The position numbers and the translations under genes were made by a program. Of a DNA stretch of 64,000 nt, positions 1 through 64,000 are shown in pieces. Origin of the DNA: Macrostomum lignano (taxonomy: Eukaryota). Where the stretch lies: contig NIVC01003382.1 in the NCBI GenBank assembly GCA_002269645.1, forward strand, positions 1 to 64,000. Direction: 5' to 3'. Below the pieces are notes generated by a model. It did not search any database. It had not been told where the DNA came from and saw nothing but the letters and a program-made list of their open reading frames with translations. Numbering within the stretch: position 1 is the first letter of the stretch; each line of letters begins with the position of its first letter.

Positions 1-585
1 TAGATTAGAGTAGCTAGATGCCAGAGACTAGATTAGAGTCGCTAGGATGCCAGAGACTAGATTTAGAGTAGCTAGATGCCAGAGACTAGATTAGAGTCAC
101 TAGATGCAGAGACTAGATTAGAGTAGCTAGATGCCAGAGACTAGATTAGAGTCGCTAGCTAGATGCCAGAGACTAGATTAGAGTAGCTAGATGCAGAGAC
201 TAGATTAGAGTCGCTAGCTAGATGTCAGAGACTAGATTTAGAGTAGCTAGATGCCAGAGACTAGATTAGAGTCGCTAGCTAGATGCCAGAGACTAGATTA
301 GAGTCGCTAGCTAGATGCCAGAGACTAGATTAGAGTAGCTAGATGCCAGAGACTAGATTAGAGTAGCTAGATGCCAGAGACTAGATTAGAGTAGCTAGAT
401 GCCAGAGACTAGATTAGAGTAGCTAGATGCCAGAGACTAGATTAGAGTCGCTAGATGCCAGAGACTAGATTAGAGTAGCTAGATGCCAGAGACTAGATTA
501 GAGTAGCTAGATGCCAGAGACTAGATTAGAGTCGCTAGATGCCAGAGACTAGATTAGAGTAGCTAGATGCCAGAGAGACTAGATA
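1..585. repeat. ~28-bp tandem minisatellite (TAGATTAGAGTAGCTAGATGCCAGAGAC and variants), probably intronic in the ankyrin gene
   Basis: About 20 near-identical units visible; the array continues past the window start. Confidence 0.95.
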
Positions 586-603
586 GAGTTTAGAGTCCAA
601 CAC

Positions 604-1644
604 CATGCAGAAGAAAGTGACAGCAGAACTCACTGACAGGAGACTTGCCCGTCTGCAGGCAGTGGTACAGTATCAGGTGGAGCCCGTGCGTGCCGTGAAC
701 GTCTTTGGCCTCCAAGCTGCAGCCGAGCTCCGCAAAGGTTCTAAGAGGGGCAATAGAAATTGCTTCGTCAAGTGAAGGACATTCAATTTTTTTTATCATG
801 TAAGCTGTCATTTCTGACTCATCGCTCTCTTCTGATTCACAGTATCTAACTCATCTGTCTTCTCTGACCCATAAAATCTGACTCATTTGTCTTCTCTGAC
901 CCACAGTATGTGACTCATCTGTCTTCTCTGACCCATAAAATCTGACTCATCTATCTTCTCTGACCCATAGTATGTGACTCATCTCTATCTTCTCCGACTT
1001 ACAGTATGTGACTCATTTCTATGTTCTCTGACCCACAGTAGCTGAATCATCTTCTCTGACCCACAGCAGCTGACTCATCTTCTCTGACCCACAGTAGCTG
1101 AATCATCTTCTCTGACCCACAGTAGCCGAATCATCTTCTCTGACCCACAGTAGCTGACTCATCTTCTCTGACCCACAGTAGCTGACTCATCTTCTCTGAC
1201 CCGCAGTATGAGTCATCTTCTCTGACCCACAGTATGTAAATCATCTCTCTTCTCTGACCCGCAGTAGCTGACTCATCTTCTCTGACCCGCAGTATGTGAG
1301 TCATCTTCTCTGACCCACAGTAGTTGACTCATCTTCTCTGACCCACCGCATTTGACTCTTGTGAACCATATAACCCAGTTTATTGACGAACTTAATAAAT
1401 TGTTTGCGGTTCCTTAATATCTCATTTCCGACTAATCTCGAAATTCGCACCTAATTAACCCGCCGTGGCCCTCAGCAGCGGCCAGATGCAGGAGACTTCG
1501 CCCATCTTCATCCCGATAATCTGGCACGTTGTCGGAGGCTGACCGCTTCATCTTATCCAGACGCTTGGCGACACGCCGGAATCGACCCGACCGCGTGTAC
1601 TTAGCCAGCTTGCGCAGGTGACAAGACTCTCTTTGTCGCTTCAT
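604..1644 (-). CDS. Ankyrin-repeat protein, 5' part (exons 1644-1451 and 740-604); N-terminus resembles NFKBIL1-type proteins
   Basis: Spliced reading MKRQRESCHLRKLAKYTRSGRFRRVAKRL...DEDGRSLLHLAAAEGHGGLIR/TFAELGCSLEAKDVHGTHGLHL. The phase-2 intron (AG|GTGCGA...CTCTTAG|A) rebuilds an AGA codon in frame. Two ankyrin-like D-x-x-G-x-(S/H)-x-LH motifs. The exon-2 donor (GTGTTG) is weak, so 604 is tentative. Confidence 0.7.
850..1350. repeat. Degenerate 27-31-bp tandem repeat (GACTCATCTTCTCTGACCCACAGTA core) in ankyrin intron 1
   Basis: Repeated core visible about 17 times. Confidence 0.9.
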
Positions 1645-1764
1645 CGTTCCGCTGGAGCAGAGCTCAACAGGGGTAGCGCTGCAACCGCGTACATGTACAT
1701 AATATAGAGAATTATATACACATGGATAAGGGATTCTTCAATGCGTTTGATTAATCGAGGTTGG

Positions 1765-2660
1765 AAGGACATTCTCAAGGTTGAAGGAAGATTCTCAAGG
1801 TTGAAGGAAGATTCTCAAGGTTGCAGGGAGATTCTAAAGGTTGCAGGGAGATTCTCAAGTTTGCAGGGAGATTCTAAAGGTTGCAGGGGGATTCTCAAGG
1901 TTGCAGGGAGATTCTCAAGGTTGAAGGAAGATTCTCAAGGTTGCAGGGAGATTCTAAAGGTTGCAGGGGGATTCTCAAGGTTGCAGGGGGATTCTCAAGT
2001 TTGCAGGGAGATTCTAAAGGTCGCAGGGGGATTCTCAAGGTTGCAGGGAGATTCTAAAGGTTGCAGGGAGATTCTCAAGTTTGCAGGGAGATTCTAAAGG
2101 TTGCAGGGGGATTCTCAAGGTTGCAGGGAGATTCTCAAGGTTGAAGGAAGATTCTCAAGGTTGCAGGGAGATTCTCAAGGTTGCAGGGAGATTCTCAAGG
2201 TTAAAGGGAGATTCTAAAGGTTGCAGGGGGATTCTTAAGGTTGAAGGAACATTCTCAAGGTTGCAGGGAGATTCTCAAGTTTGCAGGGAGATTCTAAAGG
2301 TTGCAGGGGGATTCTCAAGGTTGCAGGGGGATTCTCAAGTTTGCAGGGGGATTCTCAAGGTTGCAGGGGGATTCTCAAGTTTGCAGGGAGATTCTAAAGG
2401 TCGCAGGGGGATTCTCAAGGTTGCAGGGAGATTCTCAAGTTTGCAGGGAGATTCTAAAGGTTGCAGGGGGATTCTCAAGGTTGAAGGAAGATTCTCAAGG
2501 TTGCAGGGAGATTCTCAAGTTTGCAGGGGGATTCTCAAGGTTGCAGGGGGATTCTCAAGGTTGCAGGGGGATTCTCAAGGTTGAAGGAAGATTCTCAAGG
2601 TTGCAGGGAGATTCTCAAGTTTGCAGGGAGATTCTAAAGGTTGCAGGGAGATTTTACAGG
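1765..2660. repeat. 20-bp minisatellite (TTGCAGGGAGATTCTCAAGG variants)
   Basis: The period of 20 aligns with the 60-nt lines; about 44 copies. The ORFs here are repeat artefacts. Confidence 0.97.
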
Positions 2661-3929
2661 CTGAAGTTAGACAAAACGACACAATTGCATCAAAATCTAG
2701 CAATTTCTTATTTCCGCAGAATGCAATACTACTATGGCTCAAATCTAATTCCATCAGTAATATTTACATAATTACAATAATTGTCCAAATCAAAAAGACT
2801 AATTTAACAAAAAGCAAGCCTTCGTTTCGCTACTGTTTTTCACTCGTTAACTTTGTGACTAGTTGATGCAGCAGTTTTTGTCTTTTATATATATATATAT
2901 GATAGGTATATGCACAAGTATATTTTTAATTTGAGAGTCGACCATGCCGAGCACATTATCGTTAAGTTTTAGGCTTTCATAGATTAATTTCTATGGCAGG
3001 AGATTAACTAATAGCTACACTGGGAGACAGATGCAGAGGGTTTGTATTTGAAGATTCCCTTGTATTTAAAGCAGGTTTATGTGACAATCTCTATGTTATG
3101 CAGTCACGTGGCCCAATGTTAATAAAACACATATAGTAATAATAAGTAAAGCAATATAGACATTCATAGAGTAACGGCGGTTATTTGAAAAATACCATGG
3201 TAAACATACGTAAGCAGAAGCGATATTGATTGCAAAGCGCGATATAAAACACAAACAAGAGAGAGAGATAGACAGACAGACAATACAAAACACATACACA
3301 ATGTGGCCAATAATGTACAACTGTTTAGGAGTGTGCTAGGGGCTAGGCTTATTTTACATAGCAAATAGGATTTTACTAAGCTATTGTCAAACCCTGATAT
3401 ATTCCGTTTAGAAAACATGAACAAGCCTATTGGTACAATTTTACATATTTAGAGAAGTCTAATATCTAATAATAATTGATTACACCTTCCCTAATAGGCA
3501 GCAAGGAGAAGGATGGGAATGGGAAACTACGTTTCTCAGAAAAAGTTAAGGAGGCTGGTTTTCGCCGAAAAATACACTACGGAGATAGGAAGTCTTCAAA
3601 TTTTCAGCACAAAAATTGTTATTGCTTTCAATAGGAGGCAAATCCAATGTTCATCTTTTGATATGTTGTGCCTTTCTTATTGCTCTATCGATATTCAGGA
3701 AGCTTTTCGTTTAGAAAATTAGGATTCTATGTTAAATTTTCATTCGACACACATTCCCTGTACCTAAATCATAAAAAATGCATGGCACAACTTGGCTCTT
3801 TAGTTTTATGAATATAATCATTTCACAGATTTTATCATTTCTGTTACACATATTGTCACACAATGAGATAAGAAGGATAAAATAGATAAATAGTCCCTAT
3901 CTCCGTAGTGTATTTTTCGGTAAAAAACC

Positions 3930-4261
3930 AGCCTCTATTTCTAATAAAAGTAGTTCCCCGCCCTTCTACTCGAGTTGTGCTTGATGGCCAGATGTGCAAC
4001 CGACAGCTCAGCCGCAGCTATTGCGCGGCGCATCTGAAGGCTGCGTACGGCTGTTCAGTCCAAGGACTGGGGGGTCGCCACACACCCCTCAATTACCCAA
4101 GCTAGCTAATGCTGGCACCCATTTTACAGCTGGGTGAACTGAAACAATGCAAAGAGTTTAATGTCTTTCTCAAGGACACAAATTGTACCGATTGGGTCGA
4201 GAATCGAACCCCCGACCTTTCAGTCGCGACTCCGACGCTCTAACCACTGGGCTACATCCCC
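3930..4261 (-). mobile_element. tRNA-derived SINE with CORE-like central domain
   Basis: Minus-strand head GGGATGTAGCCCAGTGG (A box)...GGTTCGATTCT (B box) without a pairing acceptor stem. It is followed by GTCCTTGAGAAAGACATTAAACTC...CAGTTCACCCAGCTGTAAAATGGG, which resembles the CORE-SINE consensus. Confidence 0.65.
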
Positions 4262-5199
4262 TTCTTATAGAAGTCTGACTGTGCTAAGGTTCAACCAGTC
4301 CCTGCCCTCCATAATAAGTCCAATCTAATTACCTACATGGTGGACCTGCCCGCTCTCCTTGACACCCGTGCAGTCGATGCAACACCGCAGCAAGATTGCG
4401 AAATATTCGACAAGGAAAATTCGATATAAATAAAATGGCTGTACAGACGGATACACACGCACAGAACTAAAAAAACAATAAAAGACAAATCGATCTAATA
4501 ACAACAACAATGCAATCCCATTCGATGCATTTGTACAAGCTAGATAAATAAACCGATCAAGCGAAGCAACAAACAACAATTTTGAAATAAATTTTGATTT
4601 ATTTCGCCCGTCCTTAAACTTCGAACAGCCGGGTGAATGCTTAGTTGAGATCGGCTAGGACTATAAAACAGATTTAACCAAGTCACGCTGAGAATCTCTA
4701 ATTAAAGAGATTTCGAAAATCAGTTGAAGAAGCGGATTGTGAAACTTCAGAATAGTTAATGATTGAGGCCAAGGTTATACACAGAGCTCTCATCGAATTA
4801 CTAGGCTGGCCAATTCAAAGCGGAAACAATATGGGACAGAACACCATTAGATAAACAAGCAGGCAAAAATGAAACAACAAACTGTAAGAATAAACGCATG
4901 TCAGTATTATATAATATATAATAATAACTAAATATAAGCTACATTAGCGCAGACAAACGAAAACAAGCATAGTTAATGAAGCTCTGCCAGCTCTCTGAGT
5001 CTTGGTTCCAAGCAATAACAAAGACCTACGCGCTTGCTGCACTGGGATAGGGAGATCAATAAATGAAACACACGTAAGCAAACGTGCTAAGTTGCATATT
5101 GTTGGGCTAACCGCTGAGACTAAATATGAAGACGGCACAGATGGGAATAAAAAACAAAAAACGCTTCAGTTAACTTGGGCGGTTCTCTAGAAGTTGGGG

Positions 5200-6740
5200 C
5201 TTGAATTTGGGATTCTAAGCACTGAAGTTGGGATTCTAAGCACTGAAGTTGGGATTCTAAGCACTGAAGTTGGGATTCTAAGCACTGAAGTAGGGATTCT
5301 AAGCACTGAAGTTGGGATTCTAAGCACTGAAGTTGGGATTCTTCTAAGCACTGAAGTTGGGATTCTAAGCACTGAAGTTGGGATTCTAAGCACTGCAGTT
5401 GGGATTCTAAGCACTGAAGTTGGGATTCTTCTAAGCACTGAAGTTAATATTCTAAGCACTGAAGTTGGGATTCTAAGCACTGAAGTTGGGATTCTAAGCA
5501 CTGAAGTTGGGATTCTTCTAAGCACTGAAGTTGGGATTCTAAGCACTGAAGTTGGGATTCTAAGCACTGCAGTTGGGATTCTAAGCACTGAAGTTGGGAT
5601 TCTAAGCACTGAAGTTGGGATTCTAAGCACTGAAGTTGGGATTCTTCTAAGCACTGAAGTTGGGATTCTAAGCACTGAAGTTTGGATTCTAAGCACTGAA
5701 GTTGGGATTCTAAGCACTGAAGTTGGGATTCTTCTAAGCACTGAAGTTGGGATTCTAAGCACTGAAGTTGGGATTCTTCTAAGCACTGAAGTTGGGATTC
5801 TAAGCACTGAAGTTGGGATTCTAAGCACTGCAGTTGGGATTCTAAGCACTGCAGTTGGGATTCTTCTAAGCACTGAAGTTGGGATTCTAAGCACTGAAGT
5901 TGGGATTCTAAGCACTGCAGTTGGGATTCTAAGCACTGAAGTTGGGATTCTAAGCACTGAAGTTGGGATTCTAAGCACTGAAGTTGGGATTCTAAGCACT
6001 GCAGTTGGGATTCTAAGCACTGAAGTTGGGATTCTTCTAAGCACTGCAGTTGGGATTCTTCTAAGCACTGAAGTTGGGATTCTTCTAAGCACTGAAGTTG
6101 GGATTCTAAGCACTGAAGTTGGGATTCTAAGCACTGAAGTTGGGATTCTAAGCACTGAAGTTGGGATTCTAAGCACTGCAGTTGGGATTCTTCTAAGCAC
6201 TGCAGTTGGGATTCTTCTAAGCACTGCAGTTGGGATTCTTCTAAGCACTGAAGTTGGGATTCTAAGCACTGAAGTTGGGATTCTAAGCACTGAAGTTGGG
6301 ATTCTAAGCACTGAAGTTGGGATTCTAAGCACTGAAGTTGGGATTCTAAGCACTGAAGTTGGGATTCTAAGCACTGCAGTTGGGATTCTAAGCACTGCAG
6401 TTGGGATTCTAAGCACTGAAGTTGGGATTCTTCTAAGCACTGAAGTTGGGATTCTTCTAAGCATTGAAGTTGGGATTCTAAGCACTGAAGTTGGGATTCT
6501 TCTAAGCACTGCAGTTGAAATTCTAAGCACTGCAGTTGGGATTCTTCTAAGCACTGCAGTTGGGATTCTAAGCACTGCAGTTGGGATTCTTCTAAGCACT
6601 GCAGTTGGGATTCTAAGCACTGAAGTTGGGATTCTAAGCACTGCAGTTGGGATTCTAAGCACTGCAGTTGGGATTCTACGCTTGTAAGCACTGCAGTTGG
6701 AATTATAGGCCTTCAAGCTGAGATTCCAAGCACTGAAATT
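5200..6740. repeat. 21/24-bp minisatellite (GGGATTCTAAGCACTGAAGTT, with or without CTT)
   Basis: About 70 copies; unit lengths are multiples of 3, which explains the long spurious ORFs. Confidence 0.97.
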
Positions 6741-7063
6741 GGGATTTTACGAGAGTAAACTTCTAATACAGAGTTCTAGTAATTAAATAAATTTAATCAA
6801 CCTTTTCCTTCAAGCTCAAGAAGACCTGTGGAGTTCACCCGAAGAAGCAATGCATTCTGCGCAAGCGAAAACATATAAATAAGACAATTCAGTAGCAAGG
6901 GCCAGATAGGACACAAAAAACTTAGGAGAGAAAGCCTGATGGGTTTATTAGAGAGCATCAGAAATCCAAGCACAAATGATTCAACACTGGTCTATAAGAG
7001 CAAGAGAGGCGGAGCGCATAAAGCCGCAAGAGGCGACAAGGCCAACTGGGAGACACAGGTCAG

Positions 7064-10000
7064 TCAGGGTGCAGAGCCGCCCTCGCCACCGCCAGACTGA
7101 TCGCCCCCGAAGCTCTTGGTCTTGGACAGCAGCATCTCCGCTATGAGGGTGTTGCGGGGGATTTTGCCAGTGCGCAGCTTGTCAGTCAGGTAGCATTCCA
7201 GCTTGAAGGCCAGGTACTTGATCTCCGGCAGTCTCAACAGAATCTTGCCAAATTTGTCCGCCTGCTGCGGCGAATTCTCCAGGATATAGTCCAACAGTGA
7301 GCAGCTGATTTTGAACTCAACAGTGCTTACAAAGTCCGCGTTGTGCTTTAGCATGATGTCTGCAGTGCGATTGGGGTAGGCGGATTGTGTTTGCTTCTGT
7401 CTGTCTGCCTTAGTGTCTACCTGTCTGTCTGCCCTAGTGTCCACCTGTGTGTCTGTCTGCCCTAGTGTCTACCTGTGTGTCTGTCTGCCTTAGTGTCTAC
7501 CTGTGTGTCTGTCTGCCTTAGTGTCTACCTGTGTGTCTGTCTGCCTTAGTGTCTACCTGTGTGTCTGTCTGCCTTAGTGTCTACCTGTGTGTCTGTCTGC
7601 CCTAGTGTCTACCTGTGTGTCTGTCTGCCTAGTGTCTACCTGTGTGTCTGTCTGCCTTAGTGTCTACCTGTGTGTCTGTCTGCCTTAGTGTCTACCTGTG
7701 TGTCTGTCTGCCTTAGTGTCTACCTGTGTGTCTGTCTGCCTTAGTGTCTACCTGTGTGTCTGTCTGCCTAGTGTCTACCTGTGTGTCTGTCTGCCTTAGT
7801 GTCTACCTGTGTGTCTGTCTGCCTTAGTGTCTACCTGTGTGTCTGTCTGCCTTAGTGTCTACCTGTGTGTCTGTCTGCCTTAGTGTCTACCTGTGTGTCT
7901 AATTGCTTAGTGTCTACCTGTGTGTCTGTCTGCCTTAGTGTCTACATGTCTGTCTGCCTTAGTGTCTACCTGTGTGTCTGTCTGCCCTAGTGTCTACCTG
8001 TGTGTCTGTCTGCCTTAGTGTCTACCTGTGTGTCTGTCTGCCTTAGTGTCTACCTGTGTGTCTGTCTGCCTTAGTGTCTACCTGTGTGTCTGTCTGCCTT
8101 AGTGTCTACATGTCTGTCTGCCTTAGTGTCTACCTGTGTGTCTGTCTGCCCTAGTGTCTACCTGTGTGTCTGTCTGCCTTAGTGTCTACCTGTGTGTCTG
8201 TCTGCCTTAGTGTCTACCTGTGTGTCTGTCTGCCTTAGTGTCTACCTGTGTGTCTGTCTGCCTTAGTGTCTACCTGTGTGTCTGTCTGCCTTAGTGTCTA
8301 CCTGTGTGTCTGTCTGCCTTAGTGTCTACCTGTGTGTCTGTCTGCCTTAGTGTCTACCTGTGTGTCTGTCTGCCTTAGTGTCTACCTGTGTGTCTGTCTG
8401 CCTTAGTGTCTACCTGTGTGTCTGTCTGCCTAGTGTCTACCTGTGTGTCTGTCTGCCTTAGTGTCTACCTGTGTGTCTGTCTGCCTTAGTGTCTACCTGT
8501 GTGTCTGTCTGCCTTAGTGTCTACCTGTGTGTCTGTCTGCCTAGTGTCTACCTGTGTGTCTGTCTGCCTTAGTGTCTACCTGTGTGTCTGTCTGCCTTAG
8601 TGTCTACCTGTGTGTCTGTCTGCCTTAGTGTCTACCTGTGTGTCTGGTTGCCTTAGTGTCTACCTGTGTGTCTGTCTGCCTTAGTGTCTGCATGTCTGTC
8701 TGCCTTAGTGTCTACCTGTGTGTCTGTCTGCCCTAGTGTCTACCTGTGTGTCTGTCTGCCTTAGTGTCTACCTGTGTGTCTGTCTGCCTTAGTGTCTACC
8801 TGTGTGTCTGTCTGCCTTAGTGTCTACCTGTGTGTCTGTCTGCCTTAGTGTCTACCTGTGTGTCTGTCTGCCTTAGTGTCTACCTGTGTGTCTGTCTGCC
8901 TTAGTGTCTACCTGTGTGTCTGTCTGCCTTAGTGTCTACCTGTGTGTCTGTCTGCCTTAGTGTCTACCTGTGTGTCTGTCTGCCTAGTGTCTACCTGTGT
9001 GTCTGTCTGCCTTAGTGTCTACCTGTGTGTCTGTCTGCCTTAGTGTCTACCTGTGTGTCTGTCTGCCTTAGTGTCTACCTGTGTGTCTGTCTGCCTTAGT
9101 GTCTACCTGTGTGTCTGTCTGCCTTAGTGTCTACCTGTGTGTCTGTCTGCCTTAGTGTCTACCTGTGTGTCTGTCTGCCCTAGTGTCTACCTGTGTGTCT
9201 GTCTGCCTAGTGTCTACCTGTGTGTCTGTCTGCCTTAGTGTCTACCTGTGTGTCTGTCTGCCTTAGTGTCTACCTGTGTGTCTGTCTGCCTTAGTGTCTA
9301 CCTGTGTGTCTGTCTGCCTTAGTGTCTACCTGTGTGTCTGTCTGCCTTAGTGTCTACCTGTGTGTCTGTCTGCCTTAGTGTCTACCTGTCTGTCTGCCTT
9401 AGTGTCTACCTGTGTGTCTGTCTGCCTAGTGTCTACCTGTGTGTCTGTCTGCCTTAGTGTCTACCTGTGTGTCTGTCTGCCTTAGTGTCTACCTGTGTGT
9501 CTGTCTGCCTTAGTGTCTACCTGTGTGTCTGTCTGCCTTAGTGTCTACCTGTGTGTCTGTCTGCCTTAGTGTCTACCTGTGTGTCTGTCTGCCTTAGTGT
9601 CTACCTGTGTGTCTGTCTGCCTTAGTGTCTACCTGTGTGTCTGTCTGCCTTAGTGTCTACCTGTGTGTCTGTCTGCCTTAGTGTCTACCTGTGTGTCTGT
9701 CTGCCTTAGTGTCTACCTGTGTGTCTGTCTGCCTAGTGTCTACCTGTGTGTCTGTCTGCCTTAGTGTCTACCTGTGTGTCTGTCTGCCTTAGTGTCTACC
9801 TGTGTGTCTGTCTGCCTTAGTGTCTACCTGTGTGTCTGTCTGCCTTAGTGTCTACCTGTGTGTCTGTCTGCCTTAGTGTCTACCTGTGTGTCTGTCTGCC
9901 TTAGTGTCTACCTGTGTGTCTGTCTGCCTTAGTGTCTACCTGTGTGTCTGTCTGCCTTAGTGTCTACCTGTGTGTCTGTCTGCCTTAGTGTCTACCTGTG

Positions 10001-13000
10001 TGTCTGTCTGCCTTAGTGTCTACCTGTGTGTCTGTCTGCCTTAGTGTCTACCTGTGTGTCTGTCTGCCTTAGTGTCTACCTGTGTGTCTGTCTGCCTTAG
10101 TGTCTACCTGTGTGTCTGTCTGCCTTAGTGTCTACCTGTGTGTCTGTCTGCCTTAGTGTCTACCTGTGTGTCTGTCTGCCTTAGTGTCTACCTGTGTGTC
10201 TGTCTGCCTTAGTGTCTACCTGTGTGTCTGTCTGCCTTAGTGTCTACCTGTGTGTCTGTCTGCCTTAGTGTCTACCTGTGTGTCTGTCTGCCTTAGTGTC
10301 TACCTGTGTGTCTGTCTGCCTTAGTGTCTACCTGTGTGTCTGTCTGCCTTAGTGTCTACCTGTGTGTCTGTCTGCCTTAGTGTCTACCTGTGTGTCTGTC
10401 TGCCTTAGTGTCTACCTGTGTGTCTGTCTGCCTTAGTGTCTACCTGTGTGTCTGTCTGCCTTAGTGTCTACCTGTGTGTCTGTCTGCCTTAGTGTCTACC
10501 TGTGTGTCTGTCTGCCTTAGTGTCTACCTGTGTGTCTGTCTGCCTTAGTGTCTACCTGTGTGTCTGTCTGCCTTAGTGTCTACCTGTGTGTCTGTCTGCC
10601 TTAGTGTCTACCTGTGTGTCTGTCTGCCTTAGTGTCTACCTGTGTGTCTGTCTGCCTTAGTGTCTACCTGTGTGTCTGTCTGCCTTAGTGTCTACCTGTG
10701 TGTCTGTCTGCCTTAGTGTCTACCTGTGTGTCTGTCTGCCTAGTGTCTACCTGTGTGTCTGTCTGCCTTAGTGTCTACCTGTGTGTCTGTCTGCCTTAGT
10801 GTCTACCTGTGTGTCTGTCTGCCTTAGTGTCTACCTGTGTGTCTGTCTGCCTTAGTGTCTACCTGTGTGTCTGTCTGCCTTAGTGTCTACCTGTGTGTCT
10901 GTCTGCCTTAGTGTCTACCTGTGTGTCTGTCTGCCTTAGTGTCTACCTGTGTGTCTGTCTGCCTTAGTGTCTACCTGTGTGTCTGTCTGCCTTAGTGTCT
11001 ACCTGTGTGTCTGTCTGCCTTAGTGTCTACCTGTGTGTCTGTCTGCCTTAGTGTCTACCTGTGTGTCTGTCTGCCTTAGTGTCTACCTGTGTGTCTGTCT
11101 GCCTTAGTGTCTACCTGTGTGTCTGTCTGCCTTAGTGTCTACCTGTGTGTCTGTCTGCCTTAGTGTCTACCTGTGTGTCTGTCTGCCTTAGTGTCTACCT
11201 GTGTGTCTGTCTGCCTTAGTGTCTACCTGTGTGTCTGTCTGCCTAGTGTCTACCTGTGTGTCTGTCTGCCTTAGTGTCTACCTGTGTGTCTGTCTGCCTT
11301 AGTGTCTACCTGTGTGTCTGTCTGCCTTAGTGTCTACCTGTGTGTCTGTCTGCCTTAGTGTCTACCTGTGTGTCTGTCTGCCTTAGTGTCTACCTGTGTG
11401 TCTGTCTGCCTTAGTGTCTACCTGTGTGTCTGTCTGCCTTAGTGTCTACCTGTGTGTCTGTCTGCCTTAGTGTCTACCTGTGTGTCTGTCTGCCTTAGTG
11501 TCTACCTGTGTGTCTGTCTGCCTTAGTGTCTACCTGTGTGTCTGTCTGCCTTAGTGTCTACCTGTGTGTCTGTCTGCCTTAGTGTCTACCTGTGTGTCTG
11601 TCTGCCTTAGTGTCTACCTGTGTGTCTGTCTGCCTTAGTGTCTACCTGTGTGTCTGTCTGCCTTAGTGTCTACCTGTGTGTCTGTCTGCCTTAGTGTCTA
11701 CCTGTGTGTCTGTCTGCCTTAGTGTCTACCTGTGTGTCTGTCTGCCTTAGTGTCTACCTGTGTGTCTGTCTGCCTTAGTGTCTACCTGTGTGTCTGTCTG
11801 CCTTAGTGTCTACCTGTGTGTCTGTCTGCCTTAGTGTCTACCTGTGTGTCTGTCTGCCTAGTGTCTACCTGTGTGTCTGTCTGCCTTAGTGTCTACCTGT
11901 GTGTCTGTCTGCCTTAGTGTCTACCTGTGTGTCTGTCTGCCTTAGTGTCTACCTGTGTGTCTGTCTGCCTTAGTGTCTACCTGTGTGTCTGTCTGCCTTA
12001 GTGTCTACCTGTGTGTCTGTCTGCCTTAGTGTCTACCTGTGTGTCTGTCTGCCTTAGTGTCTACCTGTGTGTCTGTCTGCCTTAGTGTCTACCTGTGTGT
12101 CTGTCTGCCTTAGTGTCTACCTGTGTGTCTGTCTGCCTTAGTGTCTACCTGTGTGTCTGTCTGCCTTAGTGTCTACCTGTGTGTCTGTCTGCCTTAGTGT
12201 CTACCTGTGTGTCTGTCTGCCTTAGTGTCTACCTGTGTGTCTGTCTGCCTTAGTGTCTACCTGTGTGTCTGTCTGCCTTAGTGTCTACCTGTGTGTCTGT
12301 CTGCCTTAGTGTCTACCTGTGTGTCTGTCTGCCTTAGTGTCTACCTGTGTGTCTGTCTGCCTTAGTGTCTACCTGTGTGTCTGTCTGCCTTAGTGTCTAC
12401 CTGTGTGTCTGTCTGCCTTAGTGTCTACCTGTGTGTCTGTCTGCCTTAGTGTCTACCTGTGTGTCTGTCTGCCTTAGTGTCTACCTGTGTGTCTGTCTGC
12501 CTTAGTGTCTACCTGTGTGTCTGTCTGCCTTAGTGTCTACCTGTGTGTCTGTCTGCCTTAGTGTCTACCTGTGTGTCTGTCTGCCTTAGTGTCTACCTGT
12601 GTGTCTGTCTGCCTTAGTGTCTACCTGTGTGTCTGTCTGCCTTAGTGTCTACCTGTGTGTCTGTCTGCCTTAGTGTCTACCTGTGTGTCTGTCTGCCTTA
12701 GTGTCTACCTGTGTGTCTGTCTGCCTTAGTGTCTACCTGTGTGTCTGTCTGCCTTAGTGTCTACCTGTGTGTCTGTCTGCCTTAGTGTCTACCTGTGTGT
12801 CTGTCTGCCTTAGTGTCTACCTGTGTGTCTGTCTGCCTTAGTGTCTACCTGTGTGTCTGTCTGCCTTAGTGTCTACCTGTGTGTCTGTCTGCCTTAGTGT
12901 CTACCTGTGTGTCTGTCTGCCTTAGTGTCTACCTGTGTGTCTGTCTGCCTTAGTGTCTACCTGTGTGTCTGTCTGCCTTAGTGTCTACCTGTGTGTCTGT

Positions 13001-16000
13001 CTGCCTTAGTGTCTACCTGTGTGTCTGTCTGCCTTAGTGTCTACCTGTGTGTCTGTCTGCCTTAGTGTCTACCTGTGTGTCTGTCTGCCTTAGTGTCTAC
13101 CTGTGTGTCTGTCTGCCTTAGTGTCTACCTGTGTGTCTGTCTGCCTTAGTGTCTACCTGTGTGTCTGTCTGCCTTAGTGTCTACCTGTGTGTCTGTCTGC
13201 CTTAGTGTCTACCTGTGTGTCTGTCTGCCTTAGTGTCTACCTGTGTGTCTGTCTGCCTTAGTGTCTACCTGTGTGTCTGTCTGCCTTAGTGTCTACCTGT
13301 GTGTCTGTCTGCCTTAGTGTCTACCTGTGTGTCTGTCTGCCTTAGTGTCTACCTGTGTGTCTGTCTGCCTTAGTGTCTACCTGTGTGTCTGTCTGCCTTA
13401 GTGTCTACCTGTGTGTCTGTCTGCCTTAGTGTCTACCTGTGTGTCTGTCTGCCTTAGTGTCTACCTGTGTGTCTGTCTGCCTTAGTGTCTACCTGTGTGT
13501 CTGTCTGCCTTAGTGTCTACCTGTGTGTCTGTCTGCCTTAGTGTCTACCTGTGTGTCTGTCTGCCTAGTGTCTACCTGTGTGTCTGTCTGCCTTAGTGTC
13601 TACCTGTGTGTCTGTCTGCCTTAGTGTCTACCTGTGTGTCTGTCTGCCTTAGTGTCTACCTGTGTGTCTGTCTGCCTTAGTGTCTACCTGTGTGTCTGTC
13701 TGCCTTAGTGTCTACCTGTGTGTCTGTCTGCCTTAGTGTCTACCTGTGTGTCTGTCTGCCTTAGTGTCTACCTGTGTGTCTGTCTGCCTTAGTGTCTACC
13801 TGTGTGTCTGTCTGCCTTAGTGTCTACCTGTGTGTCTGTCTGCCTTAGTGTCTACCTGTGTGTCTGTCTGCCTTAGTGTCTACCTGTGTGTCTGTCTGCC
13901 TTAGTGTCTACCTGTGTGTCTGTCTGCCTTAGTGTCTACCTGTGTGTCTGTCTGCCTTAGTGTCTACCTGTGTGTCTGTCTGCCTTAGTGTCTACCTGTG
14001 TGTCTGTCTGCCTTAGTGTCTACCTGTGTGTCTGTCTGCCTTAGTGTCTACCTGTGTGTCTGTCTGCCTTAGTGTCTACCTGTGTGTCTGTCTGCCTTAG
14101 TGTCTACCTGTGTGTCTGTCTGCCTTAGTGTCTACCTGTGTGTCTGTCTGCCTTAGTGTCTACCTGTGTGTCTGTCTGCCTTAGTGTCTACCTGTGTGTC
14201 TGTCTGCCTTAGTGTCTACCTGTGTGTCTGTCTGCCTTAGTGTCTACCTGTGTGTCTGTCTGCCTTAGTGTCTACCTGTGTGTCTGTCTGCCTTAGTGTC
14301 TACCTGTGTGTCTGTCTGCCTTAGTGTCTACCTGTGTGTCTGTCTGCCTTAGTGTCTACCTGTGTGTCTGTCTGCCTTAGTGTCTACCTGTGTGTCTGTC
14401 TGCCTTAGTGTCTACCTGTGTGTCTGTCTGCCTTAGTGTCTACCTGTGTGTCTGTCTGCCTTAGTGTCTACCTGTGTGTCTGTCTGCCTTAGTGTCTACC
14501 TGTGTGTCTGTCTGCCTTAGTGTCTACCTGTGTGTCTGTCTGCCTTAGTGTCTACCTGTGTGTCTGTCTGCCTTAGTGTCTACCTGTGTGTCTGTCTGCC
14601 TTAGTGTCTACCTGTGTGTCTGTCTGCCTTAGTGTCTACCTGTGTGTCTGTCTGCCTTAGTGTCTACCTGTGTGTCTGTCTGCCTTAGTGTCTACCTGTG
14701 TGTCTGTCTGCCTTAGTGTCTACCTGTGTGTCTGTCTGCCTTAGTGTCTACCTGTGTGTCTGTCTGCCTTAGTGTCTACCTGTGTGTCTGTCTGCCTTAG
14801 TGTCTACCTGTGTGTCTGTCTGCCTAGTGTCTACCTGTGTGTCTGTCTGCCTTAGTGTCTACCTGTGTGTCTGTCTGCCTAGTGTCTACCTGTGTGTCTG
14901 TCTGCCCTAGTGTCTACCTGTGTGTCTGTCTGCCTTAGTGTCTACCTGTGTGTCTGTCTGCCCTAGTGTCTACCTGTGTGTCTGTCTGCCCTAGTGTCTA
15001 CCTGTGTGTCTGTCTGCCTTAGTGTCTACCTGTGTGTCTGTCTGCCTTAGTGTCTACCTGTGTGTCTGTCTGCCTTAGTGTCTACCTGTGTGTCTGTCTG
15101 CCTAGTGTCTACCTGTGTGTCTGTCTGCCTTAGTGTCTACCTGTGTGTCTGTCTGCCTTAGTGTCTACCTGTGTGTCTGTCTGCCTAGTGTCTACCTGTG
15201 TGTCTGTCTGCCTTAGTGTCTACCTGTGTGTCTGTCTGCCTTAGTGTCTACCTGTGTGTCTGTCTGCCTTAGTGTCTACCTGTGTGTCTGTCTGCCTTAG
15301 TGTCTACCTGTGTGTCTGTCTGCCTTAGTGTCTACCTGTGTGTCTGTCTGCCTTAGTGTCTACCTGTGTGTCTGTCTGCCTTAGTGTCTACCTGTGTGTC
15401 TGTCTGCCTAGTGTCTACCTGTGTGTCTGTCTGCCTTAGTGTCTACCTGTGTGTCTGTCTGCCTTAGTGTCTACCTGTGTGTCTGTCTGCCTTAGTGTCT
15501 ACCTGTGTGTCTGTCTGCCTTAGTGTCTACCTGTGTGTCTGTCTGCCTTAGTGTCTACCTGTGTGTCTGTCTGCCTTAGTGTCTACCTGTGTGTCTGTCT
15601 GCCTTAGTGTCTACCTGTGTGTCTGTCTGCCTTAGTGTCTACCTGTGTGTCTGTCTGCCTTAGTGTCTACCTGTGTGTCTGTCTGCCTTAGTGTCTACCT
15701 GTGTGTCTGTCTGCCTTAGTGTCTACCTGTGTGTCTGTCTGCCTAGTGTCTACCTGTGTGTCTGTCTGCCTTAGTGTCTACCTGTGTGTCTGTCTGCCTT
15801 AGTGTCTACCTGTGTGTCTGTCTGCCTTAGTGTCTACCTGTGTGTCTGTCTGCCTTAGTGTCTACCTGTGTGTCTGTCTGCCTAGTGTCTACCTGTGTGT
15901 CTGTCTGCCTTAGTGTCTACCTGTGTGTCTGTCTGCCTAGTGTCTACCTGTGTGTCTGTCTGCCTTAGTGTCTACCTGTGTGTCTGTCTGCCTTAGTGTC

Positions 16001-18263
16001 TACCTGTGTGTCTGTCTGCCTTAGTGTCTACCTGTGTGTCTGTCTGCCTTAGTGTCTACCTGTGTGTCTGTCTGCCTTAGTGTCTACCTGTGTGTCTGTC
16101 TGCCTTAGTGTCTACCTGTGTGTCTGTCTGCCTTAGTGTCTACCTGTGTGTCTGTCTGCCTTAGTGTCTACCTGTGTGTCTGTCTGCCTTAGTGTCTACC
16201 TGTGTGTCTGTCTGCCTTAGTGTCTACCTGTGTGTCTGTCTGCCTTAGTGTCTACCTGTGTGTCTGTCTGCCTAGTGTCTACCTGTGTGTCTGTCTGCCT
16301 TAGTGTCTACTGTGTGTCTGGTTGCCTTAGTGTCCACCTGTGTGTCTGTCTGCCTACCCATCAGTTACGAAACAGTTAAGCCCTTTATTCCCCGCAAACA
16401 GCAGCCAAGGCCGCTACACAGGCCATCCGTACCGTGCTTTCCCGCATTAAACATGAGCAGAAACTTGAGCGCGGCAAACTCGCACTTGTCCAACCGCAGG
16501 CTCTGCACCCGCTCAATTAGATCCATCAGGCGCAGCTTGACCTCGGACAGGTCCAGCAGGTCGAGAATATCGGCGGAGTGGTTCAGCTGAGACGAGTACT
16601 GCAGTTGCATTGATGGCGGATAGAATTACAAAAACAATAATCTTGCCAGACATATACAATTCTACCCAACTTACCCAACTCGATTCGATGCTGTCCTTTC
16701 TATTGTCGTGGACGCAGTGGTACAGGTATTCCAATAAGAGAATTTCTCCCAGCTGCTATTCAGTAGCTGCATTTGGTCTTCAACCTGGAGTGAATAAAAC
16801 AAAAACGCTGATGGAAACACAGTAGAAATGAAGAGATGAAAGGAGAGAGGAGACAAGAAGGTAAAGGAGAGAGGAAGGGAGAGGAAGGGAGGGGAGAGAT
16901 AAAGGTAGAAGGCAAGAGAGAGGAAGGGAGAGGAAGAGAGACAAGAGATGAAGGTAGAAGGCAAGAGAGAGGAAGGGAGAGGAAGAGAGACAAGAGATGA
17001 AGGTAGAAGGCAAGAGAGAGGAAGGGAGAGGAAGAGAGACAAGAGATGAAGGTAGAAGGCAGAGGAGAGAGAGGAAGGGAGAGAGATGAAGGGAGATGGG
17101 AGAGGAAGGGAGAGAGATGAAGGGAGAGGGGAGAGGAAGGGAGAGAGATGAAGGGAGAGGGGAGAGGAGAGATTAAGCGGGAGAAAGGAATGGAGGAATG
17201 GGGAGGGCAAGGGAGAGGAGGGAGGCCCGGAGTTGAGCTTTCCGAGTCTAACCAACAGTCCAAAACAGAAAACAAAATGGCAGAGTCCAGGAGTATGCAA
17301 AATAACTCACCGACACAACCTTGAAGTAATCGGCATTTCTAGCCCAGTCCACCAATGTGAACAGCGCCTGCTCCAAGAAGCAGCACAGGTTGTGAAAGAG
17401 GCTCTCAGGCTCTGTCAGATTGGGTATGAGTTGTTTTTCCACGAATTCGTTGATACTGTCCAGCTTCTTGCTCGCTTTAGCGTCGTAAGCCGTGATTCGC
17501 TCGATGATGACGCGGGTGGTTTCAACGCCGCCAGTCGACGAGGAAGCAGCCGCGGTCCCGGCTGAATCGACGCCGCTTAGCTGCGGATGCTGAGACACCG
17601 GCGGCATCTGCTGATGGTGCTGAAGCGGATGCTGCTGCTGCTGTTGTGGTTGGTGTTGCTGATGGTGCTGCTGGGACTGCTGATGATGATGCTGCTGCTG
17701 GTGGTGGTGCTGCTGTTGATGCCCCAGGTTGGGTAGCGCTAGAAGAGCCTGCGGCCCAACGGCGCCCAGCGGTCCTGGCAGACGCGGCATCTGCTGGCAG
17801 CGGCGGCCGCTGCCGCGGCCAGGTTGGGTTTTACATCGGCGGGCCCGCTAGCTGGGAAGAAGGCCGCGGCGGCAGCGGCTGCGGCGGCGGATCCGCCACC
17901 TTGGAGGGCGGCCTGCTGCGCCTCCCAAGACTGCTGCGAGCCGGGGAAACCTGCGGCGGCGGCAGCGGCTGCCGCGGCGGCGGATGAGACGGAAGCGCCA
18001 CCTGCGCCACCGCCGCCATGGTGGTGCCCGCCAGCCTGGCTAAGCGCCGGATGGGCGGCGGTGAGTCCGGGGAACATCGCCTGGGAACCGAAGGGCGCGC
18101 CGTGCGGCCCGTGCTGATTGGCTGAGCCAGCAGACGGCGGCGGCGGCTGCGGCTGATGATGATGAGGCGGATGAGGATGCTGAGGAGGCCCGGTGCTGAA
18201 GCCGAGCATGTGATTCCGATTGTCCATGAGCGCGCCCGGCTCAGATTTAAAGTTCATGGCGCT
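7064..18263 (-). CDS. ftz-f1: NR5A/FTZ-F1-like nuclear receptor, hinge plus ligand-binding domain (exons 18263-17311, 16784-16675, 16598 or 16586-16433, 7359-7064); two 1-bp frameshifts as assembled
   Basis: Helix motifs LCCFLEQALFTLVDWARNADYFKVVS/VEDQMQLLNSSW, LRLDKCEFAALKFLLMFN, LLDY...DKFGKILLRLPEIK and AF-2 IPRNTLIAEMLLSK match SF-1/LRH-1/FTZ-F1 LBD order. All introns are GT-AG with consistent phases (0, 0, 1). The His/Gln/Ala-rich hinge contains an FKSE SUMO-like motif. Confidence 0.85.
7400..16355. repeat. ~9-kb array of a 28-bp satellite (CCTTAGTGTCTACCTGTGTGTCTGTCTG), about 320 copies, filling the last nuclear-receptor intron
   Basis: Lines recur every 420 nt (lcm of 28 and 60). The intron spans 7360-16432. 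Confidence 0.98.
16830..17225. repeat. GA-rich (polypurine/polypyrimidine) tandem repeats in a nuclear-receptor intron
   Basis: Units such as GAAGGTAGAAGGCAAGAGAGAGGAAGGGAGAGGAAGAGAGACAAGAGAT. Confidence 0.9.
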
Positions 18264-18692
18264 CTATTGAAACAATGGTTCTTCTGTCTCTCTGTTTATT
18301 TCGTACTGGCTGCAAATGGGTTTCAGTAAATTTTGTGGTTGCAATGGCCGGCGGGAACCGCTGCCATGCAATCGATTATAAGACATATTTTTATGCATTT
18401 TTAATACATTTTTCATACCATGCTACAGAGGTAAGTTGCTTTTCAACAACAATAATAATCTACAACTGAATGAACAAGTAAGTGCAAATACATGGCCTAT
18501 TTTTAGTGACTAAAATTGTAACAGAGATAGGATAAGTTCCAAAATTGATGACTTAGAGACACAAAAAGCCAATGTATGACTCTATTGATTTTAAATTGCC
18601 AAATAAGGGTTTTAATATAGCACTTTTATTCAAACTTTGCTGAAATTGCTCAAATGCTACCCAAAAAATCCTCCCAACTTTGACTAACTATA

Positions 18693-19453
18693 GCCTTTTG
18701 CAGCCCATTTGGGCCTCGCGCATTGAATTTAATCGAAGATACGTTTCCAATGTAACGGAGCTTTTGTCTATGGTAGCAAGGCTGGCACAGCGGCATTTAA
18801 TTTGGTCCAACAAGCATCAATTTGGTCCAAACGCTTGTGCAGAGCCATTCGGCAAACTCTTGCCTTCTGGCAACCGTCTGCAGGTGGTTGCGTACCGCTT
18901 GAATGTCAGCGTCTCTACCAACAATTTTCTGTCGCTTTTCCAGAGCTCTGCTGATAGTCAAAATTGATAACCAACTGGATCTGTTTCTTCAACTTCTGCT
19001 GCATTTTCTGCAACGTCAGCAAAAGGTTCGTCTCAACTGCATCGAGTAGCAGTTGGACCTGAAACTCTCGCAACTTGCTTTGGCGATTGCCACCCTTTCG
19101 CAGGTGACCTCTGCCGGCAGTGGTTTCAATGCGCTGATGAATGTTGTAAACGATATTTTCTTCTATATTCAGCAACCTTGCAATGTTCTTTGGGTGTTCA
19201 CCTCTATCGAGCGCTTCGATCACAACAAGCCAATGGCATTCGTTTGACAGCCTAGCATTTCGTCCACAATTCTGAGGCTGATCTTGCTCCTCCGCAGCAG
19301 TTGCAAATGAAGCTATGGACCAAATTGATGCTTGTCGGACCCAATTAAATGCCGCTGTGCCAGCCTTGCTACCATAGACAAAAGCTCCGTTACATTGGAA
19401 ACGTATCTTCGATTAAATTCAATGCGCGTAAGCCCAAATGGACTGCAAAAAGC
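18693..19453 (-). mobile_element. Non-autonomous IS630/Tc1/mariner derivative, ~140-bp TIRs, TA TSD, truncated transposase HTH
   Basis: 18693-18830 is the inverted copy of 19317-19453; TA flanks both ends. The internal ORF 19223-18915 (IEALDRGEHPKNIARLLNIEENIVYNIHQR...KGGNRQSKL) resembles a transposase N-terminal HTH; no DDE domain remains. Confidence 0.85.
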
Positions 19454-19860
19454 TATTTTACTACTCATTGCTTTTAGCCTGTCTTAAAACTAAAATTTTA
19501 ACAAAATAACAAAAGATTTCTTCTATTGGATGCTGTGGTGATTTTGGGTGCAAGACTTTACTTGTACTTATTTTGTTATTTTTTATTTGTCCATTTGCAC
19601 TCATTCTCTATTTTTGTTTGTTTATTTCACCTGTTTCTCATTGGCTTATTTTGTCCCTACCCTCGTCGATGCCTAAACCCCTCCTCCATTGTGCACTCTC
19701 TCGCATTATTTCTCTACCCCTCCCCACATGCTGATTGGCTCTGGCGTTCTGGCTGGGGGTCATGCATTTGGTTTGCATTCCGATCTCTCCCTATCTGTCT
19801 GCTGGCTTAGGGTTGTTACTTGTACTTATTTCATCTTCGCGTCTGTATTAGGGTCATTTC

Positions 19861-21489
19861 ACACTGTAGATCTAAAAGGTCCGGAAAGGGTCCGAATTCT
19901 ATTTTTGGACCCTTAACCTGTCACTCACTGACTGTGCATGGCCTAGCGAGCCAGCACCTGTTCCAGCATCTGCATCAACAACACCAAAACATCCACCGTG
20001 TTAAAATGCGGTGCTAAGGCCGATTGCTTTGCCTTCCCCTATCCACCCTATCCATCGCGGACAATCAGGACAGGGCGAGGTTGCCATGGCCTGCCGTTTT
20101 CCCGGTCTAAAAAACCCTTCTGAAACATTCTGGCGCTCAAAGATTATCCGACGTTTTAAGGAGTTGCGTTTTAAAAAAAGCGGATGCTGACATCAACAGC
20201 GGTCCTATCGTTCAATAAATACGTTTTAAATCTAGGCGCTAGTGCAAGCGTCCAGCAGCAGCGACCAACAGGTGTACAGACGAGCAGAATAAAGACGAGG
20301 AAGACGACGCCGCACGACTGAAAACCCGCAAGCGTCAGCGATTAGACGACGACTTCAAAGATGACGACAAAGAAATCGATGATGGCATTGACAATCAAGT
20401 GGATGTGAATGATGCGAACAGCACGGTGGCAAAGAGCTTTACGCGCCACTTCGTGACATCCGTGTACTAGAACAGGAGGCATTTTCTAATGATTGAAACA
20501 TACAACAAAAGCAGGACCAACTATGTCCGGCAGTCCTCTCCGACGGAAATTCGTAATAAAGTGATGAAGTTGCTAATCTTCATCTACAACAAGAAAATTT
20601 TAATGAGAAACTATAAACTCAGCGAGGAATACCCTGCAGACGTAGAGACTGAGGCCAAAGAATTGCCCATGGCTGTCTGCCTTCTGCTAGGACGATTGCG
20701 AAGTGACCCTAAGATTAATTTTTGCGAAGAACTACCCACAAGGGTATTGACAGAAGGGGAGCAGTGGCGTGGCGTTTTCGTGAATGGAGCCAACCTTTTT
20801 GAAAGCTCAACAGACTGCTTTTGTGATCGTGTGCATGTATAGCATTTAACCTGTGGTACCTACCTGTCCTCGGGTCTTTTTTAGAAGTTGTAGAAGTTTT
20901 GGCGGGTCTCTATAAAAAGCTGTCCAAAAGCCAGCTGTGGCCCTTCTTGATGTTCTTTGTTAGCAAGGTGTGTCTATTTATTATTACATTATTGCTACTA
21001 ATGCCATCTCGATTTATTACATTATTGCCTGTAATTTCATGTCTGGTTGTTACACTTATTGCCTTTAATTTCATGTATGTATATTTGTTACATTTATTGC
21101 CCATTACTTTGTGTCTATTTATTTATTATATTTCTTATTGCTTATAATGCCATGCATATAACTTTAACTATATATATACATTCATGCTTCAAATTTTATA
21201 GACTTAGTACATTTAAAAGTCTTTAATAGTCATTAATATGAAGAAAACTAAACTACATATTAGAAAAATTGAAAACATGCTTTCTTTTTTGTATCTAGGG
21301 TTTGCATATGTACAAGATTAATGCAGAGTATATTATAGACTGGTGGACCTTTAAAGGTCCACTTCATTGCCAGTTTGGACCCTAAAAATAGACTTTTCTT
21401 GGACTATAATTTGGACCTTTAAGGGTCCATTTTATTAACACTCTGGACCCTTCAATTTGGACCTTTTTGGACCTTTTGAACTTACAGAT
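19861..21489 (+). mobile_element. Probable decayed DNA transposon (CACTA/CMC-like termini) with coding remnants
   Basis: Left ACACTGTAGATCTAAAAGGTCC...GGGTCC versus inverted right end CTGTAAGTTCAAAAGGTCCAAAAAGGTCC. Many subterminal GGACC/GGTCC motifs; interrupted ORF around 20280-20842. Confidence 0.45.
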
Positions 21490-22496
21490 TGCATCTTTGC
21501 AACAGTTGTTTTTGTCCAAGGGCTAAAATACCATACCTACGAGTACATTTAACATGAATAAATTAGAACAATCATAGTAGACATACAAGCCTATAGCTTG
21601 AATGTGAGTAAGTTATCAGAGAATGTGAATAAAGAACCTCAAGTTTAGCAGTGGCCGCATAAGTGTTTGAGTCTTTGGTATGAGTTTTTTGGGGTCTGGA
21701 GTTAGGCATTCTGTTACTATGCATTTGCCATAACCCTGGTTGCTGGCCTCCAGTTAGTATATGTAGCACAACCAAGGGTTGGTAAGCAGCAGGACTAGAG
21801 TGCTAACCCTCCTTGCTTGCACTGAGTATAAGGTAAGGCCAGCTAGTTTGTCTTAGATACAACAATGTAGTAGGTTCATTTCTATAGGATTATATGGAGG
21901 AAAGTTATAGTCACTTACAATAATGTTTTTGGTGCCATATCAAAATATAAAATTTGAATCTTGATGTAATATATATTCTAGAAAATGTTCTTAAAGTGAA
22001 ATATATCTGTTATATGCTATAAATTTTATGATTTGTTTTAAAAATGTTTTTAGTTTTATGGACATCTATATTTTTAGATTTATACAAGTTTTTTAACTTT
22101 GCATAGCATATCTAATTAAGCATTTTTATTATCATTTTAACTGCATTATTATATTATTTTTCAATAAACCTTTAGTTGAAAAAAGAGTATAGGATTATTT
22201 TCTAATTTTTGGTTATTAACTAGGATACTAAAAATCAAACTAGGGTATAATATAGCAAGTACTAAAAAGCATAGAAACTTACTAAATATATTGCTATATT
22301 GAAAAAAGCATAGCTAATTAATATTTGCTTACTTTATAATGTTTAATTATTAATTTAATCAAGGTTTTTCTATCTACAACAACTTTTTAGATAAGCATGG
22401 AATGCCTTGGCAAAGATATTTTATGATTTAGCAAGGAATAAATAGAGGATTTATATTTTTATAGGAAATTACATAAGGTGCTAGAAATTTCTGCAA

Positions 22497-22755
22497 TAGG
22501 GATTGCAAAAAAAATAGTTTTTATGATCCCGGGATTTCAAAATTTAATTTTAGAATTTAGCCAATCCTAGGATTTAATCTTAAAATCAGAAAAACACTGA
22601 TTTTTAAGCTTCTAGGTTGTAATTTTAAGGCTAAAATATATGCTAAACATTTTTTTGTTTCCATTTTTGATTGTTACAAAAATTTATACTAGGCTTTAGG
22701 ATCCTAACTTCCAAGATTTGGCCAAATCTTAAGATTTTGAAATTGCAATCTCTAC
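22497..22755. mobile_element. Degenerate MITE with TAGGGATTGCAA termini
   Basis: TAGGGATTGCAA at the left and TTGCAATCTCTA at the right; internal ATCCCGGGAT-like palindromes. Confidence 0.45.
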
Positions 22756-23790
22756 TTCCTATATACTAAAAATTTACAATCTAAAACCCTAGCCACCACT
22801 AGACAAGATGTTTATAGCCACAATCTATAACTAAATTTTACTCAAAAAAGTGTTGCCCCAATTTTTTTATAACTATAGCTATGGGATATAGTTTTCTTGA
22901 CTATTAAACAAAATATTTTTACAAAATGATTAAGGCCGAGCCAAAAGCCCAAGGGTCGTATGGCCTTTGGTTTCATTAGTCAATAATAAACCAAATGAGT
23001 TTGAAACTAATATCTTATAAATTAAACTTAGAATAAACCTATAATAATAGAAATATACAAGCATACAAACAAACCTTAGAGATTTAGTATATTTAGATTC
23101 TATTTCCCTATTAGAATAAGTGGACAAAAAGCATTTGACTTTTGGTCCCATTTTTTATAATACTATATTATAATTGGAGTCAAGGTAGATGATAGTACTA
23201 CAGTATGGTACAGTTTTTGGATAAATGGCAAAAGTAACTATGATTATCTTATTAAGGCTAAATGCTTTATAATCTAATTAGTATTATGCTTGTATTTAAT
23301 GCAAAAGTAAACCTGCTCTGTGTGGCAGGTTTTGTAGCATTTTTGAGCTACGATTTTAGACCCTATGTTATACATCTATAGTATAGGTTTTCTATACTTC
23401 TATTCTAAAAAGGGTTTCACTTATGGATTGATATAATATCATATCTAAACCTATGCATTTTCTATATGATAAAAAAATCAAACTAAAATAGGCTTTGCTA
23501 AATTGCTAAGTATCAATAAACATAGGCACTAACCAAAAGGCATAGAAACTTACTAAGTATCCATAGTTAGGATCATGGCATACTTGCACCAGAATGAATC
23601 CTATCAAAAAAAATTGATTGCGCTGTGTGCTAGAATATAGGATTAACAAATCCTATCAAAAAAGTTTGCTTATGCCATGCGTTGGAATTATTCTTATCAA
23701 AAAAATTAGCTTACATTTGTATCCCAACTTTTTAAAATTAAAAATTTAAAAAAATATTAGTAAAACTTATATGCAATATATGCAACATAT

Positions 23791-25811
23791 GGGTCATTCC
23801 ACGAGAAAAGGACACAATGGGAAAAAAATTAAAACTGATGTAGAAGCACCAACTTTGCTTAAAGTGCTTAGTGAGAGTCTATATTTTATGTTTTTATTGA
23901 ACTTTAATGAAGATATGGCATTTTTGTTCCTTTTTTCTACTCCAAAGTCTATGTAATGCATACATTCTGAATAGGTACGCTGATAGGTATAAAGTTTTAA
24001 GCTTTGCAATTTAATAGTTACTAACTATAGAAGTCGTTTTCTGGCATATAACTAATGTTTCAGTATATGAAAGTAAAAAAAACGTTTTTAGCAGTTTAAA
24101 CATAGCTTGAAAGATAGTATGAAACAGTTTATTGTGATGTAATTCATGTGTTACGACCGGGATATAGAAAGTTGAAAAGTTTTTTTGGTGACTGTCTCTT
24201 TGAAAAAATTAACATCGGGAATGGTTTTCATTTGAAACACATGTATATTGGTGTGATACAGAAGTATTGACACAGTTCGATATGCATTTTGTACTCTATT
24301 TTATGTGTAAAGTTAGGTTACGACCGGGATATCCTGGTCGTAACATGGTCGTAACACAATGATACCATTTGTTTTTTCATGTTGATTTTTATTCCCTCAT
24401 TCAAAATACTGACCGTGTGTTATTTTTCTACACATAATATTAAGTACATGTATAAAGTACATGTGTACAACGCAGAAAACAAAATACTATAAATATATAT
24501 ATATATTTATCTCAATTAAAACAGGTCAAGGGCATCCAGCGTGACCACTTCTGGTGCCTGGACACTGACAGTGAAGTTGCTGTGCGAGCGCCAGTCTCAA
24601 GTGCTCCGCCGCCAAGGCCTTCCTGGGTCCCTGCAGCTGCCAGTACTCCGGTTCCAGCAGGCAGGCTGCTCACTGGCATGAGCCAAGAGTCCGCTGAGGC
24701 TCCAAGTGCCAGTCTTGACCCCATCGCAGCTGAGCTAGCTGTGGGCCGGTGGGTCCTGGTCGACTATGAGGGCGAGGTTTTCCCTGGCCAGGTTGTGAAG
24801 ATCCGGCAGCTGGACGACACTGAGGGGTGTTTGAATACAAAGTGAATGTGATGGTGAAAAGCGGCAACACGAACTACGCCTGGCCAAAGTCCAAGGACTG
24901 TATTTACTACCCACTGGCTGACATCCAGAAGCTGTTGGATCCCCCTGTGCCCTTGGATGCCCGTGGCCACTTCAAATTCAACTTTGAGTGATGGGCAACA
25001 ACAGCAACTGCCACACAATAAACATGGATGCAGAACCTGGAACCCGGATGTTACTTTTCTGGGTTCCAGGTTCCGCATCCATGTTTATTGTGTTCACTTT
25101 ACTGCTTTTACTTTGACGTTTTTGCTGATCTGAAATGGGAAAATTTAATTTGTCAGTGTTATAATAGTGCATGCAAAATCTAGCGTGTTTGGGTACCATC
25201 AAACTCAATGTCACTTTGTAGGTCATAAAAGATGTTGAAAAAATGCTATCGTTGACCTTGAAGTCCAAAACAAGTTTTAATAGTTTTTACCAAATGTTTA
25301 ACTATCATTTCAAACGATCATAAGACATGTACCTTTCAAGAAAAGAACGATATTACTTGACTCACCGCCACTTTGTTGATAATTCCCGAGTGTGACTGCG
25401 GGGAGACAAAAGTGTTACGACCGGGATGTTACGACCGGGATTTTAACAAACTGACTTTAAACTATCAAAAGTACTAAAATAGAAGCGAATCACATTGCTT
25501 ACCTGTTGTTTCATTTCTTTGTAGCATATTTTTGTCACTCGCTTGTGGTTCCAATGAATATGTTGAGTAAACTTTTAGTTTACTTTTTAAAAACGTGATC
25601 TACGTTTTTCACTGGTTACGACCGGGATGTGAATGTTTTGTTAATTATTCTCCTAATAAAACAACAATTTGTGCCAACTGTTTTTGCAAAAGAAAGACCA
25701 TACGAAGTGCTTTCAAGACCACATGTTTTTTGTTTCAAATACTTTCGCCTATTAGAAAAAATATGACCAAATACAGTGACATGTTACGACCGTCCTTATC
25801 TGGAATGACCC
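23791..25811 (+). mobile_element. Non-autonomous DNA transposon with GGGTCATTCCA TIRs (possibly Sola2-like) carrying a transposase C-terminal remnant
   Basis: TATGGGTCATTCCA / TGGAATGACCCATA inverted ends; repeated GTTACGACCGGGA motifs; GC-rich coding piece 24520-24990 (GRWVLVDYEGEVFPGQV...WPKSKDCIYY...PPVP). Superfamily uncertain. Confidence 0.6.
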
Positions 25812-27900
25812 ATACAATTTAATATAAAAAGCCATTAATACAGTGGAAAAAAGAAAGTGCTAATAAAAAGAATTTACATGTTAATTTTTTGTCAGAGAAA
25901 ATATTGACTCATTGGAAACTTTGTACTGATCTTTTGTCTTGCGCTATACTGCGCTAGACTTTTTTCTTGCCTGCTATTGCACCAGAATGCACACGTCCAA
26001 CCCTTTTTTGCACTGGAAATTTCTGTGAAAAAGGCCATCTTCCTGACTAGGCCTGGCTAAGTATCATTAGGCCTCTAAGTCTTAATGTTTGTAAACTATC
26101 TAAATTACAATCCTATATACTAAAAATATATACCAAAAATAGAAATAAATGGTCAAACAAAAATATATTTGCTTATCAATAATCTTTCATATTTATTATT
26201 GAATTAACAATGGACATGGTGAATGGTCCAATCCCTGATTCCCTATGACTATGACCCCATGCTTAGCAAAAGATTGAAAATTAGTCAGAAATTGAAATCA
26301 AACATACAGGTTTCAAAATGCTGAATCTTAAATTATTATGCCTATTCATTTTAATCGATATTGTTATAGCCTAGAGTTAGGCCCTATTATTTAACAATAA
26401 ATAATGGTTTATTGTTGATCGTTGTGTACTTGAAAACTGTTTGCAAAATTGCTTTGTAAAATGTTCTAAGGGTTATGGGACGCACATTGCTCAATAATAG
26501 AATTAAAAAAATATCTTAGACTCGAATTTTGCTCAGTAATACTAACTACTAGGCCTGGCAATAGCAATAGTTTGTACTGTCATATAGATTCGATTGATTT
26601 AATAACTAAAGTGGATGACATGTGTAAACACATCTGAGAAAAATCATTCTACCTACGAAGGTAAACATGTATTTTATAATACTCAATAAATACTAAACAC
26701 GAGAAGATTAAAGATCGTATTATAACAATCTGCCGTTTTGAGGAGGGTCGATCTCGAATTTAGTAGTAAGTAAGTAGTAAGAGAATTTGGCTCAGGCAAT
26801 TAGCCTGTTTGGCCAATATATTATAGAGCTATGTATTTGGAAAAATTATTGAAAAAAATTTAAAAAATTTATTATTTAATAACGGAAATTGAAATCAATT
26901 TAACCTAAAGGTGAATACATAAACAAATATAAAATACACTAAATACATATATGAAAAAATATCTCAGAAGCTGAATAAAATATAGTTCTTTTTTTATTCA
27001 ACTACAAGAAATTCAAACTTCTTGTTATTTTTCACGATTTATTGAATTTTAGTCCTAATATCAATACGAATACATGCAGTTCCTGAACTTAAGAACAGCG
27101 TTTTCTGTTTTGCCTCATTTTTACAGTTGTATGATAAAAATGACATCTAAAATTCATTTCGATTTTGTCAAATGTTGCATATATTTTCGTCAACAGCAAC
27201 GACTGCGAATTACGATTCAAATAAAGTTGTGTCGCAAATTGAAATGCTTAGCGATTGAAATAAAGTAGTTTCTCCGTGTAGTCGAGAATTGTTGTGCGTT
27301 TAATTTTTGCAAATTACTTCATATTTTAGAATTTACTGATCACTACAAAACTTGCGTTACTAGGTCTTAGATTCGCCCAAATGCCTATCAATTTTGATCA
27401 CAAAAACTTTTAAATATATTTTACAAAATAAGCGAATAGACTACATGTAAATAAATGTATACGTTAGTCTGAACTATGGACTGCAAAAATGCTCTTTACA
27501 TTATATTTGTGTATAGTTTAGCAATCAGTGATAATTACTGGCGTACGATGCATAGTCATTGATTAATTTACAAAAAGCACAAGCAAACGTGATAAAACCA
27601 CTTTACATCACATCACATAATGAGAATATGCGATTATTGCATGTACGAAAGATTTCAAGCACTAAATATCCAGACATATATTTAAAAGTACAACATATAC
27701 AATTAATTATATTCAGATGATGATACTGCTACAATACACATTGAGTACGTAATTAATGAAACATTTCTACAAATAGTAATGCATGTACAATTTCACTATG
27801 CATGTTGCATGCATGTTCACACTGAATTAATGACTGTCCCAGGCTTAAAGCGACTTAGTAAAAGTGGAGTACAGGAGGATATCAATGTCCCACAGCGAGT

Positions 27901-28458
27901 TCACTGTTCATTAGCCTTCTCCGTTTCCATGGGAACGTCCTTCAGCTGCGGCTGCTCCCGAGCTGCCGGAGCCTCGAACGGCGCCTCGATGCACAGCCGG
28001 CCATCGTGGCTGAGCTTGCTCACCACCTGGTCCAGCTTGGTGCCGTCGGGCAGCTGGTAGATTCGCTCCAGCCGCTTGTGGACCCGCTGCCCGCCGGCCT
28101 CCTCCTTGTGCTCCGCCTCCACCAGCACGCAGTCGCCCTGCTGTCGCACGCGAATCTCGTCCGGCTTGAACTCGCGCACCGACAGCTCCGCCTTGAACCG
28201 CTTGCTGCCATCGTCCGCCTCCACCAGCTGGCCGGACCCCTCAGACTGCAGGTCGCCTCGCAGCAGGCCGCGCAGCTCGTCCCACACGGAGTCGCCCTGC
28301 GGTTTCTGCTCCTGCTGCTGCTCCTGCTGCTTCAGCTGCTGCTGCTTCTGCTGCTCCTTGAACGGCGCCTGCAGCACCAGCATGCCGTCCCGGGTGAAGC
28401 CGCTGTTCAGCTTCTCTGCGTCCACTTCCTCCGGCAGCTCCACCGTCCGCTTCACCGT
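27901..28458 (-). pseudogene. 5'-truncated copy of the two-domain small HSP; lacks HSE, TATA, ATG and the N-terminal ~88 codons
   Basis: Same C-terminal sequence as 37331-37878. The junction GTTAATAATTT|CGGACGGTGAAG joins the equivalent of position 36816 to about 37331. Confidence 0.85.
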
Positions 28459-29530
28459 CCGAAATTATTAACAATCCATGTGCAATTTTGTGTCACACGA
28501 GCTGTTGAAACCCGCGGATTTTGAACCTGCTGTATTCCGATCCCTGGAACTGTTTTTGCATGCATTCTTAAATCTAAAGTCATACTCAAACAAACACTTG
28601 TAAGTAGTGGGGATAGAGGTAAACAAAAATTGGAGTAAATGTGTATTAAATTAGATTTGCGGCCTTTAAAACTTCTCTCCTCTCCTCACTCTTCTCATCC
28701 ATCTCCACTTTTCTATCACTCTTCTCTTCTTTCTACTCTTTTCCTTCTCCTCTCCTCTCTCTTCTCTCATAATTAATCAATTCTCTCTCCTCTCTTTTTG
28801 GAATTGGAATTGCATGGAAGAGGATGCAGGGTAAAGGTGTAAACAATTTGCAGAGCAGTAAATCATTGTTAGGGATAAGTAGAATGTGCATTTCGTGTTA
28901 GAATTTGCAAGTAGCAGGGCATACGTAAATACATACTTTTACATACGTAAATACATACAGACAACGGAGTGTAAGTTACGATAAATAGGATTTTCTACAT
29001 TGCACGCTATGAATGTTTATTTAATACCGTTTTTTAGTATAGACTCTATCACTATCAAACGGAACAAACTCTATTACTGATAGAGTTTGACTGCGCATTT
29101 TAACTATCAATGAGTTTACTTCTAGGTTTAATAATAATTATTTAATTGAATGACATAACAAATACAGATAGCAGTATATATCGGTGGGTGTTATGCAGTT
29201 CATGTTAATTACTTTCCGAATCCTGACTGGCTTCTCCGACGCATCCGCTTCTTCTGTGTGCTGACTCGCCTCTCCTTCGCCACTGCTATGCTCAAGTCTT
29301 TGTTGCTGTCCATGCCGCTCAGGTCTACTGAATTTAGAAGGCTGTTGTCGAATTCCTCTCGCAGTTTTTCAAGGTCAGTCTGTTTTTCTGTAAGTCGTTT
29401 CTATAGCCGTCCTTTTTTCCTCTTCGACATGGTTCAGTTGTCGCTTCAACATCTGTCTCTCTGTTAGCAGCTTGCCGCTGCTCTCTTGCTTCTTCTGATT
29501 CGTTATCTCTCGCCTGTCTAAGCCGGTGGG

Positions 29531-32500
29531 TCTTGACTTACTTGACTTAGCTGCAGGGCGGTCCGAAGACGCAGCGGGGAGGCGAGCGTCGCCCATTCCG
29601 CTAATTTCTGAAAGACCCGCATAGGCTATGGCGCGGGGCCGGTCAGGGAGGTCTGCCGGTCTTGTCTGCAGCGTTGTCTTCGGTGGGGAAGACGGAGGCT
29701 CGCTTGGTGGCCCGTAGGAACCGGATGAGCCGTGGGATGTTCTCGGGCCGACAAACGTCGTCCAGGGACGGGTTGGGCCCGAGGTGGTTGAGCCGGTCTC
29801 GGTTGAAGGCCGGGCAGTAGCAGACGAAGTGCTTGGCGTCTTCGTTCTCGAGGTTGCAGAAAGGGCAGAGTTCGCTTCGGTGGGCACTTCGGAGGAAACA
29901 GTGCCTGGCAAAGCAACCGTGACCTGTGAAGGCCATAGTGAGAGCGCGGATTTCTTTTCGATTTTGGTTCAAAAGGATTCTCCGCAGCTTGAGGGACGGA
30001 TTGGGCACTGCCGCACGAGATTGGCGGCAGTTGGAGATACCATCCCATCTGCGCAAGTGCACGATGTCCGCCCAGTCGTTAATCTGACGATTAATGACTG
30101 TGGCGGGGATGGGGGCCAGGGGCACGGGGCCAAGGGGCGAGCCGGAACAGCCCGCCTTAGCGAGGGAGTCGGCGAGCTCGTTGCCTTTGAAGCCGGCGTG
30201 TCCTGGGATCCACGTAAGCCGGACGGTGTTCCTCCGAGCCAGCTTGTTGAGCTGCCCGATACAGTCGCGGACTGTTTGGGAGTTCGTAGTGGTGTGACAC
30301 AAGGCCTGTAAAGCGGCCTGGCTGTCAGAGTGAAAGAAGATTCTTCTGTCCTTGAAGTCCCTGCAGTGGAGCTCAGCTGCACAGGAGCTGATGGCAAGGA
30401 CTTCGTTCTGGAAGACGCTGGAGAGTCTGCCAGTGTGTTGGGCGTGAGTAGCGATCACGCGGCCGTTGATAAGGATACAGACTCCAAAGCCGGATAAGCC
30501 GTCTTTAGAGGATCCGTCAGTAAAGCAGTGAACCTCGTGAGGGGCCCAGCTGTCGTTGGCGTTCTCCCTGGAGGGGATAGTGACCTTGAAGCGTTGGTAG
30601 AGACTGAGGGAGCGCGGCTCAGCGTCCGATAGGACAGCCGCACTCCCACTCTCCTCCAGAACTTTAAGGCACAGGTCAGAGTGCGGCAGGAGCTTGCGCT
30701 TCGCCATCGCTCTTTGTGGCTTGAAGCTAACGCCAGCTTCGATGAGCCGGCGGGTCGTTTTAGCAGCCTCGCGACGGACAAAGATGTCCAGAGGCGGAAG
30801 GCAAAGAAAGGCGTTGAGGCCGTCAAAGGGAGCAGAGAGCGGGGCATTCAGGATCATGCGGCACGCACGTCCCTGCACCTTTTTGAGGGCTTCGTGGCAG
30901 GTTTTAATCTGCAAGGCGCTGGTCCAGACCAGGCCGGCGTAAGTAACGGCCGGTCGGACCATTGCAGTATAGATCCACCAGAGCCGCTTCGGGGTGAGGC
31001 CCCAGGTGGTGCCGACGGCTCTGCGCAGCTGCGCAAGAATCGTGAGGGCTTTTTTGGTTTAGGCCTGGACGTGGGTGGACCAGCTCAGCCGATGGCCCAG
31101 CGTCACGCCGAGACACTTGGTTTGCTTGCAGGATGGAATTTCCACCCCGTAAAGCTTTAGTGGGCGAATACGCCAGTTTACCCTGCTGGTGAACATGATC
31201 GCGACAGTTTTGGTCTCGGAGAGCCTGAGGCCGCACCTGTCCGCCCATCGTTCAGCAGAGCGAATGAAGTTTTGCAGAAGATCCCTAAGGGTTTCAGGTG
31301 ACGGTCCGGATGCCACGGCTGTGACATCATCGGCGTAACCGACCTTGAGGATGGGGTCAAGATGGCTGTCCTGGAGGAGCTCATCAATGACCATGTTCCA
31401 GAGAACTGGAGAGAGGACACCGCCCTGGGGGCTGCCTTTGCAGACGGTTACCGTCCGATGGTGGCCCAACAGGTGTGCGGTGGCAGTACGGTGGCTGATC
31501 ATATACATGATCCACCGGGTGAGGTGCGAGTGGGTTCCTCTAGCACGTAGAGCTCTGTCAAAAGCCTCAAAGAGGACATTATCGAAGGCTCCAACAATGT
31601 CGAGGAAGACAGCGAGAGCGTAGCCATTACCAAGAACGGCTTTCTCCAGCATGTCAACCAGAACGTGAAGCGCGCTCTCCGTGGACCTGCCTGCCCGAAA
31701 GGCGTGCTGGTTCTCACTGAGCGGCTTGTTCTTCAGTTCCACAGAGAGGAGGCGCCAGAGCACCAGTCTCTCTAACAGCTTCACCAATGAGGAGGTGAGG
31801 CTAATTGGTCTGAAGGATTTAATGGACCGGTAGTCCGGTCGGCCGGGCTTGGGGATAAAGACCACCTTGGCCTCGGAACAAACGCTCCAGGGTTTCGGAA
31901 CAAAGCCGAGAACAATGCAGGCTTTCAGAAGCCGGCAAAGGTTCCGCAGGAAACCGGTGCATTTCACCGCCTCCCGCAGGAAGGCTGGCACAACGCCGTC
32001 CGGTCCTGGGGATTTGAAGGGTTTGAAGGAGGAGACTGCTTTAGTAACGCGGTCCTCCGTGATGATTGAGTCAGCCAGTACGTGTCCGCCCACTGAGTGA
32101 TCAGGGGGGTCGGGCCTGGCTGGCTCGTTCGGGAAAAACGCTGTTAGCATCGCTTCCAGTGTTTCTCCTGGGTTCTCAGTGAGCGAGCCGTCGGCTCTCT
32201 TGACTGAGGAGAGTTTGGACATTTTGTCCAGGGTGAGGGCTTTAACGATTCTGGAGGTAGGGCGGGAGCCCTCAAGTTCCTCACAGTATTCGCGCCACTT
32301 GTTGGTTTTGGCGTTCCTAACCTGCCTCTTGAACTCGTGGATAGAGTTCAGGTAGGCGGTTTGGTCGGCCGGGTTTTTAGTTTTTTGGGCCCTACGGTGA
32401 AGCCTTTTGGCTCTGCGACGGAGGTCGCCAAGCTGCGGGTTCCACCATGGGGCTGACTGTTTGCCTTTATATGCCTTTAGTGGGCATGAGGCTTCGAAGG

Positions 32501-33001
32501 CAGCAGTGAGCGAGTCCGTAAGTGCGGCCGCAAATTCATCTGCTTCCTCGCAGGTGTTGATGGAGACTGGAGCGCTAGTGCAACGATAGGTCTCCTCCAG
32601 GGCAAGCCTGAAGGCGGTCCAGTCGGTATTCCTAGCATTCCGTTTCCAGTAAAGCTGGCCTGCGTTTCGGGCGCTGGTCAGCGTGAAAGAGATGAACTTG
32701 TGATCGGAGAGGGACGCCTCAGGAAGCACCCGCCACTCCCTAGTGCTCTGGAAGAGCCTGGGCGTGGCGAGGGTGGCATCCAGCACCTCCGATCGGCGTC
32801 CGTTATTGAAGGTAGGGGTACTACCCGAGTTACAGAACTCAAGGGTTGTAGTAGCAATATAAGCCAGGAAGTCTTCACCTCTCTGGTTAATATCAGAACT
32901 GCCCCAGTGGGTGTGGTGGGCGTTGATATCGCCTGCCACAAGCAGCTCATAATTTCTGGTGGAGCAGAGCTCGACCAGTGTGACAAGCTCTACTGGGATG
33001 G
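29531..33001 (-). mobile_element. 5'-truncated non-LTR retrotransposon (APE endonuclease-RT-RNase H; LOA/I-group-like) with 11-bp TSD
   Basis: TSD CCCACCGGCTT (minus strand) at 33002-33012 and 29520-29530. Motifs GDINAHH, SDH, KSPGPDG, GSPQGGVLSP, YADD and RNase H FTDGS...WIPGHAG.GNELAD. ORFs 33032-31059 and 30962-29643 are in the same frame, separated by one TAA. Short (TAAGTCAAG)2 tail at the 3' end. Confidence 0.93.
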
Positions 33002-33129
33002 AAGCCGGTGGGTGCTGCTGATATCCTTCCAAGAGCGGCTTTTTTGGGAGGCATGAAAGCTAGGCTATCAAGAAAGCAGTAAAGCAGTAAAGCAGCTATA
33101 AAGCAGTGGTGAATGGTATTTAATGTTAG

Positions 33130-33420
33130 CACTCTATGTATTAGGTTTTCTTAGCCTCAGCCAGAGGGAAATCGGCCATAGACATAGCTTTTAGTCCCTG
33201 CGAGCAAAAATACATTACTGAGATAGGAAAAAACAGGTTTTTGGCCATTTTCAGCCGTTTCTTTAGTTAGGACCCCCATTTTTTATTAGCCTAAAGCACT
33301 CCCCAAAAAAAACGTGTCTATTAGTCCAAGTCCCATCTTTCTACGGCTTAGGAGTCCATAGCGAATGCACACACAGACACACAAACAGACACATAGTTTC
33401 ATTTTATATATTGAGATGCA
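33130..33420 (+). mobile_element. Possible Helitron/Helentron-like non-autonomous remnant
   Basis: Ends in ACACACAGACACACAAACAGACACAT...TTTCATTTTATATATT, reminiscent of DINE-1-type 3' ends; weak. Confidence 0.3.
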
Positions 33421-34154
33421 GTACAATTACGTTGAATTGCAGGGACAGCTTTTTTGCATGATTTTAAAGAGATCACCCTGTGAAAGAGATGTGAGTTGTT
33501 AATGCAAAGTGATTCCATTCATTTTATAACTGTGCAGGGAAGCCCACATTAATCGTCAAAAATTTTGGTCGACTGCGAAATCGCCTCGAAGGTGACAATT
33601 TGAACAGGAAGGCTTACACAACTCATTTTGAGACGCTGCCATGCAGTGTTAGGCAAGCAAAAGTTAAATATTGTAAAGACAACAAGTTTTATACTCACTC
33701 GCTGGCTCGCATGTCATTGCAGTTGATTTTTAGGAGATAATTATAACCAAAAATACACAGCGTACATGGTGTATTGTTGTGAGCTGCAAAAGCAATTCAG
33801 TTTTCTTACACGAGTGAATAACTTTGACCTTGACGCTTCTCTGCCTCGTTACTACCGGTACAAAATTTCTACAGTCGGTACCGCATGCAGGAGTAGCATT
33901 TTCGCAGGAGTTCAAGTTTCATAGTTCTATAACAGCAGCTTGTCATGCAGCTAGGTGGGCCAGTTGGCATATCGGCAGCCCAGTAGGCAGTCCAACCAGC
34001 ACAGCAAAGGGAATATTGGACCGTACGAGACTTATTGTTAAAAATTAGGACTTCAGTAAACTGGCTGAGCAGCATTCAGCGCCATTCTCAGTTGCAGTTT
34101 TCAGAGCCAAGCAGAAGCAGCGGTGAAAAGCTCAGAGGCTTCTCAACTAACGGC

Positions 34155-34997
34155 TCAGCGCTTCCGCTTGTCCTTCCGCTGCTCGCGCTGCTCCCGCTTG
34201 TTTGACGTCGAGCTGGCCCGCTTCTCCCTGTCCGACCTGCCCCCGCCGTCTCTCTCCGAGGTCCTGTGACGCCCGGAGTTCGACACCCGGTGGCGTCCTT
34301 CGTCCTCGTCTCTGCTGCCGCGGGCGCCGCCTCGATGTCGGCCGTGCTGCTCCTTCGGGCTGTTGGCCTCGCTGGCTGCCCGCTGCGGCTTGATGGACAG
34401 CTTCATCTTGAGGTGGCACTTCTCCGGCAGCTTGTTCTCGGCGCTGAGCTTGTAGATTGCGACTCGAATCTCCTGAGTGGCCCGCTCGATGATGCGCTCG
34501 AGGTACTTGTCCTCCTTGAAGTCGCCGCTGCCGTCGCCGCTGTCCCTGCGCTGCATGGCAACCGAGTGGCTGTTGGACGGCTGCGACTGGCGCCTGTGCC
34601 GGCTGTCCGAGTGCGTCTTGCGCCGGTGCTCCGCCTCGGTGCCGTGCCGGTTGTTCCGGTTGCGGTTCAGCGTCGCGCCGGAGCTGTCGGAGCTGCACGA
34701 GTCCATGACGGCGGAGCGCCTGTCGCCGGACTTCCTCTTGAACTCGTTGTGGTTGTTCTGCTGGCTGGCCGTGCTCCGGAGCAGCGACTTCATGCGGTTC
34801 ACCGCGTCGCCCTTCAGCCGGTCGATGAGCACCTGCCGGCCCCGCTTGCCTGCCGAGTTCGTCGACAATGACGACGGAATGGAGACGGAAGTGTCGTTTG
34901 CGAACAGGCAGACCTGCGAGTCGGACATGGCCATCCACTTGGCCACCTTGTCGATCGTGTGGTTGAGGTTGGCGCAGTTGAACTCAACGGAGACCAT
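34155..34997 (-). CDS. Hypothetical 280-aa basic, Ser/Arg-rich protein
   Basis: Uninterrupted ATG-to-TAA ORF with the GC-rich, C/G-ending codon usage of the recognised exons. Two less-biased segments (N-terminus; YLERIIERATQEIRVAIYKL...). No family recognised. Confidence 0.6.
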   Translation of the reverse strand: MVSVEFNCANLNHTIDKVAKWMAMSDSQVCLFANDTSVSIPSSLSTNSAGKRGRQVLIDRLKGDAVNRMKSLLRSTASQQNNHNEFKRKSGDRRSAVMDSCSSDSSGATLNRNRNNRHGTEAEHRRKTHSDSRHRRQSQPSNSHSVAMQRRDSGDGSGDFKEDKYLERIIERATQEIRVAIYKLSAENKLPEKCHLKMKLSIKPQRAASEANSPKEQHGRHRGGARGSRDEDEGRHRVSNSGRHRTSERDGGGRSDREKRASSTSNKREQREQRKDKRKR

Positions 34998-35321
34998 GGC
35001 TTCTGTGCGCTGCCGGGGCTGATTGTGCTGTATGCAGTGGCAGCGGGATGGAGCGCAGCCTTGGCTTCTGTGCGCTGCCGGGGCTGATTGTGCTGTATGC
35101 AGTGGCAGCGGGATGGAGCGCAGCCTTGGCTTCTGTGCGCTGCCGGGGCTGATTGTGCTGTATGCAGTGGCAGCGGGATGGAGCGCAGCCTTGGCTTCTG
35201 TGCGCTGCCGGGGCTGATTGTGCTGTATGCAGTGGCAGCGGGATGGAGCGCAGCCTTGGCTTCTGTGCGCTGCCAGGGCTGATTGTGCTTTATGCAGTGG
35301 CAGCGGGATGGAGCGCAGCCT
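34998..35321. repeat. 65-bp tandem repeat, 5 copies, directly abutting the ATG of the orphan ORF
   Basis: Unit GGCTTCTGTGCGCTGCCGGGGCTGATTGTGCTGTATGCAGTGGCAGCGGGATGGAGCGCAGCCTT. Confidence 0.95.
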
Positions 35322-36904
35322 GGGGCTCCTGAGTTGCTTTTCCTCTGATGCTCACTGCAGCCTGGCCCATAGACTGATGTTGCAGTTTAAGGCTTGCCAA
35401 GACTGCCAAAAATACAAAAATACTGCCAAAAAAGACTGCCATAGATATTAAAGATCGAGGAAACCATGCTATATGGTTATTGCTACACGATGATAGTTTT
35501 CATAGCTATTTTTAAAATACACCTTAAAAATAGATCGAGAAGGACGCGAAAGACCGCTTAACTGGGAATCACGCATTAATGACTGATGTCGATTTTTCTT
35601 ATGTCTTTGGCCAAAACCCACAGAATTGGAAAGAGAGGGACGCGAGAGAGGGCGCTAATAGACATTCACCACTGCTTTATAGCTGCTTTACTGCTTTACT
35701 GCTTTCTTGATAGCCTAGCTTTCATGCCTGGAAGCATATCAGCAGCACCCACCGGCTTAGACAGGCGAGAGATAACGAATCAGAAGAAGCAAGAGAGCAG
35801 CGGCAAGCTGCTAACAGAGAGACAGATGTTGAAGCGACAACTGAACCATGTCGAAGAGGAAAAAAGGACGGCTATAGAAACGACTTACAGAAAAACAGAC
35901 TGACCTTGAAAAACTGCGAGAGGAATTCGACAACAGCCTTCTAAATTCAGTAGACCTGAGCGGCATGGACAGCAACAAAGACTTGAGCATAGCAGTGGCG
36001 AAGGAGAGGCGAGTCAGCACACAGAAGAAGCGGATGCGTCGGAGAAGCCAGTCAGGATTCGGAAAGTAATTAACATGAACTGCATAACACCCACCGATAT
36101 ATACTGCTATCTGTATTTGTTATGTCATTCAATTAAATAATTATTATTAAACCTAGAAGTAAACTCATTGATAGTTAAAATGCGCAGTCAAACTCTATCA
36201 GTAATAGAGTTTGTTCCGTTTGATAGTGATAGAGTCTATACTAAAAAACGGTATTAAATAAACATTCATAGCGTGCAATGTAGAAAATCCTATTTATCGT
36301 AACTTAAACTCCGTTGTCTGTATGTATTTACGTATGTAAAAGTATGTATTTACGTATGCCCTGCTACTTGCAAATTCTAATACGAAATGCACATTCTACT
36401 TATCCCTAACAATGATTTACTGCTCTGCAAATTGTTTACACCTTTACCCTGCATCCTCTTCCATGCAATTCCAATTCCAAAAAGAGAGGAGAGAGAATTG
36501 ATTAATTATGAGAGAAGAGAGAGGAGAGGAGAAGGAAAAGAGTAGAAAGAAGAGAAGAGTGATAAAAAAGTGGAGATGGATGAGAAGAGTGAGGAGAGGA
36601 GAGAAGTTTTAAAGGCCGCAAATCTAATTTAATACACATTTACTCCAATTTTTGTTTACCTCTATCCCCACTACTTACAAGTGTTTGTTTGAGTTTGACT
36701 TTAGATTTAAGAATGCATGCAAAAACAGTTCCAGGGATCGGAATACAGCAGGCTCAAAATCCGCGGGTTTCAACAGCTCGTGTGACACAAAATTGCACAT
36801 GGATTGTTAATAATTTGTGTTTCATCTACTAACAGTAAAAATATGAACATTTTGCTGTCTAAATTTGGGTTAGCGGCTCGATTTCCAGAATGAGTCAGTG
36901 GGCG

Positions 36905-36943
36905 AGAAAATTCGAGAAGCTTCCTCAGTGCCAGTCTATAAAA
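36905..36943 (+). promoter_or_regulatory. Four-unit heat-shock element plus TATA box
   Basis: aGAAaaTTCgaGAAgcTTCc at 36905-36924 and TATAAAA at 36937-36943. Additional TTCCAGAA (36882) and TGAGTCA (36890) upstream; about 125 nt before the sHSP ATG. Confidence 0.88.
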
Positions 36944-37065
36944 GCGAGACAGCTGGATCCGAGAGTGAGGCAGGATTGGAGCACACAAAGCAACCGCAAG
37001 CAAAGCAACCTCAAGCAAAGCGAATCAATCGCCAAACTCTATCATTTACAAGCGACACAGCAAGC

Positions 37066-37878
37066 ATGTCTCTGTGGATCGCACCGAGCAACGTGTACAC
37101 GCCGTTCTCGCACTCTCTGCCGCTCGTGGCAGCCATGAGCGAGCTGGACGACTGGCTGACGCCGGAGTATGACCCGCTGGTGCAGCTGCTGCGGCACAGA
37201 GGTCCGAGGCGACCGCGTCAGTGGAGCCGGACTGTGGACCTTCGCGGCTTCTCGCCGAAGGACGTGTCGGTGAAGCGGGAGGAGCGGAAGGTGCGGGTGG
37301 TGGCGCGGCTGGAGAACGGAGAGAACGTGACGGAGGTGAAGCGGACGGTGGAGCTGCCGGAGGAAGTGGACGCAGAGAAGCTGAACAGCGGCTTCACCCG
37401 GGACGGCATGCTGGTGCTGCAGGCGCCGTTCAAGGAGCAGCAGAAGCAGCAGCAGCTGAAGCAGCAGCAGCAGAAACCGCAGGGCGACTCCGTGTGGGAC
37501 GAGCTGCGCGGCCTGCTGCGAGGCGACCTGCAATCTGAGGGGTCCGGCCAGCTGGTGGAGGCGGACGATGGCAGCAAGCGGTTCAAGGCGGAGCTGTCGG
37601 TGCGCGAGTTCAAGCCGGACGAGATTCGCGTGCGACAGCAGGGCGACTGCGTGCTGGTGGAGGCGGAGCACAAGGAGGAGGCCGGCGGGCAGCGGGTCCA
37701 CAAGCGGCTGGAGCGAATCTACCAGCTGCCCGACGGCACCAAGCTGGACCAGGTGGTGAGCAAGCTCAGCCACGATGGCCGGCTGTGCATCGAGGCGCCG
37801 TTCGAGGCTCCGACAGCTCGGGAGCAGCCGCAGCTGAAGGACGTTCCCATGGAAACAGAGAAGGCTAATGAACAGTGA
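37066..37878 (+). CDS. Small heat-shock protein with two alpha-crystallin domains (flatworm p40/Tsp36 type), intronless, 270 aa
   Basis: Two ACD-like blocks (VDLRGFSPKDVSVK...FTRDGMLVLQAP and LSVREFKPDEIRVR...LSHDGRLCIEAP). The ORF-track extension to 36898 runs through the promoter and is unlikely to be coding. Confidence 0.92.
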   Translation: MSLWIAPSNVYTPFSHSLPLVAAMSELDDWLTPEYDPLVQLLRHRGPRRPRQWSRTVDLRGFSPKDVSVKREERKVRVVARLENGENVTEVKRTVELPEEVDAEKLNSGFTRDGMLVLQAPFKEQQKQQQLKQQQQKPQGDSVWDELRGLLRGDLQSEGSGQLVEADDGSKRFKAELSVREFKPDEIRVRQQGDCVLVEAEHKEEAGGQRVHKRLERIYQLPDGTKLDQVVSKLSHDGRLCIEAPFEAPTAREQPQLKDVPMETEKANEQ

Positions 37879-38880
37879 ACTCGCTGTGGGACATTGATAT
37901 ACTCCACTTTTACTAAGTCACTTTAAGCCTGGGACAGTCATTAATTCAGTGTGAACATGCATGCAACATGCATAGTGAAATTGTACATGCATTACTATTT
38001 GTAGAAATGTTTCATTAATTACGTACTCAATGGGTATTGTAGCAGTATCATCATCTGCATGTAATTAATTGTATATGTTGTACTTTTAAATATATGTCTG
38101 GATATTTAGTGCTTGAAATCTTTCGTACATGCAATAATCGCATATTCTCATTATGTGATGTGATGTAAAGTGGTTTTATCACGTTTGCTTGTGCTTTTTG
38201 TAAATTAATCAATGACTATGTATCGTACGCCAGTAATTATCACTGATGGCTAAACTATACACAAATATAATGTAAAGAGCATTTTTGCAGTCCATAGTTC
38301 AGACTAACGTATACATTTATTTAATTACATGTAGTCTAATTCGCTTATTTTGTAAAATATATTTAAAAGTTTTTGTGATCAAAATTGATAGGCATTTGGG
38401 CGAATCTAAGACCTAGTAACTCAAGTTTTGTAGTGATCAGTAAATTCTAAAATATGAAGTAATTTGCAAAAATTAAACGCACAACAATTCTCGACTTCAT
38501 GGAGAAACTACTTATTTTTTTAATCGCTAAGCAAAACTCAATGCTCAAGCATGGTTTAGCGTAGAAGTCGACTTGATGAATTTAAAACACAATGGAGGCA
38601 CACAACAAATGAAAAAATAGAACTTGTTGATCTTGTGACAGTCGAATTCAGAGGGCAGAAAATCTTGGTGAAAAAAGAAACTAAAATGAGCAAATAGCTT
38701 ATGCCAACTTGTCTGCTTCAAGCTCATTTTCGATATCTGCTAGCAGTTCTGCTTCCCGGTTGTGGTTCGAACTTCTGCGAGCTGCCGTGTGAGCGGGAGC
38801 GGCTCCGGACATTGCCTAAAATCATTTAATTGCTTTTCCGCGGTTTTTTTCGTACTGACTGGCTACTGTTAGTAGGGTAA

Positions 38881-39656
38881 CTAATACAGTGTATTAATCC
38901 CAGAAATGCTGGCACTGACCGCCTGATTCGCTCGCTGTCGCCGCAAGTCCGACTTGATCACGGCTGGAAGTTGAAAGCGAGTCATTTTTATGCTCTGATA
39001 TTGCTCACACTACCCATTTTGAGTGCTGCGAAGCCCAGAGCCATTGTTTCTTCTGTAAAGTGCTCAGAGCCACTACCCCAACCCCAGTGAGCACTCAGAT
39101 TAGCCACTACCCCAACCCCAGTGAGCACTCAGATCAGCCACTACCCCTACCCCAGTAAGCACTCAGATCAGCCGCTCAACTCACCAGTCATAACAGAGCC
39201 GGCCACTAGCAAGCAGCAAAAAATGATATTGCCGGCCAACGTGCTGACCCGGTCCACCACCATGCGGACCACCATGGTGCAGATGATGCCCATTAGCTGA
39301 AAAAGAAACGCATTGCTCGACAGGCTTAACAGTAGGGAATGCAGAGCCGGAAGAGACAGGGATCGTATCAATAAACACTCCCTGAGCTCTCAAACCTGTG
39401 CGGAAGCGTTGAGAATTCCGGAGGACAGGCCCTCATTCTCCGGATAGGTGATCTCGGCGGCGAATTCAAAGCCTACGGGCAGGTAGCCGGTCATGAAGAG
39501 GCCCAGCAGGAACATGGCGGCGAACACCAGCCACATGCTCGCGAGGGGCAGGGTGGCGGCGAACCCCACCGTGCTCAGGCAGGAGAGGACGTAGATGGCC
39601 AGGGTAGTGCACCTGCGGCGGGAAGGCTGCCACTGCTGCTACTTGCGCGGGATTGG

Positions 39657-39693
<37 letters not shown>

Positions 39694-39696
39694 GGC

Positions 39697-39745
<49 letters not shown>

Positions 39746-39748
39746 GGC

Positions 39749-39789
<41 letters not shown>

Positions 39790-39870
39790 GGCAGACAGAC
39801 AGGCAGCAGACAGACAGACAGACAGACAGGCAGACAGACAGACAGACAGACAGGCAGACAGACAGGCAGC

Positions 39871-39907
<37 letters not shown>

Positions 39908-39925
39908 GGCAGACAGACAGGCAGC

Positions 39926-39978
<53 letters not shown>

Positions 39979-40000
39979 GGCAGACAGACAGACAGGCAGC

Positions 40001-40037
<37 letters not shown>

Positions 40038-43000
40038 CATAGACAGGCAAATACTATGGCAGAATAGCATACTTGAAAGCCTTAGTCTTGCCGAGCACAA
40101 TGCCAGCCAGCACGGATCCGAGAATTCCGGCAGCAATCATAGTAAATCCGGCCCAGCCTACTTGCTGCTCGATGTCAGTAGTCAGTGTAGCATTTACATC
40201 AGCTTTCTGAAATGTATGTCAACAAGAAATCAACGGAATGCAGATCCAGTGTGGCCGATTACGCTATCAAGAAAATGTCTTCGGTGACGCGTTGGCCTGC
40301 TCACCCGCATCTCTGGCACAATAATCGGATTGAGCAGAGTTGACAAGGCATAGTAGGTGCCGGTGTTGAGACCTGCGCGTTTGTTTGAAGAAAAATAATA
40401 ATCGGCAGTACGGATGCGTCAGCCACACTCGGTTCGGAAGGGATTATTAATCATATATTTCTACATGCATGCATCTGCTTCCCATTTCATGCCAGGCTGG
40501 AAAAGTCTGGAAAATCCATTAACTCTATTATTCTGCACCTTTCCTGGCCGTTGGATCAAACAGTAAAAAGTAAAAGTCCCTGGGGAACTTTTCTGCTAGT
40601 TTCAATTTCGTGTTGTATTTCATCAACTCGGATGGAAGTGGAGAAGACCAAAGCATACAAAATTAGCTGAAAAGGCATTTGTTGTTTCTCACGGTGTTCG
40701 ACTTAGTTGATTCAAATGGTGAAAATGTAAACTTCCTGTCTAGAGAGAGTTTCAGATTGCAACTCTGCCGCATAGCCATGTCACTATTCCTTCCTGTCTG
40801 TCCTCAGCATTACTGCCTGTCTGCAGCCTTCCTGTCCTCAGCATTACTGTCTGTCTGCAGCCTTCCTGTCCTCAGCATTACTGTCTGTCTGCAGTCTTCC
40901 TGTCCTCAGCATTACTGTCTGTCTGCAGCCTTCCTGTCCTCAGCATTACTGTCTGTCTGCAGCCTTCCTGTCCTCAGCATTACTGTCTGTCTGCAGCCTT
41001 CCTGTCCTCAGCATTACTGTCTGTCTGCAGCCTTCCTGTCCTCAGCATTACTGTCTGTCTGCAGTCTTCCTGTCCTCAGCATTACTGTCTGTCTGCAGCC
41101 TTCCTGTCCTCAGCATTACTGTCTGTCTGCAGCCTTCCTGTCCTCAGCATTACTGTCTGTCTGCAGCCTTCCTGTCCTCAACAGTCCTGTCTGTCTGCAG
41201 CCTTCCTGTCCTCAGCATTACTGTCTGTCTGCAGCCTTCCTGTCCTCAGCGTTACTGTCTGTCTGCAGCCTTCCTGTCCTCAACAGTCCTGTCTGTCTCC
41301 AGCCTTCCTGTCCTCAGCATTACTGTCTGTCTGCAGCCTTCCTGTCCTCAGCATTACTGTCTGTCTGCAGCCTTCCTGTCCTCAGCATTACTGTCTGTCT
41401 GCAGCCTTCCTGTCCTCAGCGTTACTGTCTGTCTGCAGCCTTCCTGTCCTCAACAGTCCTGTCTGTCTCCAGCCTTCCTGTCCTCAGCATTACTGTCTGT
41501 CTGCAGCCTTCCTGTCCTTAGCATTACTGTCTGTCTGCAGCCTTCCTGTCCTCAGCATTACTGTCTGTCTGCAGCCTTCCTGTCCTCAGCATTACTGTCC
41601 GTCTGCAGCCTTCCTGTCCTTAGCATTACTGTCCGTCTGCAGCCTTCCTGTCCTTAGCATTACTGTCTGTCTGCAGCCTTCCTGTCCTCAGCATTACTGT
41701 CTGTCTGCAGCCTTCCTGTCCTCAGCATTACTGTCTTCTGCAGCCTTCCTCTCCGTCAGCATTACTGTCTGTCTCCAGCCTTCATGTCCTCAGCATTACT
41801 GTCTGTCTGCAGCCTTCCTGTCCTCAGCATTACTGTCTGTCTGCAGCCTTCCTGTCCTCAGCGTTACTGTCTGTCTGCAGCCTTCCTGTCCTCAACAGTC
41901 CTGTCTGTCTCCAGCCTTCCTGTCCTCAGCATTACTGTCTGTCTGCAGCCTTCCTGTCCTCAGCATTACTGTCTTCTGCAGCCTTCCTCTCCGTCAGCAT
42001 TACTGTCTGTCTCCAGCCTTCATGTCCTCAGCATTACTGTCTGTCTGCAGCCTTCTTCTCCGTCAGCAGCCAGCAACTCACCATAGGAGACGGTCAGCAG
42101 CACGAATCCCGGATTCGACGCCAGACGCTTCAGCGACCCCGTGTAGGAGCTACCGACGCCGCCGCCGCCTCCGCCTCCGCCGCTGATGACCCCGCCGCCG
42201 CCGATCCGGGCGATGCTGGCAAGGCTGCCGAACGTCTGCGACGCCCGCACGGACGCTGGCGCCACCGGCGGCTGCTCGCCATTCAGCAGCACCGCTGCAT
42301 CCAACCGTCGGGCTATTGTCGGCGGAGTCGGCGGGCCCTCCTTGAACATGGCAACCACGAGGCCGAGCAGCAGGCCGGTGACCGCGGCGCCGCCGATGTA
42401 CATAGCCAGCAACTGGCCGCCCATGTCTTCGACGGTGCCGCGGGACACGAACAGCGGCGGCACAACAAAGCCGACTGCCACGCCCAGCTGGTTGCCGAAG
42501 ACGCCCAGCGCGGTGGCCGTTGGCAGCTCGTCGAGGCCGAACCAGGCGGCCGCCAGCGGGGCCGGCATGCCCAGGATGAAGTTCTGCGCGATGGCGCACA
42601 GAATCTGGGCGTGAGGGGGAGGGCATTTAGGGACGGGCATTAAGAAGCAAACTTTGAAATACACTGTCGAGATGGGCAGATGAAAGAAACTGCATTCAAT
42701 AACTTTACTAACCATTCTCGGGAAATCTTGGGTCAAATGGCAGATATCAATGACTGCTAGACCATTATCTGAGAGCGAAAAAGGCTGGATAGAAAATTCT
42801 GATCGCAGTCGTTTTCTACAATTCCAGCTCGTATTCTACAGCTCGTATTCTAGAGTTCCAGCTCGTATTCTAGAGTTTCAGCTCGTATTCTAGAGTTCCA
42901 TCTCGTATTCTAGAGTTCCAGCTCGTATTCTAGAGTTTCATCTCGTATTCTAGAGTTCCATCTCGTATTCTAGAGTTCCAGCTCGTATTCTAGAGTTTCA

Positions 43001-46000
43001 TCTCGTATTCTAGAGTTCCATCTCGTATTCTAGAGTTCCAGCTCGTATTCTAGAGTTCCAGCTCGTATTCTAGAGTTCCAGCTCGTATTCTAGAGTTCCA
43101 GCTCGTATTCTAGAGTTCCAGCTCGTATTCTAGAGTTCCAGCTCGTATTCTAGAGTTCCAGCTCGTATTCTAGAGTTCCAGCTCGTATTCTAGAGTTCCA
43201 GCTCGTATTCTAGAGTTTCAGCTCGTATTCTAGAGTTCCAGCTCGTATTCTAGAGTTCCATCTCGTATTCTAGAGTTCCAGCTCGTATTCTAGAGTTCCA
43301 GCTCGTATTCTAGAGTTCCATCTCGTATTCTAGAGTTCCAGCTCGTATTCTAGAGTTTCAGCTCGTATTCTAGAGTTTCAGCTCGTATTCTAGAGTTCCA
43401 TCTCGTATTCTAGAGTTCCAGCTCGTATTCTAGAGTTTCAGCTCGTATTCTAGAGTTTCAGCTCGTATTCTAGAGTTCCATCTCGTATTCTAGAGTTCCA
43501 GCTCGTATTCTAGAGTTCCAGCTCGTATTCTAGAGTTCCATCTCGTATTCTAGAGTTCCAGCTCGTATTCTAGAGTTCCATCTCGTATTCTAGAGTTCCA
43601 GCTCGTATTCTAGAGTTCCATCTCGTATTCTAGAGTTCCATCTCGTATTCTAGAGTTCCAGCTCGTATTCTAGAGTTCCAGCTCGTATTCTAGAGTTCCA
43701 GCTCGTATTCTAGAGTTCCAGCTCGTATTCTAGAGTTCCATCTCGTATTCTAGAGTTCCAGCTCGTATTCTAGAGTTTCAGCTCGTATTCTAGAGTTTCA
43801 GCTCGTATTCTAGAGTTCCAGCTCGTATTCTAGAGTTCCAGCTCGTATTCTAGAGTTTCAGCTCGTATTCTAGAGTTCCAGCTCGTATTCTAGAGTTCCA
43901 TCTCGTATTCTAGAGTTCCAGCTCGTATTCTAGAGTTCCAGCTCGTATTCTAGAGTTCCATCTCGTATTCTAGAGTTCCAGCTCGTATTCTAGAGTTTCA
44001 GCTCGTATTCTAGAGTTTCAGCTCGTATTCTAGAGTTCCATCTCGTATTCTAGAGTTCCATCTCGTATTCTAGAGTTCCATCTCGTATTCTAGAGTTCCA
44101 GCTATATACTTACCTGCCTCGTGTCATGCAAAATCATTAATCTTTTGTTGAGATTCGGGAAAAGTACAATGTCCAGTTTTACTTCAGCGGTCCTTTTTAC
44201 AACTTTTTAAAACGAGGCCAAATCAATTAAGAACTACTGATGTTCTACGAGCTAAAATTCATATTTCCGAGCACAAGATCGATGGCCTTGAAAAATTTCG
44301 TCAAGATAACTTCCTGTATTGCATGCACCACACGGTGCAACATTAGCAGCGACCAGGCACCGTAAAAGGCAGGCCTAGTGTTCTATAAATAGATCACCGA
44401 TGTAAAGGAAAAGGCGCACCCACAGATGCAGATTGGAAACATGAAAAGGACTCAATGCCCGCCTGCACAACCGGTCAGACTTTTTCCACTAAAGAAAAGT
44501 ATGATTGTGTAGAAATTCAGACAGAAAGCAAAGAACAGCTCATCAAAGACTCCATCAGTGCTCTCACCTGATGCAAGAACAACTCAACACAAAGACTCCA
44601 TCCAGTGCTCTCACCTGATGCAAGAACAGCTCAACACAAAGACTCCATCCAGTGCTCTCACCTGATGCAAGAACAGCTCAACACAAAGACTCCATCCAGT
44701 GCTCTCACCTGATGCAAGAACAACTCAACACAAAGACTCCATCAGTGCTCTCACCTGATGCAAGAACAACTCAACACAAAGACTCCATCAGTGCTCTCAC
44801 CTGATGCAAGAACAACTCAACACAAAGACTCCATCAGTGCTCTCACCTGATGCAAGAACAACTCAACACAAAGACTCCATCAGTGCTCTCACCTGATGCA
44901 AGAACAACTCAACACAAAGACTCCATCAGTGCTCTCACCTGATGCAAGAACAACTCAACACAAAGACTCCATCAGTGCTCTCACCTGATGCAAGAACAAC
45001 TCAACACAAAGACTCCATCCAGTGCTCTCACCTGATGCAAGAACAACTCAACACAAAGACTCCATCAGTGCTCTCACCTGATGCAAGAACAACTCAACAC
45101 AAAGACTCCATCAGTGCTCTCACCTGATGCAAGAACAACTCAACACAAAAACTCCATCAGTGATCTCACCTGGCTCAAGAACAACCCAACAAAGACTCCA
45201 TCTGTGCTCTCACCTGGCTCAAGAACAACCCAACAAAGACTCCATCTGTGCTCTCACCTGGCTCAAGAACAACCCAACAAAGACTCCATCAGTGCTCTCA
45301 CCTGATGCAAGAACAACTCAACACAAAAACTCCATCAGTGATCTCACCTGGCTCAAGAACAACCCAACAAAGACTCCATCTGTGCTCTCACCTGGCTCAA
45401 GAACGACCCAACAAAGACTCCATCAGTGCTCTCACCTGATGCAAGAACAACTCAACACAAAAACTCCATCAGTGATCTCACCTGGCTCAAGAACAACCCA
45501 ACAAAGACTCCATCAGTGCTCTCACCTGGCTCAAGAACAACCCAACAAAGACTCCATCAGTGCTCTCACCTGATGCAAGAACAACTCAACACAAAGACTC
45601 CATCAGTGATCTCACCTGGCTCAAGAACAACCCAACAAAGACTCCATCAGTGCTCTCACCTGGCTCAAGAACAACGCAACAAAGACTCCATCAGTGCTCT
45701 CACCTGGCTCAAGAACAACCCAACAAAGACTCCATCAGTGATCTCACCTGGCTCAAGAACAACGCAACAAAGACTCCATCAGTGCTCTCACCTGGCTCAA
45801 GAACAACCCAACAAAGACTCCATCAGTGCTCTCACCTGGCTCAAGAACAACCCAACAAAGACTCCATCAGTGCTCTCACCTGGCTCAAGAACAACCCAAC
45901 AAAGACTCCATCAGTGCTCTCACCTGGCTCAAGAACAACCCAACAAAGACTCCATCAGTGCTCTCACCTGGCTCAAGAACAACCCAACAAAGACTCCATC

Positions 46001-46697
46001 AGTGCTCTCACCTGGCTCAAGAACAACCCAACAAAGACTCCATCAGTGCTCTCACCTGGCTCAAGAACAAGCAACAAAGAATCCATCAGTGCTCTCACCT
46101 GGCTCAAGAACAACCCAACAAAGACTCCATCAGTGCTCTCACCTGGCCCAAGAACAGCAGCCAGAAGCGGTCTGGCGCGGCAGCGAAGCACTTGACGAGA
46201 GCGCCAGCAAAGTTGAGCGAGGTCGCGCAGATCGCCGACACTCGCAGCCCGAATCGCTGCAGCAGCCAGGCGGCCGGCAGGATGAAGACCACATAGGCGA
46301 GCATGTAGATCATGGACAGCCAGTCGATGGCCAGATTGGCCTCAGTGGAATCGGCCGGCAGAGATTCGTTATAATAAGACAGCACAACGTCAAACACGAT
46401 GTTGAGGTGAATCCACTGGTAGGCGCTGGACATTGAGTAGCTGCTGAACAGCAGCAGCACCAGCCAGCGCCGACGGTACAGGTGCGCCGCCGCCGCGCCG
46501 CCTCCGTTCTGGCCGGACTTCCTGACTGCCGACGACGACGCCTCGTCAACGTTGTCGTCTTCATCATCGTCGTCGACAAGCAGATTGTCGCCGCTGCTGC
46601 CACCGTTAGCTAACGGAAGCAGTTGGCTTTCGTCCCGGCGGTGCGGCTCATTGCTGCTTCTGCTGCTGCTGTTGTTGGCTTCGTCTGTCGAACTCAT
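38881..46697 (-). CDS. FLVCR: FLVCR-family MFS transporter (choline/ethanolamine/heme), 7 exons: 46697-46143, 42604-42082, 40372-40305, 40206-40073, 39612-39396, 39296-39185, 38963-38881
   Basis: Motifs [62 protein letters not shown] and IKSDLRRQ. All six introns are GT-AG with matching phases (0, 1, 0, 2, 0, 1). Confidence 0.93.
39062..39172. repeat. ~35-bp repeat, 3 copies, in FLVCR intron 6
   Basis: AGCCACTACCCCAACCCCAGTGAGCACTCAGAT repeated. Confidence 0.85.
39657..40045. repeat. (AGAC)n compound microsatellite in FLVCR intron 4
   Basis: Direct inspection. Confidence 0.97.
40795..42060. repeat. 34-bp minisatellite (GTCTGTCTGCAGCCTTCCTGTCCTCAGCATTACT) in FLVCR intron 2
   Basis: About 37 copies. 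Confidence 0.96.
42830..44103. repeat. 20-bp minisatellite (GCTCGTATTCTAGAGTTCCA) in FLVCR intron 1
   Basis: About 63 copies, period 20. Confidence 0.97.
44545..46155. repeat. 44/46-bp minisatellite overlapping the FLVCR exon 1 donor site
   Basis: About 36 units. On the minus strand each contains CAG|GTGAGA; a 44-bp subtype lies near the exon and a 46/47-bp subtype distally. Confidence 0.96.
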
Positions 46698-47529
46698 CGT
46701 TGGCCGAGCGGTCACTGCACCGCATCAAGGCAAAGAAATTAACCTGCACCAAATCTTATGACAATAGTATACAGTTTGAAACGAGCGTACACTATAAATA
46801 TAATGCTTAGTATATTAGTACGAAGTAGCTATCCATCATTATCTTTGTTAAAGAGCGCGAGATGCAGAGAACAGTTTAAAAAAGTTATACAATAGGCCAT
46901 TGTACTAGAAGCATTTCACTCAACGCCTATAGAAGAAGAGAAGTATTCGAATAGCATATACCTGATGGGTGATGGTGATGATGAGGTGCTATAGTTAAAA
47001 CAACAAAGCAACGGTCTGTGTACAATAGAAAGAGCACACATACACAAAACAGGCAGTACACAGAGGCTTACAGTGCAGCAGGCCGCGCTCAAGACCGGAA
47101 ATAACTGGAGGAGAATTGCTAGATATGCATGCCAAGCTGGAAAGTGCGCCAGTATTTAAATAGAGATGAAGAATGGGGGAGGAGGTTGGACCAGCATCGC
47201 CCCCAATAGCGGCAGAGAGAAGTGGAGACAGATAAATAGAGGGCGAGGGCAGCGGCAATGTACTCGGGAGTCTTCAGCCTTCCCCACCAGTTCTTCCAGA
47301 GCAGCATTTGCGTATACTATAAGCTGCTCACTATAGCGCTGCCTCCCCACCCTGGCATCCAGGCCTCTCCGCAGGGGACGCTGCGAATACTGCAGTAGAT
47401 TAAAATAATGCAGTGATAGAAAAGCAATTAATGACTGGCCTGAACTTTATAAATAAATTCTTACTGATAATATTTTCGGTTGAGTTTCTTTCAGTTCGTA
47501 GGAATTTAGAAAATCGAGAAAAATAGACC

Positions 47530-47743
47530 AATCAAAATATTCGCAGAAGGGCTGTGGTGCACCCTGGTGCCCATTCCACTGACGGACACATTTTTGCGTC
47601 AATTCTGTACGCTTACATACACACGCTCACACGGTGATCAGCGGCGGACAACCCCCCCCCGCAGATTTTGCACACAAGCCCAAATGGTCACACACGGAAT
47701 CAAACCAAGAGTCTGACGCGTTTACCACTGAGCTGCTCAGCCC
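47530..47743 (-). mobile_element. Degenerate tRNA-derived SINE remnant
   Basis: Minus-strand AGCTCAGTGG (A box) and GGTTTGATTCC (B box) with abnormally short spacing. Confidence 0.4.
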
Positions 47744-47811
47744 TCAAACTTTGCATAACTGGCGCAGTCATTTTTCGTGAAGATTTCCTTCATTCATGAC
47801 ATTCGTGAAAA

Positions 47812-49065
47812 GTAACAGCCAGTGAGGCAGCTAGTAACAGCCAGTGAGTGAGGCAGCTAGTAACAGCCAGTGAGGCAGCTAGTAACAGCCAGTGAGTGAG
47901 GCAGCCAGTAACAGCCAGTGAGTGAGGCAGCTAGTAACAGCCAGTGAGTGAGGCAGCTAGTAACAGCCAGTGAGTGAGGCAGCTAGTAACAGCCAGTGAG
48001 TGAGGCAGCTAGTAACAGCCAGTGAGTGAGGCAGCTAGTAACAGCCAGTGAGTGAGGCAGCTAGTAACAGCCAGTGAGTGAGGCAGCTAGTAACAGCCAG
48101 TGAGTGAGGCAGCTAGTAACAGCCAGTGAGTGAGGCAGCTAGTAACAGCCAGTGAGTGAGGCAGCTAGTAACAGCCAGTGAGGCAGCTAGTAACAGCCAG
48201 TGAGTGAGGCAGCTAGTAACAGCCAGTGAGTGAGGCAGCTAGTAACAGCCAGTGAGTGAGGCAGCTAGTAACAGCCAGTGAGGCAGCTAGTAACAGCCAG
48301 TGAGTGAGGCAGCTAGTAACAGCCAGTGAGTGAGGCAGCTAGTAACAGCCAGTGAGTGAGGCAGCTAGTAACAGCCAGTGAGTGAGGCAGCTAGTAACAG
48401 CCAGTGAGTGAGGCAGCTAGTAACAGCCAGTGAGTGAGGCAGCTAGTAACAGCCAGTGAGTGAGGCAGCTAGTAACAGCCAGTGAGTGAGGCAGCTAGTA
48501 ACAGCCAGTGAGTGAGGCAGCTAGTAACAGCCAGTGAGTGAGGCAGCTAGTAACAGCCAGTGAGTGAGGCAGCTAGTAACAGCCAGTGAGGCAGCTAGTA
48601 ACAGCCAGTGAGTGAGGCAGCTAGTAACAGCCAGTGAGTGAGGCAGCTAGTAACAGCCAGTGAGGCAGCTAGTAACAGCCAGTGAGTGAGGCAGCTAGTA
48701 ACAGCCAGTGAGTGAGGCAGCTAGTAACAGCCAGTGAGTGAGGCAGCTAGTAACAGCCAGTGAGTGAGGCAGCTAGTAACAGCCAGTGAGTGAGGCAGCT
48801 AGTAACAGCCAGTGAGTGAGGCAGCTAGTAACAGCCAGTGAGTGAGGCAGCTAGTAACAGCCAGTGAGTGAGGCAGCTAGTAACAGCCAGTGAGTGAGGC
48901 AGCTAGTAACAGCCAGTGAGTGAGGCAGCTAGTAACAGCCAGTGAGGCAGCTAGTAACAGCCAGTGAGTGAGGCAGCTAGTAACAGCCAGTGAGTGAGGC
49001 AGCTAGTAACAGCCAGTGAGTGAGGCAGCTAGTAACAGCCAGTGAGGCAGCTAGTAACAGCTAGT
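47812..49065. repeat. 26/22-bp minisatellite (GTGAGTGAGGCAGCTAGTAACAGCCA)
   Basis: About 48 copies. Confidence 0.97.
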
Positions 49066-49939
49066 GGTAGCAGGAAGAAGTAAGCAGTGACAAAGGAGTC
49101 GGAAAAATAGCTAAATAAATTAATAACGACTGAAGACTACGTTGACATAAAATGTAATTTCTGAAACGCCAAGAAATAAATCAGTATTGAAGATTTGAGC
49201 GCATGACTCAATTTAAATAGGCTTTATTATTCCACATTTTAGTGCAGCAGACGAATGAGTAGTATGTATGGCGCAAACAAAATCCTGAAGCTGCTAGAAT
49301 GTAACAGACTTCAGTAGAGTGAGCAAAATTATTGTTTTCTGTATCTTTTTGAGCAACTCCCACGGACCGGTAGTTATACTGTAAAAACGTAATTACAAAT
49401 TTCAACAGACTTATTGTAGGCAATCAATTAGCAAACTCTGGTTAAGTAAAAAACTCAGTAATGTCGTAAAAAATGGCTACACTACTTACAGTAGCCAAAA
49501 TACGAGTAGATCTGCGTGAAAGCACTGGAAAATTGGAAGATCAGCAATCAAACAAAATATGTTAAAATGTAGTAGAATTGGCTGGCGTTGTGACCAAGCT
49601 ATACAAGGTGGGAGGTAATATTCTCTGCAGATATGCGGCCACCAACAAATAATACGGTTTATCTAATTAACAAATTTATGCTCAAGAATTAATAGACTAA
49701 GCATGCAGCCATGCTGTTATTAAACACTATTGGCGTCCACATTTCACAACTGCGTGTATTAAATAAAAAATTGCGGCACAAAAATTACAAAGGACTGTTG
49801 CCTTGGATACTGGCAGCTGATTGACACTGCGGAGCTCTCAGATACTCCTTGTAGCTGATTGAACTAATATTTATACAGTAGATAGATGGACAGTGGGTTT
49901 GATATGCCACCTGGCATATATCATAGGTATATATATGCA

Positions 49940-49972
49940 GACAGACACAGATACACAAACAGATAGACAAGC

Positions 49973-50007
<35 letters not shown>

Positions 50008-50076
50008 CAGACAGACAGACACACAGACAGACACTAAGACAGACAGACTGACAGACAGACACTAAGACAGACAGAC
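49940..50076. repeat. (AGAC)n-type microsatellite
   Basis: Direct inspection. Confidence 0.9.
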
Positions 50077-50223
50077 ATGTATTTCAGCGCCTGCTTCAAG
50101 CCTCGGATCGCCGTGTTCCTAAACTAGAAATCTAGAGTTGGCATTTCGAGCCCCAGCAGAGCAGGCAGTCAGCCAAATCCGAGATAAGCGCGATCAAAAA
50201 CAGCAAAACAAAGGAAAGTAAAA

Positions 50224-52665
50224 TCAGGCCGAGTCGCCAAGCAGCGCCGCGATGCCCTGGCAGCAGCCGATGGCCTGCATTGCCCGCACCAGCTGCTGAC
50301 AGTGCAGCGGCTGCAGCAGCTGCAGTCCCTCATACAGCAGGCCTGCCGCGGGTTGCCCCCTGGCCTGGCCGCGTTCTAGCAGCTGACGCAGCTCGCCAGG
50401 CAGCATCTCCAGCAGCAGCAGCAGCGGCTCGAAGACCGCCTGAACAGCCGGGCAGCAGCAGAGCCGGCCGAGCTGCTCCGGTGTGACCAGCTTGTCTGGC
50501 GAGATGGACAGCTTGGCCAGATTGACGGCCGTCATGGAGGCCGGGCCCAAGTCGGTGGAGGAGAACTCGGGCTCCGCAGGCTCCGGGACAGGGACAATTG
50601 AGTCCGTCTCGGTTGTGTCAAGCTCCATCTTAAGCAGCTGACTGACGGATTCCCCGGGCAGGCAGCCGTTCCAGGCTTCGATTGCCCGATCGAACGGCGG
50701 CCGATCTGTCACCACGTATTGGGCGACATTCGCCCAGCTGGACGCTTGAGTTGCCGCCGGCCAGCGAGCTCGGATTCGGTTGCTAAGCAGGCTGGTCAAC
50801 TGTTTGGAGCTGAGCTGTCTGCCCGGACAGGCCAGAGTGAAGACTTCGAAGCAAGACAGCCCGTAGGCGAGTCGATCCTGATCCAAACAGGCCGGCTGCG
50901 GTCCAATTACGCCTGAGTCAAAGCCGCCAATCTAGTAGGGGGCAAATAGGTAAACGGCGGGAGTAATCATGAACGAGTTGCCTCGTCAGCTAATAAGTTG
51001 CTGAATTATTGAATAAAGTCGGATCAACTATGACCAACTTGCCTAAGCTATCTACCTCATTGTCTTGTAAGTTTTATCAGTTCAGCTAACAGTCAGTTAA
51101 CTATTCTTCACTTAGCAGAAATTCGCACGCCTTCTCACCTTGGCCTGCAGACTGGCTGTTATTAAAATGTTTCTGGAACTAAAACTGCCGTGACAAATTG
51201 GCGGCTTCTCAACTCTGTGCAGGTGATGAAAGCCTTCGGCAATTTGGCGCAGCCAGAGCGACAGCAGAAGCGGACTCACCGGCTGGCGCTGCGAAATGGG
51301 AACAAGTTTGATTGAGCAATACTGGCCACGAAACAGATAATAAAACCCATCTTAGATTAAAGGTAAAGCATTTTATATAAAATTTGAAATCTCGATTAGG
51401 GATTTGACATCCCGATTGAGGATTTGACATCCCGATTAAGGATTTGACATCCCGATTGAGGATTTCACATCCCGATTGAGGATTCGACCTCCCGATTGAG
51501 GATTTGACATTTCGATTGGGGGAGGGGGTTGACATCCCGATTGGGGATTTGACATCTCGATTGGGGATTTGACATCTCGATTGGGGAATTGACATCTCGA
51601 TTGGGGAATTGACATCTCGATTGGGGAATTGACATCTAGATTGGGGATTTGACATCTCGATTGGGGAATTGACATCTCGATTGGGGATTTGACATCTCGA
51701 TTGGGGATTTTGACATCCCGATTGGGGATTTGACATCTCTATTGGGGATTTGACATCCCGATTGGGGATTTGACATCTCTATTGGGGATTTGACATCTCG
51801 ATTGGGGAATTGACATCTCGATTGGGGATTTGACATCTCGATTGGGGAATTGACATCTCGATTGGGGATTTGACATCCCGATGGAGGATTCGACATCCCG
51901 ATGGGGATTTGACATCTCGATTGGGGAATTGACATCTCGATTGGGGAATTGACATCTCGATTGGGGAATTGACATCTCGATTGGGGAATTGACATCTCGA
52001 TTGAGGATTTGACGATGGGGGATTTGAAATCCCCATTGAGGATTTGACATTTCTATTTTGGATTTGACAACGCGATCTCAGGTTTTCGGTGCCACAATCT
52101 AAAAGCTCACAATTGTACTGTTTAAAAGTACACTCACCCGATCTGACTGAGCCAGGCTGAACTCCAAAACATTGCCATGCTCACAGTGCTCCATCACAAT
52201 GCCCATCAACATGACATTTTGCTCCATATAAAAAGCCACTGAGCTGAGGAGTGCTGAGTGGTTTGCTTTAATTTTTTTCAATATATTAAACTGATTACTT
52301 ATCAGCTTAGTGGCCGTTGTGCTGCAATGTTAGCAAATTGGTTTTTTATTAGAAACAAAGAATCTGAAAAGTGGAAAAATCATAAAGCTGACAGAGTCTG
52401 AGCAAGTGTCATACATCTGTACGCTTGTAGAACTAGATGTAGGCTTCATTTTCTTCAAAAAGTAGCGCTGATCAGTGGAGTCTTCCTTCCATTTGCAGCA
52501 AGCATATGAGAAGTAGCCGCTATCTGAAATGTGTAAAAAATATAAAGTTAAAATCAACAGATACATAGATAGACAGGTAATTCTAAAAGAAAAAGGCATA
52601 CCAATAGGTGCAGCCTCTAGGTCACGAAGGTTATCTTGATTGACAGTAATTTTACTTGATAGCAT
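50224..52665 (-). CDS. RIPK/TKL-like pseudokinase with probable C-terminal death domain, 404 aa; exons 52665-52602, 52523-52415, 52321-52138, 51288-51139, 50931-50224
   Basis: Four GT-AG introns (phases 1, 2, 0, 0) give a 1215-nt open frame. Kinase subdomains occur in order: DSGYF, FLKK, GIVMEHCEHGN, LRQIAEGFHHLH, HGSFSSRNILI, AKIGGFD, DRLAYG..FEVFT, DRPPF. The helical C-terminus ends LVRAMQAIG..GIAALL. Confidence 0.8.
51395..52050. repeat. 20-bp minisatellite (ATTTGACATCTCGATTGGGG) in pseudokinase intron 3
   Basis: About 32 copies. Confidence 0.95.
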
Positions 52666-52919
52666 GATTCTGAAATTTAAAGAGATGGTGCATCAGTATA
52701 GAAACAATTAATTGAATCAATTTATTAGTTTAAATTCAGTTATTGGTTTATTTTTTCATTTTAAATATTTATCCCCTGTTACTAGCAATTTGTAAATTAG
52801 CATAATAGTAGTACCTGGTACTCGTACAATAGTGCAATGGTTTTATTCCTTGCCTTAGTGGCACTTATTGAGCAGGTAGCATTAAACTATGACAACTATT
52901 TTGCGCATCCAAACACACA

Positions 52920-52976
52920 TGTAAGTCGCTATTGGACGGAAAAGTAGTCACGTGACTGGTATCAGCCAATAGCGAC

Positions 52977-53027
<51 letters not shown>

Positions 53028-54380
53028 GCCAATAGAAACGGCCGGGTGATTCCCAAAGTTGCGCATGCATGATTTTGCGGAATAACTGTATCGCTTTTAA
53101 TGTACATTCGCTCTCTATGTACAACGTTGACTCAGTCCTAACTCGCATAAATAAAGCGAGCACTGCCTCACGGGGCCTATGCTGATTTTTGCACTGCCAA
53201 ATAGCAAGTGTTACAAGTGGTAGCAGAGATCAGAATGACAAAGGGCACCCACCGCGCGATTCTGAGAACTTTTAGGCTCTGGCAACTTTAATGAGTGGCT
53301 GCAGCGGTTTGAGCTGTGTGCAGCAGCCAACAAGTGGACAAACGACAAACACTTGCATCTGCCAACAATTCTGGATGGCGAGGCTCTGGCAGTCTTCTTT
53401 GAGCTTGGCGACGAGAACAAGAGCGACTACAGTCAAGTGTGACCAAAGCATTAACGCAGTGATTAACCGAGGCATTTCTCACTTCTCAGCGCTGGAGGCA
53501 TTCGAGATCCAGAAGCTGCTGCCTGGTGAACCTCCTCGGCTGTTTCTCTACCGCCTGAGGCAGCTGCTCAAGGACGCTGGAATTAGCAACAAGAATGCCA
53601 CAGACAGCATGCTGACCCATCACTTCATCCGCGGACTGCCGGCGGATGTCAGCACTGACGCGTCAGTCAAGACACCTGCTACTGGAGGTGCCTTCTGCCA
53701 CCACGGATGAAAGCCAATCAGCCTCTCGCAGCAGCAGCCAGAACTGCTTGCGGCAGTGCTGAGACTGCAGATTTGAGGGCTATGGTCAACTTGCTGCAGG
53801 CGACAGTCCAAGACGTGGCGGCGAAGCTAAGCCCAGAGGCTTCAGACTCCTGCGTGGTTCGCAGTGCGAGGAGACAGCACGAGATGACCTGCTGGAATGG
53901 CAACCACTGTGGCCACATTGCCAGGAACTGCAAGCACCCATTGGGAAATGGCACTGGCCCGGGTGGAGCCCACAACCCTGGCCAGTTCTGACTTCTGAGC
54001 ACAGGGCCTCAGCATAAGTGGATTGTTTTGGGGTGGATAGGGGGGCAGGCTGGACAGTGCTTGAGCAGCGCAGCAACTTATTCTGCATTTGTTGCAACTT
54101 TGGCAGCTAGCCGATCCACTAGTCACATACAAACCAGCTGCACTAATGGTTAGCAGACCAGCCTGACACCAAGCAGCTCTGCTAGCAGCAAGTAGCCTAC
54201 CAAGTTGCACCAAAATTGTCATTTTGCCATACAGATATGTGTTCTTGGACCTATTGGAAGTAAGTCGCTATTGGACAGAATAGTGGTCATGTGACTGCTC
54301 TCAGCCAATAGCGACTTACATGTGTGTGTTGCCAATAGAAACGACTGAGTGATTGCGCATGGTTGCGCATGTATGTTACA
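52920..54380 (+). mobile_element. Non-autonomous LTR element: 5' LTR ~52920-53215, tRNAi-Met-like PBS, decayed gag with zinc knuckle, shortened 3' LTR ~54260-54380
   Basis: Direct repeats starting GTAAGTCGCTATTGGAC; ...TTACA AG TGGTAGCAGAG; gag-like WLQRFELCAAANKW, FIRGLP and CWNGNHCGHIARNC; no pol sequence. Confidence 0.75.
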
Positions 54381-54699
54381 AAATGCACCTGCAATATTAA
54401 ATGAATATCAACTTAAATTACCTTTTGACTATTCTTTCTTTTCTTTTACTTCTTCTTTCCCCTCTTTTCTTTGCCTCCTTTTCTCTTTTTTTCTTTATTA
54501 ATCTTTTCTTATAATGTTTATTAAATAAAATAATAAAAGCTCCATTTCAATTACCAAGATCTGTGAAAGCAAGGCCTGTTTAGGACTACCAGTTGGTTTC
54601 TAAGAAGCCTCCTTTGCAATCTAGTCTTCTTTGATAGTGGCAAATGCTAGATAGCTTCCTTATTAGCTAATAAAAACTTGACTTTATTTGCACCACGGT

Positions 54700-57595
54700 T
54701 CAGATAAATGCCGCCTCCTCCACGGGGTTAAGTCGGAGAGCCGCGCTTAACTGCTGCGGCGGCCAACAGCGGCAGGACCAAGCGGGGGCAGCGGAGCGCC
54801 CGCCGGCGTGTTGAGCGTCGACGTGAGCGCAATCGGCGAGGTCGGCTGCGTGGCGCCGCCCGCCGAGCCGCCGCCGCACTGGTCCAATCGGATCTTCTGG
54901 GTGGCGCCAGGGACTGAGGCCCAACTTCATCGGGCTCCAGCTGTACCACAGGGAGTACTCCGGGTCGGGACGTTGAAAGATTGCCGGACCCTGAAAGATG
55001 AAAACTGCCGGACCCTGAAAGATTCCTGGCGGAGAGGGCAGCTAGCGAAGCTAGCACTCGACCTCAGCTGCGACGTCATCGCGCTGCAGGAGGTATCCAT
55101 CAAGGCTGACCCGGAAATTCACTCTGAGGACCTGGGTGCTGGCTGGACCTTCTGGTACACCTCAGCTAACCACCGTGGCCGAGGAGGAGTAGGGGCGCTG
55201 ATCGGGCCGAGGCTGCAGCAGAGCTGCTGCTGCGTCTCTCTGTCTGACCTGCTGCTTCGTGTCGATGTCCGGCTTCGCGGCCGGAACGCCCGTCTGTTCT
55301 GCGCATATGCACCGCCCGCCACCCGCCCGGATGAAGCTCAGACCTTCTTTGACTTCCTTTCCGAGCAGGTTGAAGCGACGGCACAGCACGACACGGTGAT
55401 CGTGCTCGGCGATCTCAACGCTGTGCCGCGCCGCTCCGAGCGGTCGCTCTGTCACACCACGCTAGAACGGCAACACTGGAGCGCTGGACGACTTCCTGGC
55501 CCGGCACGATCTGGTGTCAGTCAACAGCCGCTTCCGCCGGCCGCCTAGCAGGCTCGCCACCTTTGTGGGCTGCCAGCGCTGGCGACGGAACGCGCCGGGT
55601 CGGTTCGCCACGCGGAGGCTAGCACAGCGGGACCACGTGCTTTTGCGCTTTCGCGAGCGTGGCCGCGCCATCAACTGCCGCATCATCAACTGCCGCATCA
55701 TCACGCCGCTGGCCCTATGCTCCGACCACCGGCTTGTCATCTGCGACCTTCATGTCCGGGACCCTCTATACCGGCCGCCAAAGCGACTGCAGCGGCGCTA
55801 CTAACGTGCGCTCAAGAACACCGAGACGCGCCGCCGCTTTGCAAACGCCTTCTGCACTGAGCTGGAGGGCGCGCGTGGTTCCGCCAAGTATGCAGCAGTC
55901 AGCGAAGCTGTCCGCACCGCCGCGGAGCAGTAAGTACCGCTGATGCGGCCAACACAGCGGGGACAACCAGCCTGGATGGAGGATGAGGAGGTTAGACAGG
56001 CGGCAGACAACATAAAACGCATCCGTCTGAATGGCCAGCCTGCGCACGAGGCGGAGGAGGCTCTGGCGCGCGTCTACCAAGAGCGGGAGCTCGCCGCTGT
56101 CGACGACGCCATCCGAGCCGTCTCTGCTGCGGGCGGAAAGGCACTGGGGCCAGACGAAGTGCCAATCGAGGCGCTGCGCATCCATTGCGTGGCCACTGAG
56201 GTCACCCTTGTGATAAACAGCGTGCTCGCTGGAGGTCCGGCGCCTACTGAGTGGACCCTAGCGCACATCGTCGGCATCCCAAAGAAGCCAGGCACAACCA
56301 AACTGGAGGAGCACCGAGGTATCTGCCTAATGTCCATCGCCGCAAAGCTTTTCAACCGGCTTCTGCTCGCCCGGCTGCAGCCCATGCTAGATCCCTACCT
56401 GCGGATCGAGCAGAACGGGTTTCGGCCAAGGCGCGGCACCGTCACGCAGATACTGGCCCTTCAGCGAGTCATCGAGGAGGCGCGCACGCGCCAGTTGAAC
56501 CTGATCGTGGTCTTTGTTGACTTCAAAAAGGCCTTCGACTCGGTCGCCAGAAGCGCGTTTTCCGCTGGTGCTTAGAGCGTACAAGGTACCGCAGCAACTG
56601 GTCAATGCCACGATGGCGCTGTACCAAAACACCAGAGCTGCGGTGGTGACCCCAGACGGTCTCTCGGACACCTTCGATACGTCATCCGGAGTACTCCAGA
56701 GGGACACGCTGGCGCCATTTCTGTTTGTACTGGTGCTGGACTGGGTGCTGCAGACTGCTTTGCCCACGGCCGAGGACGACTTACTCCTGCAGCGCCGTGT
56801 GGGTCGCCGCCAACCAGAGCGCCGCCTCAGCATCTTAGGCTACGCCGACGACCTCGCCCTGCTGTCATCAACTGTCGAAGGCGCCCAACATCAGCTGGAC
56901 CGGCTGGTTGGCGTTGCTGCGAGCGTCGGCCTGGTGGTCAACACGCAGAAGACCGTCGTGCTCACCACGCCATCTGACATCCAAGCCGACATCTGCCGAG
57001 GCGCCAATGGGCAGGCGACGCCGCTGCCGCGCTGTCAGCAGTTTGTGTACCTTGGTGGTCTGGTGCCCGATGTCTCCGACGACCTGAGGCGTCGCCGCGG
57101 ACTCGCCTGGGCGGCCTTCAACTTTGTGAGGACCGTCTTACACTCTGCGGCCCTGCCAGACCACCAGCGTTCGGCGCTGTTCCAGGCGGTGATTGAGACC
57201 GTCCTGCTTTACAACGCCGAGACATGGACACTGACTGAGATGCTTGAGCGGCAGGTCGATGTGGCCCACGCCGGCCTGCTGCGCGCCGCCTTCAAGATCG
57301 GCGGTGGCAAGCTTGTCTCCAATGCGGCGCTGTATGCCCGAGCCCACCTTGCCTGCCCCAGCAACCTGCTTTGACGCCATCAGCTCCAGCTGGCAGGCCA
57401 CCTATCTGCGCCAAGACATACTGCCCCGAGCCAGTACAGGAGACGCTGCTAATGCTTCCAGTGCCCTCTGGCAAGGGCAGGCGCCTACCCAGATTGCCTA
57501 CTGGCGCCCCCGACCAAGCCAATGGCCTAGCCTTCCTTCGCTCCTGCGCTCTGAGGCACACCCTGTGACACCCACTGCTGACTCTGGGGCGTAAC
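54700..57595 (+). mobile_element. Decayed RTE-clade non-LTR retrotransposon (APE endonuclease plus RT), several frameshifts and stops
   Basis: Motifs DVIALQE, GDLNA, SDH, GPDEVP, EQNGFRPRRGT, VDFKKAFDSV, GVLQ, YADDLALL and LLYNAETWTLT. Confidence 0.9.
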
Positions 57596-57780
57596 TTCTT
57601 GTGTTGTTATTAGCTTTATGTATCTTAATTTAAGGCCTACCATCCCAACTTTAATATTCATTGATATCAAAAATGCTGTTTAAGTCCTTGACCCCAAAGA
57701 TTTACAAGCTCTCCCTGTATTGAAAGTAAAAACATTTATTTTAACTTAAAACCCTTGATTCTAATCCCAATATGCATTTA

Positions 57781-57814
<34 letters not shown>

Positions 57815-58589
57815 ATGAATATGATAATTTTATAATTAGTCACACAGCATAGTAATAAATCCTAATGTTTTCTCAAGATATTAAAACTAAGATGGAGATT
57901 AAAAAACTTAGATTTTAATAATTAAAATTAGATTGAGATCTTTTTAACTATAACTAGTTTTTTGCCAAGGAATAGTTAAAGAGAAATTATTAATGAGCAA
58001 ATTAGAATAATAATGGCATAGTTGGTAAAATTGTAGATTTTGTTTAGTTAGAAAAAGTGTTCTAGTTTTTTATGTAAATCATGTAATATATAAAGATATT
58101 ATATAAGGCCTAGTATCCCAACTTTTTAAATTGCATCCTAAAAATTGGATCTTCAGGTGCAAATTTGCATTTTAGTACTAGTGAAAAAAACCTAGGCCAA
58201 GGCCAGGGCCAAGACAAAATGTAACAGTGAATGGGAACAAATCAAAAGGGCTACATATTAAAAGGGCAATAGTCAAAAAGGGTGTTGGCAAGAGAAGGTA
58301 TATTTATTTATTTCTGATTTAGATATTTAATCTATTATTTAGTTTTTCTTTCTGCATACATTGAGGTCCAACCCTCCTTTCTGAATCATGTAGCTTGTAC
58401 ATGCGCTTAGCACCTACCCCCTTTTACATTAGTGCTAGTGCTAATATATATTTGCAGTCTCAGTTGCTTGAGAGTGTGCAACTGTGGTTTTTGGTTAGTT
58501 AGATTTGCATTGAGCTGTAGCCGTAAAGTCAATTTGATTCTGTGAAGACTTGTTCATTTTGCATGACTTGACAAGAGTGCAAGAACATC

Positions 58590-59620
58590 GGGTAGCAGAG
58601 CGTGGTTCTTTACTCATTACAATTAATCAATGTTGGATGACAGAAATGAAGAGACTGCAGCAGCAGCTCTGATAATGAGCAACTAGCTGGCTCAACTAAA
58701 GGCCACAAAGGCTATTGAGAAGTGTGCCTTCACAAAGCTACGCAACAAACTTTTGAGGACCCTAAGCTTGGACGGAGCAGAGTTGGACAAGGCCAAGCAG
58801 CTTGTGGAGCAGCTTGATCAGAGCTACAAGAAGGTGAACACAGTGATTAGTGATGGATCGAAATTATTTTTCAAATCGAAATTGAAATCGAAATTTTCGG
58901 TTCTTTAGAATCGAAATTGAAATTGAAATCGAAATCGAAATCGAAATTTTTTGAGCTTAACAAATTTTTACTTTTTTGCTAATCATGCAAAAAGGTTAAC
59001 ACCTTGCCTCTGCATGCATGAGCTTACATTTTTTATAAAAAGTATCTTTGATATGTTTAAACCAGAATACTTAAGATTTAACTTACTTTAAAAATACGAA
59101 ATAGAAAATGCTAGTGTATTATGTATTATACACTCGTACATAGAAATACAGTAGAAGTTGTATTATACTTCACTGCTGTTTAAGCTGAAGATCTAGATAC
59201 GAGTAGCCTATATCCATTTCATTAAGGCTTTAAGTCTTTAGCCAATTAAAATCCACGCCGATGAGTTCAGCCAGTGGGCTTGTGGAGGTTGAGGTGGGTG
59301 CAGCACAAGGCCTGGAACAGTGTGTCCCGCGCAACCTTTTCTTGTAGAAAAGGCGATTCTCACCTCCCCACTGAGTCTTTGAACCACACTTCCTTTCACT
59401 TCCTATTGATTTTCTTACTCGTGTAGCATGATCATCAATGTCTAAATTGTTAAAATATAACCAAAATTTCGAAATGATTTTCGATGAATGGTGTCAAAAT
59501 TTGAAATCGAAATCGAAATTATTTCGATGCAAAATTAGTTTCGAATTTCGGAATATCGAAATCGAAATCGAATTTCGATCCATCACTAACCGTGATTCAA
59601 GAAGTTTTGCACAAGGTTGG
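58590..59620 (+). mobile_element. LTR-retroelement remnant (PBS-like GGTAGCAGAGCGTGGTT plus gag-like coiled coil, BEL/Pao-like), interrupted by a MITE
   Basis: The reading KAIEKCAFTKLRNKLL...KQLVEQLDQSYKKVNTVI resumes after the MITE as IQEV. Confidence 0.45.
58848..59588. mobile_element. hAT-type MITE, 18-bp perfect TIR, 8-bp TSD with one mismatch
   Basis: TAGTGATGGATCGAAATT / AATTTCGATCCATCACTA; flanks ACAGTGAT and ACCGTGAT; subterminal AAATCG repeats. Confidence 0.85.
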
Positions 59621-60229
59621 TGTTAAGTAAGAACGAGCGAGACTTTTAGGCATGACAAAACTCTTAAGGCCCAAGTTGGCCAAAGTCAGACTATATATAT
59701 TGTCAAGTGAAGTGGGTTGAAATATTGATTCATGCAATGTACAGTGTTGGGTGTATATAGAGCTAGTGTGCATTTTGAATTAAGAAAGAGTTCTAAAACG
59801 CAACACACAACATCTCCCAACGCAAGAAATAAGTTTGTTAACCGATTACAGTATTAAAGTATTAAGCAAAATCTCTGAACGGAAGCAGAAATAAAAGCAA
59901 ATTTGAATGGAAGTGGATTTAAAAAAAAACTACAATCTTTGAGTCATGTTGGACTAATAACATTGGCAACATTGATACAAACAATGCACATTAACTTTAA
60001 TGCAAAGCTCTGGACCGATACAATGCAACAATATACTCCTAATCTCTCCACTGTCTAAGAATACAAAGTCGGAAGCTAGCACACTAGCTCTATATACACG
60101 CGACACTGTACATTGCATGAATCAATATTTCAACCTGCTTCCCTTGACAATATATATAGTCTGACTTTGGCCAACTTGGGCCTTAAGAGTTTTGTCGTGC
60201 CTAAATGTCTCGCTTGTTCTTACATAACA
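59621..60229. repeat. 609-bp TG...CA unit with 151-bp inverted arms, directly before a PBS-like motif
   Basis: 59621-59771 is the reverse complement of 60079-60229 with about 9 mismatches; followed by TGGCGTCAC. Confidence 0.9.
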
Positions 60230-60280
60230 TGGCGTCACAAGCATAAAGTACTTTCCCCCAATAGCCAAGCAAGCTAGCTA

Positions 60281-61183
60281 ATGGAAAGACTGAGGCCTCC
60301 AGAGCCGATGGTTTTTGATGCCAATTGCGCAGATAACTGGAGAAAATGGAGCAAAGCGATTGACTTCCACATGAAGGCAACCAAGAAGATGGAGGAGAGC
60401 AAAGAGGTCAAGATTGCAATACTGTTGACTGCGCTCAGATCAGAAGGACAAGACGTGTTCTCCACCTTCCCGACAGCCAAAGTGGCGACATACGCTGGGG
60501 TCCTCAATCAATTCAAGAATTACTGTGAGCCAATGAGCAACGAGACCTTCAACTGCTACCTGTTCAGAACTAGAGTGCAGAAGGAGTTGGAAGACTTCGA
60601 TCAGTTTGTTGCCTCTTTGCGACAGCTCGTGACCAGGTGCAACTACGCGACACCAGCCAATGGCGAGTCAGTCAGCGACAGCGTCATCCGCGACCAGATA
60701 GTGATTGAAGTTGGCGACCCAGTGCTCAAAGAGAGACTACTCCGTGAGTCCAACCTGTTACTCAACCATGCAATTCAGATGGGACGGGCTTCGGAGACGT
60801 CAAAGCGACAGGCTAGCGCTCTGCTGGCAACTCAGAGCAGCCGAGCTCCGCCGTCAATGGTGGATGTTGTCCAAGGTCGACCCCGAGCACCAGCTGGCCC
60901 ACCAAAACTGCCTTCAGGCCGCGGCTATGGCTTCTGCGGACTGCAGCACAAGCGGAGCAAATGCCCAGCCTATGGTAGGAAGTGTAACAGCTGTGGCTGT
61001 CTGAACCATTTCTCGTCAATGTGCCGGTCCTCAAAGAAAGTCAACGAGCTCCAGGAGGACAAGCAGCAGCTGGATGATGCTGACCAAGAGGCAAAACCAG
61101 CGACAGAGCTTCCAGTTGAGAAACTGGAAGCTCAGCGTCTGCACGACTACTCAACAATGATGGTGAATCTCACGGCGAACTAG
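60281..61183 (+). CDS. Ty3/gypsy-type Gag (300 aa) of a truncated LTR retrotransposon
   Basis: Intact ORF with NWRKW, RVQKELEDFDQFVASLRQL, IRDQIV and tandem zinc knuckles CGLQHKRSKCPAYGRKCNSCGCLNHFSSMC; no pol downstream. Confidence 0.85.
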   Translation: MERLRPPEPMVFDANCADNWRKWSKAIDFHMKATKKMEESKEVKIAILLTALRSEGQDVFSTFPTAKVATYAGVLNQFKNYCEPMSNETFNCYLFRTRVQKELEDFDQFVASLRQLVTRCNYATPANGESVSDSVIRDQIVIEVGDPVLKERLLRESNLLLNHAIQMGRASETSKRQASALLATQSSRAPPSMVDVVQGRPRAPAGPPKLPSGRGYGFCGLQHKRSKCPAYGRKCNSCGCLNHFSSMCRSSKKVNELQEDKQQLDDADQEAKPATELPVEKLEAQRLHDYSTMMVNLTAN

Positions 61184-61247
61184 TGGCCAATCTAGGCTAC
61201 TCAGAGTTTGTGTACACAGCAGCACTTGAGTGGAATGCTTTTGACAA

Positions 61248-62327
61248 TCAAAAGGGCAATAGTCAAAAGGGCAATAGGGTTAGGGCCTATTAGACTTGTA
61301 GCGGTATTTATTTATATATTTGTACTTGTATGTGTATTTGTTTAAGATATATTTTTTAAAGAATTAAAAAAGCTACTTTTACTATTTTCCAATATGGAAT
61401 TCTTGCTTGGGGGTAAGAAAATGCGTGCACACATTTTTGGAGCAGCATGTAAGTGCGCACGCTAGCTATAAAAAAGTCATAATGCAAATCATGATGGGCC
61501 CATGCACTAAAAAATGAAATTTTTAGTTTTTCAATTCTTATGCCAACATAAATTAGAAAGTTGTACTTTAAGTGTAAAGTAGCTTGAACACTATAATTTT
61601 TAAAGAAAATATTCTTTAAAAATTATAAGAGTTTTACTAAACTTTAAAGTAACTATTTTTGCTAAAAACTATTATTCTTTGTCTTACTTTTGTTTAAAAT
61701 TTTCTGACATAAAAACAAACTTCCAGACTATGAAAAGTAGAACTTGAGTGCGCATAGGCATACACTATATGGCACATAACCATGTTGAATGCATGTAAAA
61801 GCAAATCCTGTCTGTGATTCTGTGGCAAACAGCTTCTTTGCAAGCGCATATGATGAATTGCACACATACCTTCTTTAAGAGTGCGCCAATAGGCTCCTTT
61901 TCAGCGAACAAGCGCGCACATATGTGTAACAACTTTTGTGCAAGAATTCTATCTTGGACTAGGCCTATCTTAAGTTTAGCTCATTCCTGATTTAGCAGCA
62001 GTCTAAAAGTTCTGGTTCAACTAATATAAAACTATGCAATTCTATTTATTGTTGATTTAGGCCTGACGATATATATTATTTTGATGAATAAGGGGAATAG
62101 GATAAGCATTTTAACAAATATAAGTCTAATAAATTTTGACTAGGCCTAAGCCTAGCTATACTTACTACTTGCAAATTTTAACCAATACAAGATTCTAATA
62201 CATGGAACTTGTGATTTCAATAAATACACTGTAACTGTTGCCCTTTTGACTATTGTCCTTTTGACTGTTGCCTTTTTGATCTGTTGCCCTTTTGACTGTT
62301 GCCTTTTTGATCTGTTGCCCTTTTGAC
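61248..62327. mobile_element. Probable non-autonomous element with inverted arrays of CAAAAGGGCAA(T/C)AGT
   Basis: The motif is tandem at the left end and inverted in tandem at the right end; the same motif occurs at about 58240. Confidence 0.5.
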
Positions 62328-62907
62328 TTATAGACCAATGAACTAGGGTGTCTAGGCCTAGCCTGTAATTTAGAAAAATTGCTAGGCTTTTTTATGAAAA
62401 AAAGAAAACTGCCTACTAACAAAAATATATACAACAACAAAGTGCAGTTATCATTTTTTTCTTTACACAGCATAGCTGATCTATCTTTACATTTGTTTTA
62501 ATATGTGTCAATAGTGGCATAGTGCATAGCCATAGGCTAGGGTCTTTTAAGCTGAATTTTCATTTTGCATGTTAAATTGAAATGTCTGACTAAATTGCGG
62601 CTTTTGCTGTTGGCTATTTGGCTGCTGCAAGCATTTAAAAAAACAGAAACCCAGTTTTTAAAAATTATTTTAAGTAGGGGCCTAAAATTTATATTTAATT
62701 TGACTGACTTGATTTGGGTCATAAAACGCATGTAAGAAAACTTCTTTCAAAATGTTTTAGGCGAATATTAATAGTCTTTTCAAAGCTAGGCCTATTCTTT
62801 TAATGAATGATAGTTTGTTGCAGATAGGCCTTAAGTATTTCGCATTTTTTAACAAGCTTACATGGTCACTTTTTAGTTAGTTTGTCACGAACGAACTAGT
62901 TAAGCAA

Positions 62908-63287
62908 GGGTCTCCCTAAAACACGCCCCGCACCGCCCTGCAGCGCTACACATTAAAACAAATTGGACTGTAACTGAAGACACTTTAAAATGCGTTTTCT
63001 GTTAAGCTTTAAAGTTTTTATTAAATTTAGTTTTTTTACTATGAAATATAAAATTCGGTGAATAATATGTGATATTAATAATAATATTATTAAAATAATA
63101 ATAATATAATTTAATAATGAAAACGAGAATATAAAAAATAATAATAATATTGATGATAATAATTAAAGATATTTATTTCGTTACTCTTACAACAAATAGT
63201 TTTCTTTGCAATCAAATACTGCATTGACAAAAAAAGTTATAATGTGTAGCGGTTCGGGGCGGTGCGGTGCGTGTTTTAGGGAGACCC
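62908..63287. mobile_element. Mutator-like MITE, ~47-bp TIRs, perfect 9-bp TSD
   Basis: GGGTCTCCCTAAAACACGC... at both ends in inverted orientation; GTTAAGCAA at 62899-62907 and 63288-63296; AT-rich interior. Confidence 0.9.
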
Positions 63288-64000
63288 GTTAAGCAAACTT
63301 CTTGTAAAGAATAATTAAAATATTAACAAAAAATCTACAAAAAGTTACTTAATCAGAGTTTAGATCAGGTTTAGATTAGTAGCACTTAAAACTAACTTAT
63401 TTAGAAAATTTACACTTTTTGTCATTTTTTCATCTAAATGCTTTTAGTCGATCTTGACCGAGTAAACGTACCTAAGTTTTATCCACAGCCTGCTGTTCAT
63501 TAAACTGTCTAGATTACAATATAGTATTAACACTTAAGTAGTCTACTTATGTTTATGTCGCCCTTGACTGAAAGTTCATATGTTTCCTGCGACTGTTTCC
63601 TGCGACTGTTGCGGAGCTGCGTCATGCTCTTTGAAAACACTTGGCAGCATGCAGCTTCCCATGCAGGACTTTCTACGCGCCGCCTCATCCTGGGGGATGC
63701 GGGATGCCCCGCACAGTCGCGTGCGAGGGGATCCCGCACGCGTTATTAGGCATCGATTATTCGATCAACTTTCCCTTCCTCTCGCGGGCGGCTTAGTTGC
63801 GTAACTTGTGGGTTGAAATTGTGAGTGAGAAGTTGTCGCAATGAGAAAATTTTCATCTCGCTTGGAGGGTGGAACTTTTGACTGTTGCTGAGTATAGTAA
63901 AGACGTAGCGTTATCACTACGAGGCACAACATAAATAAATATGCGTATATTGTATAATACTGATAAAATATACTCAGCAGCAGTCAACTTGTATATGTTT

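What the first reader, a model, noticed from the sequence alone, without database searches (positions are those of the whole stretch)
50224..52665. Hidden RIPK-like pseudokinase fused to a probable death domain
Seen: five exons splice into one 404-aa frame that the ORF track shows only as unrelated fragments. The beta-3 Lys is kept (FLKK). The alphaC Glu position reads Gln (SNQFNIL), HRD reads HGS, DFG reads GFD, and only about 11 residues separate this from the subdomain IX DxxxYG, so the activation loop and APE motif are missing. Established: kinase-then-death-domain is the RIPK1 architecture, whereas IRAK/Pelle have the DD first. Inference: a catalytically dead scaffold for cell-death or innate-immune signalling in a lineage where such components are poorly catalogued.
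Basis: partly seen in the sequence, partly recalled or inferred. Interest (0 to 1): 0.72.

Follow-up and report, generated by a model that had tools for sequence, protein, structure and literature searches.

The report
Flatworm dead kinase with death-domain-like tail
This is a real, already annotated gene of the flatworm Macrostomum lignano that encodes a catalytically dead kinase; its tail probably derives from a death domain, but it is a worn-down member of a flatworm-only family rather than a relative of RIPK or MLKL.

Summary
The five-exon, 404-aa model on the minus strand is correct. All four introns are GT-AG. The junctions match two RNA-derived GenBank models of Macrostomum lignano (PAA74822.1, PAA78578.1), so the gene is not hidden. 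Pfam finds a kinase domain (E 9.4e-13), but only as far as the DFG position. The αC Glu, HRD Asp, DFG Asp and glycine loop are lost, and about 29 residues of the activation segment are missing compared with paralogues. It is therefore a pseudokinase.

An exhaustive phmmer search of 1.84 billion proteins found no orthologue. The only relatives it found are two paralogues with intact HxD and DFG motifs and a matching C-terminal helical domain; one is from M. lignano and the other is of unknown source.

The death-domain claim holds only indirectly. The window's own tail scores nothing in Pfam or PDB, and its structure model is low-confidence. One paralogue's tail hits Pfam Death below threshold (E 0.003). 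The family profile matches validated death domains at P=3.9e-4, which is the level of the IRAK4 death domain, and does not match CARD, PYD or DED.

The RIPK likeness is architectural only. The MLKL likeness sits in the 25-residue HGS…GFD stretch and disappears when that stretch is removed. Most likely this is a non-catalytic adaptor or decoy for its active paralogues.

The parts
52602..52665 (-). Exon 1: ATG at 52665-52663, residues 1-21 plus one base. Donor is ATTG|GTATGC.
   Evidence: Same start as PAA78578.1.
52670..52671 (-). AG acceptor after a pyrimidine-rich tract (tttaaatttcAG|AATCATG), 4 nt upstream of the ATG. It is the probable spliced-leader trans-splice site and so the 5' end of the mature mRNA.
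   Evidence: Sequence. The CDS of PAA78578.1 starts 3 nt before the ATG ('IMLSS'). Gene boundaries in that annotation were cut at trans-splice sites (PMC5730564). That trans-splicing happens here is inferred.
52415..52523 (-). Exon 2: degenerate glycine loop (DSGYFSYA, residues 22-29) and the β3 strand with Lys45 retained (FLKK).
52138..52321 (-). Exon 3: αC helix with Gln68 in place of the conserved Glu, and the hinge MEHCEHG.
51382..52069 (+). 20-bp minisatellite (about 34 copies) filling intron 3. Intron 3 is 849 nt here and 608 and 628 nt in the two other genomic copies.
51139..51288 (-). Exon 4: αE helix and the catalytic loop, which reads CHGSFSSRNIL. HGS (51184-51192) replaces HRD/HKD. 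The catalytic Asn159 is kept.
50665..50931 (-). Exon 5, first part: GFD (50914-50922) in place of DFG, an activation segment about 29 residues short, then the kinase C-lobe (DRLAYGLSCFEVFT ... TDRPPFDRAIEAW), ending at about residue 258.
50482..50664 (-). Exon 5, acidic and Pro-rich linker, residues 259-319. A transposon sits here, at codons 304-306, in the copy on NIVC01000921.
50224..50481 (-). Exon 5, C-terminal helical domain, residues 320 to about 400, then the stop codon. Six helices are predicted. It is homologous to the death-domain-like tails of paralogues P0008 and P0100.

Best explanation
The locus is an expressed five-exon gene of Macrostomum lignano. It encodes a 404-aa catalytically dead kinase-like protein.

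It is a degenerate paralogue within a family found only here. One other member is from M. lignano (P0008) and one is of unknown source (P0100). In this family an N-terminal kinase domain is joined by a linker to a C-terminal domain that is most likely a divergent death domain. The other members keep HxD and DFG and a full activation segment. This copy has lost the αC Glu, the HRD Asp, the DFG Asp, the glycine loop and about 29 residues of the activation segment. It keeps the fold-defining parts and the C-terminal domain.

Inferred mechanism: it cannot phosphorylate. It probably acts as a non-catalytic adaptor or decoy that joins or caps the oligomers its active paralogues form through the C-terminal domain or through kinase-domain pairing. 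This is how the pseudokinase IRAK-M/IRAK3 works alongside IRAK4 and IRAK1, though the domain order here is that of RIPK1.

Shown: the gene structure, the kinase fold signature, the motif losses, the restriction to this family, and constraint on the coding sequence. Inferred: the death-domain identity (about 55-60%) and the adaptor or decoy role (about 35%).
For: Gene structure:
- Canonical splice sites and an open frame.
- Junctions identical to RNA-derived GenBank models (PMC5730564).

Kinase domain and lost motifs:
- Pfam PK_Tyr_Ser-Thr E 9.4e-13 and Pkinase E 2.8e-9, both above their cutoffs, covering profile positions 19-146 only.
- Motif losses and the activation-segment gap relative to P0100 and P0008.

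Restriction:
- phmmer against 1.84 billion representative proteins gave only 130 hits at E<=1e-3.
- None beyond the family matches past the kinase core.
- The best outside hits are multi-kinase proteins of amoebae, fungi and plants.

Selective constraint:
- Three genomic copies have CDS about 99.3% identical.
- ω is 0.21-0.32.
- Exons 4+5 are about 7-fold less diverged than intron 4 (Fisher p about 5e-6).

C-terminal domain:
- Six predicted helices.
- BLASTP tail against tail of P0008, E 0.003.
- hhalign of the window tail against the paralogue profile: P=1.4e-4, score 29.4; the best of 150 shuffles scored 17.2.
- P0008 tail against Pfam Death: E 0.0029 over profile positions 10-84 of 86, the top hit among 24,736 families.
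- Family profile against nine Pfam-validated death domains: score 27.1, P=3.9e-4, 74 columns.
- Controls: the IRAK4 death domain in leave-one-out scored 28.3; CARD, PYD and DED gave P 0.07-0.26; 150 column shuffles reached at most 17.3; the reversed sequence scored 17.9.
Against: - The window protein's own tail fails every direct test: Pfam at E<=10, phmmer against PDB, a three-sequence profile against PDB, and hhalign alone against death domains (P=0.39).
- AF2 without an alignment gave pLDDT 50 and pTM 0.30, and Foldseek found no death-fold match. The fold is therefore unproven.
- The Pfam Death hit in the paralogue is below the gathering score. P0100's tail gives no Death hit.
- The hhalign probability is only 35%.
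- ω rests on 8-9 substitutions (p 0.04-0.10), and gene conversion between copies could imitate constraint.
- One of the three copies carries a transposon just before the C-terminal domain.
- No functional or expression-level data were available.
Confidence: 0.55

Rival explanations
1. The gene is a decaying duplicate. After the genome duplication in M. lignano, a redundant kinase/death-domain paralogue lost its catalytic residues and part of its C-lobe, and its tail is drifting. It is transcribed but has no function of its own.
For: - Multiple motif losses, plus three deletions in the C-lobe relative to paralogues.
- The tail no longer scores as a death domain on its own.
- One copy is interrupted by a 2,888-bp transposon, and a UniProt model reads into it and ends at 316 aa.
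- No orthologue exists elsewhere in the library.
Against: - The reading frame is intact in all three copies; in one it is split by the transposon, but there are no frameshifts or stop codons.
- ω is 0.21-0.32, and the exons are about 7-fold more conserved than the adjacent intron.
- The fold-defining kinase residues are kept: β3 Lys, catalytic Asn, the hinge and the subdomain IX Asp.
Confidence: 0.25
2. The gene is a true MLKL or RIPK orthologue, that is, a necroptosis-type component in a flatworm.
For: - The best PDB sequence hits are MLKL pseudokinase domains (6vc0, E 3.4e-6).
- MLKL shares an HG.. catalytic loop and GFE in place of DFG.
- Kinase followed by death domain is the RIPK1 domain order.
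Against: - With residues 150-175 removed, MLKL drops to E 0.77 and the top hit becomes STK33 at E 0.05.
- The intact paralogue P0100 shows no MLKL or RIPK chain among its 60 best PDB hits, which are CTR1, BIKE, EGFR, CSF1R, JAK2 and others at about 1e-10. HGS and GFD therefore arose inside this family, which points to convergence.
- Only about 20 residues precede the glycine loop, so there is no four-helix bundle or brace.
- There is no [IV]Q[IV]G RHIM tetrad.
- MLKL is reported absent from Protostomia except rotifers (PMC11476962). The RIPK1-5 clade lacks invertebrates except amphioxus (PMC9573974).
Confidence: 0.05
3. The C-terminal region is not a death domain. It is another small helical module, or just a Leu/Gln/Ala-rich helical tail encoded by a GC-rich exon.
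For: - No direct Pfam, PDB or Foldseek match for the window sequence.
- Biased composition: 20 Leu, 11 Gln and 10 Ala in 85 residues.
- Exon 5 is 64% GC.
- hhalign probability is only 35%.
Against: - The alignment to death domains covers helices 1-6 in register. An aromatic residue sits at the conserved helix-2 Trp position, and the pattern L(T)xxQLxxxL sits on helix 5.
- The score is specific to death domains over CARD, PYD and DED, and equals that of a genuine divergent death domain, IRAK4.
- Shuffled and reversed controls score far lower.
- Pfam Death is the best family for the P0008 tail.
Confidence: 0.35

Closest known systems
RIPK1 (receptor-interacting kinase 1)
   Same: Same domain order: an N-terminal kinase-type domain, a disordered intermediate region, and a C-terminal death-domain-like module.
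   Different: - There is no specific sequence affinity to RIPK kinase domains.
- The window protein has no RHIM tetrad.
- The window protein is catalytically dead and lacks an activation loop.
- The death domain is unproven.
- The RIPK1-5 clade is reported to lack invertebrates other than amphioxus (PMC9573974).
MLKL pseudokinase domain
   Same: It is the best PDB sequence match (E 3.4e-6). Both have HG.. in place of HRD and GF[ED] in place of DFG, and both keep the β3 Lys.
   Different: - The similarity is confined to about 25 residues around the catalytic loop and disappears without them.
- There is no N-terminal four-helix bundle or brace.
- Intact paralogues show that the motifs degenerated independently.
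IRAK3 (IRAK-M) / IRAK2: death-domain pseudokinases of the Myddosome
   Same: A catalytically impaired paralogue of active death-domain kinases, which plausibly works by joining the same death-domain assemblies. This is the functional analogy behind the proposed mechanism, and it rests on established knowledge of IRAK-M.
   Different: - IRAK and Pelle have the death domain at the N-terminus; here it is C-terminal.
- No sequence kinship beyond the general kinase fold was shown.
- The role is inferred, not tested.
Macrostomum paralogues P0008 (UniProt A0A1I8JDI5) and P0100 (source unknown)
   Same: - Shared hinge ME[HY]C.
- Shared subdomain IX motif DR[YF]L[YF]G.
- Shared linker and C-terminal helical domain.
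   Different: - The paralogues keep HRD/HKD, DFG, the αC Glu and an activation segment about 29 residues longer, with the motif LRQPD.
- P0008's tail scores for Pfam Death, sub-threshold.

Membership tests
Eukaryotic protein kinase superfamily (Pfam PF07714 / PF00069) | Profile score above Pfam's gathering threshold. | tested here: met
   PF07714 scores 48.5 bits against a cutoff of 23.1 (E 9.4e-13). PF00069 scores 37.2 bits against 31.7. The match covers residues 30-174 only. The C-lobe is recognisable by eye and by alignment to paralogues.
Catalytically competent protein kinase | β3 Lys, αC Glu, HRD Asp, catalytic-loop Asn, DFG Asp, a Gly-rich loop, and an activation segment ending in APE. 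| tested here: not met
   Lys45 and Asn159 are kept. Glu is replaced by Gln68, HRD by HGS (152-154), and DFG by GFD (172-174). The glycine loop reads DSGYFSYA. About 29 residues of the activation segment are absent compared with paralogues.
RIPK family | Kinase domain groups with RIPK1-4 rather than with other TKLs. | tested here: not met
   RIPK2 scores E about 1e-3, behind MLKL, NFR5, RTKC8 and ZAK. The intact paralogue P0100 has no RIPK chain among its 60 best PDB hits. No phylogeny was built.
RIPK family | RHIM core tetrad [IV]Q[IV]G between the kinase domain and the death domain (RIPK1, RIPK3). | tested here: not met
   The 404-aa sequence has no such tetrad (read directly). Paralogues have TVSIG in the linker, which is only a lead.
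Death domain (PF00531, death-fold superfamily) | Profile score above Pfam's gathering threshold. | tested here: not met
   The window tail gives no hit at E<=10. The P0008 tail scores 18.1 bits against 22.6 (E 0.0029). The P0100 tail gives no hit. For scale, the genuine IRAK4 death domain scores only 22.0 bits.
Death domain (PF00531, death-fold superfamily) | Profile-profile similarity to known death domains, specific over CARD, PYD and DED. | tested here: inconclusive
   Family profile against nine death domains: hhalign probability 35.5%, P=3.9e-4, 74 columns. CARD, PYD and DED give P 0.07-0.26. Shuffles reach at most 17.3 against the real score of 27.1. The window sequence alone gives P=0.39.
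Death domain (PF00531, death-fold superfamily) | Six-helix antiparallel bundle. | tested here: inconclusive
   AF2 on the single sequence predicts six helices in residues 320-400, but at pLDDT 50 and pTM 0.30. Foldseek against PDB gives no match with E<=0.001.
MLKL | N-terminal four-helix bundle plus brace ahead of the pseudokinase domain. | tested here: not met
   Only about 20 residues precede the glycine loop. The RNA-based models start at this ATG. No open frame lies in the 1.5 kb translated upstream.
MLKL | Pseudokinase-domain similarity that extends beyond the degenerate catalytic motifs. | tested here: not met
   With residues 30-149 alone as the query, MLKL scores E 0.77.
IRAK / Pelle | Death domain N-terminal to the kinase domain. 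| tested here: not met
   The helical domain is C-terminal.

The most novel reading that the evidence does not exclude
Macrostomum has evolved its own kinase/death-domain signalling module in a phylum reported to have lost FADD and CRADD. The module would consist of active kinase-linker-death-domain proteins (P0100 and P0008 type, possibly with a RHIM-like TVSIG amyloid motif in the linker) together with this pseudokinase, which has no activation loop, as a built-in regulator or decoy. That would be an independent re-invention of RIPK1/IRAK-M logic.
Probability: 0.2. Interest if true: 0.65.

Novelty: new variant of a known kind. Interest (0 to 1): 0.4.

Why it matters
Flatworms are reported to lack FADD, CRADD and (in the parasitic species) DED caspases (PMC11463336), so it is unclear how death-domain receptors such as their TNFR homologues signal (PMC7519573). 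A family joining a kinase to a death-domain-like tail, found so far only in this group and including a dead-kinase member, would be a candidate for that missing layer. It would also be an independent example of a pseudokinase regulating active paralogues. A kinase domain that keeps its fold signature after losing the whole activation segment and APE motif is of some structural interest too. The death-domain assignment is still only probable, the gene is already in the databases, and no function is known, so for now this is a lead.

Tried and rejected
- First intron-2 donor (AGC|GTACAG) broke the frame. Enumerating all donors and acceptors gave the right one.
- The spliced protein could not be submitted to the exhaustive search or to AF2, so the 99% identical P0001 and the contiguous exon-5 translation were used instead.
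- AF2 on the full-length single sequence was useless (pLDDT 37). The isolated tail reached only pLDDT 50, so Foldseek was uninformative.
- Two word-indexed protein searches were wasted. The P0008 kinase-plus-tail query returned only two unrelated kinases. The tail alignment returned nothing, not even family members. No deeper alignment could therefore be built.
- The tail profile against PDB gave only chance hits: HscB, MAEA and uL29.
- The SAMTOR hit for the tail (E 0.13) was rejected as noise.
- A hidden exon in intron 4 was rejected.
- Tandem paralogues in the window, L001 or L002 were not found.
- A literature search for the locus tags found nothing.
Full report
**Observation**

The region holds a minus-strand gene of five exons: 52665-52602, 52523-52415, 52321-52138, 51288-51139 and 50931-50224. 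All four introns are GT-AG. My first choice of intron-2 donor broke the frame. Enumerating all donor/acceptor pairs gave GAT|GTATGA (52414) with ttgcag| (52322) as the in-frame pair with the strongest consensus sites. The six-frame ORF list shows only fragments.

**Already annotated**

A protein search returned Macrostomum lignano proteins. PAA74822.1 (BOX15_Mlig006697g1, 403 aa) and PAA78578.1 (BOX15_Mlig032705g2, 405 aa) are 99% identical to the window protein and use exactly the same junctions. UniProt models are named 'Protein kinase domain-containing protein'. The GenBank annotation of assembly Mlig_3_7 derives from a genome-guided RNA-seq transcriptome, with gene boundaries cut at trans-splice and poly(A) sites (PMC5730564). 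The junctions therefore have RNA support, and the gene is not 'hidden'.

The CDS of PAA78578.1 starts 3 nt before the ATG ('IMLSS'). The genome has ...tttaaatttcAG|AATCATG there. This fits a spliced-leader acceptor at 52671-52670 and leaves no room for an upstream coding exon.

**Kinase domain and lost catalytic machinery**

Pfam scores PK_Tyr_Ser-Thr at 9.4e-13 and Pkinase at 2.8e-9. Both are above threshold, but the match covers profile positions 19-146 only, that is, up to the DFG position. Alignment to MLKL chains and to the paralogues P0100 and P0008 fixes the key residues (positions):

| Element | State in the window protein |
|---|---|
| β3 Lys | kept (Lys45, FLKK) |
| αC Glu | lost (Gln68) |
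| HRD/HKD | lost (HGS, 152-154) |
| Catalytic-loop Asn | kept (Asn159) |
| DFG | lost (GFD, 172-174) |
| Glycine loop | degenerate (DSGYFSYA) |

Only 13 residues separate GFD from D188-RLAYG (subdomain IX). The paralogues have about 29 more residues there, including a conserved LRQPD. GFD and DRLAYG lie in one exon, and intron 4 has stops in every frame, so no missed exon can restore the loop. The protein is a pseudokinase that lacks the activation segment and APE.

**Relatives**

An exhaustive phmmer search of 1.84 billion representative proteins found only 130 hits at E<=1e-3, and no orthologue was identified among them. The hits whose sources were looked up are multi-kinase proteins of Mastigamoeba, Tulasnella and Musa, or other generic TKL-type kinases, and they match only the kinase core.

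Two hits are family members:
- P0008 is UniProt A0A1I8JDI5 from M. lignano. It is a merged model containing three kinase units.
- P0100 is 504 aa and of unknown source.

Both share the hinge ME[HY]C, the subdomain IX motif DR[YF]L[YF]G, a linker, and a C-terminal helical domain. Both keep HRD/HKD, DFG and the αC Glu. The window gene is therefore a degenerate member of a small family that has otherwise intact kinase motifs. The only members with a known source are from Macrostomum.

**RIPK-like or MLKL-like?**

The best PDB sequence matches for the window protein are MLKL pseudokinase domains (E 3.4e-6). They share HG.. and GF[ED]. RIPK2 scores only about 1e-3, behind NFR5, RTKC8 and ZAK. Three results argue against kinship:
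- With residues 150-175 removed, MLKL falls to E 0.77.
- The intact paralogue P0100 has no MLKL or RIPK chain among its 60 best PDB hits. Its best hits are CTR1, BIKE, EGFR, CSF1R, CDK5 and JAK2, at about 1e-10.
- There is no four-helix bundle, and the window protein has no RHIM tetrad.

The MLKL resemblance is therefore best read as convergent degeneration of the catalytic loop. The RIPK1 resemblance is one of domain order only. The literature agrees: MLKL is reported only in rotifers among Protostomia (PMC11476962), and the RIPK1-5 clade lacks invertebrates other than amphioxus (PMC9573974).

**Death domain: direct tests fail**

The window tail (residues 297-404) fails every direct test:
- No Pfam hit at E<=10.
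- Only noise against PDB.
- AF2 without an alignment gives six helices (320-326, 330-344, 348-359, 363-375, 380-389, 395-399), but at pLDDT 50 and pTM 0.30.
- Foldseek finds nothing.

**Death domain: indirect evidence is positive**

- BLASTP of exon 5 against P0008 picks tail against tail (E 0.003).
- hhalign of the window tail against the two-paralogue profile gives P=1.4e-4 and score 29.4. The best of 150 shuffles is 17.2, and the reversed sequence scores 10.9.
- The P0008 tail hits Pfam Death as its best family, at E 0.0029 and 18.1 bits (cutoff 22.6), over profile positions 10-84 of 86.

I then typed nine human death domains and fourteen CARD, PYD and DED sequences. Pfam confirmed the family of each one. 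Of the nine death domains, IRAK4's genuine one scored 22.0 bits, just under the 22.6-bit cutoff. I ran hhalign against these sets:

| Query | Target | Score | P | Note |
|---|---|---|---|---|
| Three-sequence family profile | death domains | 27.1 | 3.9e-4 | probability 35.5%, 74 columns in register |
| Three-sequence family profile | CARD, PYD, DED | 11.8-15.4 | 0.07-0.26 | no match |
| Family profile, columns shuffled (150 runs) | death domains | at most 17.3 | not computed | control |
| Family profile, reversed | death domains | 17.9 | 0.021 | control |
| IRAK4 death domain, leave-one-out | other eight death domains | 28.3 | 1.1e-4 | genuine divergent death domain |
| Window tail alone | death domains | 10.1 | 0.39 | no match |

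The alignment in the first row places an aromatic residue at the conserved helix-2 Trp position.

My reading is that the family's tail is probably a divergent death domain, and the window's copy is a further-degenerated version of it. I put this at about 55-60%.

**Is the gene alive?**

Three genomic copies exist: the window, NIVC01000921 (L001) and NIVC01000677 (L002).
- Their CDS differ at 5-9 nucleotide positions out of 1215.
- ω is 0.21-0.32 (p 0.04-0.10).
- Exons 4+5 are about 7-fold less diverged than intron 4 (Fisher p about 5e-6).
- No copy has a frameshift or stop codon.

In L001 a 2,888-bp non-autonomous element sits at codons 304-306, just before the tail. It has 15-bp terminal inverted repeats (CATACATGCGCAACT) and an 8-bp target-site duplication (GCCGTCAA). 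A UniProt model reads into it and ends at 316 aa.

**Mechanism**

The protein cannot catalyse phosphotransfer. It keeps a kinase-fold core and a probable death-fold tail, and its coding sequence is under constraint. The most likely role is a non-catalytic adaptor or decoy that joins the assemblies of its active paralogues, as IRAK-M does with IRAK4 and IRAK1. This is inference; nothing here tests function. The main rival is a decaying duplicate.

**Context**

Platyhelminths are reported to lack FADD and CRADD. M. lignano is reported to have a caspase with a kinase-like prodomain (PMC11463336). Flatworm TNFRs may carry death domains (PMC7519573). A kinase/death-domain family in this lineage would be worth following up.

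**Verdict**

It is a new variant of a known kind and of moderate interest.

Noticed in passing
window 7398-16355: A 9-kb array of a 28-bp unit (TGTCTGTCTGCCTTAGTGTCTACCTGTG), about 321 copies at 98% matches. It causes the extreme AT skew (-0.71) seen in the composition profile.
   Followed up: partly
window 1-589, 1758-2653, 5202-6678, 40798-42068, 42839-44103, 44531-46156, 47821-49066, 51382-52069: Many separate minisatellite arrays, each 0.5-1.6 kb, with units of 20-44 bp. The one in intron 3 of the gene differs in length between the three genomic copies: the intron is 849 nt here and 608 and 628 nt in the others.
   Followed up: partly
L001 11909-14796 (corresponds to window ~50522-50530, codons 304-306): In the NIVC01000921 copy, a 2,888-bp non-autonomous DNA transposon interrupts exon 5 just before the C-terminal domain. 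It has 15-bp terminal inverted repeats (CATACATGCGCAACT) and an 8-bp target duplication (GCCGTCAA). GenBank treats it as an intron, while UniProt A0A1I8HF26 reads into it and stops at 316 aa.
   Followed up: yes
window 29646-33032 (minus) and 54808-57371 (plus): Non-LTR retrotransposon ORFs. The first has an EEP endonuclease, RVT_1 and RNase H. The second is a fragmented copy (EEP and split RVT_1) about 2 kb upstream of the gene, and it is shared with the L001 copy.
   Followed up: partly
window 36898-37875 (plus): An ORF with two HSP20/alpha-crystallin stretches (Pfam E 4e-24), probably a small heat-shock protein gene.
   Followed up: no
window 52910-52991 and 52982-53026: A 26-nt inverted repeat (96% complementary, 30-nt loop) abutting a (TG)22 microsatellite, about 245 bp upstream of the ATG. 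This stretch does not align with the L001 copy.
   Followed up: partly
paralogues P0008 (residues ~755-765) and P0100 (residues ~385-395), not in the window: Both paralogues carry TVSIG in the otherwise divergent linker between the kinase and the death-domain-like tail. It resembles the RHIM core tetrad [IV]Q[IV]G, at the position where RIPK1 has its RHIM. The window protein lacks it.
   Followed up: no
window 49938-50077 and 39657-40046: (AGAC)n / (CAGA)n microsatellites. The first lies about 150 bp past the stop codon of the gene.
   Followed up: no
L001 21145-25102; L002 15030-22231: In both other genomic copies, an MFS_1 transporter gene follows the pseudokinase gene on the same strand. 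The tag 'g2' in BOX15_Mlig032705g2 may mean that the pseudokinase gene is the second gene of a multi-gene transcriptional unit.
   Followed up: no
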